From positions 1,984,001 through 2,048,000 of the forward strand of contig OZ024766.1 of NCBI GenBank assembly GCA_964016885.1: a DNA stretch of 64,000 nucleotides. Direction: 5' to 3'. Position numbers and translations under genes: made by a program. Below, in pieces: positions 1 through 64,000 of the stretch. The DNA comes from Eledone cirrhosa (lineage: Eukaryota). How positions within the stretch are numbered: position 1 is the first letter of the stretch; every line of letters begins with the position of its first letter. The notes under the pieces are model-generated. The model searched no databases. It was not told the DNA's origin and worked only from the letters and a program-made list of their open reading frames with translations.

Positions 1-2466
1 TAATTATAAATACGGAAAGTGTAGAGACAGAAGATAAATAAAACTTCAAATAATCATAATATCCGACATTGTTTTGAGAATAATAGTGTAAAATTGACAC
101 CGGTTTAGGGGTCCACGTAACCTTTGCCCTCTAAATATTTAATCATTAGTAATAAAAACACGAATTCCCTTCGTAGTAACCGACGGAGTGCCACACTCTC
201 TCTGTATTTATATATATATATGTTAAGTAGTTTGTGTTAAATAATTATATATATATATATAATATTATAAGAATAGGTTAAAATTTAAGTTAAGAATCGC
301 AGGTTTCACGCTTAACGTGATTCAATCATCAAATATAAAAAAGTCAGCTGAAACTTTTTTGCACCCATTTTTGCGATTAAGTAAAGACAGAGTTATCGTT
401 CTTGAGATTTCGGCTGAGAGAAATTTGGGGAACTGATGTCGCTAAATCGTCAAAGTATTTACCTCTACTGTTGCATCATGGGAGGGTAATGGCTGAATTT
501 TTTTTTTAACGACGGCAATTTTTTAAATTTCTTTCCCGCCATCTTGTTCCTTGTTTGATATTAATGAATAAATATCAAATAATTAACTAATTTATTGCAC
601 ACCTCTCTTTATTTTGAACATCAAGTCACCATGGGAACGAGAGGGCAAGGGTTACGTGGAACCCTAAACCGGTGTCAATTTTACACTATTATTCTCAAAA
701 CAATGTCAAATATTATGATTATTTTGAAGTTTTATTTATCTTCTGTCTCTACACTTTCCGTATTTATAATTAAATAAATAAATTTAAGGTTTTTAATACT
801 TTAAATATATAAAATTTACAGCAAGTTTTCTGGTAGCTTCGTTGGTAGGAGTAATGGGTATTTATTGTTTCGTAGCGAGGTGAGAGGTTCGATATCGAAC
901 TGCCGTAGTAGGAATAATTTACAATATATTTATATATATAGATGTGTATATATATATTAATTTATATATATAGATGTGTATATATATATACATACATATA
1001 TATATATATACATACATACATATATACTTACATACATACATATATATATATGTATTCGATATATATTTATCTTTATCGTTATCGAGACCTCTTTGGATTT
1101 TAGTCTTCACATTTATTATTACTATATGTATATAAATATATATATTCGTATATATATAAATATATATACATACATCTATATATATGGTGGCTGCCAACTC
1201 ATTTTCGAGTACGGCTACTACTTTATATCCATGTAGGAGAACCCCTAGCGATGCGCTGAACGAGTGTGACTTTTCAGTCCAGCCAGCGACTTGAAAACTC
1301 TGGTGCAAACAGTACACTTGTGACATTTATTGACACATAGTGCTGGGCCCATGGTACCATGTGACGACAAGTGCAGAGAGATCTCCAGATATAAAGCAAT
1401 GCCTGTGACGTGAAGCTTTTATATTGAGCAAAGGCACTGCACAAAGCCAGTCCCACTCTCTTAACCAAGATGATATTTACCAAAAAGAAGGACAAGTCAA
1501 CATCATTGGATACCATCAGGGTTGCAGGTGTTATATCAGAGTTTTCCTTCTCCTAGAATTCTGCCTTGACAAAGGCTAAGGGGTCATCTTTCCCGGATAT
1601 GTATATATATATACATACATACATATTCAATCATTAGTAATAAAAACACGAATTCCCTTCGTCGTAAACGACGGAGTGCCACACTCTCTCTGTATTTATA
1701 TCACGGCACAGGCATTGCTTTATATCTGGAGATCTCTCTGCACTTGTCGTCACATGGTACCATGGGCCCAGCACTATGTGTCAATAAATGTCACAAGTGT
1801 AGTGTTTGTACCAGAGTTTTCAAGTCGCTGGCTGGACTGAAAAATCACACTCGTTCAGCGCATCCGTAGGGGTTCTCCTACATGGATATAAAGTAGTGGC
1901 CGTACTCGAAAACGAGTTGGCAGCCACCATATATATATAGATGTATGTATATATATTTATATATATTCGAATATATATATTTATATACATATAGTAATAA
2001 TAAATGTGAAGACTAAAATCCAAAGAGGTCTCGATAAAGATAAATATATATCGAATACATATATATATATGTGTATGTATGTATGCATGTATATATGTAT
2101 ATACGTATGTATATATGTATGTATGTATATATATGTATATATATATATATATATATATACACATCTATATATATAAAATAAACACATTGTAAATTATTCC
2201 TACTACGGCAGTTCGATATCGAACCTCTCACCTCGCTACGAAACAATAAATACCCATTACTCCTACCAACGAAGCTACCAGAAAACTTGCTGTAAATTTA
2301 AAGTATTAAAAACCTTAAATTTATTTTTTTAATTATAAATACGGAAAGTGTAGAGACAGAAGATAAATAAAACTTCAAAATAATCATAATATCTGACATT
2401 GTTTTGAGAATAATAGTGTAAACAATTGACACCGGTTTAAGGGTTCCACGTAACCCTTGCCCTCTC

Positions 2467-2480
2467 GTTCCCATGGTGAC
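2467..2480. promoter_or_regulatory. RFX X-box motif (also at 625-638, 4508-4521, 6362-6375, 8372-8385)
   Basis: GTTCCCATGGTGAC; reverse complement GTCACCATGGGAAC matches the X-box consensus GTHNYY-AT-RRNAAC. It lies upstream of a motile-cilia gene. Confidence 0.6.
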
Positions 2481-2562
2481 TTGATGTTCAGATTAAAGAG
2501 AGGTGTGCAATAAATTAGTTAATTATTTGATATTTATTCATTAATATCAAACAAGGAACAAG

Positions 2563-2643
2563 ATGGCGGGAAAGAAATTAAAAAAATTGCCGTCGTTAAA
2601 AAAAAAAATTCAGCCATTACCCTCCCATGATGCAACAGTAGAG
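2563..2643 (+). CDS. Candidate first coding exon (MAGKKLKKLPSLKKKIQPLPSHDATVE), possibly of CCDC40
   Basis: caagATGGCG start 83 nt downstream of the X-box, 81-nt open frame, GAG|GTAAAT donor in phase 0. No homology support. Confidence 0.35.
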
Positions 2644-3644
2644 GTAAATACTTTGACTATTTAGCGACATCAGTTCCCCAAATTTCTCTCAGCCGAAATC
2701 TCAAGAACGATAACTCTGTCTTTACTTAATCGCAAAAATGGGTGCAAAAAAGTTTCAGCTGACTTTTTTATGTTTGATGATTGAATCACGTTAAGCGTGA
2801 AACCTGCGATTCTTAACTTAAATTTTAACCTGTTCTTATAATATATATATATATAATAATATATATATAGATATATATAATTATTTAATATAAATTACTT
2901 AACATATATAGAGAGTGTGGCACTCCGTCGGTTACGACGAAGGGAATTTGTGTTTTTATTATTAATGATTAAAATGTATGTATGTATATATACATACATA
3001 TCCAGGAGAGATGACCCCTTAGCCTTTGTCAAGGCTGAATTCTAGGAGAAGGAAAACTCTGATATAACACCTGCAGCCCTGATGGTATCCAATGATATTG
3101 ACTTGTTCTTTTTGGTAAATATCATCTTGGTTAAGAGAGTGGGACTGGCTTTGTGCAGTGCTCACTATAAAAGCTTCACAGCACAGGCATTGCTTTATAT
3201 CTGGAGATCTCTCTGCACTTGTCGTCACATGGTACCATGGGCCCAGCACTATGTGTCAATAATTTTCACAAGTGTAGTGTTTGTACCGGAGTTTTCAAGT
3301 CGCTGGCTGGACTAAAAAGTCACACTCGTTCAGCGCATCGGTAGGGCTTCTCCTACATGGATATAAAGTAGTGGCCGTACTCGAAAACGAGTTGGCAGCC
3401 ACCATATATATATAGATGTATGTATATATATTTATATATATATACGAATATATATATATATATAGTAATAATAAATGTGAAGACTAAAATCCAAAGAGGT
3501 CTCGATAACGATAAAGATAAATAAATATCGAATATATATCTGTGTATATATATATATGTATGTATGTATGTATATGTATGTATGTATATATATCTATGTA
3601 TATGTATGTATGTACGTATGTATGTATTTATATATGTATGTACA

Positions 3645-3689
<45 letters not shown>

Positions 3690-6600
3690 CTATATATATA
3701 AAATAAACACATTGTAAATTATTCCTACTACAGCAGTTCGATATCGAACCTCTCACCTCGTTACGAAACAATAAATACCCATTACTCCTACCAACGAAGC
3801 TACCAGAAAACTTGCTGTAAATTTTATATATTTAAAGTATTAAAAACCTTAAATTTATTTATTTAATTATAAATACGGAAAGTGTACAAATAAAACTTCA
3901 AAATAATCATAATATCTGACATTGTTTTGAGAATAATAGTGTAAAATTGACACCGGTTTAGGGGTTCCACGTAACCTTTGCCCTCTAAATATTTAATCAT
4001 TAGTAATAAAAACACGAATTCCCTTCGTAGTAACCGACGGAGTGCCACACTCTCTCTGTATTTATATATATATTGTTAAGTAGTTTGTGTTAAATAATTA
4101 TATATATATATATTATTATATATATATATTTATTATTATATATATATTATAAGAACAGGTTAAAATTTAAGTTAAGAATCGCTGCTTTCACGCTTAACGT
4201 GATTCAATCATCAAACATAAAAAAATCTGCTGAAACTTTTTTGCACCGATTTTTGCGATTAAGTAAAGACAGAGTTATCGTTCTTGAGATTTCGGCTGAG
4301 AGAAATTTGGGGAACTGATGTCGCTAAATAGTCAAAGTATTTACCTCTACTGTTGCATCATGGGAGGGTAATGGCTGAATTTTTTTTTTTAACGACGGCA
4401 ATTTTTTAAATTTCTTTCCCGCCATCTTGTTCCTTGTTTGTTATTAATGAATAAATATCAAATAATTAACTAATTTATTGCACACCTCTCTTTAATCTGA
4501 ACATCAAGTCACCATGGGAACGAGAGGGCAAGGGTTACGTGGACCCCTAAACCGGTGTCAATTGTTTACACTATTATTCTCAAAACAATGTCAGATATTA
4601 TGATTATTTTGAAGTTTTATTTATCTTCTGTCTCTACACTTTCCGTATTTATAATTAAATAAATAAATTTAAGGTTTTTAATACTTTAAATATATAAAAT
4701 TTACAGCAAGTTTTCTGGTAGCTTCGTTGGTAGGAGTAATGGGTATTTATTGTTTCGTAGCGAGGTGAGAGGTTCGATATCGAACTGCCGTAGTAGGAAT
4801 AATTTACAATATATTTATATATATAGATGTGTATATATATATTAATTTATATATATAGATGTGTATATATATATACATACATATATATATATATACATAC
4901 ATACATATATACTTACATACATACATATATATATATATGTATTCGATATATATTTATCTTTATCGTTATCGAGACCTCTTTGGATTTTAGTCTTCACATT
5001 TATTATTACTATATGTATATAAATATATATATTCGTATATATATAAATATATATACATACATCTATATATATGGTGGCTGCCAACTCATTTTCGAGTACG
5101 GCTACTACTTTATATCCATGTAGGAGAACCCCTAGCGATGCGCTGAACGAGTGTGACTTTTCAGTCCAGCCAGCGACTTGAAAACTCTGGTGCAAACAGT
5201 ACACTTGTGACATTTATTGACACATAGTGCTGGGCCCATGGTACCATGTGACGACAAGTGCAGAGAGATCTCCAGATATAAAGCAATGCCTGTGACGTGA
5301 AGCTTTTATATTGAGCAAAGGCACTGCACAAAGCCAGTCCCACTCTCTTAACCAAGATGATATTTACCAAAAGGAAGGACAAGTCAACATCATTGGATAC
5401 CATCAGGGTTGCAGGTGTTATATCAGAGTTTTCCTTCTCCTAGAATTCTGCCTTGACAAAGGCTAAGGGGTCATCTCTCCCGGATTTGTATATATATATA
5501 CATACATACATACATATTCAATCATTAGTAATAAAAACACGAATTCCCTTCGTCGTAACCGACGGAGTGCCACACTCTCTCTGTATTTATATCACGGCAC
5601 AGGCATTGCTTTATATCTGGAGATCTCTCTGCACTTGTCGTCACATGGTACCATGGGCCCAGCACTATGTGTCAATAATTGTCACAAGTGTAGTGTTTGT
5701 ACCAGAGTTTTCAAGTCGCTGGCTGGACTAAAAAGTCACACTCGTTCAGCACATCGGTAGGGGTTCTCCTACATGGATATAAAGTAGTGGCCGTACTCGA
5801 AAACGAGTTGGCAGCCACCATATATATAGATGTATGTATATATATTTATATATATACGAATATATATATTTATATACATATAGTAATAATAAATGTGAAG
5901 ACTAAAATCCAAAGAGGTCTCGATAACGATAAAGATAAATATATATCGAATACATATATATATATGTATGTATATATGTACGTATGTATATATATATATA
6001 TGTCTGTATATATGTATGTATATATATATATGTATATATATATATACACATCTATATATATAAAATAAACACATTGTAAATTATTCCTACTACGGCAGTT
6101 CGATATTGAACCTCTCACCTCGCTACGAAACAATAAATACCCATTACTCCTACCAACGAAGCTACCAGAAAACTTGCTGTAAATTTTATATATTTAAAGT
6201 ATTAAAAACCTTAAATTTATTTATTTAATTATAAATACGGAAAGTGTAGAGACAGAAGATAAATAAAACTTCAAAATAATCATAATATCTGACATTGTTT
6301 TGAGAATAATAGTGTAAACAATTGACACCGGTTTAGGGGTCCACGTAACCCTTGCCCTCTCGTTCCCATGGTGACTTGATGTTCAGATTAAAGAGAGGTG
6401 TGCAATAAATTAGTTAATTATTTGATATTTATTCATTAATAACAAACAAGGAACAAGATGGGGGGAAAGAAATTAAAAAAATTGCCGTCGTTAAAAAAAA
6501 AAATTCAGCCATTACCCCTCCCATGATGCAACAGTAGAGGTAAATACTTTGACGATTTAGCGACATCAGTTCCCCAAATTTCTCTCAGCCGAAATCTCAA

Positions 6601-8695
6601 GAACGATAACTCTGTCTTTACTTAATCGCAAAAATGGGTGCAAAAAAGTTTCAGCTGACTTTTTTATGTTTGATGATTGAATCACGTTAAGCGTGAAAGC
6701 AGCGATTCTTAACTTAAATTTTAACCTGTTCTTATAATATATATATAGATATATATAATTATTTAACATAAATTACTTAACATATATAGAGAGTGTGGCA
6801 CTCCGTCGGTTACGACGAAGGGAATTTGTGTTTTTATTACTAATGATTAAATATGTATGTATATACATATGTATGTATATATACATACATATCCGGGAGA
6901 GATGACCCCTTAGCCTTTGTCAAGGCAGAATTCAAGGAGAAGGAAAACTCTGATATAACACCTGCAACCCTGATGGTATCCAATGATGTTGACTTGTTCT
7001 TCGTTTTGGTAAATATCATCTTGGTTAAGAGAGTGGGACTGGCTTTGTGCAGTGCCTTTGCTCACTATAAAAGCTTCACGGCACAGGCATTGCTTTATAT
7101 CTGGAGATCTCTCTGCACTTGTCCTCACAAGGTACCATGGGCCCAGCACTATGTGTCAATAAATGTCACAAGTGTAGTGTCTGTACCAGAGTTTTCAAGT
7201 CGCTGGCTGGACTAAAATGTCACACTCGTTCAGCGCATCGGTAGGGGTTCACCTACATGGATATAAAGTAGTGACCGTACTCGAAAACGAGTTGGCAGCC
7301 ACCATATATATAGATGTATGTATATATATTTATATATATACGAATATATATATATATATAGTAATAATAAATGTGAAGACTAAAATCCAAAGAGGTCTCG
7401 ATAACGATAAAGATAAATAAATATCGAATATATATGTGTGTATATATATATGTATGTATGTATATATATATGTATGTATGTATATATATGTATGTATATG
7501 TATGTATGTATTTATATATGTATGTATGTACATATATGTATGCATATATATATATATATATATACACACCTCTATATATATAAAATAAACATTGTAAATT
7601 ATTCCTACTACAGCAGTTCGATATCGAACCTCTCACCTCGTTACGAAACAATAAATACCCATTACTCCTACCAACGAAGCTACCAGAAAACTTGCTGTAA
7701 ATTTTATATATTTAAAGTATTAAAAACCTTAAATTTATTTATTTAATTATAAATACGGAAAGTGTACAAATAAAACTTCAAAATAATCATAATATCTGAC
7801 ATTGTTTTGAGAATAATAGTGTAAAATTGACACCGGTTTAGGGGTTCCACGTAACCTTTGCCCTCTAAATATTTAATCATTAGTAATAAAAACACGAATT
7901 CCCTTCGTAGTAACCGACGGAGTGCCACACTCTCTCTGTATTTATATATATATATATGTTAAGTAGTTTGTGTTAAATAATTATATATATATATATTATT
8001 ACATATATATTATAAGAACAGGTTAAAATTTAAGTTAAGAATCGCTGCTTTCACGCTTAACGTGATTCAATCATCAAACATAAAAAAAGTCAGCTGAAAC
8101 TTTTTTGCACCCATTTTTGCGATTAAGTAAAGACAGAGTTATCGTTCTTGAGATTTCGGCTGAGAGAAATTTGGGGAACTGATGTCGCTAAATAGTCAAA
8201 GTATTTACCTCTACTGTTGCATCATGGGAGGGTAATGGCTGAATTTTTTTTTTTAACGACGGCAATTTTTTTAATTTCTTTCCCGCCATCTTGTTCCTTG
8301 TTTGTTATTAATGAATAAATATCAAATAATTAACTAATTTATTGCACACCTCTCTTTAATCTGAACATCAAGTCACCATGGGAACGAGAGGGCAAGGGTT
8401 ACGTGGACCCCTAAACCGGTGTCAATTGTTTACACTATTATTCTCAAAACAATGTCAGATATTATGATTATTTTGAAGTTTTATTTATCTTCTGTCTCTA
8501 CACTTTCCGTATTTATAATTAAATAAATAAATTTAAGGTTTTTAATACTTTAAATATATAAAATTTACAGCAAGTTTTCTGGTAGCTTCGTTGGTAGGAG
8601 TAATGGGTATTTATTGTTTCGTAGCGAGGTGAGAGGTTCGATATCGAACTGCCGTAGTAGGAATAATTTACAATGTGTTTATTTTATATATATAG

Positions 8696-8736
<41 letters not shown>

Positions 8737-9530
8737 CATACATATATATATACATATATATATACATGCGTACATACATACATATATATATATGTATTCG
8801 ATATATATTTATCTTTATCGTTATCGAGACCTCGTTGGATTTTAATCTTCACATTTATTATTACTATATGTATATAAATATATATATTCGTATATATATA
8901 AATATATATACATACATCTATATATATGGTGGCTGCCAACTCATTTTCGAGTACGGCCACTACTTTATATCCATGTAGGAGAACCCCTACCGATGCGCTG
9001 AACGAGTGTGAGTTTTCAGTCCAGCCAGCGACGTGAAAACTCTGGTGCAAACAGTACACTTCTGACAATTATTGACACATAGTGGTGGGCCCATGGTACC
9101 ATGTGACGACAAGTGCAGAGAGATCTCCAGATATAAAGCAATGCCTGTGCCGTGAAGCTTTTATAGTGAGCAAAGGCACTGCACAAAGCCAGTCCCACTC
9201 TCTTAACCAAGATGATATTTACCAAAAAGAAGGACAAGTCAACATCATTGGATACCATCAGGGTTGCAGGTGTTATATCAGAGTTTTCCTTCTCCTAGAA
9301 TTCTGCCTTGACAAAGGCTAAGGGGTCATCTCTCCCGGATATGTATGTATATATACATACATACATACATACATATTCAATCATTAGTAATAAAAACACG
9401 AATTCCCTTCGTCGTAACCGACGGAGTGCCATACTCTCTCTGTATTTATATCACGGCACAGGCATTGCTTTATATCTGGAGATCTCTCTGCACTTGTCGT
9501 CACATGGTACCATGGGCCCAGCACTATGTA

Positions 9531-9676
9531 ATGTCTCCCTCTATTGGGGGAAAATCGACTAACTTTTTAAATTGCATTTGTGATAACATTTTACACGTTT
9601 TTATTGTATGTAAACTTCCCCCTTTGTATTTGTCCCCTTGTTTTGTGCCCCTGTGGCTAATAAAGAAACGTATCTA

Positions 9677-9717
<41 letters not shown>

Positions 9718-9718
9718 G
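9531..9718 (+). mobile_element. 3' end of Tx1/L1-like LINE with (TATC)n tail
   Basis: Near-identical to 58424-58588; ends GTGGCTAATAAAGAA + (TATC)n. Confidence 0.75.
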
Positions 9719-9749
9719 TCTATTTATATATAAAATTATTTCACTTCAG

Positions 9750-9833
9750 CCCCGGATGGTAAAGTTCCAAAATTCCATGAAGAATTATCTCATGAAAATA
9801 TTGGAAAAGTCCATGCTGGAGCTGCAGCAAGTT
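9750..9833 (+). CDS. CCDC40: CCDC40 exon ([28 protein letters not shown])
   Basis: ttcag| acceptor, |gtaagt donor, 84 nt, phase 0-0. Confidence 0.9.
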
Positions 9834-10936
9834 GTAAGTACCGTCGCAGACCCAGCCTTACTCCCACCCCTCATTCTATAGAGATATAGAATATATATTA
9901 TATTTTGTTTATCTATCTATTACTAAAAGCCTGTGATTGCTAGCTTGCTTGTCTGTAATGTAATACAGCCAAAAGGGCACATAATGGGGAAATACTTTGC
10001 AAGGAAGTTGACCCTGAAATGGGAATACAAATGGAATAAAACAAGTTTCGCATAAATCGGAGCATGGGTTCCTGAGATATGGGGTTTTCTGGGTACCTTC
10101 ATAAACAGGGAGAGAGAGAGAGAAAGATAGAGAGGAAGAGAGAGTGGTTGTGAGAGACAGAGGTGGGGAATGGAAGAGAGAGAGAGAGAGAGCTGGTGGT
10201 GTTGTTGTGTATATATATATCACAGAAAAAAGGGAATCAGAGATGAAGAGAGAGTGGTTGTGAGAGACAGAGGTGGGGAATGGAAGAGAGAGAGAGAGAG
10301 AGAGAGCTGGTGGTGTTGTTGTGTGTATATATATCACAGAAAAAAGGGAATCAGAGATGAAGAGAGAGTGGTTGTGAGAGACAGGTGGGGAATGGAAGAG
10401 AGAGAGAGAGAGCTGGTGGTGTTGTTGTGTATATATATATCACAGAAAAAAGGGAATCAGAGATGAAGAGAGAGTGGTTGTGAGAGACAGAGGTGGGGAA
10501 TGGAAGAGAGAGAGAGAGAGAGAGAGAGCTGGTGGTGTTGTTGTGTGTATATATATCACAGAAAAAAGGGAATCAGAGATGAAGAGAGAGTGGTTGTGAG
10601 AGACAGAGGTGGGGAATGGAAGAGAGAGAGAGAGAGAGAGCTGGTGGTGTTGTTGTGTGTATATATATCACAGAAAAAAGGGAATCAGAGATGAAGAGAG
10701 AGTGGTTGTGAGAGACAGGTGGGGAATGGGAGAGAGAGAGCTAGTGGTGTTGTTGTGTATATATATATCACAGAAAAAAGGGAATCAGAGATGAAGAGAG
10801 AGTGGTTGTGAGAGACAGAGGTGGGGAATGGAAGAGAGAGAGAGAGAGAGCTGGTGGTGTTGTTGTGTGTATATATATCACAGAAAAAAGGGAATCAGAG
10901 ATGAAGAGAGAGTGGTTGTGAGAGACAGAGGTGGGG

Positions 10937-10968
<32 letters not shown>

Positions 10969-13900
10969 CTGGTGGTGTTGTTGTGTGTATATATATCACA
11001 GAAAAAAGGGAATCAGAGATGAAGAGAGAGTGGTTGTGAGAGACAGGTGGGGAATGGAAGAGAGAGAGAGAGAGCTGGTGGTGTTGTTGTGTATATATAT
11101 ATCACAGAAAAAAGGGAATCAGTGATGAAGAGAGAGTGGTTGTGAGATACAGAGGGAGAGAGAGACAGAGGTGGGGAATGGAAGAGAGAGAGAGAGAGAG
11201 CTGGTGGTGTTGTTGTGTGTGGAGAGGAGACAGAGGTGGGGAATGGAAGAGAGAGAGAGAGAGAGAGCTGGTGGTGGTGTTGTGTGTGGAGAGGAGACAG
11301 AGGTGGGGAATGGAAGAGAGAGAGAGAGAGAGCTGGTGGTGTTGTTGTGTGTGGAGAGGAGACAGAGGTGGGGAATGGAAGAGAGAGAGAGAGAGCTGGT
11401 GGTGTTGTTGTGTGTGGAGAGGAGACAGAGGTGGGGAATGGAAGAGAGAGAGAGAGCTGGTGGTGGTGTTGTGTGTGGAGAGGAGACAGAGGTGGGGAAT
11501 GGAAGAGAGAGAGAGAGAGAGCTGGTGGTGTTGTTGTGTGTGGAGAGGAGACAGAGGTGGGGAATGGAAGAGAGAGAGAGAGAGCTGGTGGTGGTGTTGT
11601 GTGTGGAGAGGAGACAGAGGTGGGGAATGGAAGAGAGAGAGAGAGAGCTGGTGGTTTTTTGTGTGTGGAGAGGAGACAGAGGTGGGGAATGGAAGAGAGA
11701 GAGAGAGAGAGAGAGCTGGTGGTGTTGTTGTGTGTGGAGAGGAGACAGAGGTGGGGAATGGAAGAGAGAGAGAGAGAGAGCTGGTGGTGTTGTTGTGTGT
11801 GGAGAGGAGACAGAGGTGGGGAATGGAAGAGAGAGAGAGAGAGAGCTGGTGGTGGTGTTGTGTGTGGAGAGGAGACAGAGGTGGGGAATGGAAAAGAGAG
11901 AGAGAGAGAGCTGGTGGTGGTGTTGTGTGTGGAGAGGAGACAGAGGTGGGGAATGGAAGAGAGAGAGAGAGAGAGCTGGTGGTGTTGTTGTGTGTGGAGA
12001 GGAGACAGAGGTGGGGAATGGAAGAGAGAGAGAGAGAGAGCTGGTGGTGGTGTTGTGTGTGGAGAGGAGACAGAGGTGGGGAATGGAAGAGAGAGAGAGA
12101 GAGAGCTGGTGGTTTTTTGTGTGTGGAGAGGAGACAGAGGTGGGGAATGGAAGAGAGAGAGAGAGAGAGCTGGTGGTGTTGTTGTGTGTGGAGAGGAGAC
12201 AGAGGTGGGGAATGGAAGAGAGAGAGAGAGAGAGCTGGTGGTGTTGTTGTGTGTGGAGAGGAGACAGAGGTGGGGAATGGAAGAGAGAGAGAGAGAGAGC
12301 TGGTGGTGGTGTTGTGTGTGGAGAGGTGACAGAGGTGGGGAATGGAAGAGAGAGAGAGAGAGAGAGAGCTGGTGGTGGTGTTGTGTGTGGAGAGGAGACA
12401 GAGGTGGGGAATGGAAGAGAGAGAGAGAGAGAGCTGGTGGTGTTGTTGTGTGTGGAGAGGAGACAGAGGTGGGGAATGGAAGAGAGAGAGAGAGAGAGCT
12501 GGTGGTGGTGTTGTGTGTGGAGAGGAGACAGAGGTGGGGAATGGAAGAGAGAGAGAGAGAGAGCTGGTGGTGGTGTTGTGTGTGGAGAGGAGACAGAGGT
12601 GGGGAATGGAAGAGAGAGAGAGAGAGAGAGCTGGTGGTGTTGTTGTGTGTGGAGAGGAGACAGAGGTGGGGAATGGAAGAGAGAGAGAGAGAGAGCTGGT
12701 GGTGGTGTTGTGTGTGGAGAGGAGACAGAGGTGGGGAATGGAAGAGAGAGAGAGAGAGAGCTGGTGGTGGTGTTGTGTGTGGAGAGGAGACAGAGGTGGG
12801 GAATGGAAGAGAGAGAGAGAGAGAGAGCTGGTGGTGGTGTTGTGTGTGTATATATCACAGAAAAAAGGGAATCAGAGATGAAGAGAGAGTGGTTGTGAGA
12901 GACAGAGGGAGAGAGAGACGGAGGTGGGGGAATGGAAGAGAGAGAGAGAGAGAGCTGGTGGTGTTGTTGTGTGTGGAGAGGAGACAGAGGTGGGGAATGG
13001 AAGAGAGAGAGAGAGAGAGCTGGTGGTGTTGTTGTGTGTGGAGAGGAGACAGAGGTGGGGAATGGAAGAGAGAGAGAGAGAGAGCTGGTGGTGGTGTTGT
13101 GTGTGGAGAGGAGACAGAGGTGGGGAATGGAAGAGAGAGAGAGAGAGAGCTGGTGGTGTTGTTGTGTGTGGAGAGGAGACAGAGGTGGGGAATGGAAGAG
13201 AGAGAGAGAGAGAGCTCGTGGTGTTGTTGTGTGTGGAGAGGAGACAGAGGTGGGGAATGGAAGAGAGAGAGAGAGAGAGAGCTGGTGGTGTTGTTGTGTG
13301 TGGAGAGGAGAGAGAGGTGGGGAATGGAAGAGAGAGCGAGAGAGAGAGAGCTGGTTGTGTTGTTGTGTGTGGAGAGGAGACAGAGGTGGGGAATGGAAGA
13401 GAGAATGAGAGAGAGAGCTGGTGGTGTTGTTGTGTGTGGAGAGGAGACAGAGGTGGGGAATGGAAGAGAGAGAGAGAGAGAGAGCTGGTGGTGTTGTTGT
13501 GTGTGTATATATCACAGAAAAAAGGGAATCAGAGATGAAGAGAGAGTGGTTGTGAGAGACAGAGGGAGAGAGAGACGGAGGTGGGGGAATGGAAGAGAGA
13601 GAGAGAGAGAGCTGGTGGTGTTGTTGTGTGTGGAGAGGAGACAGAGGTGGGGAATGGAAGAGAGAGAGAGAGAGAGAGCTGGTGGTGTTGTTGTGTGTGG
13701 AGAGGAGACAGAGGTGGGGAATGGAAGAGAGAGAGAGAGAGAGAGAGAGCTGGTGGTGTTGTTGTGTGTGGAGAGGAGACAGAGGTGGGGAATGGAAGAG
13801 AGAGAGAGAGAGAGAGAGCTGGTGGTGTTGTTGTGTGTGGAGAGGAGACAGAGGTGGGGAATGGAAGAGAGAGAGTGAGAGAGAGCTGGTGGTGTTGTTG

Positions 13901-13992
13901 TGTGTGGAGAGGAGACAGAGGTGGGGAATGGAAGAGAGAGAGAGAGAGAGAGCTGTGGTGGTGTTGTGTGTGGAGAGGAGACAGAGGTGGGG

Positions 13993-14024
<32 letters not shown>

Positions 14025-14355
14025 CTGGTGGTGGTGTTGTGTGTGGAGAGGAGACAGAGGTGGGGAATGGAAGAGAGAGAGAGAGGTGGGGAATGGAAGA
14101 GAGAGAGAGAGAGCTGGTGGTGTTGTTGTGTGTGGAGAGGAGACAGAGGTGGGGAATGGAAGAGAGAGAGAGAGAGAGCTGGTGGTGTTGTTGTGTGTGG
14201 AGAGGAGACAGAGGTGGGGAATGGAAGAGAGAGAGAGAGAGAGAGCTGGTGGTGTTGTTGTGTGTGGAGAGGAGACAGAGGTGGGGAATGGAAGAGAGAG
14301 AGAGGGAGAGAGAGCTGGTGGTGTTGTTGTGTGTGGAGAGGAGACAGAGGTGGGG

Positions 14356-14393
<38 letters not shown>

Positions 14394-14826
14394 GGTGGTG
14401 TTGTTGTGTGTGGAGAGGAGACAGAGGTGGGGAATGGAAGAGAGAGAGAGAGAGCTGGTGGTGTTGTTGTGTGTGGAGAGGAGACAGAGGTGGGGAATGG
14501 AAGAGAGAGAGAGAGAGAGCTGGTGGTGTTGTTGTGTGTGGAGAGGAGACAGAGGTGGGGAATGGAAGAGAGAGAGAGAGAGAGCTGGTGGTGGTGTTGT
14601 GTGTGGAGAGGAGACAGAGGTGGGGAATGGAAGAGAGAGAGAGAGAGAGAGAGCTGGTGGTGTTGTTGTGTGTGGAGAGGAGACAGAGGTGGGGAATGGA
14701 AGAGAGAGAGAGAGAGAGAGAGCTGGTGGTGTTGTTGTGTGTGGAGAGGAGACAGAGGTGGGGAATGGAAGAGAGAGAGAGAGAGCTGGTGGTGTTGTTG
14801 TGTGTGGAGAGGAGACAGAGGTGGGG

Positions 14827-14860
<34 letters not shown>

Positions 14861-14998
14861 CTGGTGGTGTTGTTGTGTGTGGAGAGGAGACAGAGGTGGG
14901 GAATGGAAGAGAGAGAGAGAGAGAGAGAGAGCTGGTGGTGTTGTTGTGTGTGGAGAGGAGACAGAGGTGGGGAATGGAAGAGAGAGACAGAGGTGGGG

Positions 14999-15036
<38 letters not shown>

Positions 15037-15201
15037 GGTGGTGTTGTTGTGTGTGGAGAGGAGACAGAGGTGGGGAATGGAAGAGAGAGAGAGAGAAAGA
15101 GCTGGTGGTGTTGTTGTGTGTGGAGAGGAGACAGAGGTGGGGAATGGAAGAGAGAGAGAGCTGGTGGTGTTGTTGTGTGTGGAGAGGAGACAGAGGTGGG
15201 G

Positions 15202-15233
<32 letters not shown>

Positions 15234-18200
15234 CTGGTGTTGTTGTTGTGTGTGGAGAGGAGACAGAGGTGGGGAATGGAAGAGAGAGAGAGAGAGAGAG
15301 AGAGCTGGTGGTGTTGTTGTGTGTGGAGAGGAGACAGAGGTGGGGAATGGAAGAGAGAGACAGAGGTGGGGAATGGAAGAGAGAGAGAGAGAGAGAGAGC
15401 TGGTGGTGTTGTTGTGTGTGGAGAGGAGACAGAGGTGGGGAATGGAAGAGAGAGAGAGAGAGAGAGAGCTGGTGGTGTTGTTGTGTGTGGAGAGGAGACA
15501 GAGGTGGGGAATGGAAGAGAGAGAGAGAGAGCTGGTGGTGTTGTTGTGTGTGGAGAGGAGACAGAGGTGGGGAATGGAAGAGAGAGAGAGAGAGAGAGAG
15601 CTGGTGGTGTTGTTGTGTGTGGAGAGGAGACAGAGGTGGGGAATGGAAGAGAGAGAGAGAGAGAGCTGGTGGTGTTGTTGTGTGTGGAGAGGAGACAGAG
15701 GTGGGGAATGGAAGAGAGAGAGAGAGAGAGAGCTGGTGGTGTTGTTGTGTGTGGAGAGGAGACAGAGGTGGGGAATGGAAGAGAGAGAGAGAGAGAGAGA
15801 GAGCTGGTGGTGTTGTTGTGTGTGGAGAGGAGACAGAGGTGGGGAATGGAAGAGAGAGAGAGAGAGAGAGCTGGTGGTGTTGTTGTGTGTATATATCACA
15901 GAAAAAAGGGAATCAGAGATGTAGAGAGAGTGGTTGTGAGAGACAGAGGGAGAGAGAGACAGAGGTGGGGGAATGGAAGAGAGAGAGAGAGAGCTGGTGG
16001 TGTTGTTGTGTGTGTATATATCACAGAAAAAAGGGAATCAGAGATGAAGAGAGAGTGGTTGTGAGAGACAGAGGTGGGGGAATGGAAGAGAGAGAGAGAG
16101 AGAGAGAGCTGGTGGTGTTGTTGTGTGTGGAGAGGAGACAGAGGTGGGGAATGGAAGAGAGAGACAGAGGTGGGGAATGGAAGAGAGAGAGAGAGAGAGA
16201 GAGAGCTGGTGGTGTTGTTGTGTGTATATATCACAGAAAAAAAGGGGAATCAGTGTTGTTGATGTTGTCACAGTCTCTGTTGAAGCTTGGCTGTTGTTGT
16301 CAATTGCAGACGAAGCCCCTGAAGCTACTAAAACAGGAGAAAGAGGACCTCGGAGTGCAGCTGTACGGTGTGCAGCAGGAGCTGGCCAGTAAACAGATGC
16401 AGCTGGAGGAGCAACAGGATAAGTGCACCATGGCTAAAGAGGTGCGCAGGCAGGAAGAGGCCAACCTGAAGCAGGCAAAGCGGACCTGTGTAGGGGTGCA
16501 GAATGAACTGAACCAGAACAGGAAGCACGGTGAGTGGTGGGGGCTGGGGCGGGGTGTACAGTGGTGGGGGCTGGGGAGGGATGTACAGTGGGGCGGGGTG
16601 TACAGTGGTGGGGGCTGGGGCGGGGTGTACAGTGGTGGGGGGGGGGGGGGGGTGTACAGTGGTAGTGGTGGGGTGTACAGTGGTGGGGGTGGGGGCGGGG
16701 TGTACAGTGGTGGGGGTGGTTGGGTGGGGTGTACAGTGGTGGGGGTAGTTGGGGTGGGGTGTACAGTGGTGGGGGTGGGGGCGGGGTGTACAGTGGTGGG
16801 GTGGGGCGGGGTGTACAGTAGTGGTGGTGGGGACGGGGTGTACAGTGGTGGGGTGGTGGGGACGGGGTGTACAGTGGTGGGGGTGGGGCAGGGTGTACAG
16901 TAGTGGTGGTGGGGACGGGGTGTACAGTGGTGGGGTGGTGGGGACGGGGTGTACAGTGGTGGGGGTGGGGCAGGGTGTACAGTAGTGGTGGTGGGGACGA
17001 GGTGTACAGTGGTGGGGTGGTGGGGACGAGGTGTACAGTGGTGGGGTGGTGGGGACGGGGTGTACAGTGGTGGGGGTGGGGCGGGGTGTACAGTGGTAGT
17101 GGTGGGGGAGGGGTGTACAGTGGTGGGGGTGAGGTGTACAGTGGTAGGGACGGGGTGTACAGTGGTGGGGGTGAGGTGTACAGTGGTAGTGGTGGGGTGT
17201 ACAGTGGTAGGGGTGGGGTGTACAGTGGTGGGGGTGGTAGTGGTGGGGTGTACAGTGGTGGGGGTGGTAGTGGTGGGGTGTACAGTGGTAGTAGTAGTGG
17301 TGGTAGTACTAAATCTAACACATTTGTGTTGTATATATATTATTGTCTAGAATAAGGACAGGGTGGAAGAAGTTTAGGGAGCTGCTTCCTCTGTTGACAA
17401 AGAAGGGTTTCTCCCTGCGTACGAAGGGCCGGCTGTGTGATGCCCGTGCGAGGAGCGCGATGCTGCACGGTAGTGAGACATGGGCAGCAACTGCAGAGGA
17501 TATGCGACGGCTGGAGAGAAATGAGGCAAGCATGCCCCGTTTGGTCTTTTGCCGTCCCCTCGGTCCAGCCCCACCGTCTCGAGTGGGATGGGGAAGCCTG
17601 CAGCATCTAAGCCATGCTCTATGACCTCGTTGAGGGCAGCCGGCTCACTGTAGAGACAGGAAAGTGGGTGGAGGCCACGTTGTGTGACCTTATACCAGCC
17701 AGCAGCCTGAGCCACTATGCTATATTATATTATATGGTCGTGTGACCCTATTGCAGCCTCGAGCCTGAGACAAGATGTTGATAATATGGAGATACACAGG
17801 TTCTACCTGAAAAACTCAATGGATGAAGTTGGTGGCGACATAAAGCTTCTGATGAGGGCCCTAGAGAAAACTGCAACTGATATAGCAACGGCGGAGACAG
17901 ATCAGAAAAAACAGGTGAGTTCTACACTACACTACACTACACTACGCTACACTACACCACACTACACTACACTACACTACACCACACCACACCACACCAC
18001 ACCACACTACACTACACTACACTACACTACACCACACCACACTACACCACACCACACCACACCACACTACACTACACTACACCACACCACACCACACCAC
18101 ACCACACCACACCACACCACACCACACCACACCACACCACACTACACTACACTACATACACCACACCACACCACACCACACTACACACCACCACACTACA

Positions 18201-21200
18201 CACCACACCACACCACACTACACACCACCACACCGCACCACTACGCCACACCACACCACACCACACTACACACCACACCACACCACACTACACACCACCA
18301 CACCACACCACTACGCCACACCACACCACACTACACTACACCACACTACACTACACCACACTACACCGCACCGCACCGCACCGCACCGCACCGCACCGCA
18401 CCGCACCACACCACACCACACCACACCACACCACACCACACCACACCACACCACCACTACGCCACACCACACCACACTACACCACACTACACTACACCAC
18501 ACCGCACCGCACCGCACCGCACCGCACCGCACCGCACCGCACCGCACCGCACCGCACCGCACCGCACCGCACCGCACCGCACCGCACCGCACCGCACCGC
18601 ACCGCACCGCACCGCACCGCACCGCACCGCACCGCACCGCACCGCACCGCACCGCACCGCACCGCACCGCACCGCACCGCACCGCACCGCACCGCACCGC
18701 ACCACTACGCCACACCACACCAGACAGTCATCGGTCATATTATTTTCGTTCTAGGACTACTTTGTTGACCGTCTGGTGAAACGAACACACAAACTGCGGA
18801 ACGACATCGCGATGTACGACGCCCAGTATAAACTACAGTCGGATGAAACAAAGAACATCCGGACCATTCTCCATGATGCTGAAATACAACTGTCGGTACG
18901 TATGTGGGGTCACCGGCGTCATTTAGTATCTATTTTTCTGTATATAAGAGGGATAGGCAATGACTTTCATTAGAAATATGGTATCAAAGGTTTAAAGTTT
19001 TTATATTTACCGACAAACCTTTGTTAAGTTATGTTCTATGTATGGTAATGAAATAGCGAAAACAGCTGTGGACATGTCCTAACTGAGTGTCTGTCTGTCT
19101 GTCTCTTTGTTAGTTGATTAACCAAGAAAAAGATCGAATCTACCACAACTGGTGCAACAGTATCTATGGAATGAGGAAGAGAGATGAGGCTTATTCTGCG
19201 GCATTAGACGCTGTCAAGTAAGTATTGTGGTATGTGTGGTATGCTGGGTGCTTTTTTCTGTGTCCTTCACATGTCTACTTTACAGTGTGGGCTGAGTGCT
19301 TTTTTCTGTGTCCTTTACATGTCCACTTTACAGTGTGGGCTGGGTGCTTTTTTCTGTGTCCTTTACATGTCCACTTTACAGTGTGGGCTGGGTGCTTTTT
19401 TCTGTGTCCTTCACATGTCTACTTTACAGTGTGGGCTGGGTGCTTTTTTCTGTGTCCTTCACATGTCTACTTTACAGTGTGGGCTGGGTGCTTTTTTCTG
19501 TGTCCTTCACATGTCTACTTTACAGTGTGGGCTGGGTGCTTTTTTTCTGTGTCCTTTACATGTCCACTTTATATATATATGTATAGTTATGGTAACCATA
19601 TATATCATCATCATCATCATCATCATCGTTTAACGTCCATCTTCCACGCTTGCATGGGTTTGGACGGGAGTTTTCCCACTTGAGGCAAGAGTGGTTGTCT
19701 GGCGGGTTTTCTACGGCTGGATGCCCTTCCTAACAGCAACCACGTTTACAGTGTGGACTGGGAGGTTTTGACCGTGTTACCTACACGACCACATTACAGC
19801 GTGGACCATATATATATATATATACACTATATATGATGTTGTCCAAGGGAAAGGCAATGTTTGATACAGCTTGGCACCAGTGACATGACAACTTATTTCT
19901 ACAGCTGAGTAAACTGGAGCAATGTGAAATAAAGTGTCTTGCTCAAGGAAACAACACATCACCCGGTCTGAGAATTGAACTCACAACCTTTCGATTGCAA
20001 GCCCAATGCTCTAACCACTAAGCCATGTGCCTTCATAACACTAACACCCAACCATTCTTCCCTTTGTAGGCAGCTCCAGGAGCAAATGATGTTTATTAAA
20101 CGTGACATAAATGGGTACAAGAAGTCCACTACGGAAGTCCAGCAGGAGAACGAGAAGCTGACACAAACACACAAGAGAAGCCAGCATGATGTGGATGTGA
20201 TTAAGGAACAACTCACTAAGACTGTACAAATGTATGAAGACCTGAAGATGCAGTATGGAAAATATACGAGATTGCTGAAGGAAACTGAAGAGATACTGAT
20301 GACAACAAACGCTGTGAGTTGTTATTGTTGTTGTTGGTGGTGGTGCTGGTGCTGGTGGTGGTGGTGGTGGTGTGGTGGTGCAGTGTTACTGTTATTGGTG
20401 TGGTGGTGGTGTTACTGCTTATTCCAAAGATTCACCACAACTTCTTTCCATAACATGGAACTGGGAAATTATAACACATAACCCTATCAGTGAAGCCCTT
20501 TAGTATAGGCCAACTGGGAAACTATAACATACATAACCTTATCAGTGAAGCCCTTTAGTATAGGTCAACTGGGAAACTATAACATATATAACCACATCAG
20601 TGAAGCCCTTTAGTATAGGTCAACTGGGAAACTATAACATATATAACCCTATCAGTGAAGCCCTTTAGTATAGGTCAACTGGGAAACTATAACATATATA
20701 ACCCTATCAGTGAAGCCCTATACGAGCCTGACAGTCCTATACGAGCAAGACAACCATTCTTGCCTCAAGTGGGACAACTCCCGTCCAGACCCATGCTAGC
20801 GTGGAAAATGGACGTTAAACGAAGATGATTTCAGAGCACCAATCCTAATATATATATCATTTCGTCATTTTCGTTTTTTTTACGTCCGCTTTTCCCTGCT
20901 TGCAAGGGTGGGACGGGAACTGATGCTGGCTTGATTTCTACAGCTGGATGCCCTTCCTAACACCAACCTCATTTACAGTGAGTGCTGGGTGCTTTCTTGC
21001 CATGGCACCTCCACGACCACTTTACAGTGGAATGATAGGGACCCCAGTCCCTATCATCTCATTGCTACAGCTGAGTAAACTGGAGCAAGGTGAAATAAAG
21101 TGTCTTGTTCAAGGAAACAACACATCACCCGGTCTGAGAAAATTGAACTCACAACCTTTCGATTGCAAGCCCAATGCTCTAACCACTAAGCCATGTGCCT

Positions 21201-21478
21201 CCATATATAGATATATATATTTTTTTATCTGCAGAATAAAAACGGTATGGAAGACACTCTGAAGAAAATGAGGAAGGATTTTGAGAAAAAGGTGAATGAA
21301 ATGAGATCATTGGAAAGTGAAATCATGGACAAGATCAATAACCAATTAGTAATGAAAAAGTCTGCGAAATATATCGGCAAGTTAACCTCAAAGAATGAGG
21401 TCATCACTGAACATTTGGTGAGTTGTTGGCAGTTGGGGGGTCAGTCGGTTCTCACATACTCACATATAAGTGTATATA

Positions 21479-21511
<33 letters not shown>

Positions 21512-21570
21512 GTGTATATATGTGTGTATATATGTATATATATATATATATATATGGGTGTGTGTGTATA

Positions 21571-21603
<33 letters not shown>

Positions 21604-21608
21604 GTGTA

Positions 21609-21655
<47 letters not shown>

Positions 21656-21656
21656 T

Positions 21657-21690
<34 letters not shown>

Positions 21691-21714
21691 CATACATATA
21701 TATATATATACACT

Positions 21715-21748
<34 letters not shown>

Positions 21749-23119
21749 CACTTATATATATATATATATATATATATACACTTACACTTACATATATATA
21801 TATACACTTACATATATATATACATATATATATATATATACACATATATATATATATACACATATATATATATATACACTTATATATATATACACACACA
21901 CATATATATATATATATACACTTACACATATATATATATACACACACGTATATATATATATACACACACATATATATATATATACACTTACATATATATA
22001 TATATACACACACACACATATATATATATATACACTTACACATATATATATATATACACACACATATATATATATATACACACACATATATATATATATA
22101 TACACACACATATATATATATATATACACACACATATATATATATATATACACTTACATATATATACATCTATTCTACGGGTGTTTCATTATTCTTTTCC
22201 ACTCCATGTCCAGCTTTCCACAAGGACATCATTGGAGAACGATTACTCCCACATCTTACTGGAGATGACGTCAATGAAGTCAGAGAAGAAGCACTTTGAT
22301 ATAGTTCTGGCTGAGTACGAGGTGGACATAGCCAGCAAGAACAAAGTGGTTGACACATGTGAGGCCGGGATTGTCAACCGAAGGAAACTGGTCAACAGAA
22401 AACAGAATATTACGGACTCCTGTCAGAAGAAGCTGGATCAACTTATTAACAGGGCTGGGGTGAGTAGGCAGATATTTGGGTTTTCATCATCATCATCATC
22501 ATCATCATCATTGTTACGCCTGCTTTTTCCCTGCTTGCAAGGGTGGGACGGGAACTGGTTCTGGCTTGATCTCTACAGCTGGATGCCCTTCCTAACACCA
22601 ACCTCATTTACAGTGAGTGCTGGGTGCTTTTTTGCTGTGGCACCTCCACGACCACTTTACAGTGAGTGCTGGGTGCTTTTTTGCCGTGGCACCTCCACGA
22701 CCACTTTACAGTGAGTGCTGGGTGCTTTTTTGCTGTGGCACCTCCGTGAGTGCTGGGTGCTTTTTTTGCTGTGGCACCTCCACGACCACTTTACAGTGAG
22801 TGCTGGGTGCTTTTTTGCTGTGGCACCTCCGTGAGTGCTGGGTGCTTTTTTGCTGTGGCACCTCCACGACCACTTTACAGTGAGTTTTGGGTGCTTTTTT
22901 GCTGTGGCACCTCCACAACCACTTTGCAGTGGAATGATAGGGACCCCAGTCCCTATAATCTCATTTCTACAGCTGAGTAAACTGGAGCAACGTTAAATAA
23001 AGTGTCTTGCTCAAGGAAACAACACATCACCAGGTCTGAGAATTGAACTCACAACCTTTCGAATATAGTTTCCATTTATTAATATATTGTATATATAGCA
23101 GAATGACCCGGCGTTGCTC

Positions 23120-23160
<41 letters not shown>

Positions 23161-26100
23161 TAGCAGAATGACCCGGCGTTGCTCGGGATATATATATATA
23201 TATCAGTCTCTGTCTCCATTAAAAAAACCTTCCTTCTTTCCTTCCTCTTTTACAGGGTATTGAACTCGGCCCCATGGATTCAACGATCCGATCACTGCAG
23301 AAGTCAATCAACGAGGTGGATGAAGAGGTGACCAGCATGCAACAGCGGTGGCTCCAGAAGCAGAAGTGCCTGGTGGACCTTCTGAAGGACAGACAGGACC
23401 AGCTGGTCAAGATGGACATGTCGAAGAAGGAGTTTATTATATACACACAGAAGAAGATACGGACTGACCGTGAGTGTCCTGAAGAGGGTCAAGCAGGGGG
23501 CTGAGGGGTGAGGGGGGTTGTCGTGAATGTATTACAGTGTAAGTGGCTGAGTATTCCACAGACACGTGCAGTACACTTAACGTAGATTTCAGGGAGATTC
23601 AGCATGGCATAGTGTGTATGAAAGGCTGGCCCTTTGAATTACAGGTACAGTCCGTCTTGTATTATAGTGTTAAATGGCTGTACGGACTGACCGTGAGTGT
23701 TCTGAAGATGGTGAAGCGTGGGTGGGTGGGTGGGGGTCGTCATGAAGGGTATGGTGGTGGGGAGGAGGTGCAGGTGGACCTTCTGAAGGTGAGGCAAGAC
23801 CAACGGGGCAAAGTCGCTGCGGCTCCACCGTGGACTCGTTTGAGCCACCACCCACTTCCCCTGTCGCCACAGTGCCGGCCACCTTCCACACCACTCTGCC
23901 CTCAACGAGGTCATAAAGCATGGCTTGGATGCTGCAGACTTCTTCCCCCCTCCCTGCTCGAGCTGGTGGGGCTGGACCGAGGGGACGGCCAGAGAGTGTG
24001 ACCGTCTTCCCGTTCCGCGGTGGAAAACCCCTCGTCTGGGGTGCCACTTGCACCGACACTTTCTGCAGCCGCAACCTGGTGCAGTCTGTGACTAACCCAG
24101 GCTCTGCTGCACTTTGGGCTGAGGAGGGTAAACTCCACCATCACCACCGCCACCACCACCACTACCGCCACCACACCACCACTACCGCCACCACACCACC
24201 ACACCACTACCACCACACCATTACCACCACACCACCACCGCCACCACACCACCACCACTACCACCACCACACCACCACACCACTACCACCACACCACCAC
24301 CGCCACCACACCACCACCACCACCGCCGCAACTGTAATACAACCTCCCTCTATATATCTATCTTTTTACAGAGAAAATTAATAAACAAAACTGCATTGCG
24401 GCTGATTTAAGCCGCAGTATCAAACATTGCTTGAACAACGTGATCAAACTGAACGATTTGATCCAGAAGGAGTTGAACCTGGTGGGGCTTACGGACCACA
24501 ACGTCATGCTTATTGAAAAGGACTTCATTATTACGTTGAAGGTATTTATTTTCTAGTTCTTCTATTAGTGGTTTGCTTTAACCCTTTAGCATTTAATCCG
24601 CCTGCATCCGGCCAGAATTCTCTCGCCTCTTTCTGTTCAAACTGGCTGTAACTGGTTATAACCGGAAGTGTTGACATTTGAAAATTTTAAAGATGTGAAT
24701 CTTTAAATAAACAATAAAATATATTTAATCAACAGCCATGAAATTTAGTAGATAAATTCTGTAATATTCATTCATTATTTATTCAAGGTTGACTTTGCCT
24801 TTCATCCTTACAGGGTCGATAGAATAAAGTACCAGTAATGCACTGGGTAATTGCTGGCCTTGTGCCTAAAGTAGAAACAATTATTTATTCAAAGATGGTG
24901 GTGGATTGGCAGTATCGGTAGAGGGTCGGACGCCATGCTTTGATGCATAGAGTTACGGCCCTTGCCATTCAGAGTTCAAATCCCGCCGAGGTTAACTTTG
25001 CCTTTCATCCATACGGGGTCAATAAAATAAAATACCAGTAATGTACTGGGTAATTGCTGGCCTTGTGCCAAAAGTAGAAACAATTATTTATTCAAAGTAA
25101 TCCAATTTATTTTACTAACGAGATAAAAAACTATATTCTGGACTCAGTCCTGCAGTCCTGCACTCCTTACTTTATTGTAGTTCAGATATTTAGAGAGGAA
25201 AGTTCATATTTTTGTCCAAAGTTTTCTTTCGTTCTCTGTTGACCAACAGAGGTGTGGTAGCAACACTGCTGCCACCTCTGTTGGTCAACAGAGGTGGTAG
25301 CAACACTGCTACCACCTCTGTTGGTCAACAGAGGTGGTAGCAACACTGCTACCACCTCTGTTGGTCAACAGAGGTGTGGTAGCAACACTGCGACCACACC
25401 TCTGTTGACCAACAGAGGTGGCAGCAACACTGCGACCACACCTCTGTTGACCAACAGAGGTGGTAGCAACACTGCTGCCACCTCTGTTGGTCAACAGAGG
25501 TGGTAGCAACACTGCTACCACCTCTGTTGGTCAACAGAGGTGTGGTAGCAACACTGCGACCACACCTCTGTTGACCAACAGAGGTTTGTAGTAACACTGC
25601 TACCACACCTCTGTTGACCAACAGAGGTGTGGTAGCAACACTGCTGCCACCTCTGTTGGTCAACAGAGGTGTGGTAGCAGTGTTGCTACGACCTCTGTTG
25701 ACCAACAGAGGTGGTAGCAGTGTTGCTACCACCTCTGTTGACCAACAGAGGTGGCAGCAGTGTTGCTACCACACCTCTGTTGGTCAACAGAGGTGTGGTA
25801 GCAGTGTTACTACAAACCTCTGTGGGTCAACAGAGGTGGCAGCAGTGTTGCTGCCACCTCTGTTGGTCAACAGAGGTGTGGTAGCAGTGTTGCTACCACC
25901 TCTGTTGGTCAACAGAAAGAAACTGCAATGCGATCAATTCAAAACAGGTATGTTATACATCTAATATTGTATTTTGTCTGAAGAAGGCATTCTATAACTT
26001 AGTACCCCTGAAATATATATAACAAAATAAATTGGGATGTTATAGTGATATTTATTCCATTTATTACTATTATTATCATAATACTCCAGATAGATTTTAT

Positions 26101-28088
26101 CTGTCGAGTGCTTCGTATCTGTTATGAACATAATTCTGTTGATTACATATCAACAACGTCTCTAACTCATTGTTTTATCATCATCATCATCATCATCATC
26201 ATTTTACGTCCGCTTTTTCCCTGCTTGCAAGGGCGGGGCGGGAACTGATTCTGGCTTGATTTCTACAGCTGGATGCCCTTCCTAACACCAACCTCATTTA
26301 CAGTGAGTGCTGGGTGCTTTCTTGCCATGGCACCTCCACGGCCACTTTACAGTGGAATGATAGGGACCCCAGTCCCTATCATCTCATTTCTACAGCTGAG
26401 TAAACTGGAGCAATGTGAAATAAAGTGTCTTGCTCAAGGAAACAACACATCACCCGGTCTGAGAAAATTGAACTCACAACCTTTCGATTGCAAGGCCAAT
26501 GCTCTAACCACTAAGCCATGTGATATATATATATACACACACACTGGTATCTATCTGTCTATGGTAGGGCCAATAATGTTTGATTAGTTCATAATATGGA
26601 GTTGTTTAGCCCCGGGTCAGTCCTGATCAAGTTGACCTGTGATATCATGAAGGATGTTCCAGCTGTGACCATCCTCTCTTATATGTATCTAGGACTACAC
26701 TAACTAATGTGTCCTTCCTTGTTGGTCTATTGGTAACATTGGTTAGTTTCTTCTATCAGGATGAGAAGCTGAACTTGGTGGAGTTGCAGACCAAGCTGGA
26801 GCAATTAAAGGAAGAGAAGGAGGATCTACTGCAGGGCATCGTGGAAACTGAGTGAGTAATTGAATGGAGGTTAATAATCTTGAAATATCTCGTACAGAGC
26901 TGTCTCTGGCAGGTTATGTATGGCTGGATGTCCTTCCTAACACCGACCATATTTACAGTGTGGACTGGGAGCTTTTTTACCGTGTCTCCTACATGACAAC
27001 CTTACAGTGTGGACTGGGAGCTTTTTTACCATGTCTCCTACATGACAACCTTACAGTGTTAACTGGGAGCTTTTTTACCGTGTCTCCTACATGACAACCT
27101 TACAGTGTTAACTGGGAGCTTTTTTACCGTGTCTCCTACATGACAACCTTACAGTGTGGACTGGGAGCTTTTTTACCGTGTCTCCTACATGACAACCTTA
27201 CAGTGTTAACTGGGAGCTTTTTTACCGTGTCTCCTACATGACAACCTTACAGTGTGGACTGGGAGCTTTTTTACCGTGTCTCCTACATGACAACCTTACA
27301 GTGTGGACTGGGAGCTTTTTTACCATGTCTCCTACATGACAACCTTACAGTGTTAACTGGGTGCTTTTTTACCGTGTCTCCTACATGACAACCTTACAGT
27401 GTTAACTGGGAGCTTTTTTACCGTGTCTCCTACATGACAACCTTACAGTGTGGACTGGGAGCTTTTTTACCGTGTCTCCTACATGACAACCTTACAGTGT
27501 TAACTGGGAGCTTTTTTACCGTGTCTCCTACATCACAACCTTACAGTGTTAACTGGGAGCCTTTTTACTGTGTCTCCTACATGACAACCTTACAGTGTGG
27601 ACTGGGAGCTTTTTTACCGTGTCTCCTACATGACAACCTTACAGTGTTAACTGGGAGCTTTTTTACTGTGTCTCCTACATGACAACCTTACAGTGTTAAG
27701 TGGGAGCTTTTTTACTGTGTCTCCTACATGACAACCTTACAGTGTGGACTGGGAGCTTTTTTACTGTGTCTCCTACATGATAACCTTACAGTGTGGACTG
27801 GGGGCTTTTTGTTATGTTTAGCTTCGTTAGTATGGACTGTAAGTAGTATAGGGATAAAAGCTGGAGGGTAGATTAATTTCAAATAGTATCAGTTTTTCTT
27901 TGTTCTGTAAAACCAAAGACTGTAAAACTACTTTATAAAAGCTAACACAATATTGTTAAACCTTCCTATAGATCAAAGGATCTCTAGTTTAACCTGTTTT
28001 GTGGGACGTCTCTCTCTCTGAATATCTAACACTTTAATTGTATCTCTCTCTCTTTCTGCCTCTCCCTCTGTCTCTCTCTCTCTCTAGA

Positions 28089-28123
<35 letters not shown>

Positions 28124-31100
28124 ATGTGTGACATGTATCCCAGTACAACCTGTCTCATGGTCGGGTCGTTGGCGACTAAACTGGCAACCCCACCAAGGTT
28201 TCTTGGTGAGGAGGGTGACTTTGGACATCCTGCAGGACTAAAAACAAAACCTGTCAAAGGGCAAAGGAGCTCTTAAGAGTCAATGGCCATCCAAAATCAC
28301 CGGGAGAGATGACCCCTTAGCCTTTGTCAAGGCAGAATTCTAGGAGAAGGAAAACTCTGATATAACACCTGCAACCCTGATGGTATCCAATGATGTTGAC
28401 TTGTTCTTCTCTTTGGTAAATATCATCTTGGTTAAGAGAGTGGGACTGGCTTTGTGCAGTGCCTTTGCTCACTATAAAAGCTTCACGGCACAGGCATTGC
28501 TTTATATCTGGAGATCTCTCTGCACTTGTCGTCACATGGTACCATGGGCCCAGCACTATGTGTCAATAATTGTCACAGCTGTAGTGTTTGTACCAGAGTT
28601 TTCAAGTCGCTGGCTGGACTAAAAAGTCACACTCGTTCAGCGCATCGCTAGGGGTTCTCCTACATGGATATAAAGTAGTGGCCGTACTCGAAGACGAGTT
28701 GGCAGCCACCATGTATGTGTGTATGTGTGTATGTGTGTGTGTGTATGTAGTTTCCATGTGATCCAACCAACCAATAAACCTTATTTACACATGTGTCTGT
28801 TTATGTGTTGCCAGCCAACAGATAATGTTGATGGAGAGAAAGATTCAACTACTGAAAGAGACCCGTACTGCTGTCGACGCTGACTTCCAGGAAGGGGAGA
28901 TAAGGTCGATGAAGACCGAGATCCACAGGATGGAAATGAGGTACAGCCAATTGATGAGGCAACAGAACTTGATGGTGCAAGATACAGAGAGGTTCTTGTC
29001 AAGGTAAGGACCGGGAATGGGGTGGAGAAGAGGCAAGTGACACATTTGTGATCATTTATATATGAACCGGTTGCAGTCTTCATATCTTTGATTGCCTTAC
29101 TTACTACACTGCTGCTCACTTGTACTGCTGGCCCCTCGATAGGGTGCGCTTGGGGTAGGGTCTCTTCTTCCCAAGCATTCTCCTCATTTAGTAATCTATC
29201 ATAATGGCTCTTCCACGCATCTTTCTTCTCGGCACTTGTGAGGGCAAGCTCACCTTTATCATTCCGGATACATTTCTCTCCAATGACATCACAATTCTCT
29301 CTGACACACTGCCTCGCAATTTTGAACACCTCCTGTTTCTGGTCCTCACATTGCAAAACATGCTTGAATTTTTTATCCTCCACTTCCCTTCTAGCTAAGT
29401 ATACTTGTCGCCTAGCTTCCATCCTGGTCTCTATGTAATGTACCCTGCTTTCCCCATTCTTCCATTGTTTCCATGCCTGTCTCTTAGCCTTAACTGCCTC
29501 ATCTACCTTATTGTTCCATCACCATATCACCCTCATTCTCCCTGTACTTTTGCTCCCTGTACTCTCGTCCGTCGCCTTTAGTAAGTTATTTTTTAGAAAC
29601 TCCCAGTGCTCTTCTACATTGAATGTCTCTATCTGTTCTTCTTTATTGTCAAGTAAGATATCTTTAAATCTGTTACTGTCTTTCAGCTTCCAGATCTTTC
29701 TTCTCCAGGTTGCCATCTGTTTCCAATTTCGTCTAGATTTGACGGTGAGGTAGCTGACAACTAAGTTATGTTGGGAGGTACATTCCTCACAAGGGAAAGC
29801 CTTTGTGTTTACGACCGTCCATCTGTCACGTCCTCTGATGAGGATAAAATCTATCTGACTAGAATTCTCCCCTGATCTATAGGTGATCAGATGGTTGTCG
29901 GGTTTTTTGAAGTTTGCATTACATATCGACATGTCATTGGCGTCGCAGAATTCTAGAAGCCTGAAGCCTTCTTCATTTCTATGTGCCAACCCCATGTCAT
30001 TGGTGCCAAGCTGTATTTCATGTCATTGCCTTTCCCCTGGACAACATCGGTGGCATGGAGAGGTGACTGGTGTTCCACAAAACAAACCTTGCCCAGGCTT
30101 GTACCTCGGAAGGAAACTTTCTAGGGGCAAAACCATGGTCATTGGTGACTGAGTGGGGCCATAAGCAGATGGAATATGAATGGGCAATATACACACTACA
30201 CATGCTATTATATATATATAAAACATACTCATAATATTATGTTGTTGCTGTTTACAGACGAGATAACATCGATATACTGGGGGATGTGCAACAGTCAAGG
30301 AAGACCCTTACTAAAGGTAAACTGACGAAACTGCTGAATGAAGCAAAGAAACAAATTAAAATGACTCAGAAGGTGAGATATGACATGTCTGTCTGTGTGT
30401 CTGTCTGTGTGTACGTCTGCTTTTCCCTGCTTGCAAGGGTGGGACGGGTCCTATTCAGCACAGCATCTCTCCACTTGTCACGGCCCCTCGTCATCTCCAC
30501 CGTGAGCTTCAACAATCTGAGGTCTGCTCTCACCACCTCCGCCCATGTTTTTCGTGGTCTTCCTCGACAGCGTCTTCCTTCTACTGGCATTTCTTGGCAC
30601 TTCTTTATCCAGCAGTCATCCTCCATGCACATCACATGTCCATACCATCTCAGCCTCCTCTCCCACACACTACAACTTATCCCTCATATACCCAGTTTCT
30701 CTCTCACCACATCACATGTCCATACCATCTCAGTCTTCTCTACCACACACCACAACTTATCCCTCTTATACCCAGTTTCTCTCTCAACACATCACATGTC
30801 CATACCATCTCAGTCTTCTCTCCCACACACCACAACTTATCCCTCTTATACACAGTTTCTCTCTCAACACATCACTTGTCCATACCACCTCAGTCTTCTC
30901 TCCCACACACCACAACTTATCCCTCTTATACACAGTTTCTCTCTCAACTCATCACATGTCCATACCATCTCAGTCTTCTCTCCCCTCTTATGCAGATTTA
31001 ATCACGTAAGAACACTCCATGTCAGTTGTATCAACCCAGCTTAGAAGAGGCGATAAACTGTAAATGGGGTTACCATGTGGGAAATCAAATGTTAGACAGA

Positions 31101-31601
31101 AGTTACATAATCATATTTATCAATTATACGTATTTCTGTGGCAGCAGCATGGAGCTGTGTAAATATATCTGTGTTTATGTATTTTTCAGGAAACCTTTGA
31201 GCTCTCCAATGAAATGCATTCTGTCCAACAAAGGCAGAATATATGTGGTGATGAACTTGAATCTCTTCAGATGGACTGTGGCAAACTGAAGTCTAAACTT
31301 GACCAGACAACTGATATCATTGAGAAGAACAGCAATGTAAAATACAGGGTAAATATGTCTCTTTGTACAGCTTTCTTTCTGTTTCATGTATCTGTATATA
31401 TATATATATGGAGAAAAAATTTACGAAATGGAGATGCGGGTATATAGAATTTATTAGGTAACAATTGTTTCTATAGTGTATGAGTTACCTATACCTCGCT
31501 ATTTGAATAATACACAAATATTATCAAAAACCGAAAGTACACTGTAAGCCAACACACCATGTCATCAGACCCTCTGTATTAGAATGATATGAAAATATTA
31601 T

Positions 31602-31639
<38 letters not shown>

Positions 31640-32019
31640 AAATACGTAGTTAAGAAAGCCACAACAATGCAGGGGGAAATTTCGAGGTAGGAAGTGAATG
31701 ATAGATAGGAGAAACAGGAGAAAGTGAAAATTGAGAGAGACAAAGATGAAAACAAAACAAAGGTAGAAGGGTTACCGTAGTGGAGATTTAATCCCAATAT
31801 TTCGGGCTCACGCCCATCAACGGGGGAAGATTCCAAAAGGGGGGGAACAGGCCAAGCGGAGAAAGTTGTGATGTCGTTAAGACAGGAATGCCACTTTCTC
31901 CTGTTTCTCCTATCTATCATTCACTTCCTACCTCGAGATTTCCCTCTGCATTGTTGTGGCTTTCTTAACTACGTATTTTACACATTTCACAATGCTTCAA
32001 GCAAACTTTAACACCCTCT

Positions 32020-32051
<32 letters not shown>

Positions 32052-32280
32052 ACGTAGGTCCCGGGTTGAGTCAGGGATAACCACAGTAAGTAAGGTACTC
32101 AATACATGGCAGAGTAAAAAATACCATCCTACCCCCCCAAAATCCCCCCCAGCCACCACCCCTCCCTCACCACTACCTAAATGTATAAATACCAGAACTT
32201 AATATGACACCCAGCTTCCTGAAGATTTCATCTGAATGAAACAGTACTAGTCCTGTAGAAGCTCCTTCTATAAAATAAAA

Positions 32281-32312
<32 letters not shown>

Positions 32313-32402
32313 GTATATGTATATATATATACAGAGGCGGGCAAGCAATGTTGCAGCATGCTACTTTGTCTGGCCCCGCTTTTATATATAAAATGTTATA
32401 TA

Positions 32403-32446
<44 letters not shown>

Positions 32447-33402
32447 GTTTGTATTTGTAAAGCCAAAACAATGCAGGTAAGGACATAGAATATAAATACA
32501 AATGCAAAAGATATTGTTGACAATTAGTCTTTTACTTTAAATTTATTTAAATGTCCTTAATTTTCGAGATAATATCTCTTCTTCGGAGGGAAGTAAAGGG
32601 GTTAAACCAGTCTTCTAAATAGCTTGCCAAGTCAAGTGTTCTAAATAGCTTGACTTGGCAAGCTATTTAGAAGACTGGTTTAACCCCTTTACTTCCCTCC
32701 GAAGAAGAGATATTATCTCGAAAATTAAGGACATTTAAATAAATTTAAGGTAAAAGACTAATTTTCAACAATATCTTTTGTATTTGTATTTATATTCTAT
32801 GTCCATACCTGCATTGTTTTGGCTTTATTATACACATACAAACGTTTATACCTCATTACACAATGCTTCAAGTGAACTATAACTATATATATATATATAT
32901 ATAAAAATTGAGGACCCCGAGGGCTGAGCTCTGACTGTTTCAGCTCTACTACCCCAACTATTGAGTACTCTGGTGAGTAATGGTCTAACTGGCTTTTTAC
33001 CGCCATCTCTCTATTTATCTATATCTACCTCTATCTCTGCAGAAAATGTACGAGCTGGTGCAACAGCAGTACCGCAGCAAATACTACCAGCAGCTGAAGG
33101 ACGGCAAATACAGGATGTTGTGCAGGAGCAAGGCATCGTTTGATTTGGAATACAGGGTGCAAGTTAACAACATACAGACTCTTACGGCTATAGTGGAGCA
33201 GATATGTCAGGAGTACCCCGGCGTACACAAGATTCTCTCAAAGCTGTTGCAGCTCCTGCATAGTCTGGTGATGAAGTACCCATTGCCCGATGAAGAAGAA
33301 GATGAGGAGGGTGATGACGATGATGATGATGACAATGATGAGGCTGAGACTGCAGGGGCAGGGGCAGGGGCAGGGAAGGGAAATATTGGGGAGAAGTTTT
33401 AA
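9750..33402 (+). CDS. CCDC40: Coiled-coil domain-containing protein 40, spliced gene span (15 exons found; 5' end unresolved)
   Basis: Exons 9750-9833, 16310-16529, 17757-17914, 18755-18895, 19114-19217, 20070-20313, 21235-21417, 22214-22459, 23256-23469, 24372-24541, 26760-26851, 28815-29003, 30258-30372, 31190-31348, 33043-33402. All have AG/GT boundaries, phases chain correctly and the total is 2679 nt ending in TAA. Peptides are colinear with my recollection of vertebrate CCDC40 (PRMVKFQ~[17 protein letters not shown]~LGVNLYEVQQ, KKQDYFVD~KKQDLYVD, ELGPM~[17 protein letters not shown]~EIRAMKGEIHRM). Confidence 0.93.
10108..16252. repeat. Intronic purine-rich minisatellite: ~60-bp unit with variable (GA)n, plus a ~120-bp variant
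   Basis: GGAGAGGAGACAGAGGTGGGGAATGGAA(GA)nGCTGGTGGTGTTGTTGTGTGT tandem array. Confidence 0.97.
16310..16529 (+). CDS. CCDC40: CCDC40 exon (TKPLK...[12 protein letters not shown]...NRKH)
   Basis: ttgcag| ... |gtgagt, 220 nt, phase 0-1. Confidence 0.92.
16532..17307. repeat. G-rich minisatellite GGGGTGTACAGTGGT(G)n
   Basis: Tandem array directly after the donor at 16530. Confidence 0.95.
17345..17535 (+). mobile_element. RTE-clade LINE fragment (post-RT region)
   Basis: [16 protein letters not shown]...MLHGSETW...[11 protein letters not shown]. Confidence 0.8.
17536..17715 (-). mobile_element. Fragment of CRE-like LINE restriction-like endonuclease region
   Basis: [14 protein letters not shown]...[16 protein letters not shown] resembles the LEP.GL.R.DG.RPD motif; homologous to 23815-24135. 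Confidence 0.65.
17757..17914 (+). CDS. CCDC40: CCDC40 exon ([10 protein letters not shown]...ETDQKKQ)
   Basis: ttgcag| ... |gtgagt, 158 nt, phase 1-0. Confidence 0.92.
17922..18721. repeat. Compound pentanucleotide microsatellite (CACTA/CACCA/CCGCA)n
   Basis: Direct reading; fills nearly the whole intron. Confidence 0.97.
18755..18895 (+). CDS. CCDC40: CCDC40 exon (DYFVDRL...AEIQLS)
   Basis: ttctag| ... |gtacgt, 141 nt, phase 0-0. Confidence 0.92.
19114..19217 (+). CDS. CCDC40: CCDC40 exon ([13 protein letters not shown]...GMRKRDEAY)
   Basis: tgttag| ... |gtaagt, 104 nt, phase 0-2. Confidence 0.9.
19243..19571. repeat. 48-bp minisatellite, about 7 copies
   Basis: TTTACAGTGTGGGCTGGGTGCTTTTTTCTGTGTCCTTCACATGTCTAC repeats. 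Confidence 0.95.
19830..20033 (-). mobile_element. tRNA-derived SINE (head and body)
   Basis: Minus strand: A box TGGCTTAGTGG, B box GAGTTCAATTC, then CCTTGAGCAAGACACTT core. Confidence 0.8.
20070..20313 (+). CDS. CCDC40: CCDC40 exon (QLQEQ...YKKS...ENEKL...TTNA)
   Basis: ttgtag| ... |gtgagt, 244 nt, phase 2-0. Confidence 0.92.
20459..20720. repeat. ~55-bp minisatellite, about 5 copies
   Basis: AACTGGGAAACTATAACATATATAACCCTATCAGTGAAGCCCTTTAGTATAGGTC repeats. Confidence 0.93.
20881..21200 (-). mobile_element. Full-length tRNA-head SINE with RTE-derived 3' tail
   Basis: A/B boxes at the 21200 end; tail CCTTGCAAGCAGGGAAAGCGGACGTAA shared with the RTE 3' end at 30413-30448; near-identical copy at 26203-26521. 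Confidence 0.85.
21235..21417 (+). CDS. CCDC40: CCDC40 exon (NKNGMEDTL...KSAKY...TEHL)
   Basis: ctgcag| ... |gtgagt, 183 nt, phase 0-0. Confidence 0.9.
22214..22459 (+). CDS. CCDC40: CCDC40 exon ([10 protein letters not shown]...NRKQ...LINRAG)
   Basis: gtccag| ... |gtgagt, 246 nt, phase 0-0. Confidence 0.9.
22485..23061 (-). mobile_element. Same SINE family with an internal ~49-bp tandem expansion and (GAT)n tail
   Basis: Homologous to 20881-21200; segment repeated at 22605-22930. Confidence 0.82.
23096..23188 (-). mobile_element. Two Helitron-like 3' termini in (TA)n
   Basis: Minus strand CCCGAGCAACGCCGGG hairpin followed by TCATTCTGCTAG|T (second copy lacks the final G). Confidence 0.55.
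23256..23469 (+). CDS. CCDC40: CCDC40 exon (GIELGPM...WLQKQ...QKKIRTD)
   Basis: long pyrimidine tract + tacag| ... |gtgagt, 214 nt, phase 0-1. Confidence 0.93.
23521..23649 (+). mobile_element. SINE body fragment (octopod-type)
   Basis: GTGGCTGAGTATTCCACAGACACG...GGAGATTCAGC...GGCTGGCCCTTTGAATTACAGG recalled as a common octopus SINE segment; related piece at ~60181-60215. Confidence 0.55.
23815..24135 (+). mobile_element. Degenerate CRE-like LINE C-terminal (RLE) fragment
   Basis: Frameshifted VGLDRGDG..., [22 protein letters not shown]...[12 protein letters not shown]. Confidence 0.65.
24135..24330. repeat. (CAC)n-type imperfect microsatellite
   Basis: Direct reading. Confidence 0.9.
24372..24541 (+). 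CDS. CCDC40: CCDC40 exon (KINKQ...KLNDL...EKDFIITLK)
   Basis: ttacag| ... |gtattt, 170 nt, phase 1-0. Confidence 0.9.
24785..25097 (+). mobile_element. Second tRNA-derived SINE family, partial tandem duplication
   Basis: A box TGGCAGTATCGG, B box GAGTTCAAATCC, core TTGCCTTTCATCC...GGGGTC...ATAAA.TACCAG present twice; another fragment on the minus strand at ~39795-39892. Confidence 0.75.
25234..25916. repeat. Palindromic ~38-bp minisatellite with internal orientation flip
   Basis: ACCACCTCTGTTGGTCAACAGAGGTGGT units; linker switches from AGCAACACTGCT to AGCAGTGTTGCT near 25660. Confidence 0.95.
25970..26029 (+). ncRNA. Minimal type I hammerhead ribozyme motif
   Basis: Stem I TATTTTGT/ACAAAATA, core CTGAAGA, stem II AGG/CCT, GAAA, 2-bp stem III with palindromic ATAT loop, AUA cleavage triplet. 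Confidence 0.65.
26203..26521 (-). mobile_element. tRNA-head SINE, copy of 20881-21200
   Basis: Near-identical sequence with (GAT)n tail at 26178-26201. Confidence 0.85.
26760..26851 (+). CDS. CCDC40: CCDC40 exon ([20 protein letters not shown]...VET)
   Basis: tatcag| ... |gtgagt, 92 nt, phase 0-2. Confidence 0.9.
26952..27810. repeat. 49-bp minisatellite, about 17 copies
   Basis: TTACAGTGTGGACTGGGAGCTTTTTTACCGTGTCTCCTACATGACAACC. Confidence 0.96.
28138..28711 (+). mobile_element. Non-coding RTE-related retroposon (5'UTR-like region plus 3' hairpin) in (TATG)n; parent family of the block amplified in 1-9528
   Basis: Contains TAGGAGAAGGAAAACTCTGA, which I recall from RTE 5' UTRs; terminal hairpin AGTGGCCG..ACTCG-AAGA-CGAGT..CAGCCACC; 28301-28711 matches copies such as 6894-7303. 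Confidence 0.6.
28815..29003 (+). CDS. CCDC40: CCDC40 exon ([12 protein letters not shown]...EIHRM...FLS)
   Basis: tgccag| ... |gtaagg, 189 nt, phase 2-2. Confidence 0.93.
29070..29995 (-). mobile_element. RTE-clade LINE fragment (APE endonuclease C-terminus and linker), disrupted
   Basis: [12 protein letters not shown]...ITYRSG..SQIDFIL...SQHNLVV, then WW/AWKQWK linker and VSKAIKDMK; frameshifted. Confidence 0.88.
30258..30372 (+). CDS. CCDC40: CCDC40 exon (RDNIDIL...KMTQK)
   Basis: ttacag| ... |gtgaga, 115 nt, phase 2-0. Confidence 0.9.
30413..30705 (-). mobile_element. RTE LINE 3' end
   Basis: RRLRWYGHV...[22 protein letters not shown]...RDKWR. Confidence 0.88.
30628..30985. repeat. 80-bp tandem repeat derived from the RTE fragment (~4.5 copies)
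   Basis: CACATCACATGTCCATACCATCTCAGTC... at 30628, 30708, 30788, 30868, 30948. Confidence 0.93.
31190..31348 (+). CDS. CCDC40: CCDC40 exon (ETFELS...NVKYR)
   Basis: tttcag| ... |gtaaat, 159 nt, phase 0-0. Confidence 0.9.
31457..31571 (-). ncRNA. Degenerate type I hammerhead motif with long stem II
   Basis: Minus strand GGT-CTGATGA-cATGGTGTG...TACACTATa-GAAAC-AATT-GTT-ACC. Confidence 0.45.
31639..32019 (+). mobile_element. Small inverted-repeat element with 3' tail (Penelope pLTR-like relic)
   Basis: Arms 31639-31726 and 31892-31980, tail containing CACAATGCTTCAAG, flanked by (TA)n; internal hammerhead-like motif. Confidence 0.7.
31792..31827 (-). ncRNA. Minimal hammerhead-like motif (variant core)
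   Basis: TCCC-CCGTTGAT-GGGC GTGA GCCC-GAAATATT-GGGA; A6 is mutated. Confidence 0.5.
32213..32263 (+). ncRNA. Type I hammerhead ribozyme motif
   Basis: Stem I AGCTTC/GAAGCT, CTGAAGA, weak stem II TTC/GAA, GAAAC, stem III ACAG/CTGT with ACTAGT palindrome, GUA cleavage after 32257. Confidence 0.7.
32445..32882 (+). mobile_element. ~400-bp palindromic element with 3' tail; each arm carries a minimal hammerhead-like motif (32555-32589 -, 32696-32730 +)
   Basis: ~190-bp arms, 12-nt spacer at 32637-32648, tail CACAATGCTTCAAG; motif CCT-CCGAAGAA-GAGAT ATT ATCTC-GAAAATTA-AGG. Confidence 0.72.
32908..33006 (+). mobile_element. Diverged collapsed relic of the Penelope-like element termini
   Basis: GGACCCCGAGGGCTGAGCTC..GTTTC followed by CTCTACTACC..TATTGAGTACT.TGGTG..ATGGTC, matching 34390-34418 and 38847-38890. 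Confidence 0.7.
33043..33402 (+). CDS. CCDC40: CCDC40 last coding exon (KMYELV...KDGKY...QEYP...acidic tail, stop)
   Basis: ctgcag| acceptor, open to TAA at 33400-33402. Confidence 0.92.
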   Translation, partial: KMYELVQQQYRSKYYQQLKDGKYRMLCRSKASFDLEYRVQVNNIQTLTAIVEQICQEYPGVHKILSKLLQLLHSLVMKYPLPDEEEDEEGDDDDDDDNDEAETAGAGAGAGKGNIGEKF

Positions 33403-33420
33403 GGAATTGATGAGAAATGT

Positions 33421-34378
<958 letters not shown>

Positions 34379-34390
34379 GGAACCAGTAAG

Positions 34391-34484
34391 ACCCCGACAG
34401 CTGAGCTCAAGCCGTTTCGACGGCTAATTCTGGACTAAATGAAAATTTATCCTGGTATTTAAATAGCCGATCTTCTCAAGGGGT
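34391..34484 (-). ncRNA. Type I hammerhead ribozyme (U3-A8 core), inverted copy
   Basis: Reverse complement of 38732-38825. Confidence 0.8.
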
Positions 34485-35607
34485 AATTCCATATATGGTC
34501 AAAGTGATTTTCAAAAATCAGTAGTAATTCTGTGGTTGCAAATTAGTAGGGGAGATGGTGGCTAAACCTGCCAGTAGGAGAAAGAGGGGAGGGGTGGAGT
34601 AGCCCCAATCAAGCGTTTGTAGTGCCAGCTACAGCTGGGCATGAGGTCAAAGAAGATACAGGGGAGGGGGAGGGGGAGGAAGTCGGAACGGTAGGTAGAA
34701 CAATGGGGGGTAGAAATATATAGGAAAGAAAAAATACTGAGAGTGAAGAAAAGCAAATAAGTGTAAAGAAAAACAAATGAGTGTAAAGAAAAAAGTAAAG
34801 TAAATTAAATTCTACGACCTAGGTCTCAGGCTATTGTTAGGCTAGAATAAATAAATAAATAAATAAAGAAAGAAAGAAGTAAAGAAATAAATAAAGAAAT
34901 AACGAAATAAGTAAAAGAACTAGGTGGGACGGATTAGGCGAGGACCCTTTTAAGAGGTATAAGTACGTAAATGATACGGTGACGGGTCAACAAAAGGGGC
35001 CAAAATACTAAAGAGACTACCACGAAATAAACAATAAAGGTTTCCATCCCGGGCACAATTCCAGCAACCACCCAGTTCAGCAAAGTGAACTAATACGAGA
35101 TAATAATTCTGAGTCCCGAGAAAAATATATACTAATGCTAACTCTAAAAGATCTAAAACAATGAAAGTTCGTACGAAGTAAAGGTAGAATACGGAAGAAT
35201 AAATTCAGAATCCACCCCGCCCAAAAGAAAAGCGAAAAAAGAAATACTGAAACGAAAAAATAAGGCATAAGTGCCACTAAGAAATATAGAGGGCACAGAG
35301 AATAGTGGGAGCGGTCGGAAAAAGGGGACAAGTATCCGGGGTCTAAACCAACTGCTATAAAGGGCGGAGTCCGCCAAATCTATCCTAGACTAGGGGAGGG
35401 GGTGGGGGTACAAAGGCTACAAGGGGCCAAAGGGCAGCCTCGGGTGGGCGAGAAAAGACGCCGACAAAGGAGAAGAGCTGGGGTAGAAGGACTAAGGAGA
35501 GAGGGGGGAAGGAAGGAAATAAAGGAAGCGATAAAAGAATACAAAGAAGATCTTACGTCTCCCTTGGCAAGCAGGGGTTACCCATTGCAAAATCGGCAAG
35601 TGGGGTG

Positions 35608-36155
35608 TTATAGCCCTAGTCTACCCCCCGGGTCATTATGGGGTTTGAGGGCGAGGTAAGTCCTACGCAATCTATGTTTACATGCAGTAACCAGTTCATC
35701 TTTCTTGTTTAGGAGTTGGTCCGTCGAAAACAGCATTTGTAAAGTTTCCTCCGAGCATAAATTGCACGGACGGCGTCCTCCCGTGTAAGAATTGGCTATG
35801 GACAGTAATTTCCAAGTGAGATCATAGGTGATGTTGTTGTCCTTGAGGTCCCATATGTGGCCCGAAAGTGTAGTGGCGTGACGCCGGGCCGGGTTTCGGA
35901 AGGTATGTCTATGTTGGTATAGCCGGGTCTTGAAGTCACATGCGGTAAGTCCTATATAGGCTTTGTTGGAGGTATCCGTCCTCACGTTGCACTGGTAGAT
36001 CACATTACGGTCTCTGCATCTATTGTCGAGTGGGCAAATAGATCTATCCGGGCAGTTACACCTCCTGGTCGGTTCTCCACTGCTATTTAGGTTATTTCTG
36101 CCATCGGGGTTGAGTTTTTTGTTGTTAGAGGAGACGATGTTTTGTGCGAAGTTGG
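35608..36155 (-). pseudogene. Inverted duplicate of the GIY-YIG domain coding region
   Basis: ORF 35608-36192(-) is nearly identical to the C-terminus of the + ORF (WKLL vs WRLL). Confidence 0.85.
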
Positions 36156-37591
36156 AGGATAAACGAGAAACTAAATTCATACAGTTCGACATAGAGAGCT
36201 ACTATGCTTCAATCACCTTACCGCTACTTACTGCCGCCTTGGACTTCGCCGAAACACTTGTGCCCATCACCGACCAGGAAAGAAAAATCATCCTCCACGC
36301 CAGGAAGACAGTCTTACTCTTTGACGACTCTAAATGGATAAAAAGAGCTCCCGACTCACCCTTCGACGTCAGCATGGGCGCCACGGATTCGGCGGAGGTC
36401 ACAGATCTTATAGGATTATTCCTAATAGCCAAACTCACTGATATGTTTCCTGCATTCGGTGGTGGATTGTACCGTGATGATGGGCTCCTTACCCTTAAAG
36501 GGTACAACCCCAGTAGTACAGATCGGGTCCGGAAACAATTAATCAGATTCTTCCGCGACTGGGGATTTAAAATAACCCTACAAACGTCCCTGACCAGAGT
36601 AAACTTCCTGGACGTGACCCTCGACCTCGAAAACGACCTGTACTACCCATACAGGAAACCTAATGACAATCTGCACTACATCCACCGCCGATCAAACCAT
36701 CCTAGGAACATCACAAACAACCTGGTCAAAAACATCTCCCTCCGCATATCCCGTTTGTCAGCTAATGAGCGGATATTCGATGAACATGCGCCTTATTACA
36801 ACCAGGCCCTCAAGCGGAGTAGTTTCCGGGAGGAAATATCCTACTGTCCAGCTCCCATTAGCGGAACCAGCAGGAGACACCGCCGCTCACGCAATGTAAC
36901 ATGGTTCAATCCTCCCCACAACGCAGAGGTGACAACTCCCATCGGGAAACTATTCTTTAGGCTCATTGAAAAACACTTCCCATTACAACACCGCTACCAC
37001 AACATAATTAACAAAAATACCATCAAACTCTCTTACAGCACTACACCCAACTTCGCACAAAACATCGTCTCCTCTAACAACAAAAAACTCAACCCCGATG
37101 GCAGAAATAACCTAAATAGCAGTGGAGAACCGACCAGGAGGTGTAACTGCCCGGATAGATCTATTTGTCCACTCGACAATAGATGCAGAGACCGTAATGT
37201 GATCTACCAGTGCAACGTGAGGACGGATACCTCCAACAAAGCCTATATAGGACTTACCGCATGTGACTTCAAGACCCGGCTATACCAACATAGACATACC
37301 TTCCGAAACCCGGCCCGGCGTCACGCCACTACACTTTCGGGCCACATATGGGACCTCAAGGACAACAACATCACCTATGATCTCACTTGGAGATTACTGT
37401 CCATAGCCAATTCTTACACGGGAGGACGCCGTCCGTGCAATTTATGCTCGGAGGAAACTTTACAAATGCTGTTTTCGACGGACCAACTCCTAAACAAGAA
37501 AGATGAACTGGTTACTGCATGTAAACATAGATTGCGTAGGACTTACCTCGCCCTCAAACCCCATAATGACCCGGGGGGGGGGGGGGGGTAG
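36156..37591 (+). CDS. Penelope-like reverse transcriptase + GIY-YIG endonuclease (5'-truncated, uninterrupted)
   Basis: RT motifs FDIESYYASI, MGATDSAEV, YRDD, NFLDVTL, thumb SNHP; CNC..CPL...C linker; VIY...YIG, R...H, CNLC..E, LLN. Confidence 0.93.
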
Positions 37592-38731
37592 ACTAGGGCT
37601 ATAACACCCCACTTGCCGATTTTGCAATGGGTAACCCCTGCTTGCCAAGGGAGACGTAAGATCTTCTTTGTATTCTTTTATCGCTTCCTTTATTTCCTTC
37701 CTTCCCCCCCCCTCTCTCCTTAGTCCTTCTACCCCAGCTCTTCTCCTTTGTCGGCGTCTTTTCTCGCCCACCCGAGGCTGCCCTTTGGCCCCTTGTAGCC
37801 TTTGTACCCCCACCCCCTCCCCTAGTCTAGGATAGATTTGGCGGACTCCGCCCTTTATAGCAGTTGGTTTAGACCCCGGATACTTGTCCCCTTTTCCCGA
37901 CCGCTCCCACTATTCTCTGTGCCCTCTATATTTCTTAGTGGCACTTATGCCTTATTTTTTCGCTTCAGTATTTCTTTCTTCGCTTTTCTTTTGGGCGGGG
38001 TGGATTCTGAATTTATTCTTCCGTATTCTACCTTTACTTCGTACGAACTTTCATTGTTTTAGATCTTTTAGAGTTAGCATTAGTATATATTTTTCTCGGG
38101 ACTCAGAATTATTATCTCGTATTAGTTCACTTTGCTGAACTGGGTGGTTGCTGGAATTGTGCCCGGGATGGAAACCTTTATTGTTTATTTCGTGGTAGTC
38201 TCTTTAGTATTTTGGCCCCTTTTGTTGACCCGTCACCGTATCATTTACGTACTTATACCTCTTAAAAGGGTCCTCGCCTAATCCGTCCCACCTAGTTCTT
38301 TTACTTATTTCGTTATTTCTTTATTTCTTTCTTTACTTCTTTCTTTCTTTCTTTCTTTATTTATTTATTCTAGCCTAACAATAGCCTGAGACCTAGGTCG
38401 TAGAATTTAATTTACTTTACTTTTTTCTTTACACTCATTTGTTTTTCTTTACACTTATTTGCTTTTCTTCACTCTCAGTATTTTTTCTTTCCTATATATT
38501 TCTACCCCCCATTGTTCTACCTACCGTTCCGACTTCCTCCCCCTCCCCCTCCCCTGTATCTTCTTTGACCTCATGCCCAGCTGTAGCTGGCACTACAAAC
38601 GCTTGATTGGGGCTACTCCACCCCCTCCCCTCTTTCTCCTACTGGCAGGTTTAGCCACCATCTCCCCTACTAATTTGCAATCACAGAATTACTACTGATT
38701 TTTGAAAATCACTTTGACCATATATGGAATT

Positions 38732-38825
38732 ACCCCTTGAGAAGATCGGCTATTTAAATACCAGGATAAATTTTCATTTAGTCCAGAATTAGCCGTCGAA
38801 ACGGCTTGAGCTCAGCTGTCGGGGT
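38732..38825 (+). ncRNA. Type I hammerhead ribozyme with U3-A8 variant core
   Basis: Stem I ACCCC/GGGGT; core TTGAGAA; stem II GA(T)CGGCTA/TAGCCGTC; GAAA; stem III ACGGC/GCTGT with TGAGCTCA palindrome; GUC cleavage after 38820. Confidence 0.82.
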
Positions 38826-38959
38826 CTTACTGGTTCCTATTACCCACTCTACTACCTCAAGTATTGAGTACTTTGGTGCGTTATGGTCCACCTGGTTCCT
38901 TACCACATTTCCTTCGTTATATATATATATATATGTGTGTGTGTATGTGTATATATATG

Positions 38960-38992
<33 letters not shown>

Positions 38993-39354
38993 GTGTGTGT
39001 ATGTGTATATATATATATATATGTGTGTGTATATATATATATTTATATATGTGTGTGTATGTGTATATATATATATATGTGTGTGTATGTGTATATATAT
39101 ATATATGTGTGTGTGTATGTGTGTATATATATATATATGTGTGTTTGGGTGTGTATATGTATATATATATATATATGTGTGTATGTGTATATATATATAT
39201 ATGTGTGTGTGTGTGTATGTGTATATATTTATATATGTGTGTGTATGTGTATATATATATGTGTGTGTATGTGTGTATATATATATGTGTGGGTGTGTAT
39301 ATGTGTATATATGTATATATATATGTGTGTGTGTGTATATGTGTATATGTGTGG

Positions 39355-39404
<50 letters not shown>

Positions 39405-39525
39405 ATGTGTATATATTTATATGTGTGTGTATGTGTATATATATATATATGTGTGTGTGTGTATGTATATATATATATATATATGTGTGTGTGTATGTAT
39501 ATATATATATATATATATATATAGA

Positions 39526-39558
<33 letters not shown>

Positions 39559-39579
39559 GTGTGTGTATATATATATTTT

Positions 39580-39960
39580 TATACTAGGGGAGGGTCATAT
39601 AGTTGTAATAATGTTGCCAGAAATAATAACAGAACACACTCACTGTTTGGTTGGTTTTCACTTCTGTATCTTTTATATCTCCATAGTTAATTTATTTGGC
39701 AATCAATGTTTATCATTGACTGACCAACGGTTAAAGATACAGATATAAATAAAAATGGCGTAGGCATTACCATACAATGGAATGAAATATAATAGTTGTT
39801 TCTATTTTTGGCACAAGGCCAGCAATGACCCAGTACATTACTGGTACTTTATTTTATCGACCTCGTAAGGATGAAAAGCGAAGTTAACCTCGATGGGAGG
39901 AAACATAATAGTACCACTGATGATGTCACAGATGTGTGATGAAAGAACTTTGATAGACTA

Positions 39961-39991
<31 letters not shown>

Positions 39992-40200
39992 CTGTATCTT
40001 TAACTGTTGGTCAGTCAATGATAAACATTGATTGCCAAATAAATTAACTATGGAGATATAAAAGATACAGAAGTGAAAACCAACCAAACAGTGAGTGTGT
40101 TCTGTTATTATTTCTGGCAATATTATTATAACACTATGACCCTCCCCAAGTATAACAATATTTGTTTCAACACACGATTTCATATAAAAAATCTTGCAAA
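39580..40200 (+). mobile_element. Inverted-repeat element (~170-bp arms) with one-sided tail; spacer holds a SINE fragment and a degenerate hammerhead motif
   Basis: 39580-39752 is the reverse complement of 39983-40153; CTGATGA-T-GTCACA GATG TGTGAT-GAAA at 39917-39944. Confidence 0.65.
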
Positions 40201-40855
40201 ACAAATATATATAGATAAAGATATATATATAGATAAAGATATATATATAGATAGATATATATATAGATAGATATATAGATAAAGATATATATATAGATAT
40301 ATATATAGATAAAGATATATAGATAGATAGATATATAGATAAAGATATATATATAGATAGATATATATATAGATGAAGATAGATATATATATAGATGAAG
40401 ATATATATATATATAGATAAAGATATATATATATATACATAAAGATATATATATATATATATACATAAAGATATATATATATATATATACATAAAGATAT
40501 ATATATATACATAAAGATATATATATATATATATATAAAGATATATATATATATATAAAGATATATATATATAAAATAATAATACAAGGACGATTTGTTA
40601 AGCCTTCATTACATTTATTGGTTGGTGATGTGCGTTTCGCTATTGATCAGCTCAAGGTTTGATCTGTATTGATCTGGCCTGACTCTGGAATCAATAGCTC
40701 GTCAATAGTGATTACGGGTGTCACCACCCAATAAATGAAATGAAGACCTAACACATCACCCTTTTTTTTGCTGCTGCTGCTGCTGCTGTTGTTGTTGTTG
40801 TTGTAGGACAAGAAATTAGAACACAATAGGCCTGCCCTGGTGGTTGTTGTTGTTG

Positions 40856-40886
<31 letters not shown>

Positions 40887-40894
40887 ATTTACAT

Positions 40895-42552
<1,658 letters not shown>

Positions 42553-42689
42553 GAAGGTAGGTAAGGAATTAATGCTTAAAGAAGAAATCTGCCTACCGGA
42601 GATCCCGACTCAACATTATATAACAGACAGAGAAACATATGTCAGAGAAAATAAATGTTTAATCTCTTCACACCGACGTTTTATTTTTC

Positions 42690-45600
42690 TTTAGTCATTT
42701 TAGTCATTTATGATGCCGCTTTAGCCATTATTGAGTTATTTTCGTCCTTTATGATGCCGTTTTAGCCAATTTAGAGTCATTTTAGTCATTTATGATGCAG
42801 TTTCATCTATTAAAAAGTAATTTTATTCATTTATGATACCGTTTTAGTCATTTTAGCCATTTTAGTGTCCTTTTAGTCATTTATGATGCCGTTTTAGCCA
42901 CTTAAGATTCATTTTAGTCATTTGAAAGTGACTCTAAAATGGCTAAAACGGCATCAGAAATGACTAAAATGACTCTTAAATGGCTAAAACGGCATCATAA
43001 AAGAATAAAATGACTTAAATGGAGAAAACTGCTTTATAAATGACTAAAATTACTCTAAAACTGCTAAAACGGATTCAGAAATGAAGAGAATGACATTAAA
43101 ACGGCATCATGAATGACTAATATGACTCTAAAACGTGCTAAAATTGCATCATAAATGAAGAAAATGAAACTAAAATGGCATCATCAATGACAAAAACGAT
43201 TCTGAAATGGCTAAAACGGCATAAAAATTGGCTAAAAGGGGCACCAAAAATGGCTAAAATCGCTAAAACAGCATCATAAATAACTAAAATAACTCTAAAA
43301 TGTTTAAAACGGCATCATAAATGACTCAAATAACTGTAAATGGCTGAAACAGCATCCCAAATGACTATAATAATTATAAAACTTGCTAAAACTACATCAT
43401 AAATGACTCTAAAACGGCAACATAAATTGATAAATTGGCTAAAACGGCATCATAAATGACTAAAATGACACTAAAATGGCTAAATCGGCATCATAAATGA
43501 AGAAAATGTCACTAAAACAGCATCATAAATGACGAAAATGACTCTAAAAAGAATAAAACGGCGTCATAAATGTCTGAAATGACTATAAAATGGGTAAAAC
43601 GGCATTATAGATTTTAGTCATTTATGATGCCGTTTTAGCCATTTATGGTGTCGTTTTCGCCATTTTAGAGTCATTTATGGTGTCGTTTTCGCCATTTTAG
43701 AGTCATTTATGATGTCGTTTTAGCTATTTTAGAGTCATTTTAGTCATTTATGGTACCGTTTTCGCCATTTTAGAGTCATTTTAGTCATTTATGATGCCGT
43801 TTTAGCTGTTTTAGAGTCACTTTAGTCATTTATGATGCCGTTTTAGAGTCATTTATGGTGCCGTTTTCGCCATTTTCGAGTCATTTCGGTCAGTTATGAT
43901 GCCGTTTAGCCATTTTAGAAGATCAGTTTAGCCATTTATGATGCCGTTTTAGCTATTTTAGAGTCATTTTAGTCATTTATGGTGCCGTTTTCGCCATTTT
44001 AGAGTCATTGTAGTCATTTATGGTGCCGTTTTCACCATTTTAAAGTCATTTTAGTCATTTATGATGCCGATTTAGCTATTTTACAGTCATTTTAGTCATT
44101 TATGATGCCGTTTTAGGTATTTTAGAGTCATTTTAGTAATTTGACTCTAAAATGGCTAAAACGGCATTATAAATGACTAAGACGTCATCATAAATTATTA
44201 AAACGTCATCATAAATGACTAAAATGCATAAAACGGCATCATGAATGACTAAAATGACTCTAAAATCGCGAAAAAAGGCATCATAAATGAGAAAAATGGC
44301 TAAAACGTCATCATAAAGGACTAAAACGTCACCATAAAGGACTAAAATGGCTAAAACGGCATCATAAATGGCTAAAACGGCATCTTAAAGGATTAAATTG
44401 GCTAAAAATGCATCATAAATGAGTAAAATGGCTAAAACGTCATCATATATGACTAAAACGTCACCATAAATGACTACAATGCCTAAAACGTCATCATAAA
44501 AGACTAAAACGTCACCATAAATGACTAAAATAGCTAAAACGGCATCATAAATAACTAAAATGACACTAAAATAGCAAAAATGGCATGATAAATTACTAAA
44601 ATGACTCTAAAATGGCTAAAACGGCATCATAAATGAGTAAAATGGCTAAATCGTCATCATAAATGACTAAAACGTCATCATAAATGACTAAAATGGCTAA
44701 GCAGCATCATAAATGACTAAAATGGCTAAAACGGCATCATAAATGACTAAAATGACTCAAAAATAGCTAAAACGGCATCATAAATGACTAAAACGTCATC
44801 ATAAATGAGTAAAATGGCTAAAACGTCATCATGAATGATTAAAGGTCATCATAAATGACTAAAATAACCCTAAAAGGGCTAAAACGGCATCATGAATGGC
44901 TAAAATGACTCTAAAATTGCGAAAAAAGCATCATAAATGAGTAAAATGGCTAAAACGGCATCATAAATGGCTAAAATGTCTAAGACCGCATCGTAAATCA
45001 TTAAATAGGCTAAAAAGGCATCATAAATGAGTAATATGGCTAAAACGTCATCATATATGACTAAAACGTCATCATGAATGATTAAAAGGTTTCCAAAATG
45101 GCTAAAATGGCATCATAAATGTGTAAAATGACTCTTAAATCAGCTAAAACATCATTATAAATGACTAAAATGGCTAAAACGGCATCAGAAATGACTAGAA
45201 TGACAACAAAATGGAGAAAAACGGCATCATAAATGACTAAAATGTCTCAAAATGGTTAAAACGGCATCTTAAATGACTCAATGACTCTAAAATAGCTAAA
45301 ACGTCATTAGGAATGACTAAAATGGCTCAAACACCATCATAAATGACTAGAATGACTCCAAAATGGCTAAAACGGCATCATGAATGACTAAAATAACTCT
45401 AAAGTGGCTAAAACGTCATTATAAATGACTAAAATGGCTAAAACGGCATCTAAAATGACTCTTAAATAGCTAAAAACGTCATTATAGATTACTAAAATGT
45501 CTAAAACGGCATAATAAATAGCTATTTAAGAGTCATTTTAGTCATTTATGATGCCGTTTTATCCATTTTGGAGTCATTTTAGTCATTTATGATGCCGTTT

Positions 45601-48600
45601 TAGCCATTTTAGTCATTCCTAATGACGTCTTAGCTACTTTAGAGTCATTTGAGTCATTCAATTTGCTGTTTTATCCATTTTGGAGTCATTCTAGTCATTT
45701 ATGATGCCGTTTTAGACATTTTAGTCATTTTAATGACGTTTTAGCTATTTTAGAGTCATTTTAGTCATTCATGATGCCGTTTTTAGCCATTTTGGAGTTT
45801 TTCTAGTCATTTATGTTGCCGTTTTAGCCATTTTAGTCATTTATAAGACGTTTTAGCCACTTTAGAGTCATTTGAGTCATTCATGATGCCGGTTTAGCCA
45901 TTTTGTAGTCATTCTAGTCATTTATGACGCCCTTTTAGCCATTTTATTCATTCCTAATGACGTTTTAGCTATTTAAGAGTCATTTCAGTCATTTAAGATG
46001 CCGTTTCAACCATTTTTGGAGTCATTTTAGTCATTTATGATGCCGTTTTAGCTACTTTGAGTCATTCTTGTGATTTATGATGCAGTTTTAGCCATTTTAG
46101 TCATTTATAATGACGTTTTAACTACTTAAGAGTCATTTTAGTCATTTATGATGCCATTTTATCCATTTGGAGTCACTTTAGTCATTTATGATGCCCGTTT
46201 TAGCCATTTTAGTCATTTCTAATGACGTTTTAGCTATTTTAGAGTCATTTGAGTCATTTAATTTGCCGTTTTAGCCAATTTGGAATCATTCTAGTCATTC
46301 ATGATGTCGTTTTAGCCATTTTAGTCATTGATAATGACGTTTTAGCCACTTTAGAGTCATTTTAGTCATTCATGATGCTGTTTTAGCCAATTTGTAGTCA
46401 TTCTAGTCATTTATGACGCCATTTTAGCCATTTTAGTCATTCCTAATGACGTTTTAGCCATTTTTAGAGTCATTTGAGTCATTTAAGATGCCGTTTTACA
46501 GTTTGGAGTCATTATAGTCATTTATGATGCCGTTTTACCCATTTTAGTCATTGATAATGATGTTTTAGCCACTTTAGAGTCATTTTAGTCATTCATGATG
46601 CTGTTTAGCCAATTTGTAGTCATTCTAGTCATTTATGACGCCATTTTAGCCATTTTAGTCAATCCTAATGACGTTTTAGCCATTTAGAGTCATTTGAGTC
46701 ATTTAAGATGCCGTTTTAACCATTTTGGAGTCATTATAGTCATTTATGATGCCGTTTACCCATTTTAGTCCTTGATAATGATGTTTTAGCCACTTTAGAG
46801 TCATTTTAGTCATTCATGATGCTGTTTTAGCAAATTTGTAGTCATTCTAGTCATTTATGACGCCATTTTAGTCATTCCTAATGACGTTTTAGTCATTTGA
46901 GTCATTTAAGATGCCGTTTTAACCATTTTGGAGTCATTCTAGTCATTTATGATGCAATTTTAGCCATTTTAGTCATTCCTAATGACGTCTTAGCTACTTT
47001 AGAGTCATTTGAGTCATTCAATTTGCTGTTTTAGCATTTTGGAGTCATTCTAGTCATTTATGATGCCGTTTTAGCCATTTAGTTATTTATAAAGACGTTT
47101 TAGCCACTTAGAGTCATTTGAGTCATTCATGATGCCGTTTAGCCATTTTGTAGTCATTCTAGTCATTTATGACGCCGTTTTAGCCATTTTATTCATTCCT
47201 AATGACGTTTTAGCTATTTAAGAGTCATTTCAGTCATTTAAGATGCCGTTTCAACCATTTTGGAGTCATTTTAGTCATTTATGATGCCGTTTTAGCTACT
47301 TTGAGTCATTCTTGTGATTTATGATGCAGTTTTAGCCATTTTAGTCATTTATAATGACGTTTTAGCTACTTAAGAGTCATTTTAGTCATTTATGATGCCA
47401 TTTTATCCATTTTGGAGTCACTTTAGTCATTTATGATGCCGTTTTAGCCATTTTAGTCATTTCTAATGACGTTTTAGCTATTTTAGAGTCATTTGAGTCA
47501 TTTAATTTGCCGTTTTAACCCATTTTGGAATCATTCTAGTAATTCATGATGTCGTTTTAGCCATTTTAGTCATTGATAATGACGTTTTAGCCACTTTAGA
47601 GTCATTTTCGTCATTCATGATGCGGTTTTAGCCAATTTGTAGTCATTCTAGTCTTTTATGACGCCATTCTAGCCATTTTAGTCATTCCTAATGATGTTTT
47701 AGCCATTTTAGAGTCATTGAGTAATTTAAGATGCCGTTTTAACCATTTTGGAGTCCATTCTAGTCATTCATGATGCCGTTTAGCCATTTTAGTAGTTCCT
47801 AATGACGTTTTAGCTATTTTAGAGTCATTTGAGTCATTTAAGATGCCGTTTTAACCATTTTGGAGTCATTCTAGTCATTTATGATGCTGTTTTTACCATT
47901 TTAGTCATTTATAATGACGTTTTAGCTATTTAAGAGTCATTTTAGTCATTTATGATGCCGTTTTATCTATTTGAAGTCATTTTAGTCATTTATGATGCCG
48001 TTTTAGCCATTTTGGAGTCATTCTAGTCATTTATGATGCCGTTTTAGCCATTTTAGTCATTTATAATGTCGTTTTAGCTATTTAAGAGTCATTTTAGTCA
48101 TTTATGATGCGTTTTAACCATTTTAGTCATTTATAATGACGTTTTAGCTATTTAAGTGTCATTTTAGTCATTCATGATGCCGTTTTATCCATTTTGAAGT
48201 CCATTTTAGTCATTTATGATGCCGTTTTAGCCATTTTAGTCATTTCTGATGACGTTTTAGATATTTTAGAGTCATTTGAATCATTTAAGATGCCGTTTTA
48301 ACCATTTTGGAGACATTTTAGTCATTTATGATGCCGTTTTAGCATTTTAGTCATTCCTAATGACGTTTTAGCTATTTAAGAGTCATTTTAGTCATTTATG
48401 ATGCCGTTTTAACCATTTTGGAGTCATTCTAGTCATTCATGATGCCGTTTTAGCAATTTTAGTCATTCCTAATGACGTTTTAGCTATTTTAGAGTCATTT
48501 GAGTCATTTAAGATGACGTTTTAACCATTTTGGAATCATTCTAGTCATTTATGATGCCGTTTTACCCATTTTAGTCATTTATAATGACGTTTGAACTATT

Positions 48601-51600
48601 TAAGAGTCATTTTAGTCATTATGATGACGTTTAAACTATTTAAGAGTCATTTAGTCATTTATGATGCCGTTTTAGCCATTTTAGTCATTTATAATGACGT
48701 TTTAGCTATTTAAGTGTCATTTTAGTCATTTATGATGCCGTTTTATCCATTTTGGAGTCATTTTAGTCGTTTATGATTCCGTTTTAGCCCATTTTAGTAA
48801 TTTATAATGACGTTTTAGCCACTTTAGAGTCATTTTAGTCATTCATGATGCTGTTTTAGCCATTTTGTAGTCATTCTAGTCATTTATGACGCCGTTTTAG
48901 CCATTTTAGTCATTTCTAATGACGTTTTAGCCATTTAGAGTCATTTGAGTAATTTAAGATGCCGTTTTAACCATTTTGGAGACATTTTAGTCATTTATGA
49001 TGCCGTTTTAGTCATTTGGAGTCATTCTAGTCATTTATGATGCCGTTTTAGCCATTTTAGTAATTTATAATGACGTTTTAGCTATTTAAAAGTCATTTCA
49101 GTCATTTATGATGCCGTTTTAGCAATTTTAGTCATTTATAATGACGTTTTAGTTATTTTAGAGTCATTTGAGTCATTTAATTTGCCGTTTTATCCATTTG
49201 GAGTCATTTTAGTTCATTATGATTCCGTTTTAGCCATTTTAGTCATTACTAATGACGTTTTAGCCATTTTAGAGTCATTTGAGTAATATTAGATGCCGTT
49301 TTAACCATTTTGGAGACATTTTAGTCATTTATGATGTCGTTTTAGCCATTTTGAGTCATTCTTGCATATATGATGCAGTTTTAGCCATTTTAGTCATTCA
49401 TTATGCCGTTGTAGCCATTTTGGAGTCATTCTAGTCATTTATGATGCCGTTTTAGCCATTTTAGTCATTTATAATTACGTTTAAGCTATTTAAAAGTCAT
49501 TTCAGTCATTTATGATTGCCGTTTTTAGTCATTTTAGTCATTATAATGACGTTTTTAGCCATTTTGGAGTCATTCTAGTCATTTATGATGCCGTATTGCC
49601 ATTTTAATCATTCCTAATGACGTTTTAGCCTATTTTAGAGCTTTTTGAGTCATTTAAGATGCCGTTTTAACCATTTTGGAGACATTTTAGTCATTTAGGA
49701 TGCCGTTTTAGCCATTTGAGTCATTTATAATGTCGTTTTAGATATTTAAGAGTCATTTTAGTAATTTATGATGCCGTTTTATACATTTTGAAGTCATTTA
49801 ATCATTTATGATGCTGTTTTAGCCATTTTAGTCATTCCTAATGACGTTTTAGATATTTTAGATCATTTGAATCATTAAGATGCCGTTTGAACCATTTTGG
49901 AGACATTTTAGTCATTTATGATGCCGTTTTAGCCATTTTGGAGTCATTCTAGTCATTTAAGATGCAGTTTTAGCCATTTTAGTCATTACTAATGACGTTT
50001 TAGCTATTTAAGAGTCATTTAAGTCATTTATGATTGACGTTTTATCAATTTTGGAGAATTTTAGTCATTCATGATGCCGTTTTAGCCATTTTAGTCATTC
50101 TTAATGACGATTTAGCCATTTTATAGTCATTTGAGTAATTTAAGATGCCGTTTTACGATTTTGAGATATTTAGTCATTTATGATGCCGTTTTAGCCGTTT
50201 TAGTCATTTATAAAGACTCTTTTAGCTATTTAAGGGTCATTTCAGTCATTTATGTTGCCGTTTTAGCCATTTTAGTCATTTATAATGACGTCTTAGTCAT
50301 TTTAGAGTCATTTTAGTCATTTATGATGCCGTTTTAGTTATTTTGGAGTCATTCTAGTCATTTATGATGCCGTTTTTAGCTATTTTAGTGCTTTATAATG
50401 ACGTTTTAGCCACTTTAGAGTCATTTAGTCATTTATGATGCCGTTTAATCCATTTTGGAGTCATTTTAGTCATTTATGATCCCGTTTTAGCCCTTTTAGT
50501 CATTTATAATGACGTTTTAGCTATTTTAGATTCATTTGTGTCATTTATAATTACGTTTTAGCCATTTTAGTCATTTATAATGACGTTTTAGCTATTTAAG
50601 TGTCATTTTAGTCATTTATGATGCCGTTTTAGCCATTTTAGTCATTTATAATGACGTTTTAGCTATTTAAGTGTCATTTTAGTCATTTATGATGCCGTTT
50701 ATCCATTTTTGAGTCATTTTAGTTATTTATGATACCGTTTTAGCCATTTTAGTCATTCCTGATGAAGTTTTAGCCATTTAAGAGTCATTTGAGTAATATA
50801 AGATGCCGTTTTTAACCAGTTTGGAGACTTTTAGTAATTTAGGATGCGTTTTAGCCATTTTGGAGCCATTTTGGAGTGATTCTAGTCATTTATGATGCTG
50901 TTTTAGCCGTTTTTAGTCATTTATAATGTCGTTTTAGCTATTTAAGAGTCATTTTAGTCATTTATGATGCCGTTTTATCCATTTGAAGTCATTTTAGTCA
51001 TTTATGATGCCGTGTTTAGCCATTTTGGAGTCATTCTAGTCATTTATGATGCCGTTTTAGCCATTTTAGTCATTTATAATGTCGTTTTAGCTATTTAAGA
51101 GTCATTTTTAGTCATTTATGATGCCGTTTTAACCATTTTAGTCATTTATAATGACGTTTTAGCTATTTAAGTGTCATTTAGTCATTTATGATGCCGTTTT
51201 ATCCATTTTGAAGTCATTTTAGTCATTTATGATGCCGTTTTAGCCATTTTAGTCATTTCTGATGACGTTTTAGATATTTAGAGTCATTTGAATCATTTAA
51301 GATGCCGTTTTATTAAGATGCCGTTTTAACCATTTTGGAGACATTTTAGTCATTTATGATGCCGTTTTAGCCATTTTGGAGTCATTCTAGTCATTTATGA
51401 TGCCGTTTTAGCCATTTTAGTCATTCCTAATGACGTTTTAGCTATTTAAGAGTCATTTTAGTCATTTATGATGCCGTTTTAACCATTTTGGAATCATTCT
51501 AGTCATTCATGATGCCGTTTTAGCAATTTCAGTCATTCCTAATGACGTTTTAGCTATTTTAGAGTCATTTGAGTCATTTAAGATGACGTTTTAACCATTT

Positions 51601-53142
51601 TGGAATCATTCTAGTCATTTATGATGCCGTTTTACCCATTTTAGTCATTTATAATGACGTTTGAACTATTTAAGAGTCATTTTAGTCATTTATGATGCCG
51701 TTTTAGCCATTTTAGTCATTTATAATGACGTTTTAGCTATTTAAGTGTCATTTTAGTCATTTATGATGCCGTTTTATGCATTTTGGAGTCATTTTAGTCA
51801 TTTATGATTCCGTTTTAGCCATTTTAGTCATTTATAATGACTTTTTAGCCACTTTAGAGTCATTTTAGTCATTCATGATGCTGTTTTAGCCATTTTGTTG
51901 TCATTCTAGTCATTTATGATGCCGTTTTAGCCATTTTAGCCATTTATAATGACGTTTTAGCTATTTAAGAGTCATTTTAGTCATTTATAATGCCGTTTTA
52001 GCCATTTTAGTCATTTATGATGCTATTTTAGCCCTTCTAGACACATTTGAGTCATTCATAATGCCGTTTTACCCATTTTAGTCATTTATAATGACGTTTT
52101 AGCCCCTTTAGAGTCATTGTAGTCATTTATGATCCCGTTTTTGCCATTTTAGTCATTTATAATGACGTTTTAGCCATTTAAGAGTTATTTTCGTCATTTA
52201 TGATGCCATTGTAGCCATTTCAGAGTCATTTTGTTATTTATGATGCCGTTTTCGCCATTTTAGTCATGTATGATGCCGTTTTAGCCTCTTTAGAGACATT
52301 TTAGTCATTTATGATGCCGTTTTAACCATCTTGGAGTCATTCTAGTCATTTATGATGCCGTTTTAGCCATTTTAGCCATTTATAATGACGTTTTAGCTAT
52401 TTAAGAGTCATTTTAGTCATTTATAATGCCGTTTTAGCCATTTTAGTCATTTATGATGCTATTATAGCCCTTCTAGACACATTTGAGTCATTCATAATGC
52501 CGTTTTACCCATTTTAGTCATTTATAATGACGTTTTAGCCCCTTTAGAGTCATTGTAGTCATTTATGATCCCGTTATTGCCATTTTAGTCATTGCTAATG
52601 ACGTTTTAGCTATTTTAGAGTCATTTGATTTATTAAAGATGCTGTTTTAACCATTTTGGAGTCATTTTAGTCATTTCTGATGCTGCTCTAGATATGTTAG
52701 TCATTTATAATGATGTTTTAGCTATTTAAGAGTCATTTTAGTCATTTATGATGCCGTTTTAGCCATTTTAGTCATTCCTAATGACGTTTTAGCTATTTTA
52801 GAGTCATTTGAGTCATTTAATATGACTCTAAACTGGTTAAAACGTTATTATAAATGACTAAAATGGCTTAAACGCCATCATAAATGACTAAAATGGCTCC
52901 AAAATGGATAAAACGGCATCATAAATGACTAAAATGACTCTAAAATGGCTATAACGTCATTATAAAGGACTAAAATGGTTAAAACTGCATCATAAATGAC
53001 TAAAATGACTCTTAAATAACTAAAACGTCATTATAAATGACTAAAATGGCTAAAACGGCATCATGAATGACTAAAATGACTCCAAAATGGATAAAACGGC
53101 ATCATGAAAGACTAAAATGACTCTTAAATAGCTAAAACGTCA
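42690..53142. repeat. AT-rich satellite of 10-11-bp subrepeats (TTTTAGTCAT / TTATGATGCCG / TTTTAGCCAT / TTTAGAGTCAT) with strand switches
   Basis: Continuous array up to the gap; orientation flips near 42925, 43610, 44141, 45520, 52821. Confidence 0.97.
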
Positions 53143-53342
53143 NNNNNNNNNNNNNNNNNNNNNNNNNNNNNNNNNNNNNNNNNNNNNNNNNNNNNNNNNN
53201 NNNNNNNNNNNNNNNNNNNNNNNNNNNNNNNNNNNNNNNNNNNNNNNNNNNNNNNNNNNNNNNNNNNNNNNNNNNNNNNNNNNNNNNNNNNNNNNNNNNN
53301 NNNNNNNNNNNNNNNNNNNNNNNNNNNNNNNNNNNNNNNNNN
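53143..53342. other. Assembly gap (200 N)
   Basis: Run of N. Confidence 1.

Positions 53343-64000: not shown

Follow-up and report, generated by a model that had tools for sequence, protein, structure and literature searches.

At the start of a 64,000-nt stretch of Eledone cirrhosa DNA (hereafter the window: GCA_964016885.1, contig OZ024766.1, 1,984,001-2,048,000, forward strand), a fold-back array lies upstream of the first CCDC40 exon found there. It appears somewhat probable that this array arose when a foreign 1.5-kb fragment with promoter-like features underwent asymmetric tandem-inversion duplication and amplification; the fragment likely carries the promoter and first exon of another gene and likely sits within the CCDC40 intron before position 9750. 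On this reading, the locus preserves, in compact form, a natural example of a small promoter-like piece of DNA being built up into an inverted higher-order array by a cephalopod genome rich in repeats, and long intronic dsRNA would be expected in the CCDC40 pre-mRNA. CCDC40 is an essential axonemal ruler gene, and a narrow literature search combining CCDC40 with octopus returned no paper.

Table 1. Coordinates of the array, its components and the neighboring gene, in window positions
Feature	Position	Strand	Remarks
Whole array	1..9529	.	~1.52-kb monomer in ~3.87-kb direct + inverted higher-order unit, ~2.5 units
Inverted monomer m1	132..1699	-	segment S (~72-80 nt) at both ends
Direct segment 1	1701..3986	+	begins within retroelement, then X-box and exon, then second tandem copy
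Inverted monomer m2	3986..5590	-	
Direct segment 2	5592..7866	+	
Inverted monomer m3	7866..9449	-	
Direct segment 3, 79-nt stub	9451..9529	+	array terminates inside retroelement
Fold-back junction J1	1695..1705 (also 5591, 9450)	.	(AT)n tract edge fused to retroelement interior
Fold-back junction J2	3980..3995 (also 132, 7866)	.	base before X-box fused to AT/ATGT tract edge
X-box-like palindrome	2467..2480; also 625-638, 4508-4521, 6362-6375, 8372-8385	.	14-nt imperfect palindrome
Exon-like ORF	2563..2643	+	81 nt, 27 codons, basic, faces CCDC40, in phase with 9750
Second facing exon-like copy	6458..6539	+	82 nt, frameshifted, codon 2 altered (caagATGGGG)
Exon-like copy, away-facing	463..542	-	80 nt, frameshifted
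Exon-like copy, away-facing	4345..4425	-	81 nt, open
Exon-like copy, away-facing	8209..8289	-	81 nt, open
Donor-like GAG/GTGAGA	8626..8634	+	back side of nearest X-box
Retroelement R, 5'-truncated, dispersed	3002..3425	+	also 1162-1596 -, 5049-5483 -, 6893-7327 +, 8904-9338 -
Retroelement R, partial copies	1701, 5592, 9451		
Longer independent copy of R	28130..28732	+	within CCDC40 intron
LINE 3' end, 5'-truncated, (TATC)n tail	9532..9731	+	abuts array
CCDC40 gene body	9750..33390	+	15 exon stretches matched; no N-terminal exon in window
First CCDC40 exon in window	9750..9833	+	P0001 residues 60-87, phase 0

Architecture of the array and divergence of its copies

Each higher-order unit combines one inverted monomer with ~1.5 direct monomers, the junctions recurring at periods of 3891, 3859, 3854 and 3880, and the array runs off the window start, so that its length in Table 1 is a lower bound. 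Self-matches within it (HSPs of 1-5.7 kb, 87-96% identity, E=0) represent repetition far beyond chance. The fold-back amplification proposed in an earlier note on this DNA is thus supported by direct and inverted copies with recurrent junctions; of the five alternating copies it described, the five sets of X-box, ATG and donor were found where it had placed them, two facing CCDC40 and three facing away, but they belong to the ~3.87-kb higher-order repeat rather than being five alternating copies of one unit.

In addition to the five copies with an X-box, three direct partial copies, among them the second tandem copy in direct segment 1, break off 1 nt before the X-box. Junction J1 has an unpaired spacer of ~290 nt and ~1 nt of microhomology, J2 has no microhomology and carries a short palindrome, TAAATATTTA, and each of the two is identical in all three of its copies. 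The junctions showed no sign of short inverted repeats that predate them, and among the 457 inverted pairs of the monomer, the 25 longest were microsatellite only, with no terminal inverted repeats.

The copies are 1.3-3.9% diverged and carry position-specific shared variants. In a 547-nt region common to seven copies, 13 substitutions are shared and 20 are private; three sites carry variants restricted to the inverted copies, and a further four sites, all transitions, together with an 11-nt deletion, are restricted to the truncated direct copies. Four-gamete conflicts affect 14 of 78 site pairs among seven copies and 60 of 120 among five, counts that are inflated because site 1047 is alignment-ambiguous (it enters 6 of the 14 pairs). 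Errors in the consensus could account for the frameshifts at homopolymers and for part of the private transversions.

Amplification chimeras also show tandem and inverted copies with asymmetric spacers, and the array resembles them in this respect, which, together with the finding that only 8 of the 20 private substitutions are transitions, would suit a fold-back chimera or the rolling-circle amplification of a single molecule during library preparation or sequencing. Such an artifact is, however, very improbable in view of the shared position-specific substitutions, the multi-base deletions, the divergence of up to 3.9%, the mosaicism, the junctions that are identical three times, and a 41-nt satellite in the same window that has no near-identical mirror arms. 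The array is real.

Repeats within and beside the array

Some 435 nt of the monomer belongs to a dispersed repeat that recurs at 28300-28732 (~95-97%), which goes part of the way toward what the earlier note said would refute its reading, a unit that is a dispersed high-copy repeat; the promoter and exon portion (approximately 2200-2830) is found nowhere else in the window outside the array. The repeat corresponds to the truncated retroelement R, presumably RTE-derived, which has a microsatellite tail and a terminal C2H2 finger, the latter matching zf-C2H2 at E=8.4e-5, short of the curated cut-off; a 49-aa piece of it, searched for homology to RTE reverse transcriptase, gave no protein match.

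The right end of the array is a breakpoint, at which a fragment of this retroelement lies against a truncated LINE rather than native intron sequence. The LINE fragment is 94.6% identical to 58424-58588, near a zf-RVT ORF, and no target-site duplication was found around it (longest shared word, 5 nt). An abrupt end at a multicopy fragment of this kind, the missing upstream CCDC40 exon, and the 200-N gap and many repeats present in the window would all fit an assembly error, in which a real array was misjoined to CCDC40 at the LINE/(TATC)n repeat or assembled with too few copies. This is nevertheless unlikely, as the LINE fragment is only ~200 nt and can be spanned by long reads, and other CCDC40 introns are also inflated by repeats, up to 6.5 kb.

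The window also contains a young Penelope-like element at 34.4-38.8 kb with a 1.79-kb inverted copy (98.7%). In the excerpted texts of PMC8557442 and PMC3846280, Penelope-like machinery makes tandem and inverted structures, keeps introns, favors (TA)n, and is described in trans-mobilization and host capture. The monomer might be a mobile or satellite unit, e.g., host DNA moved in trans by such machinery, with the X-box and exon as passengers or chance motifs, and the direct repeats of segment S that bound the inverted monomers, as well as junctions at (AT)n edges, are consistent with this. It is a rather improbable origin, given that the 3' ends of the direct and inverted arms differ whichever way they are read (monomer positions 1 vs 291 and 82 vs 1068), that no part of the monomer matches the Penelope-like element of the window, and that no hammerhead core was found. 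An Rfam search of positions 1-10000 (E<=1) gave 80 matches, all of them miRNA models on AT microsatellites below the gathering score, while the gathering-score search of the whole window gave two tRNA-like heads outside the array; ARAGORN found no tRNA.

A promoter-like unit

The palindrome GTCACCATGGGAAC occurs five times in the 64 kb, always within the array (+ 625, 4508 and 8372; - 2480 and 6375), and the order reported earlier, an X-box, an ATG 83 nt further on and a donor, was borne out in all five copies. The pattern GTHNYYATRRNAAC, which we take to be the X-box consensus, was matched by chance in 79 of 5000 Markov-resampled monomers, so that the X-box alone is modest evidence; the site fits two X-box consensuses and fails two stricter X-box patterns. 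The donor of the 2563-2643 copy, GAG/GTAAAT, agrees with U1 at 7/9 positions and is among the five best of 161 GT sites. This 81-nt copy is indeed in phase with the phase-0 exon at 9750-9833, which is true of only one of the two facing copies: the one at 6458-6539 has the orientation and the 82 nt previously given, but it reads caagATGGGG, not ATGGCG, and is frameshifted. All four differences among the five exon copies change the protein (4/4), with no sign of purifying selection. The X-box closest to CCDC40 is that of 8372-8385, upstream of the 8289-8209 copy.

The CpG observed/expected ratio is 1.19 vs a median of 0.47, a level reached in 5 of 215 windows at 9.5-42 kb, all five within the (CACCG)n tract at 18.1-19.2 kb. 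High CpG is weak promoter evidence because many octopus genes are unmethylated, according to the excerpt of PMC9476566. The motif GTAAACAA lies ~48 nt upstream in four of the five copies; a depletion of forkhead motifs at promoters has been reported, so this match adds little. Taken by its sequence features, the unit is likely promoter-like, which supports the earlier claim, and it might bind RFX and be transcribed in ciliated cells.

No parent gene was found for the 27-33 aa peptide, either by phmmer (0 matches at E<=0.001 among 1.84 billion representatives) or in the ESM Atlas, Pfam or NCBIfam, although these blanks are weak because the query is short and lysine-rich. The reading frame around it stays open for 39 aa at most. 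The candidate exon may therefore be no exon at all.

Relation to CCDC40

The downstream gene is CCDC40, as had been proposed, with 15 collinear stretches along the coiled coil that are 66.2% identical to O. bimaculoides P0001 over 909 aligned positions; P0001 in turn matches PDB chains of CCDC40/FAP172. Its first tblastn match in the window begins at residue 60, and short protist orthologs in the PDB likewise align from query residues 43-55. Directly before the first residue (P) of the 9750 exon, 40 of 41 named CCDC40 homologs have xDP[D/E]H, the exception being a partial protein, and the net charge of the last 27 residues before this exon is 0 to -15, i.e., non-basic.

The earlier note regarded the array unit as CCDC40's own promoter and first exon, with the caveat that an LDPDH motif was missing from the candidate exon. 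This caveat proved decisive: the candidate peptide ends in HDATVE, with no xDP[D/E]H, and DPxH is absent from the six frames of 1-9760. A comparison with N-termini from other cephalopods, which the note had suggested, also went against its reading, in that these are ~60 aa long with net charges of -12 to -13, the candidate being +5 vs -12 to -46 in nine homologs, and that 66-861 of 1000 shuffles scored as high as the candidate against the nine N-termini. The array unit as CCDC40's own promoter and first exon is thus not supported, the right end of the array also being a breakpoint. As tblastn with the nine N-termini gave only low-complexity matches in the window, we infer that the true acidic N-terminal exon and its promoter lie upstream of the window.

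Predicted pre-mRNA folding and a possible new start

A perfect inverted partner of >=30 nt exists for 73% of 2563-9750, which supports the capacity for long dsRNA claimed earlier, and long intronic dsRNA is predicted in the CCDC40 pre-mRNA. The donors of the facing copies are complementary to away-facing copies along 136-138 of 138-139 nt (~-240 to -250 kcal/mol), and in this folding model both would be buried in near-perfect RNA duplex.

One other reading is that the array marks a rearrangement breakpoint at which the 5' end of CCDC40 was replaced or supplemented, either by splicing the in-phase 81-nt exon to 9750, which would give a basic N-terminus, or by transcription from the back side of the palindromic X-box at 8372, with the donor at 8628 and a start at the in-frame ATG at 9756. 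The matching exon phase, the absence of an N-terminal exon from the window, and an X-box beside a gene of a class controlled by RFX are in line with this, as is the 8628 donor, which scores 7/9 (within the range of 6-9 of 14 CCDC40 donors) and would remain unpaired if transcription began at 8386. In the extracts of the cited papers, Ccdc40 is down in the Rfx2-null mouse testis (PMC4498915), and Rfx motifs are enriched at the promoters of multiciliated-cell genes across animals (PMC5245798). Such a promoter swap is quite improbable, however: both products drop the motif retained in 40/41 homologs, the facing donors would be sequestered in duplex, the stretch between 2643 and 9750 contains 25 AATAAA sites plus an acceptor-like competitor at 6588, three upstream ATGs ahead of the 8628 donor all close early, and the exon copies show no purifying selection.

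Equally doubtful is the far-reaching version in which fold-back amplification captured the RFX promoter of another ciliary gene, providing a new or alternative start for CCDC40 (a basic N-terminus of 27 residues through 2643->9750, or an N-terminally shortened protein through 8628->9750), with opposed promoters and kilobase hairpins that would subject this gene to dsRNA/ADAR control in sperm and ciliated cells. A new start, if true, would matter much more, because it would replace a motif that has been conserved at the N-terminus from chytrids through to mammals.

Proposed origin of the array

Under the favored reading, a foreign fragment amplified within an intron, the array probably goes back to template switching at the edges of (AT)n tracts. 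A 5'-truncated retroelement, which is found in the AT microsatellite upstream of the X-box promoter-like region, may have been in place there first. The 1.5-kb piece was duplicated in tandem, as the continuity of segment S, monomer and segment S shows. The observed junctions and the asymmetric direct/inverted unit of 3.87 kb may then be the product of two template switches, both with 0-1 nt of microhomology and one end at an (AT)n edge. Unequal exchange could have multiplied this unit while gene conversion acted between the arms, a course suggested by the identical junctions and mosaic variants. The expected effect would be a kilobase-scale hairpin in the CCDC40 pre-mRNA, possibly with antisense starts in ciliated cells, and no new CCDC40 start. 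The price of this reading is a coincidence, in that a promoter of ciliary type would have ended up in a ciliary gene by chance.

Comparison with known systems

In relation to the RFX X-box ciliary promoters of the extracts of PMC4498915 and PMC5245798, the array is alike in its 14-nt imperfect palindrome 83 nt from the ATG, its CpG-rich surroundings and GTAAACAA, whereas its downstream peptide is not CCDC40-like. It shares with Penelope-like insertions, as far as the excerpts of PMC8557442 and PMC3846280 describe them, a partial tandem with an inverted truncated copy, the (TA)n association and an intron-bearing cargo, and differs in having no shared 3' end, pLTR, RT/GIY-YIG sequence, hammerhead or match to the local element.

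The FoSTeS/MMBIR duplication-inverted-triplications outlined in the extract of PMC4689423 resemble it in their template-switch junctions and mixed orientation near a gene, although the array is far smaller and its junction ends lie at microsatellite edges instead of long inverted low-copy repeats.

Finally, with TID (Kugelberg et al.)/ODIRA, as presented in the same extract of PMC4689423, the array has in common alternating direct and inverted copies, two recurring junctions (head-head and tail-tail), asymmetric unpaired spacers (here ~290 nt and several hundred nt), and higher-order amplification. It differs in its monomer, which is only 1.5 kb and itself tandemly duplicated, and in its microhomology of 0-1 nt without a visible pre-existing short inverted repeat, which may have been lost by later asymmetric deletion. 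Where TID/ODIRA keeps native flanks, with a replication origin inside in the case of ODIRA, the right flank of the array is the LINE fragment, not a native continuation, and its left flank lies beyond the window; the array is, moreover, diverged and partly homogenized rather than freshly selected.

Organization of the array

Tandem monomers, two recurring asymmetric junctions, higher-order repetition and mosaic variants are all directly visible in the array. The monomer (~1,523 nt) begins with S, the segment that bounds the inverted monomers (~72–80 nt), followed by a microsatellite, R, which is a retroelement fragment of 435 nt, further microsatellites, and an AT-rich region of ~370 nt with a terminal X-box; the exon-like stretch then gives way to ~190 nt of intron-like sequence, with a further microsatellite at the end. 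The higher-order unit, with periods of 3854–3891 nt, is composed of one inverted monomer, with S at both ends, and ~1.5 direct monomers, which start inside R and end 1 nt before the second X-box. The fold-back junction J1, from an (AT)n edge to the interior of R, and J2, from the base before the X-box to an AT-tract edge, are each identical in all three occurrences, with one end at an AT-tract edge and 0–1 nt of microhomology.

Features of the array, the CCDC40 gene and the neighboring repeats
Feature	Position	Strand	Remarks
Array	1–9529		open at window start
Exon-like copy facing CCDC40	2563–2643	+	81 nt
Second facing copy	6458–6539	+	82 nt, frameshifted
X-box nearest to CCDC40	8372		palindromic
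Predicted donor	8628		7 of 9, unpaired
LINE fragment	9532–9731		94.6% to 58424–58588
First CCDC40 exon in window	9750–9833	+	phase 0; in-frame ATG at 9756
Minisatellite	10129–16250		6 kb; 110-nt and 65-nt; strongly purine-skewed; inflates CCDC40 intron
tRNA-like heads	19968–20025, 21136–21193	-	in CCDC40 introns; probably SINEs
Independent copy of R	28130–28732		in CCDC40 intron; 96.6% over 411 nt
Last CCDC40 exon	33280–33390	+	acidic, Gly/Ala-rich C-terminal extension, absent from Octopus proteins
Penelope-like element	34376–38840		young; TA/TG microsatellite at both ends
Its open RT + GIY-YIG frame	36158–37588	+	no Pfam match
Its inverted copy	34376–36155 vs 37047–38840		1.79 kb, 98.7%
41-nt satellite	42700–53140		five orientation flips; no near-identical mirror arms (best 90–91%)
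Assembly gap, then tandem array	53143–55992		200 N; ~51 nt, ~97% identity
LINE 3' pieces	57482–59166		several; zf-RVT domain, (TATC)n tails; family of 9532–9731 fragment

The longer, independent copy of R lies outside the array; R ends in a C2H2 finger and may be RTE-derived; the protein search returned no confirming match. Within the window, no further copy exists of S or of the promoter, exon and intron sequences. It is improbable that the monomer is a mobile or satellite unit. The array ends 79 nt past the third J1, inside R, against the truncated 3' end of a LINE, at which no target-site duplication was found and whose (TATC)n tail stops ~20 nt before the CCDC40 acceptor; that the array was mis-joined to CCDC40 at this point is unlikely.

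Variation among the copies

Where the overlap is long, the copies are 1.3–3.9% divergent outside the microsatellites. Across the 547 nt that seven copies have in common, 13 substitutions are shared and 20 are private. All the inverted copies are marked by three substitutions, and the truncated direct copies by four transitions and an 11-nt deletion. Incompatible site pairs (14 of 78; 60 of 120, one site being alignment-ambiguous) point to gene conversion. Together the variants record a stepwise history rather than re-reads of a single molecule, and an artefact is very improbable. On the other side, transitions account for only 8 of the 20 private changes and the frameshifts lie in homopolymers, so that some differences may be consensus errors.

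The promoter-like unit

All five X-box-like sites, and the five stretches from ATG to donor, were recovered where the earlier note had placed them. Three of these stretches are open, with 81 nt; a frameshift is present in the second facing copy and in one away-facing copy of 80 nt. The 14-nt X-box-like site fits two of four X-box consensuses (chance 79/5000 for the refined consensus, post hoc), and the ATG context AAGATGGCG has a chance of 19/5000, also post hoc. The donor is among the five best of 161 GT sites. The unit has a CpG o/e of 1.19 (median 0.47), which is weak promoter evidence given that many octopus genes are described as unmethylated (PMC9476566). Judging from these signals, the unit is probably the promoter of some gene. 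No parent gene of the candidate peptide encoded by the exon-like stretch was found using phmmer against 1.84 billion representatives, the ESM Atlas, Pfam or NCBIfam.

Relationship with CCDC40

The downstream gene is CCDC40, as had been proposed: 15 collinear stretches, from 9750 to ~33.3 kb, match the Octopus bimaculoides protein P0001 (66.2% over 909 positions), which itself matches solved CCDC40/FAP172 chains, with lower identity to other molluscs (Argonauta 53%, Pomacea 37%). From these values, the window probably belongs to an octopod that the database does not include. Ciliary promoters across animals are described as marked by Rfx motifs (PMC5245798), and mouse Ccdc40 as reduced in Rfx2-null testis (PMC4498915); a literature search found no paper on CCDC40 with octopus.

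The claim that the unit is CCDC40's own promoter and first exon was not supported, given a missing conserved motif, an opposite charge and no N-terminal similarity. The motif xDP[D/E]H directly precedes the proline at the start of the 9750 exon in 40 of 41 named homologues (8 unnamed matches were left out), the exception being a partial protein. The 27 residues before this proline have a net charge of 0 to -15 in the named homologues, and octopus N-termini are acidic (59–62 aa), against +5 in the candidate peptide, which scored no higher than its own shuffles when compared with nine CCDC40 N-termini. The phase match between the 81-nt copy and the 9750 exon is real, but weak as evidence, since only three phases exist. 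No N-terminal exon of CCDC40 was found in the window. Amplification of the 5' end in place would be expected to leave the native intron and a motif-bearing exon after S; the array instead breaks off within R, on the upstream side of the promoter. The five exon copies differ from one another at four points, and each of these differences changes the protein, though the numbers are small. If transcription began at either facing copy, the donor is predicted to pair along essentially its whole length with an away-facing copy before the acceptor has been transcribed. The observation behind the claim was confirmed, and its interpretation supported in part.

A promoter swap at CCDC40 has a further route, missed by the earlier note, through the back side of the palindromic X-box nearest to the gene, with a predicted splice from the unpaired donor to the 9750 exon and its in-frame ATG; three upstream ATGs and the loss of the conserved motif stand against it, and the swap seems quite improbable.

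We somewhat favor the reading that the array is foreign DNA inside a CCDC40 intron. Template switching at AT tracts may have formed the junctions, unequal exchange may have amplified the unit, and conversion may have occurred between the arms; on the favored reading the array is intronic and the true 5' exon lies upstream of the window. For 73% of 2563–9750 there is a perfectly matching inverted segment, 30 nt or longer, so the CCDC40 pre-mRNA is predicted to carry long hairpins. Such hairpins would be open to ADAR editing.

Comparison with known systems

The window's Penelope-like element has Atlas neighbors at 0.94–0.98, several with RVT_1 or GIY-YIG in some members. Penelope-like elements are described as producing similar shapes (PMC8557442, PMC3846280), but the array has no 3' end shared by its direct and inverted arms, as such insertions would, and no sequence in common with the element in the window. 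The array resembles the tandem inversion duplication, or inverted-triplication amplicon, as portrayed in PMC4689423; its junctions, unlike those portrayed there for tandem inversion duplication and ODIRA, have no short inverted repeats, and for this reason it is not filed under ODIRA.

Follow-up and report, generated by a model that had tools for sequence, protein, structure and literature searches.

Introduction

The closest described counterparts of the sequences considered here are Penelope-like elements and the hammerhead motifs found with them. Nearly all families of the Hydra clade are reported to insert in (TA)n (PMC8557442), and head-to-head copies with a tail on one side only are a published Penelope-like pattern (PMC8557442, PMC3846280). 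Two internal RT start sites have been shown in vitro (PMC11167929), and in the same paper the Anolis motif is reported to require the element protein, to be dispensable for insertion in vitro, and to show no RNA-seq ends at its site. Metazoan minimal hammerheads (min-HHRs) are described as giving no cleavage as monomers and weak cleavage as dimers (PMC4209133), the promoter of D. virilis Penelope is described as internal and TATA-less (PMC2377424), and recently active Penelope-like families have already been reported in Octopus vulgaris (PMC13282606). Non-LTR retrozymes are short non-coding sequences with type I hammerheads found in animal genomes, and have been proposed to derive from pseudo-LTRs (bioRxiv 10.64898/2026.07.22.740005).

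The window we analysed is a 64,000-nt stretch of the Eledone cirrhosa genome (contig OZ024766.1, positions 1,984,001–2,048,000 of the forward strand) in which several hammerhead-like motifs lie within one intron. We consider it very probable that five abundant Penelope-like families have left 3' ends in this intron, truncated at the 5' side or joined head-to-head, and that the hammerheads are likely passengers in the CCDC40 transcript. The families otherwise fit the known Penelope-like kind; what is new, and a testable mechanistic lead, is the clustering of the 5' starts of their short copies.

Results

The intron and its host gene

Along the plus strand of the window, Octopus CCDC40 aligns as 15 separate pieces, the last two falling at 31181–31348 and 33031–33258, and an exon at 28816–29004 shares 84–87% identity with Octopus and Argonauta CCDC40. 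Because these last two pieces flank 31349–33042 and the final exon matches the C-terminus of the solved CCDC40 chains in the PDB, this GT..AG, phase 0 interval is the last coding intron of CCDC40, as had been claimed earlier. It should be noted that Pfam gave no significant match with the CCDC40 exons, that the penultimate exon alone had no match in the PDB, and that a protein search with the last exon found no match, the gene being settled by the PDB sequences together with a further exon.

Only about 40 nt at the 5' flank and 35 nt at the 3' flank of the intron are free of repeats, and the remainder is made up of TA runs and six modules (Table 1). The modules are separated by TA runs as described in an earlier note made from the sequence, but its term "nest" does not apply literally, as they lie side by side and none is nested inside another.

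Several further observations were made in passing. The tail of module F contains a CTAAC branch-point-like motif (32975–32990) some 55–60 nt above the 3' splice site, which the host intron may use. Two contigs of one sample (X1), possibly the assembly's own, span the host/A and F/host junctions. Elsewhere in the window there is a tandem-repeated unit of about 3.9 kb at 900–9400, upstream of the first mapped CCDC40 exon, and a long AT-rich satellite at 42696–54000 with periods of 21, 32 and 41 nt in both orientations. Two tRNA-like matches in a repeated intronic unit (19968–20025 and 21136–21193, minus strand) are likely heads of a tRNA-derived SINE.

Table 1. Features of the CCDC40 intron and its surroundings (positions within the window).
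Feature	Positions	Strand	Description
Penultimate coding exon, CCDC40	31190–31348	+	tblastn of Octopus CCDC40 residues 777–832 onto 31181–31348; splice sites from sequence
Last coding intron, CCDC40	31349–33042	+	GT..AG, phase 0
Module A	31410–31599	−	5'-truncated 3' end of a Penelope-like family, without tail; from sequence comparison
Hammerhead A	31456–31572	−	Canonical CUGAUGA box, extra base after A9; antisense to pre-mRNA
Module B	31640–32018	both	Head-to-head insertion with 94-nt inverted arms; long arm minus, 31640–31892, without tail
Hammerhead-like motif B	31792–31827	−	Box CCGUUGA (U4C + A6U), extra U, G10.1-C11.1; antisense to pre-mRNA
Module C	32053–32280	both	Inverted 66-nt tail (32053–32118) and sense 3' end (32119–32280)
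TATA box	32184–32191	+	29 nt above first base of helix I (32213); putative pseudo-LTR promoter
Hammerhead C	32213–32263	+	CUGAAGA box, GUA triplet, site after 32257; sense to pre-mRNA
Module D	32332–32396		65-nt piece between TA runs, without hammerhead; unclassified
Module E	32446–32885	both	Head-to-head palindromic insertion; arms 32458–32636 and 32649–32827
Hammerhead E, mirror copy in inverted arm	32555–32589	−	From arm comparison
Minimal hammerhead E, sense arm	32696–32730	+	CCGAAGA box (U4C), extra A, G10.1-C11.1, AAUU palindrome, 3-bp helix I
Module F	32903–33005	stub −	Decayed inverted stub 32903–32941 (hammerhead 3' half) and tail 32942–33005
Last coding exon, CCDC40	33043–33402	+	phmmer against PDB chain 8j07_h3, residues 1063–1134 of 1142, E 2.5e-6
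Module G	34379–38918	both	Large 4.5-kb head-to-head Penelope-like insertion just downstream of the CCDC40 stop, outside the intron

The hammerhead motifs

The earlier note had listed five hammerhead-like motifs in the intron with at least four different sequences, palindromes in each helix III and a half motif at 32910–32941, and all of this is borne out. The five motifs represent four sequences (A, B, C and E) with AATT, ATAT, ACTAGT and AATT as their respective palindromes, and the half motif is the decayed 3' half, on the minus strand, of a hammerhead which is found whole in family G and, with an altered box, in one long copy of family F. As the two E motifs belong to both arms of one insertion, whole motifs occur in four insertions. 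The canonical CUGANGA box is restricted to A and C, with the U4C change in E and both U4C and A6U in B. An extra base after A9 and a G10.1-C11.1 pair are found together in B and E; the extra base is also present in A, but with an A-U pair at 10.1-11.1, and C has a U·U at that place. We had considered reading the box of motif B as TTGATG, but dropped this because a better fit, in agreement with E, is obtained with CCGUUGA and an extra U.

Comparison with shuffled sequence and a check that the modules are not single-copy had both been proposed, and both favour the motifs. A strict descriptor finds four of them (A, C and the two E arms), and of 1000 dinucleotide shuffles 996 gave none and four gave one; a descriptor widened post hoc, once the box of B had been seen, finds all five against a single match in total in 1000 shuffles (999 gave none). 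The hammerhead modules are dispersed repeats, with 246 to 2,631 exact core copies each for A, B, C and E. No hammerhead in the window was matched by Rfam at the gathering threshold, which returned only two tRNA-like matches.

The modules are 3' ends of Penelope-like elements

As judged by sequence comparison, the hammerhead modules derive from protein-coding Penelope-like elements, of which they are the 3' ends, made up of pseudo-LTR and tail. They run on elsewhere into RT-endonuclease ORFs, which agrees with the Penelope origin and the several families proposed earlier, but the further proposal that these families are non-autonomous is not supported, as the hammerhead modules are ends of ORF-bearing elements. 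The hammerhead lies within the pseudo-LTR in the same sense as the ORF in families A, B, E and C, and 13 tandem units of 3.0–3.45 kb with a hammerhead core at both ends were found for A, B and E; no such units were found for C or F. In the window, an inverted 5'-truncated copy with a tail at one end only is seen in B, C, E, F and G, and the two internal RT start sites, at the body end or the tail end, would account for the presence of the tail on just one arm. Identity between the window copies and their best relatives is 96–98% in the parts that were compared.

That one TA tract was targeted repeatedly, as claimed earlier, is supported by the tail ends, of which 65 of 78 (a few counted twice owing to overlapping loci) are followed by (TA)4 within 6 nt compared with 4.4% of random positions; by family, this was the case for 6/6 tail ends in A, 11/14 in C and 9/13 in F. 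The Penelope origin and the TA targeting are right and already known.

Module A shares 98.4% identity with all 29 of the copies fetched, and is likely the youngest of the intron insertions. Its family has 246 exact core copies (reversed-pattern control 0), and in 21 of 29 loci an ORF ends 514–573 nt upstream in the same sense. The 3.0-kb units carry frames, open from stop to stop, of 778 and 784 aa; YRDD and endonuclease motifs can be recognised by eye in the 778-aa frame, and the protein has RWK, DKT, a CxCX5C linker, CxxC and CxH but no CCHH, while Pfam found no match in the family A frames. Hammerhead A has a long helix II (90 nt), a 3-bp helix III with an AAUU loop, and a GUU triplet. We note that the 5' end of the module (31599) lies inside its own TATA box, which is TA-target-like, and that a microhomology join is likely.

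Families B and E are sister families with 55.5% identity between their ORFs. Family B has 1,436 core copies (reversed-pattern control 0), with an open 887-aa frame in one of four units in which RVT_1 scores above the cut-off and GIY-YIG just below it; family E has 2,631 core copies (reversed-pattern control 0) with an open 900-aa frame in one of three units, both domains being above the cut-off. The ORF ends upstream in the same sense in 2/29 loci for B and 5/28 for E, and no relative of the family B ORF was found in the PDB. The short arm of module B (plus strand, 31892–32018) ends in a 40-nt tail holding a likely ORF start codon at 31992–31994, the tail of module E is found on the right side only (32845–32883) with a likely start codon at 32863–32865, and both tails contain the first ATG of the long frame. 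Motif B has a GNRA-capped helix II and an AUAU palindrome. Among the first 100 copies of the family B core listed, U6 is found in 98 and A6 in one, and in this young family the stems are kept, with GUGA/GUAA loop variants, despite the A6U and U4C changes. The recent spread of family B might have taken place with a core that is likely dead.

The arms of module E are 179 nt long and 98% complementary, and the near-perfect hairpins expected in the pre-mRNA are of 179 bp (32458–32827) and, for B, 94 bp (31633–31985, predicted at −189.5 kcal/mol). The E hairpin ends 215 nt above the 3' splice site. Heavy A-to-I editing is well known in coleoids, so these long hairpins are likely to matter more as double-stranded RNA and predicted editing substrates.

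Family C has 2,405 exact core copies (reversed-pattern control 0). A GIY-YIG frame lies upstream in the same sense in four of six long loci and has Hydra-clade endonuclease motifs, though only the endonuclease part was recovered and no intact full ORF was found for this family. Hammerhead C has a 6-bp helix I, the U10.1·U11.1 followed by a helix II of 3–4 bp, and a 4-bp helix III with ACUAGU, and sister families keep helix I by two-sided changes (AGCUUC/GAAGCU to AGAUUC/GAAUCU).

Of the remaining modules, D is a low-copy imperfect palindrome with just one other partial match, and its minus-strand end is similar to the end of the module F tail. Module F is the most altered of the intron modules, motifs of its 3' end and tail recur in family G, and no ORF tied directly to family F was found. 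Module G has a partial RT-endonuclease frame at 35999–37588 (plus strand), for which Pfam found no match, and each of its arms contains a hammerhead with a U3-A8 core (GAAAC at 38798 on the plus and 34418 on the minus strand). A further G stub at about 59740 (minus strand) consists of an inverted tail joined to half a hammerhead, which begins at the family's usual point.

Comparison with described elements

Families A, C and F appear to carry, or be tied to, Hydra-clade motifs, a putative assignment made by motifs and similarity. Family A resembles the Hydra clade as described in PMC8557442 in its RWK, DKT, CxCX5C, CxxC and CxH motifs and in having a single ORF, a unit of about 3.0 kb, a hammerhead and (TA)n targets. 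The linker, CxxC and CxH endonuclease motifs are shared by C and G, with 36–47% identity among them, and F would be placed here by its similarity to G; A and G are assigned by motifs plus weak similarity to B (E ~7e-4). The tails in these families are 66–110 nt long compared with the 30–40 nt described for Penelope-like elements, and C differs further in its U10.1·U11.1 and G in its U3-A8 core. The canonical Neptune/Nematis-type elements are marked by DKG, a cysteine linker and CCHH in the endonuclease. DKG and Cys/His motifs are present in families B and E, but with a CX4CX6-7C linker in place of the plain CX2-5CxxC, and these families differ also in the family-wide U4C (E) or U4C and A6U (B) of their motif cores.

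The motifs are similar to the min-HHRs of PMC4209133 in having a type I topology, a short helix I, a palindromic helix III region and an additional base behind A9, in forming opposite-strand pairs 100–700 bp apart, and in lying mostly in truncated elements. In contrast, helix II of A is 90 nt and helix III of C is 4 bp, and the A6U of B was not found among the variants consulted there. With the non-LTR retrozymes the modules have in common that they are short, lack coding sequence and carry type I hammerheads in an animal genome; retrozymes are head-to-tail tandem monomers without an ORF, whereas each module here is the end of a coding element, present singly or as a head-to-head pair.

Short copies of some families begin at fixed points

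The 5' ends of short copies cluster in some families. Among the first exact matches to the family C core on one contig, many inverted pairs are just 4–21 nt apart. We sampled this family in 60 stretches, which took in the majority of the first 100 matches listed and gave 78 arms, the exact-core sampling missing copies cut inside the core. Of these, 51 begin no more than 8 nt from the core, i.e. in the 5' strand of helix I (36 of the 51 come from 18 two-armed insertions and one, L298, is an internal deletion and not an end), two begin at about 17 and 28 nt, and the others reach at least 57 nt. All 18 of the short inverted insertions examined in this family had a tail on one arm and none on the other.

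The family C start point lies 29 nt below a TATAAATA box, found in the window at 32184–32191. In the sister family C2 this box recurs at 30 nt, although the spacer differs, and the start of 15 out of 18 arms falls at that point. In family G, 24 of 29 arms start around TTAGT, 29 nt below TATTTAAA and inside the ribozyme, and in family F 15 of 16 arms, from short copies, start at the matching TTAGT. No arms of intermediate length were seen among those 18, 29 and 16, and the single long copy of family F has no TATA at −30. Broader clusters are seen in B, with five of 23 arms at 70–77 nt and 13 long, and in E, with nine of 20 at 36–64 nt and 11 long. In family A the spacing of the TATA is the same, yet the ends do not cluster, as one of 23 arms is near and 18 reach at least 176 nt. 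The window copies of B (−72) and E (−48, −52) fall within the clusters of their own families and that of C outside.

If the clusters marked the start of the element, full-length units should begin with an upstream repeat at the same point, but this prediction failed in 12 of 13 units and held in one, so longer templates or second jumps would be needed. Fold-backs at 32216–32218 appear as loose ends in contigs of two other organisms, as a small share and a weak signal. An extra G derived from a cap could not be distinguished by eye from fold-back bases at the junctions. We also considered a splice-acceptor origin for the fixed starts, but no shared upstream exon was seen at the junctions. No report of clustered 5' ends for Penelope-like elements was found in the main texts consulted.

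Motif density in the genome

The wider descriptor found 29 motifs in 40 random 10-kb stretches of the genome compared with 0, 2 and 0 in three shuffles. This is a rate of about 7 motifs per 100 kb, which extrapolates to roughly 200,000 in the 3.0-Gb genome. In the 548 kb flanking family copies there were 86 motifs of other families, roughly double the background, and three other families were found together at one 3-kb locus in one of 174 such loci. The density in the intron is about 40-fold over background and in the top tail, and from these figures we infer that it is dense but not unique, with tens of comparable nests expected. Many further hammerhead families with a palindromic helix III and a long helix II were noticed in the random loci (L183–L222).

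Discussion

From published work, the element endonuclease would nick (TA)n and RT would start at one of two internal RNA sites, the body end or the tail end. To this we would add that copying may often stop early, in C, C2, F and G at one fixed point, below a TATA box, where the RNA probably has its 5' end, and that the cDNA might then fold back or be joined to the target. TA would be left on both sides of each insertion, and pieces would pile up because the tract stays a target. Most stubs keep the hammerhead because it is located within the last 20–130 nt of the body.

Other readings of the intron need to be weighed against one in which it holds ends of coding elements. That the motifs are chance matches in AT-rich sequence might be suggested by the lack of Rfam hits and the departures of B and E from the canonical core, but it is refuted by the shuffle statistics and by the hundreds to thousands of exact copies at the expected site in Penelope repeats, and we give it virtually no credence. 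We also regard it as highly doubtful that the modules are separate non-autonomous families, retrozyme-like or MITE-like, in which short units are copied by Penelope proteins. Short cassettes of near-constant length do dominate C, C2, F and G, truncated copies with a TATA box and tail could yield short RNAs used in trans, and the proposed pseudo-LTR origin of retrozymes would fit, but the junctions of short copies differ individually from insertion to insertion, the same sequence continues into RT-endonuclease ORFs, and no head-to-tail tandem monomers were found in the intron. The suggestion that the two sense motifs, C and that of the sense arm of E, could cut the intron co-transcriptionally is right as to their orientation but doubtful as to cutting, the folds needed being predicted to be rare. 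The E motif is transcribed after its own complement and paired with it in a predicted −304 kcal/mol hairpin, leaving a hammerhead-fold share of about 1e-41, and the fold of C, which is without G10.1-C11.1, is predicted at 2e-4 to 1.5e-3 from secondary structure alone, both being estimates without Mg2+ and tertiary contacts. On these predictions C would be the only real candidate: its box is canonical, its triplet is GUA, helix III has 4 bp, the 6-bp helix I is maintained in sister families by changes on either side, and folding as a monomer is conceivable in principle. Against this, the published metazoan minimal motifs are described as not cleaving as monomers (PMC4209133), the published Anolis motif as protein-dependent and without RNA-seq ends at its site (PMC11167929), and a dimer in cis would need another sense copy of the same family, which the intron does not contain. 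Meaningful cleavage of the intron would therefore be improbable, and cutting during transcription which alters the splicing or output of CCDC40 very unlikely.

The origin of the fixed starts is much less clear-cut. In LTR elements, minus-strand strong-stop DNA is made when RT, primed near the RNA 5' end, runs to that end before a strand jump. We suggest, as a proposal that could equally prove right or wrong, that octopod genomes are strewn with integrated Penelope strong-stop cDNAs, produced by tail-primed RT running off at a TATA-driven start followed by a fold-back or a jump; the start may be the first base of helix I in C and C2 and lie inside the ribozyme in G and F. The inferred likeness is that synthesis primed close to the 5' end of the RNA would reach that end within some 60–200 nt and need a strand jump to continue, and the difference is that priming here would be at a nicked TA target, with failed products fixed in the genome, often as fold-backs. 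Somewhat short of an even chance, in our estimate, is that the start is instead set by RNA or cDNA structure, such as a stall after helix I or a fold-back at the AGCU palindrome, or by a splice acceptor. The C point is the 5' edge of helix I with a 4-nt palindrome, the stops of C, C2, G, F and E are all at or near YAG, and family A has the TATA spacing yet no cluster; a D. virilis intron is also described as ending at helix I (PMC4209133). The TATA-less promoter described for D. virilis Penelope (PMC2377424) likewise weighs against a TATA-driven start. However, G and F stop within the helix II region and not at helix I, the G stop is 29 nt below its TATA-type box, non-inverted C copies joined directly to TA share the start point (L297, L314 and L324), and, along with the absence of a shared upstream exon at the junctions, most C ends keep AG.

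The nest is then ordinary transposon debris, in which an intron core of about 100 nt has grown to 1.7 kb by repeated insertions into a TA tract. If the strong-stop proposal is true, the stub ends would map the transcription start of each family and expose the strand-transfer step in Penelope replication, and the primary transcripts of G and F would begin with only half a ribozyme. Given these half ribozymes and the likely dead core of family B, the hammerheads would then be structural and not catalytic. Family B, with A6U in 98 of the 100 copies listed, provides a test of whether cleavage is needed at all, and the open full-length ORFs of the young families A, B and E are material for assays. 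The sharp, family-specific stub starts below TATA boxes could give a direct handle on how Penelope-like elements rebuild their terminal repeats and come to leave head-to-head copies.

What the first reader, a model, noticed from the sequence alone, without database searches (positions are those of the whole stretch)
34377..38897. Young Penelope-like element whose termini carry a hammerhead ribozyme with a non-canonical U3-A8 core
Seen: ACCCC-TTGAGAA-GA(T)CGGCTA..TAGCCGTC-GAAA-CGGC-TTGAGCTCA-GCTGTC|GGGGT at 38732-38825, mirrored at 34391-34484. All three stems close, and the usual CUGANGA box reads UUGAGAA, swapping the C3-G8 tertiary pair for U3-A8. Established: Penelope-like elements carry type I hammerheads in their pLTRs, often with palindromic stem III loops, and 3-8 covariation is tolerated. 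Inference: this is a functional variant that CUGANGA-only searches would miss. It has an unusually long stem II insert, and cleavage would fall ~20 nt from the end of the inverted arm.
Basis: partly seen in the sequence, partly recalled or inferred. Interest (0 to 1): 0.85.

Follow-up and report, generated by a model that had tools for sequence, protein, structure and literature searches.

The report
Retroelement hammerhead with a shifting core
This is a very young copy of a Penelope-like jumping gene ending in a predicted self-cutting RNA (hammerhead); its unusual core pair is already known, but older copies in the same genome show that this pair changed repeatedly, once to a mismatch, while the family kept multiplying, which suggests the element likely needs little cutting.

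Summary
A 5'-truncated, partly inverted Hydra-clade Penelope-like element (34377-38919) ends on both sides in the same type I hammerhead motif with a U3-A8 core. U3-A8 is not new: it was reported in Schistosoma PLEs (PMC4209133) and in other natural hammerheads (PMC3088659). What my searches did not find in print is the family history. About 6,000 genomic ends form a ladder of 12 subfamily groups. The ten other core bases, stem I and a loop-III palindrome never change, stem II covaries, and the free position N7 takes all four bases. The 3/8 pair runs C-G, U.G, U-A, U.G, U-A, C.A (1,279 matches), U-A (this copy). So this copy's U3-A8 is a reversion from a mismatch, not a direct swap from C-G (AU test p=1.4e-5). 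No 3' end (0 of 106) and at most 1-2 of 85 5' ends lie at the predicted cut. Best reading: a selected but likely slow, dimer-forming ribozyme whose RNA is copied uncut or re-joined. No RNA data could test cleavage. A 299-bp tandem array elsewhere looks like a newborn retrozyme of this family.

The parts
34377..36155 (-). Inverted, 5'-truncated copy: endonuclease-coding end of the ORF, 3' UTR and hammerhead, ending 19-20 nt past the predicted cut
   Evidence: 98.7% identical over 1,794 columns to 37047-38840; 9 substitutions
34391..34484 (-). Hammerhead motif, left copy (predicted cut after 34396)
   Evidence: Identical to the right copy; descriptor hit; model R1 108.8 bits (the right copy is in the model's training set)
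36153..37591 (+). 5'-truncated ORF, from about residue 243 of the 717-aa protein: RT palm and thumb, CxCX5C linker, GIY-YIG-type endonuclease. The N-terminal 242 residues are missing, so this copy is likely non-autonomous
   Evidence: the full-length protein's model (pLDDT 91.8) matches TERT best
37592..38731 (+). 3' UTR of about 1.1 kb, pyrimidine-rich, long for a Hydra element
38732..38825 (+). Type I hammerhead motif with U3 (38737) and A8 (38742); predicted cut after C38820
38753..38789 (+). Long distal stem II and loop (37 nt), the fast-changing part of the motif
   Evidence: 27 of 37 columns change along the subfamily ladder
38808..38813 (+). 6-nt palindrome in loop III, predicted dimerisation seed
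   Evidence: Unchanged in all 12 groups; predicted dimer -62.9 against -46.4 kcal/mol for two monomers
38726..38837 (+). Outer limits of the predicted extended helix I (38726-38729 pairing with 38834-38837), whose base lies next to the common +20 end of insertions
   Evidence: pair probability 0.33-0.83 in three short contexts, 0 in the longest
38841..38919 (+). Tail of about 80 nt present on one end only; it is the start of the 5' UTR of the next tandem unit
   Evidence: Matches the natural array at G000:C1:437.2 Mb; 32 of 106 young 3' ends stop here
33423..34376 (.). TA/TG microsatellite target, left flank
38920..39580 (.). TA/TG microsatellite target, right flank

Best explanation
This is a young, 5'-truncated Hydra-clade Penelope-like retrotransposon whose 3' end carries a conserved type I hammerhead fold with a U3-A8 core; the ribozyme is likely slow and dimer-forming, and the element is likely copied from RNA in which the junction is uncut or re-joined. 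Shown: the anatomy, the clade motifs, the constancy of the core and stems, the ladder of 3/8 states, and that insertion ends avoid the predicted cut. Inferred: read-through transcripts of tandem copies would be cut occasionally at the ribozyme, probably as a double hammerhead through the loop-III palindrome. The unit-length RNA, which begins about 190 nt before the start codon, would be ligated into a circle. The element's RT and endonuclease would prime at a nicked (TA)n site, 20 or 100 nt downstream of the junction, and read through it. That would give partial tandems, multi-unit arrays, one-sided tails and inverted arms. If only a small cleaved fraction is needed, the 3/8 pair can drift among pyrimidine-purine combinations while the remaining core is kept.
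For: Along 12 groups (234 copies kept of 272), 0 of 10 non-3/7/8 core columns change their commonest base against 46 of 71 unpaired or flanking columns (Fisher p=1e-4); 4 of 32 stem columns change (p=6e-7); N7 changes 6 times. With core positions 3-9 left free there are 5,589 matches. In the first 100 rows (hand tally) U4 is kept in 99, G5 in 98, A6 in 100 and A9 in 100; N7 is G71/U18/A7/C4, position 3 is U79/C21 and position 8 is A96/G4. In 28 chosen copies 94.2% of cells pair and 3 stem II pairs change on both sides; 0 of 500 shuffles reach the score. The oldest copies are mostly C3-G8 (15 of 25), as are all 26 Hydra rows of Craig File S2 and a 37%-identical metagenomic relative. 3' ends: 40 of 106 at +20, 32 at +98 to +100, 0 at the cut. 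5' ends: 80 of 85 copies that reach the site read through it by more than 6 nt. Arrays are internally uniform: 0-1 differences among four 3,531-bp units, against 52 substitutions in 2,519 columns to the window copy. The dimer is predicted to be favoured by 16.5 kcal/mol. Metazoan PLE hammerheads cleaved poorly in vitro and only as multimers or with an added helix III (PMC4209133).
Against: There is no cleavage or RNA evidence: only contigs were available and the one RNA run covers 134 nt of 3' UTR. In a mutational scan of one hammerhead, every single and double change in this region except the G-C swap had low activity (PMC9901934), so U.G, C.A and even U-A may be close to dead. A C.A master lineage with 1,279 matches fits equally well with cleavage being dispensable. 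In a 450-nt context the predicted hammerhead helices disappear. Uniform arrays can arise by unequal crossover, and two adjacent units of the 299-bp array share a variant. Most copies were fetched with patterns that require parts of the core and stems, which inflates conservation. The control ignores relatedness. The tree rests on about 170 columns, and its outgroup was not cleanly separated from the next group.
Confidence: 0.55

Rival explanations
1. The fold is kept as a structural signal (binding site for the element's RT/endonuclease, RNA dimerisation, definition of the priming site) and cleavage has become dispensable.
For: The lineage passed through C3.A8 and its descendants are the currently active family. 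Ends avoid the cut. The common +20 end sits at the base of extended helix I. Naiads amplify without canonical hammerheads (PMC8557442).
Against: The bases that stay fixed are those that hammerhead catalysis needs, including G12 and the U-C cleavage step, while N7 is free. Position 3 stayed a pyrimidine and position 8 a purine, and the pair returned to Watson-Crick twice.
Confidence: 0.25
2. It is an efficient monomeric ribozyme: U3-A8 fully replaces C3-G8, the RNA is cut and then circularised by a host ligase, and the U.G and C.A stages were tolerated in this structural context.
For: A 5-bp stem III allows a monomer fold (helix probabilities 0.73-0.98 for the isolated motif). U3-A8 ribozymes are described as active in vitro (PMC3088659). 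Read-through is also expected from ligated circles. Six 5' ends cluster within -6 to +3 of the site, one compatible with an exact start.
Against: Mismatch states are expected to be poorly active. Five of the six clustered ends are off the site, which also fits RT stalling at the structure.
Confidence: 0.15
3. The motif is a decayed, non-functional relic, and its conservation reflects only recent copying.
For: No Rfam hit; unremarkable folding energy; non-Watson-Crick core states.
Against: Core and stems stay fixed while the loop between them is largely rewritten, and compensatory changes occur in stem II.
Confidence: 0.05

Closest known systems
Hydra clade of C-terminal EN+ Penelope-like elements (Craig et al. 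2021, PMC8557442)
   Same: DKT, an RWK-type motif (RWR here), CxCX5C linker, CxxC and CxH around the catalytic E and N, no CCHH, (TA)n targets, a 3' hammerhead, partial tandems, an inverted 5'-truncated arm and a one-sided tail.
   Different: Unit of 3.53 kb (Hydra are generally under 3 kb) with a 1.1-kb 3' UTR; tail about 80 nt instead of 30-40; hammerhead with long stem II, 5-bp stem III and 9-nt palindromic loop. All 26 listed Hydra hammerhead rows are C3-G8, whereas this family shows four 3/8 states.
U3-A8 minimal hammerheads of Schistosoma mansoni Cercyon PLEs (Cervera and de la Pena 2014, PMC4209133)
   Same: U3-A8 core in a PLE terminal hammerhead, found in over a thousand genomic copies and missed by a C3-G8 descriptor.
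   Different: Those lack helix III. No U.G or C.A subfamily and no order of changes appear in the parts I read (abstract, results, discussion; figures and supplements not seen).
Animal non-LTR retrozymes (PMC7229834; preprint 10.64898/2026.07.22.740005)
   Same: Type I hammerhead once per tandem unit, proposed circular RNA intermediates, proposed origin from PLE termini. The 299-bp array at G000:C2:356.03 Mb fits their 170-400 nt size.
   Different: The window element is a coding PLE copy; only the array elsewhere is retrozyme-like, and its parent is a still-young family in the same genome.

Membership tests
Penelope-like element, EN+ | Telomerase-like reverse transcriptase | tested here: met
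   Model of the natural 717-aa ORF (pLDDT 91.8) matches TERT best, E 2.4e-8; YRDD invariant in 92 of 92 aligned sequences. Pfam gave no family.
Penelope-like element, EN+ | C-terminal GIY-YIG endonuclease with catalytic R, H, E, N | tested here: met
   Y593, Y606, G608, R617, H621, E676, N689 invariant in 92 of 92. By motif only; no profile hit on the query.
Penelope-like element, EN+ | Partial tandems, inverted 5'-truncated copy, one-sided tail | tested here: met
Hydra clade | DKT instead of DKG; RWK motif | tested here: met
   D117-K118-T119; R37-W38-R39, with R at the third place
Hydra clade | CxCX5C linker, CxxC and CxH around E and N, CCHH absent | tested here: met
   C572/C574/C580, C670/C673, C698/H700 conserved; no conserved cysteines between Y593 and Y606
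Hydra clade | Insertion into (TA)n | tested here: met
   Window flanks and the ends of many copies
Hydra clade | Phylogenetic placement among published Hydra RTs | not tested
   Compared by eye only with Hydra proteins in the paper's supplement; no tree was built with them.
Type I hammerhead ribozyme | Three-way junction with stems I-III | tested here: met
Type I hammerhead ribozyme | Invariant core U4 G5 A6 A9 G12 A13 A14 A15.1 U16.1 H17 with free N7 | tested here: met
Type I hammerhead ribozyme | Watson-Crick pair between positions 3 and 8 | tested here: inconclusive
   Met in the window copy (U-A) and in 4,759 + 8 of 6,090 matches; not met in 1,279 C.A and 44 U.G matches
Type I hammerhead ribozyme | Loop II to stem I tertiary contact | not tested
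   An internal loop in extended stem I is predicted; no contact was identified.
Type I hammerhead ribozyme | Self-cleavage after H17 | not testable with these tools
   No raw RNA reads; genomic ends show no sharp pile-up at the site.
Non-LTR retrozyme (array at G000:C2:356.03 Mb, outside the window) | 170-400 nt non-coding tandem units, each with a type I hammerhead | tested here: met
   299-bp units, six complete motifs plus a partial first unit. The isolated unit's minimum-energy fold is not the hammerhead fold.
Non-LTR retrozyme (array at G000:C2:356.03 Mb, outside the window) | Expression as linear and circular RNA | not testable with these tools
   No suitable RNA run

The most novel reading that the evidence does not exclude
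One genome preserves, in order, the whole natural walk of the hammerhead's catalytic 3/8 pair (C-G, U.G, U-A, U.G, U-A, C.A, U-A) in a single continuously active retrotransposon lineage. The walk shows that PLEs are selected for a throttled, dimer-dependent ribozyme that yields a minority of circular templates, and the same family has just given birth to a 299-bp retrozyme by rolling-circle copying.
Probability: 0.3. Interest if true: 0.8.

Novelty: new variant of a known kind. Interest (0 to 1): 0.55.

Why it matters
The role of hammerheads in endonuclease-bearing PLEs is described as unclear (PMC8557442). This family supplies natural, ordered variants of one catalytic-core pair in an almost constant scaffold, each with a record of how well it multiplied. 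Measuring their cleavage rates would show directly how much cutting retrotransposition needs, and whether a C.A or U.G core can work. It also shows that CUGANGA descriptors miss nearly all of the roughly 6,000 ends here, and it offers a parent-and-offspring pair for the origin of retrozymes.

Tried and rejected
Rfam: no hammerhead family matched the window region or 17 other loci. Pfam: no family on the ORF; the PDB sequence search gave only a chance hit. Folding energy against shuffles is uninformative (z=0.18). Public runs: five listed, all contigs; the one RNA run has a 0.08 share and covers 134 nt of 3' UTR, so it says nothing on expression or cleavage. C3.A8 as post-insertion decay was rejected: it is 21% of matches against 0.9% for the comparable transition at position 8, and it forms clades. 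All U3-A8 copies as one clade was rejected (p-AU 5.7e-13), as was the middle plus young U-A groups without C.A (1.4e-5). 5' ends at the cut: a cluster of six within -6 to +3, only one compatible with an exact start; inconclusive, and ends beyond about -160 are confounded by indels. Two different template RNAs for the two arms: not supported, since 5 of 9 differences are private. A longer-alignment tree lost the C.A rows to my filter and is not used for that point. Model R1 found nothing in eight metagenomic relatives; a canonical hammerhead was seen by eye in two overlapping ones. The primary kinetic papers on the 3/8 pair were not held. Searches for prior reports of U.G or C.A cores or of such a ladder returned only PMC4209133, PMC8557442 and, PMC3774820 on the R2 HDV-like ribozyme (listing only). 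The library lacks most subscription journals.
Full report
Observation. The two copies (38732-38825 +, 34391-34484 -) are identical, and they are mirrored because 34376-36155 is a 98.7% identical inverted copy of 37047-38840. The core has U3 (38737) and A8 (38742); the predicted cut is after C38820. The isolated motif folds into the hammerhead junction with helix probabilities of 0.73-0.98. A relaxed descriptor finds these two hits only and none in 300 resampled windows. Rfam does not detect it, and its folding energy is ordinary.

The element. A natural head-to-tail array at G000:C1:437.2 Mb gives the unit: 3,531 bp, a hammerhead at each junction, a start codon about 190 nt after the predicted cut and a 717-aa ORF. 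The window copy begins near residue 243 and so lacks the N-terminal third. It is joined to the inverted arm over a 3-nt overlap, and on the right it continues about 80 nt into the 5' UTR of the next unit, ending near 38919 in a TA repeat. The protein has 2,036 homologues among 8,000 candidates scored. Its model matches telomerase RT best, and it carries the Hydra signatures listed by Craig et al. (PMC8557442, section read): DKT, an RWK-type motif, CxCX5C, CxxC and CxH around E and N, no CCHH. The family is young: 89 scored copies are 99-100% identical at protein level with no stops in the matched part, and the two arms differ by 9 substitutions, 5 of them private.

Is U3-A8 new? No. Cervera and de la Pena (PMC4209133; abstract, results and discussion read) report U3-A8 in Schistosoma Cercyon PLEs with about 1,300 hits. 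Perreault et al. (PMC3088659; passages) report natural U3-A8 covariation and cite earlier proof of activity. Within Hydra it appears new: all 26 Hydra rows in Craig File S2 have C3 and G8.

The family history. With this stem I and the other core boxes fixed, the genome holds 4,803 matches with U3 and 1,287 with C3; G8 occurs in 44 and 8 of them (reversed-pattern controls 0-1). So about 4,759 are U-A, 1,279 C.A, 44 U.G and 8 C-G. With positions 3-9 left free there are 5,589 matches, and in the first 100 rows only positions 3, 7 and 8 vary beyond single cases (hand tally). Older copies were reached by further patterns and by similarity; among the 46 matches, 10 are C-G, 5 U.G, 1 C.A and 30 U-A. 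From the fetched loci I extracted 272 rows and dropped 38 (fold-back junctions, deletions and one poorly matching row). I sorted the remaining 234 into 12 groups by nearest seed copy with positions 3, 7 and 8 masked. Median non-CpG divergence falls from about 0.09 in the oldest groups to 0.009 in the window's group, not strictly monotonically. The trees are ladders. The commonest 3/8 state in order is C-G, U.G, U-A, U.G, U-A, U-A, C.A, C.A, then U-A in four young groups. Group counts are biased by how loci were fetched. The first U.G stage rests on few copies (6 of 17 in a mixed group; 3 of 3 of that loop type with G at N7 in the first 100 rows) and is not cleanly separated from the C-G group in the tree. 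The second rests on 15 of 18, mostly fetched by a U.G pattern. The C.A stage is firm: a tree holding the middle and young U-A groups together without it is rejected (p-AU 1.4e-5, 47 chosen rows). This copy's U3-A8 is therefore a reversion from a mismatch. C-G as the starting state is supported by the published Hydra set and by a canonical motif in a 37%-identical metagenomic relative.

Selection. Along the ladder 0 of 10 other core columns, 0 of 10 stem I columns, 3 of 14 proximal stem II columns and 1 of 8 stem III columns change, against 46 of 71 distal, bulge and flank columns; N7 changes six times; the six-base palindrome in loop III never changes. In 28 chosen copies three stem II pairs change on both sides (this control ignores relatedness). 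This is the pattern expected of a hammerhead under selection, with the 3/8 pair as the exception. Patterns that required parts of the core could have hidden subfamilies that lost them; argues against this for positions 3-9 only.

Mechanism. Insertions do not end at the cut. Of 106 young 3' ends, 40 stop at +20, 32 at +98 to +100, 21 run on, 13 are scattered and none is at the site. Of 97 5'-UTR-containing segments in 89 loci, 85 reach the site, 80 pass it by more than 6 nt, and 5 stop within 6 nt upstream, one of them compatible with an exact start. The copied RNA thus usually held an intact junction: uncut, or re-ligated as in the circular-template proposal of PMC4209133 and as shown for retrozyme RNAs (PMC7229834; passages). 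Multi-unit arrays with uniform units fit rolling-circle copying but also later crossover. The stem-loop III region is nearly self-complementary and a double hammerhead is predicted to be favoured by 16.5 kcal/mol. Against efficient catalysis: the mismatch stages; low activity of all changes but the G-C swap in a mutational scan (PMC9901934; passages; supplements listed, not read); and poor in vitro cleavage of metazoan PLE hammerheads. I could not obtain the primary kinetic papers on this pair. I therefore favour a slow, dimer-assisted ribozyme feeding a minority of unit-length, probably circular templates (0.55), over a purely structural role (0.25), an efficient monomer (0.15) or a relic (0.05). 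All statements on catalysis are inference; the available runs were contigs only.

A by-product. At G000:C2:356.03 Mb seven repeats of 299 bp consist of this family's hammerhead with a shortened loop II, the 5' UTR and the first codons; the array ends at the usual +100 position in TA repeats. It has the size and layout of a non-LTR retrozyme and supports the PLE origin proposed in the 2026 preprint (parts 1 and 3 of 5 read).

Verdict. The feature is real and under selection. The headline variant is known. The ordered series of core states, including a mismatch stage ancestral to the active family, was not found in my searches and makes the open question of what PLE hammerheads do directly testable. 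Interest 0.55.

Noticed in passing
L252 = G000:C2:356029788-356032022: Seven tandem 299-bp repeats made of the family's hammerhead (19 nt deleted from loop II), 5' UTR and first codons, ending at the standard +100 position; looks like a newborn retrozyme. Two adjacent units share one variant.
   Followed up: partly
L253 = G000:C3:139310940-139311416: A second short tandem (period 226 bp) of the 3' half of the ribozyme plus 5' UTR; lacks the 5' core box.
   Followed up: partly
window 59687-59866: Short fold-back insertion of the same family: 3' half of the ribozyme inverted against ribozyme end plus tail, in TA repeats. Many such short fold-backs, turning within stem II, occur in the fetched loci (e.g. 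L316, L325, L330, L331, L332, L339).
   Followed up: partly
window 32911-33010: Decayed fold-back remnant of an old subfamily of the same element, 1.4 kb left of the finding.
   Followed up: partly
G000:C1:91.47-91.49 Mb, C1:437.20-437.21 Mb, C2:320.55 Mb and others: Multi-unit tandem arrays of the full element, each with its own unit length (3,528-3,548 bp).
   Followed up: partly
window 38718-38727: A 10-nt palindrome just upstream of stem I, unchanged in 9 of the 12 groups and changed at one base in three; role unknown.
   Followed up: no
window 37573-37590: G-run at the end of the ORF is 18 long in the direct copy and 8 in the inverted arm; length variation here changes the last residues of the protein among copies.
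   Followed up: no
window 57605-58258 (+): ORF with a zf-RVT match (Pfam PF13966, E 4.9e-7), probably a fragment of an unrelated non-LTR retrotransposon.
   Followed up: no
window 53132-55982 (-): Long overlapping open frames (793 and 439 aa) without a credible Pfam stretch, probably read from a tandem repeat.
   Followed up: no
L371:2388-2436 and L373: Canonical C3-G8 type I hammerhead at the end of a metagenomic Hydra-like element, not detected by Rfam.
   Followed up: partly
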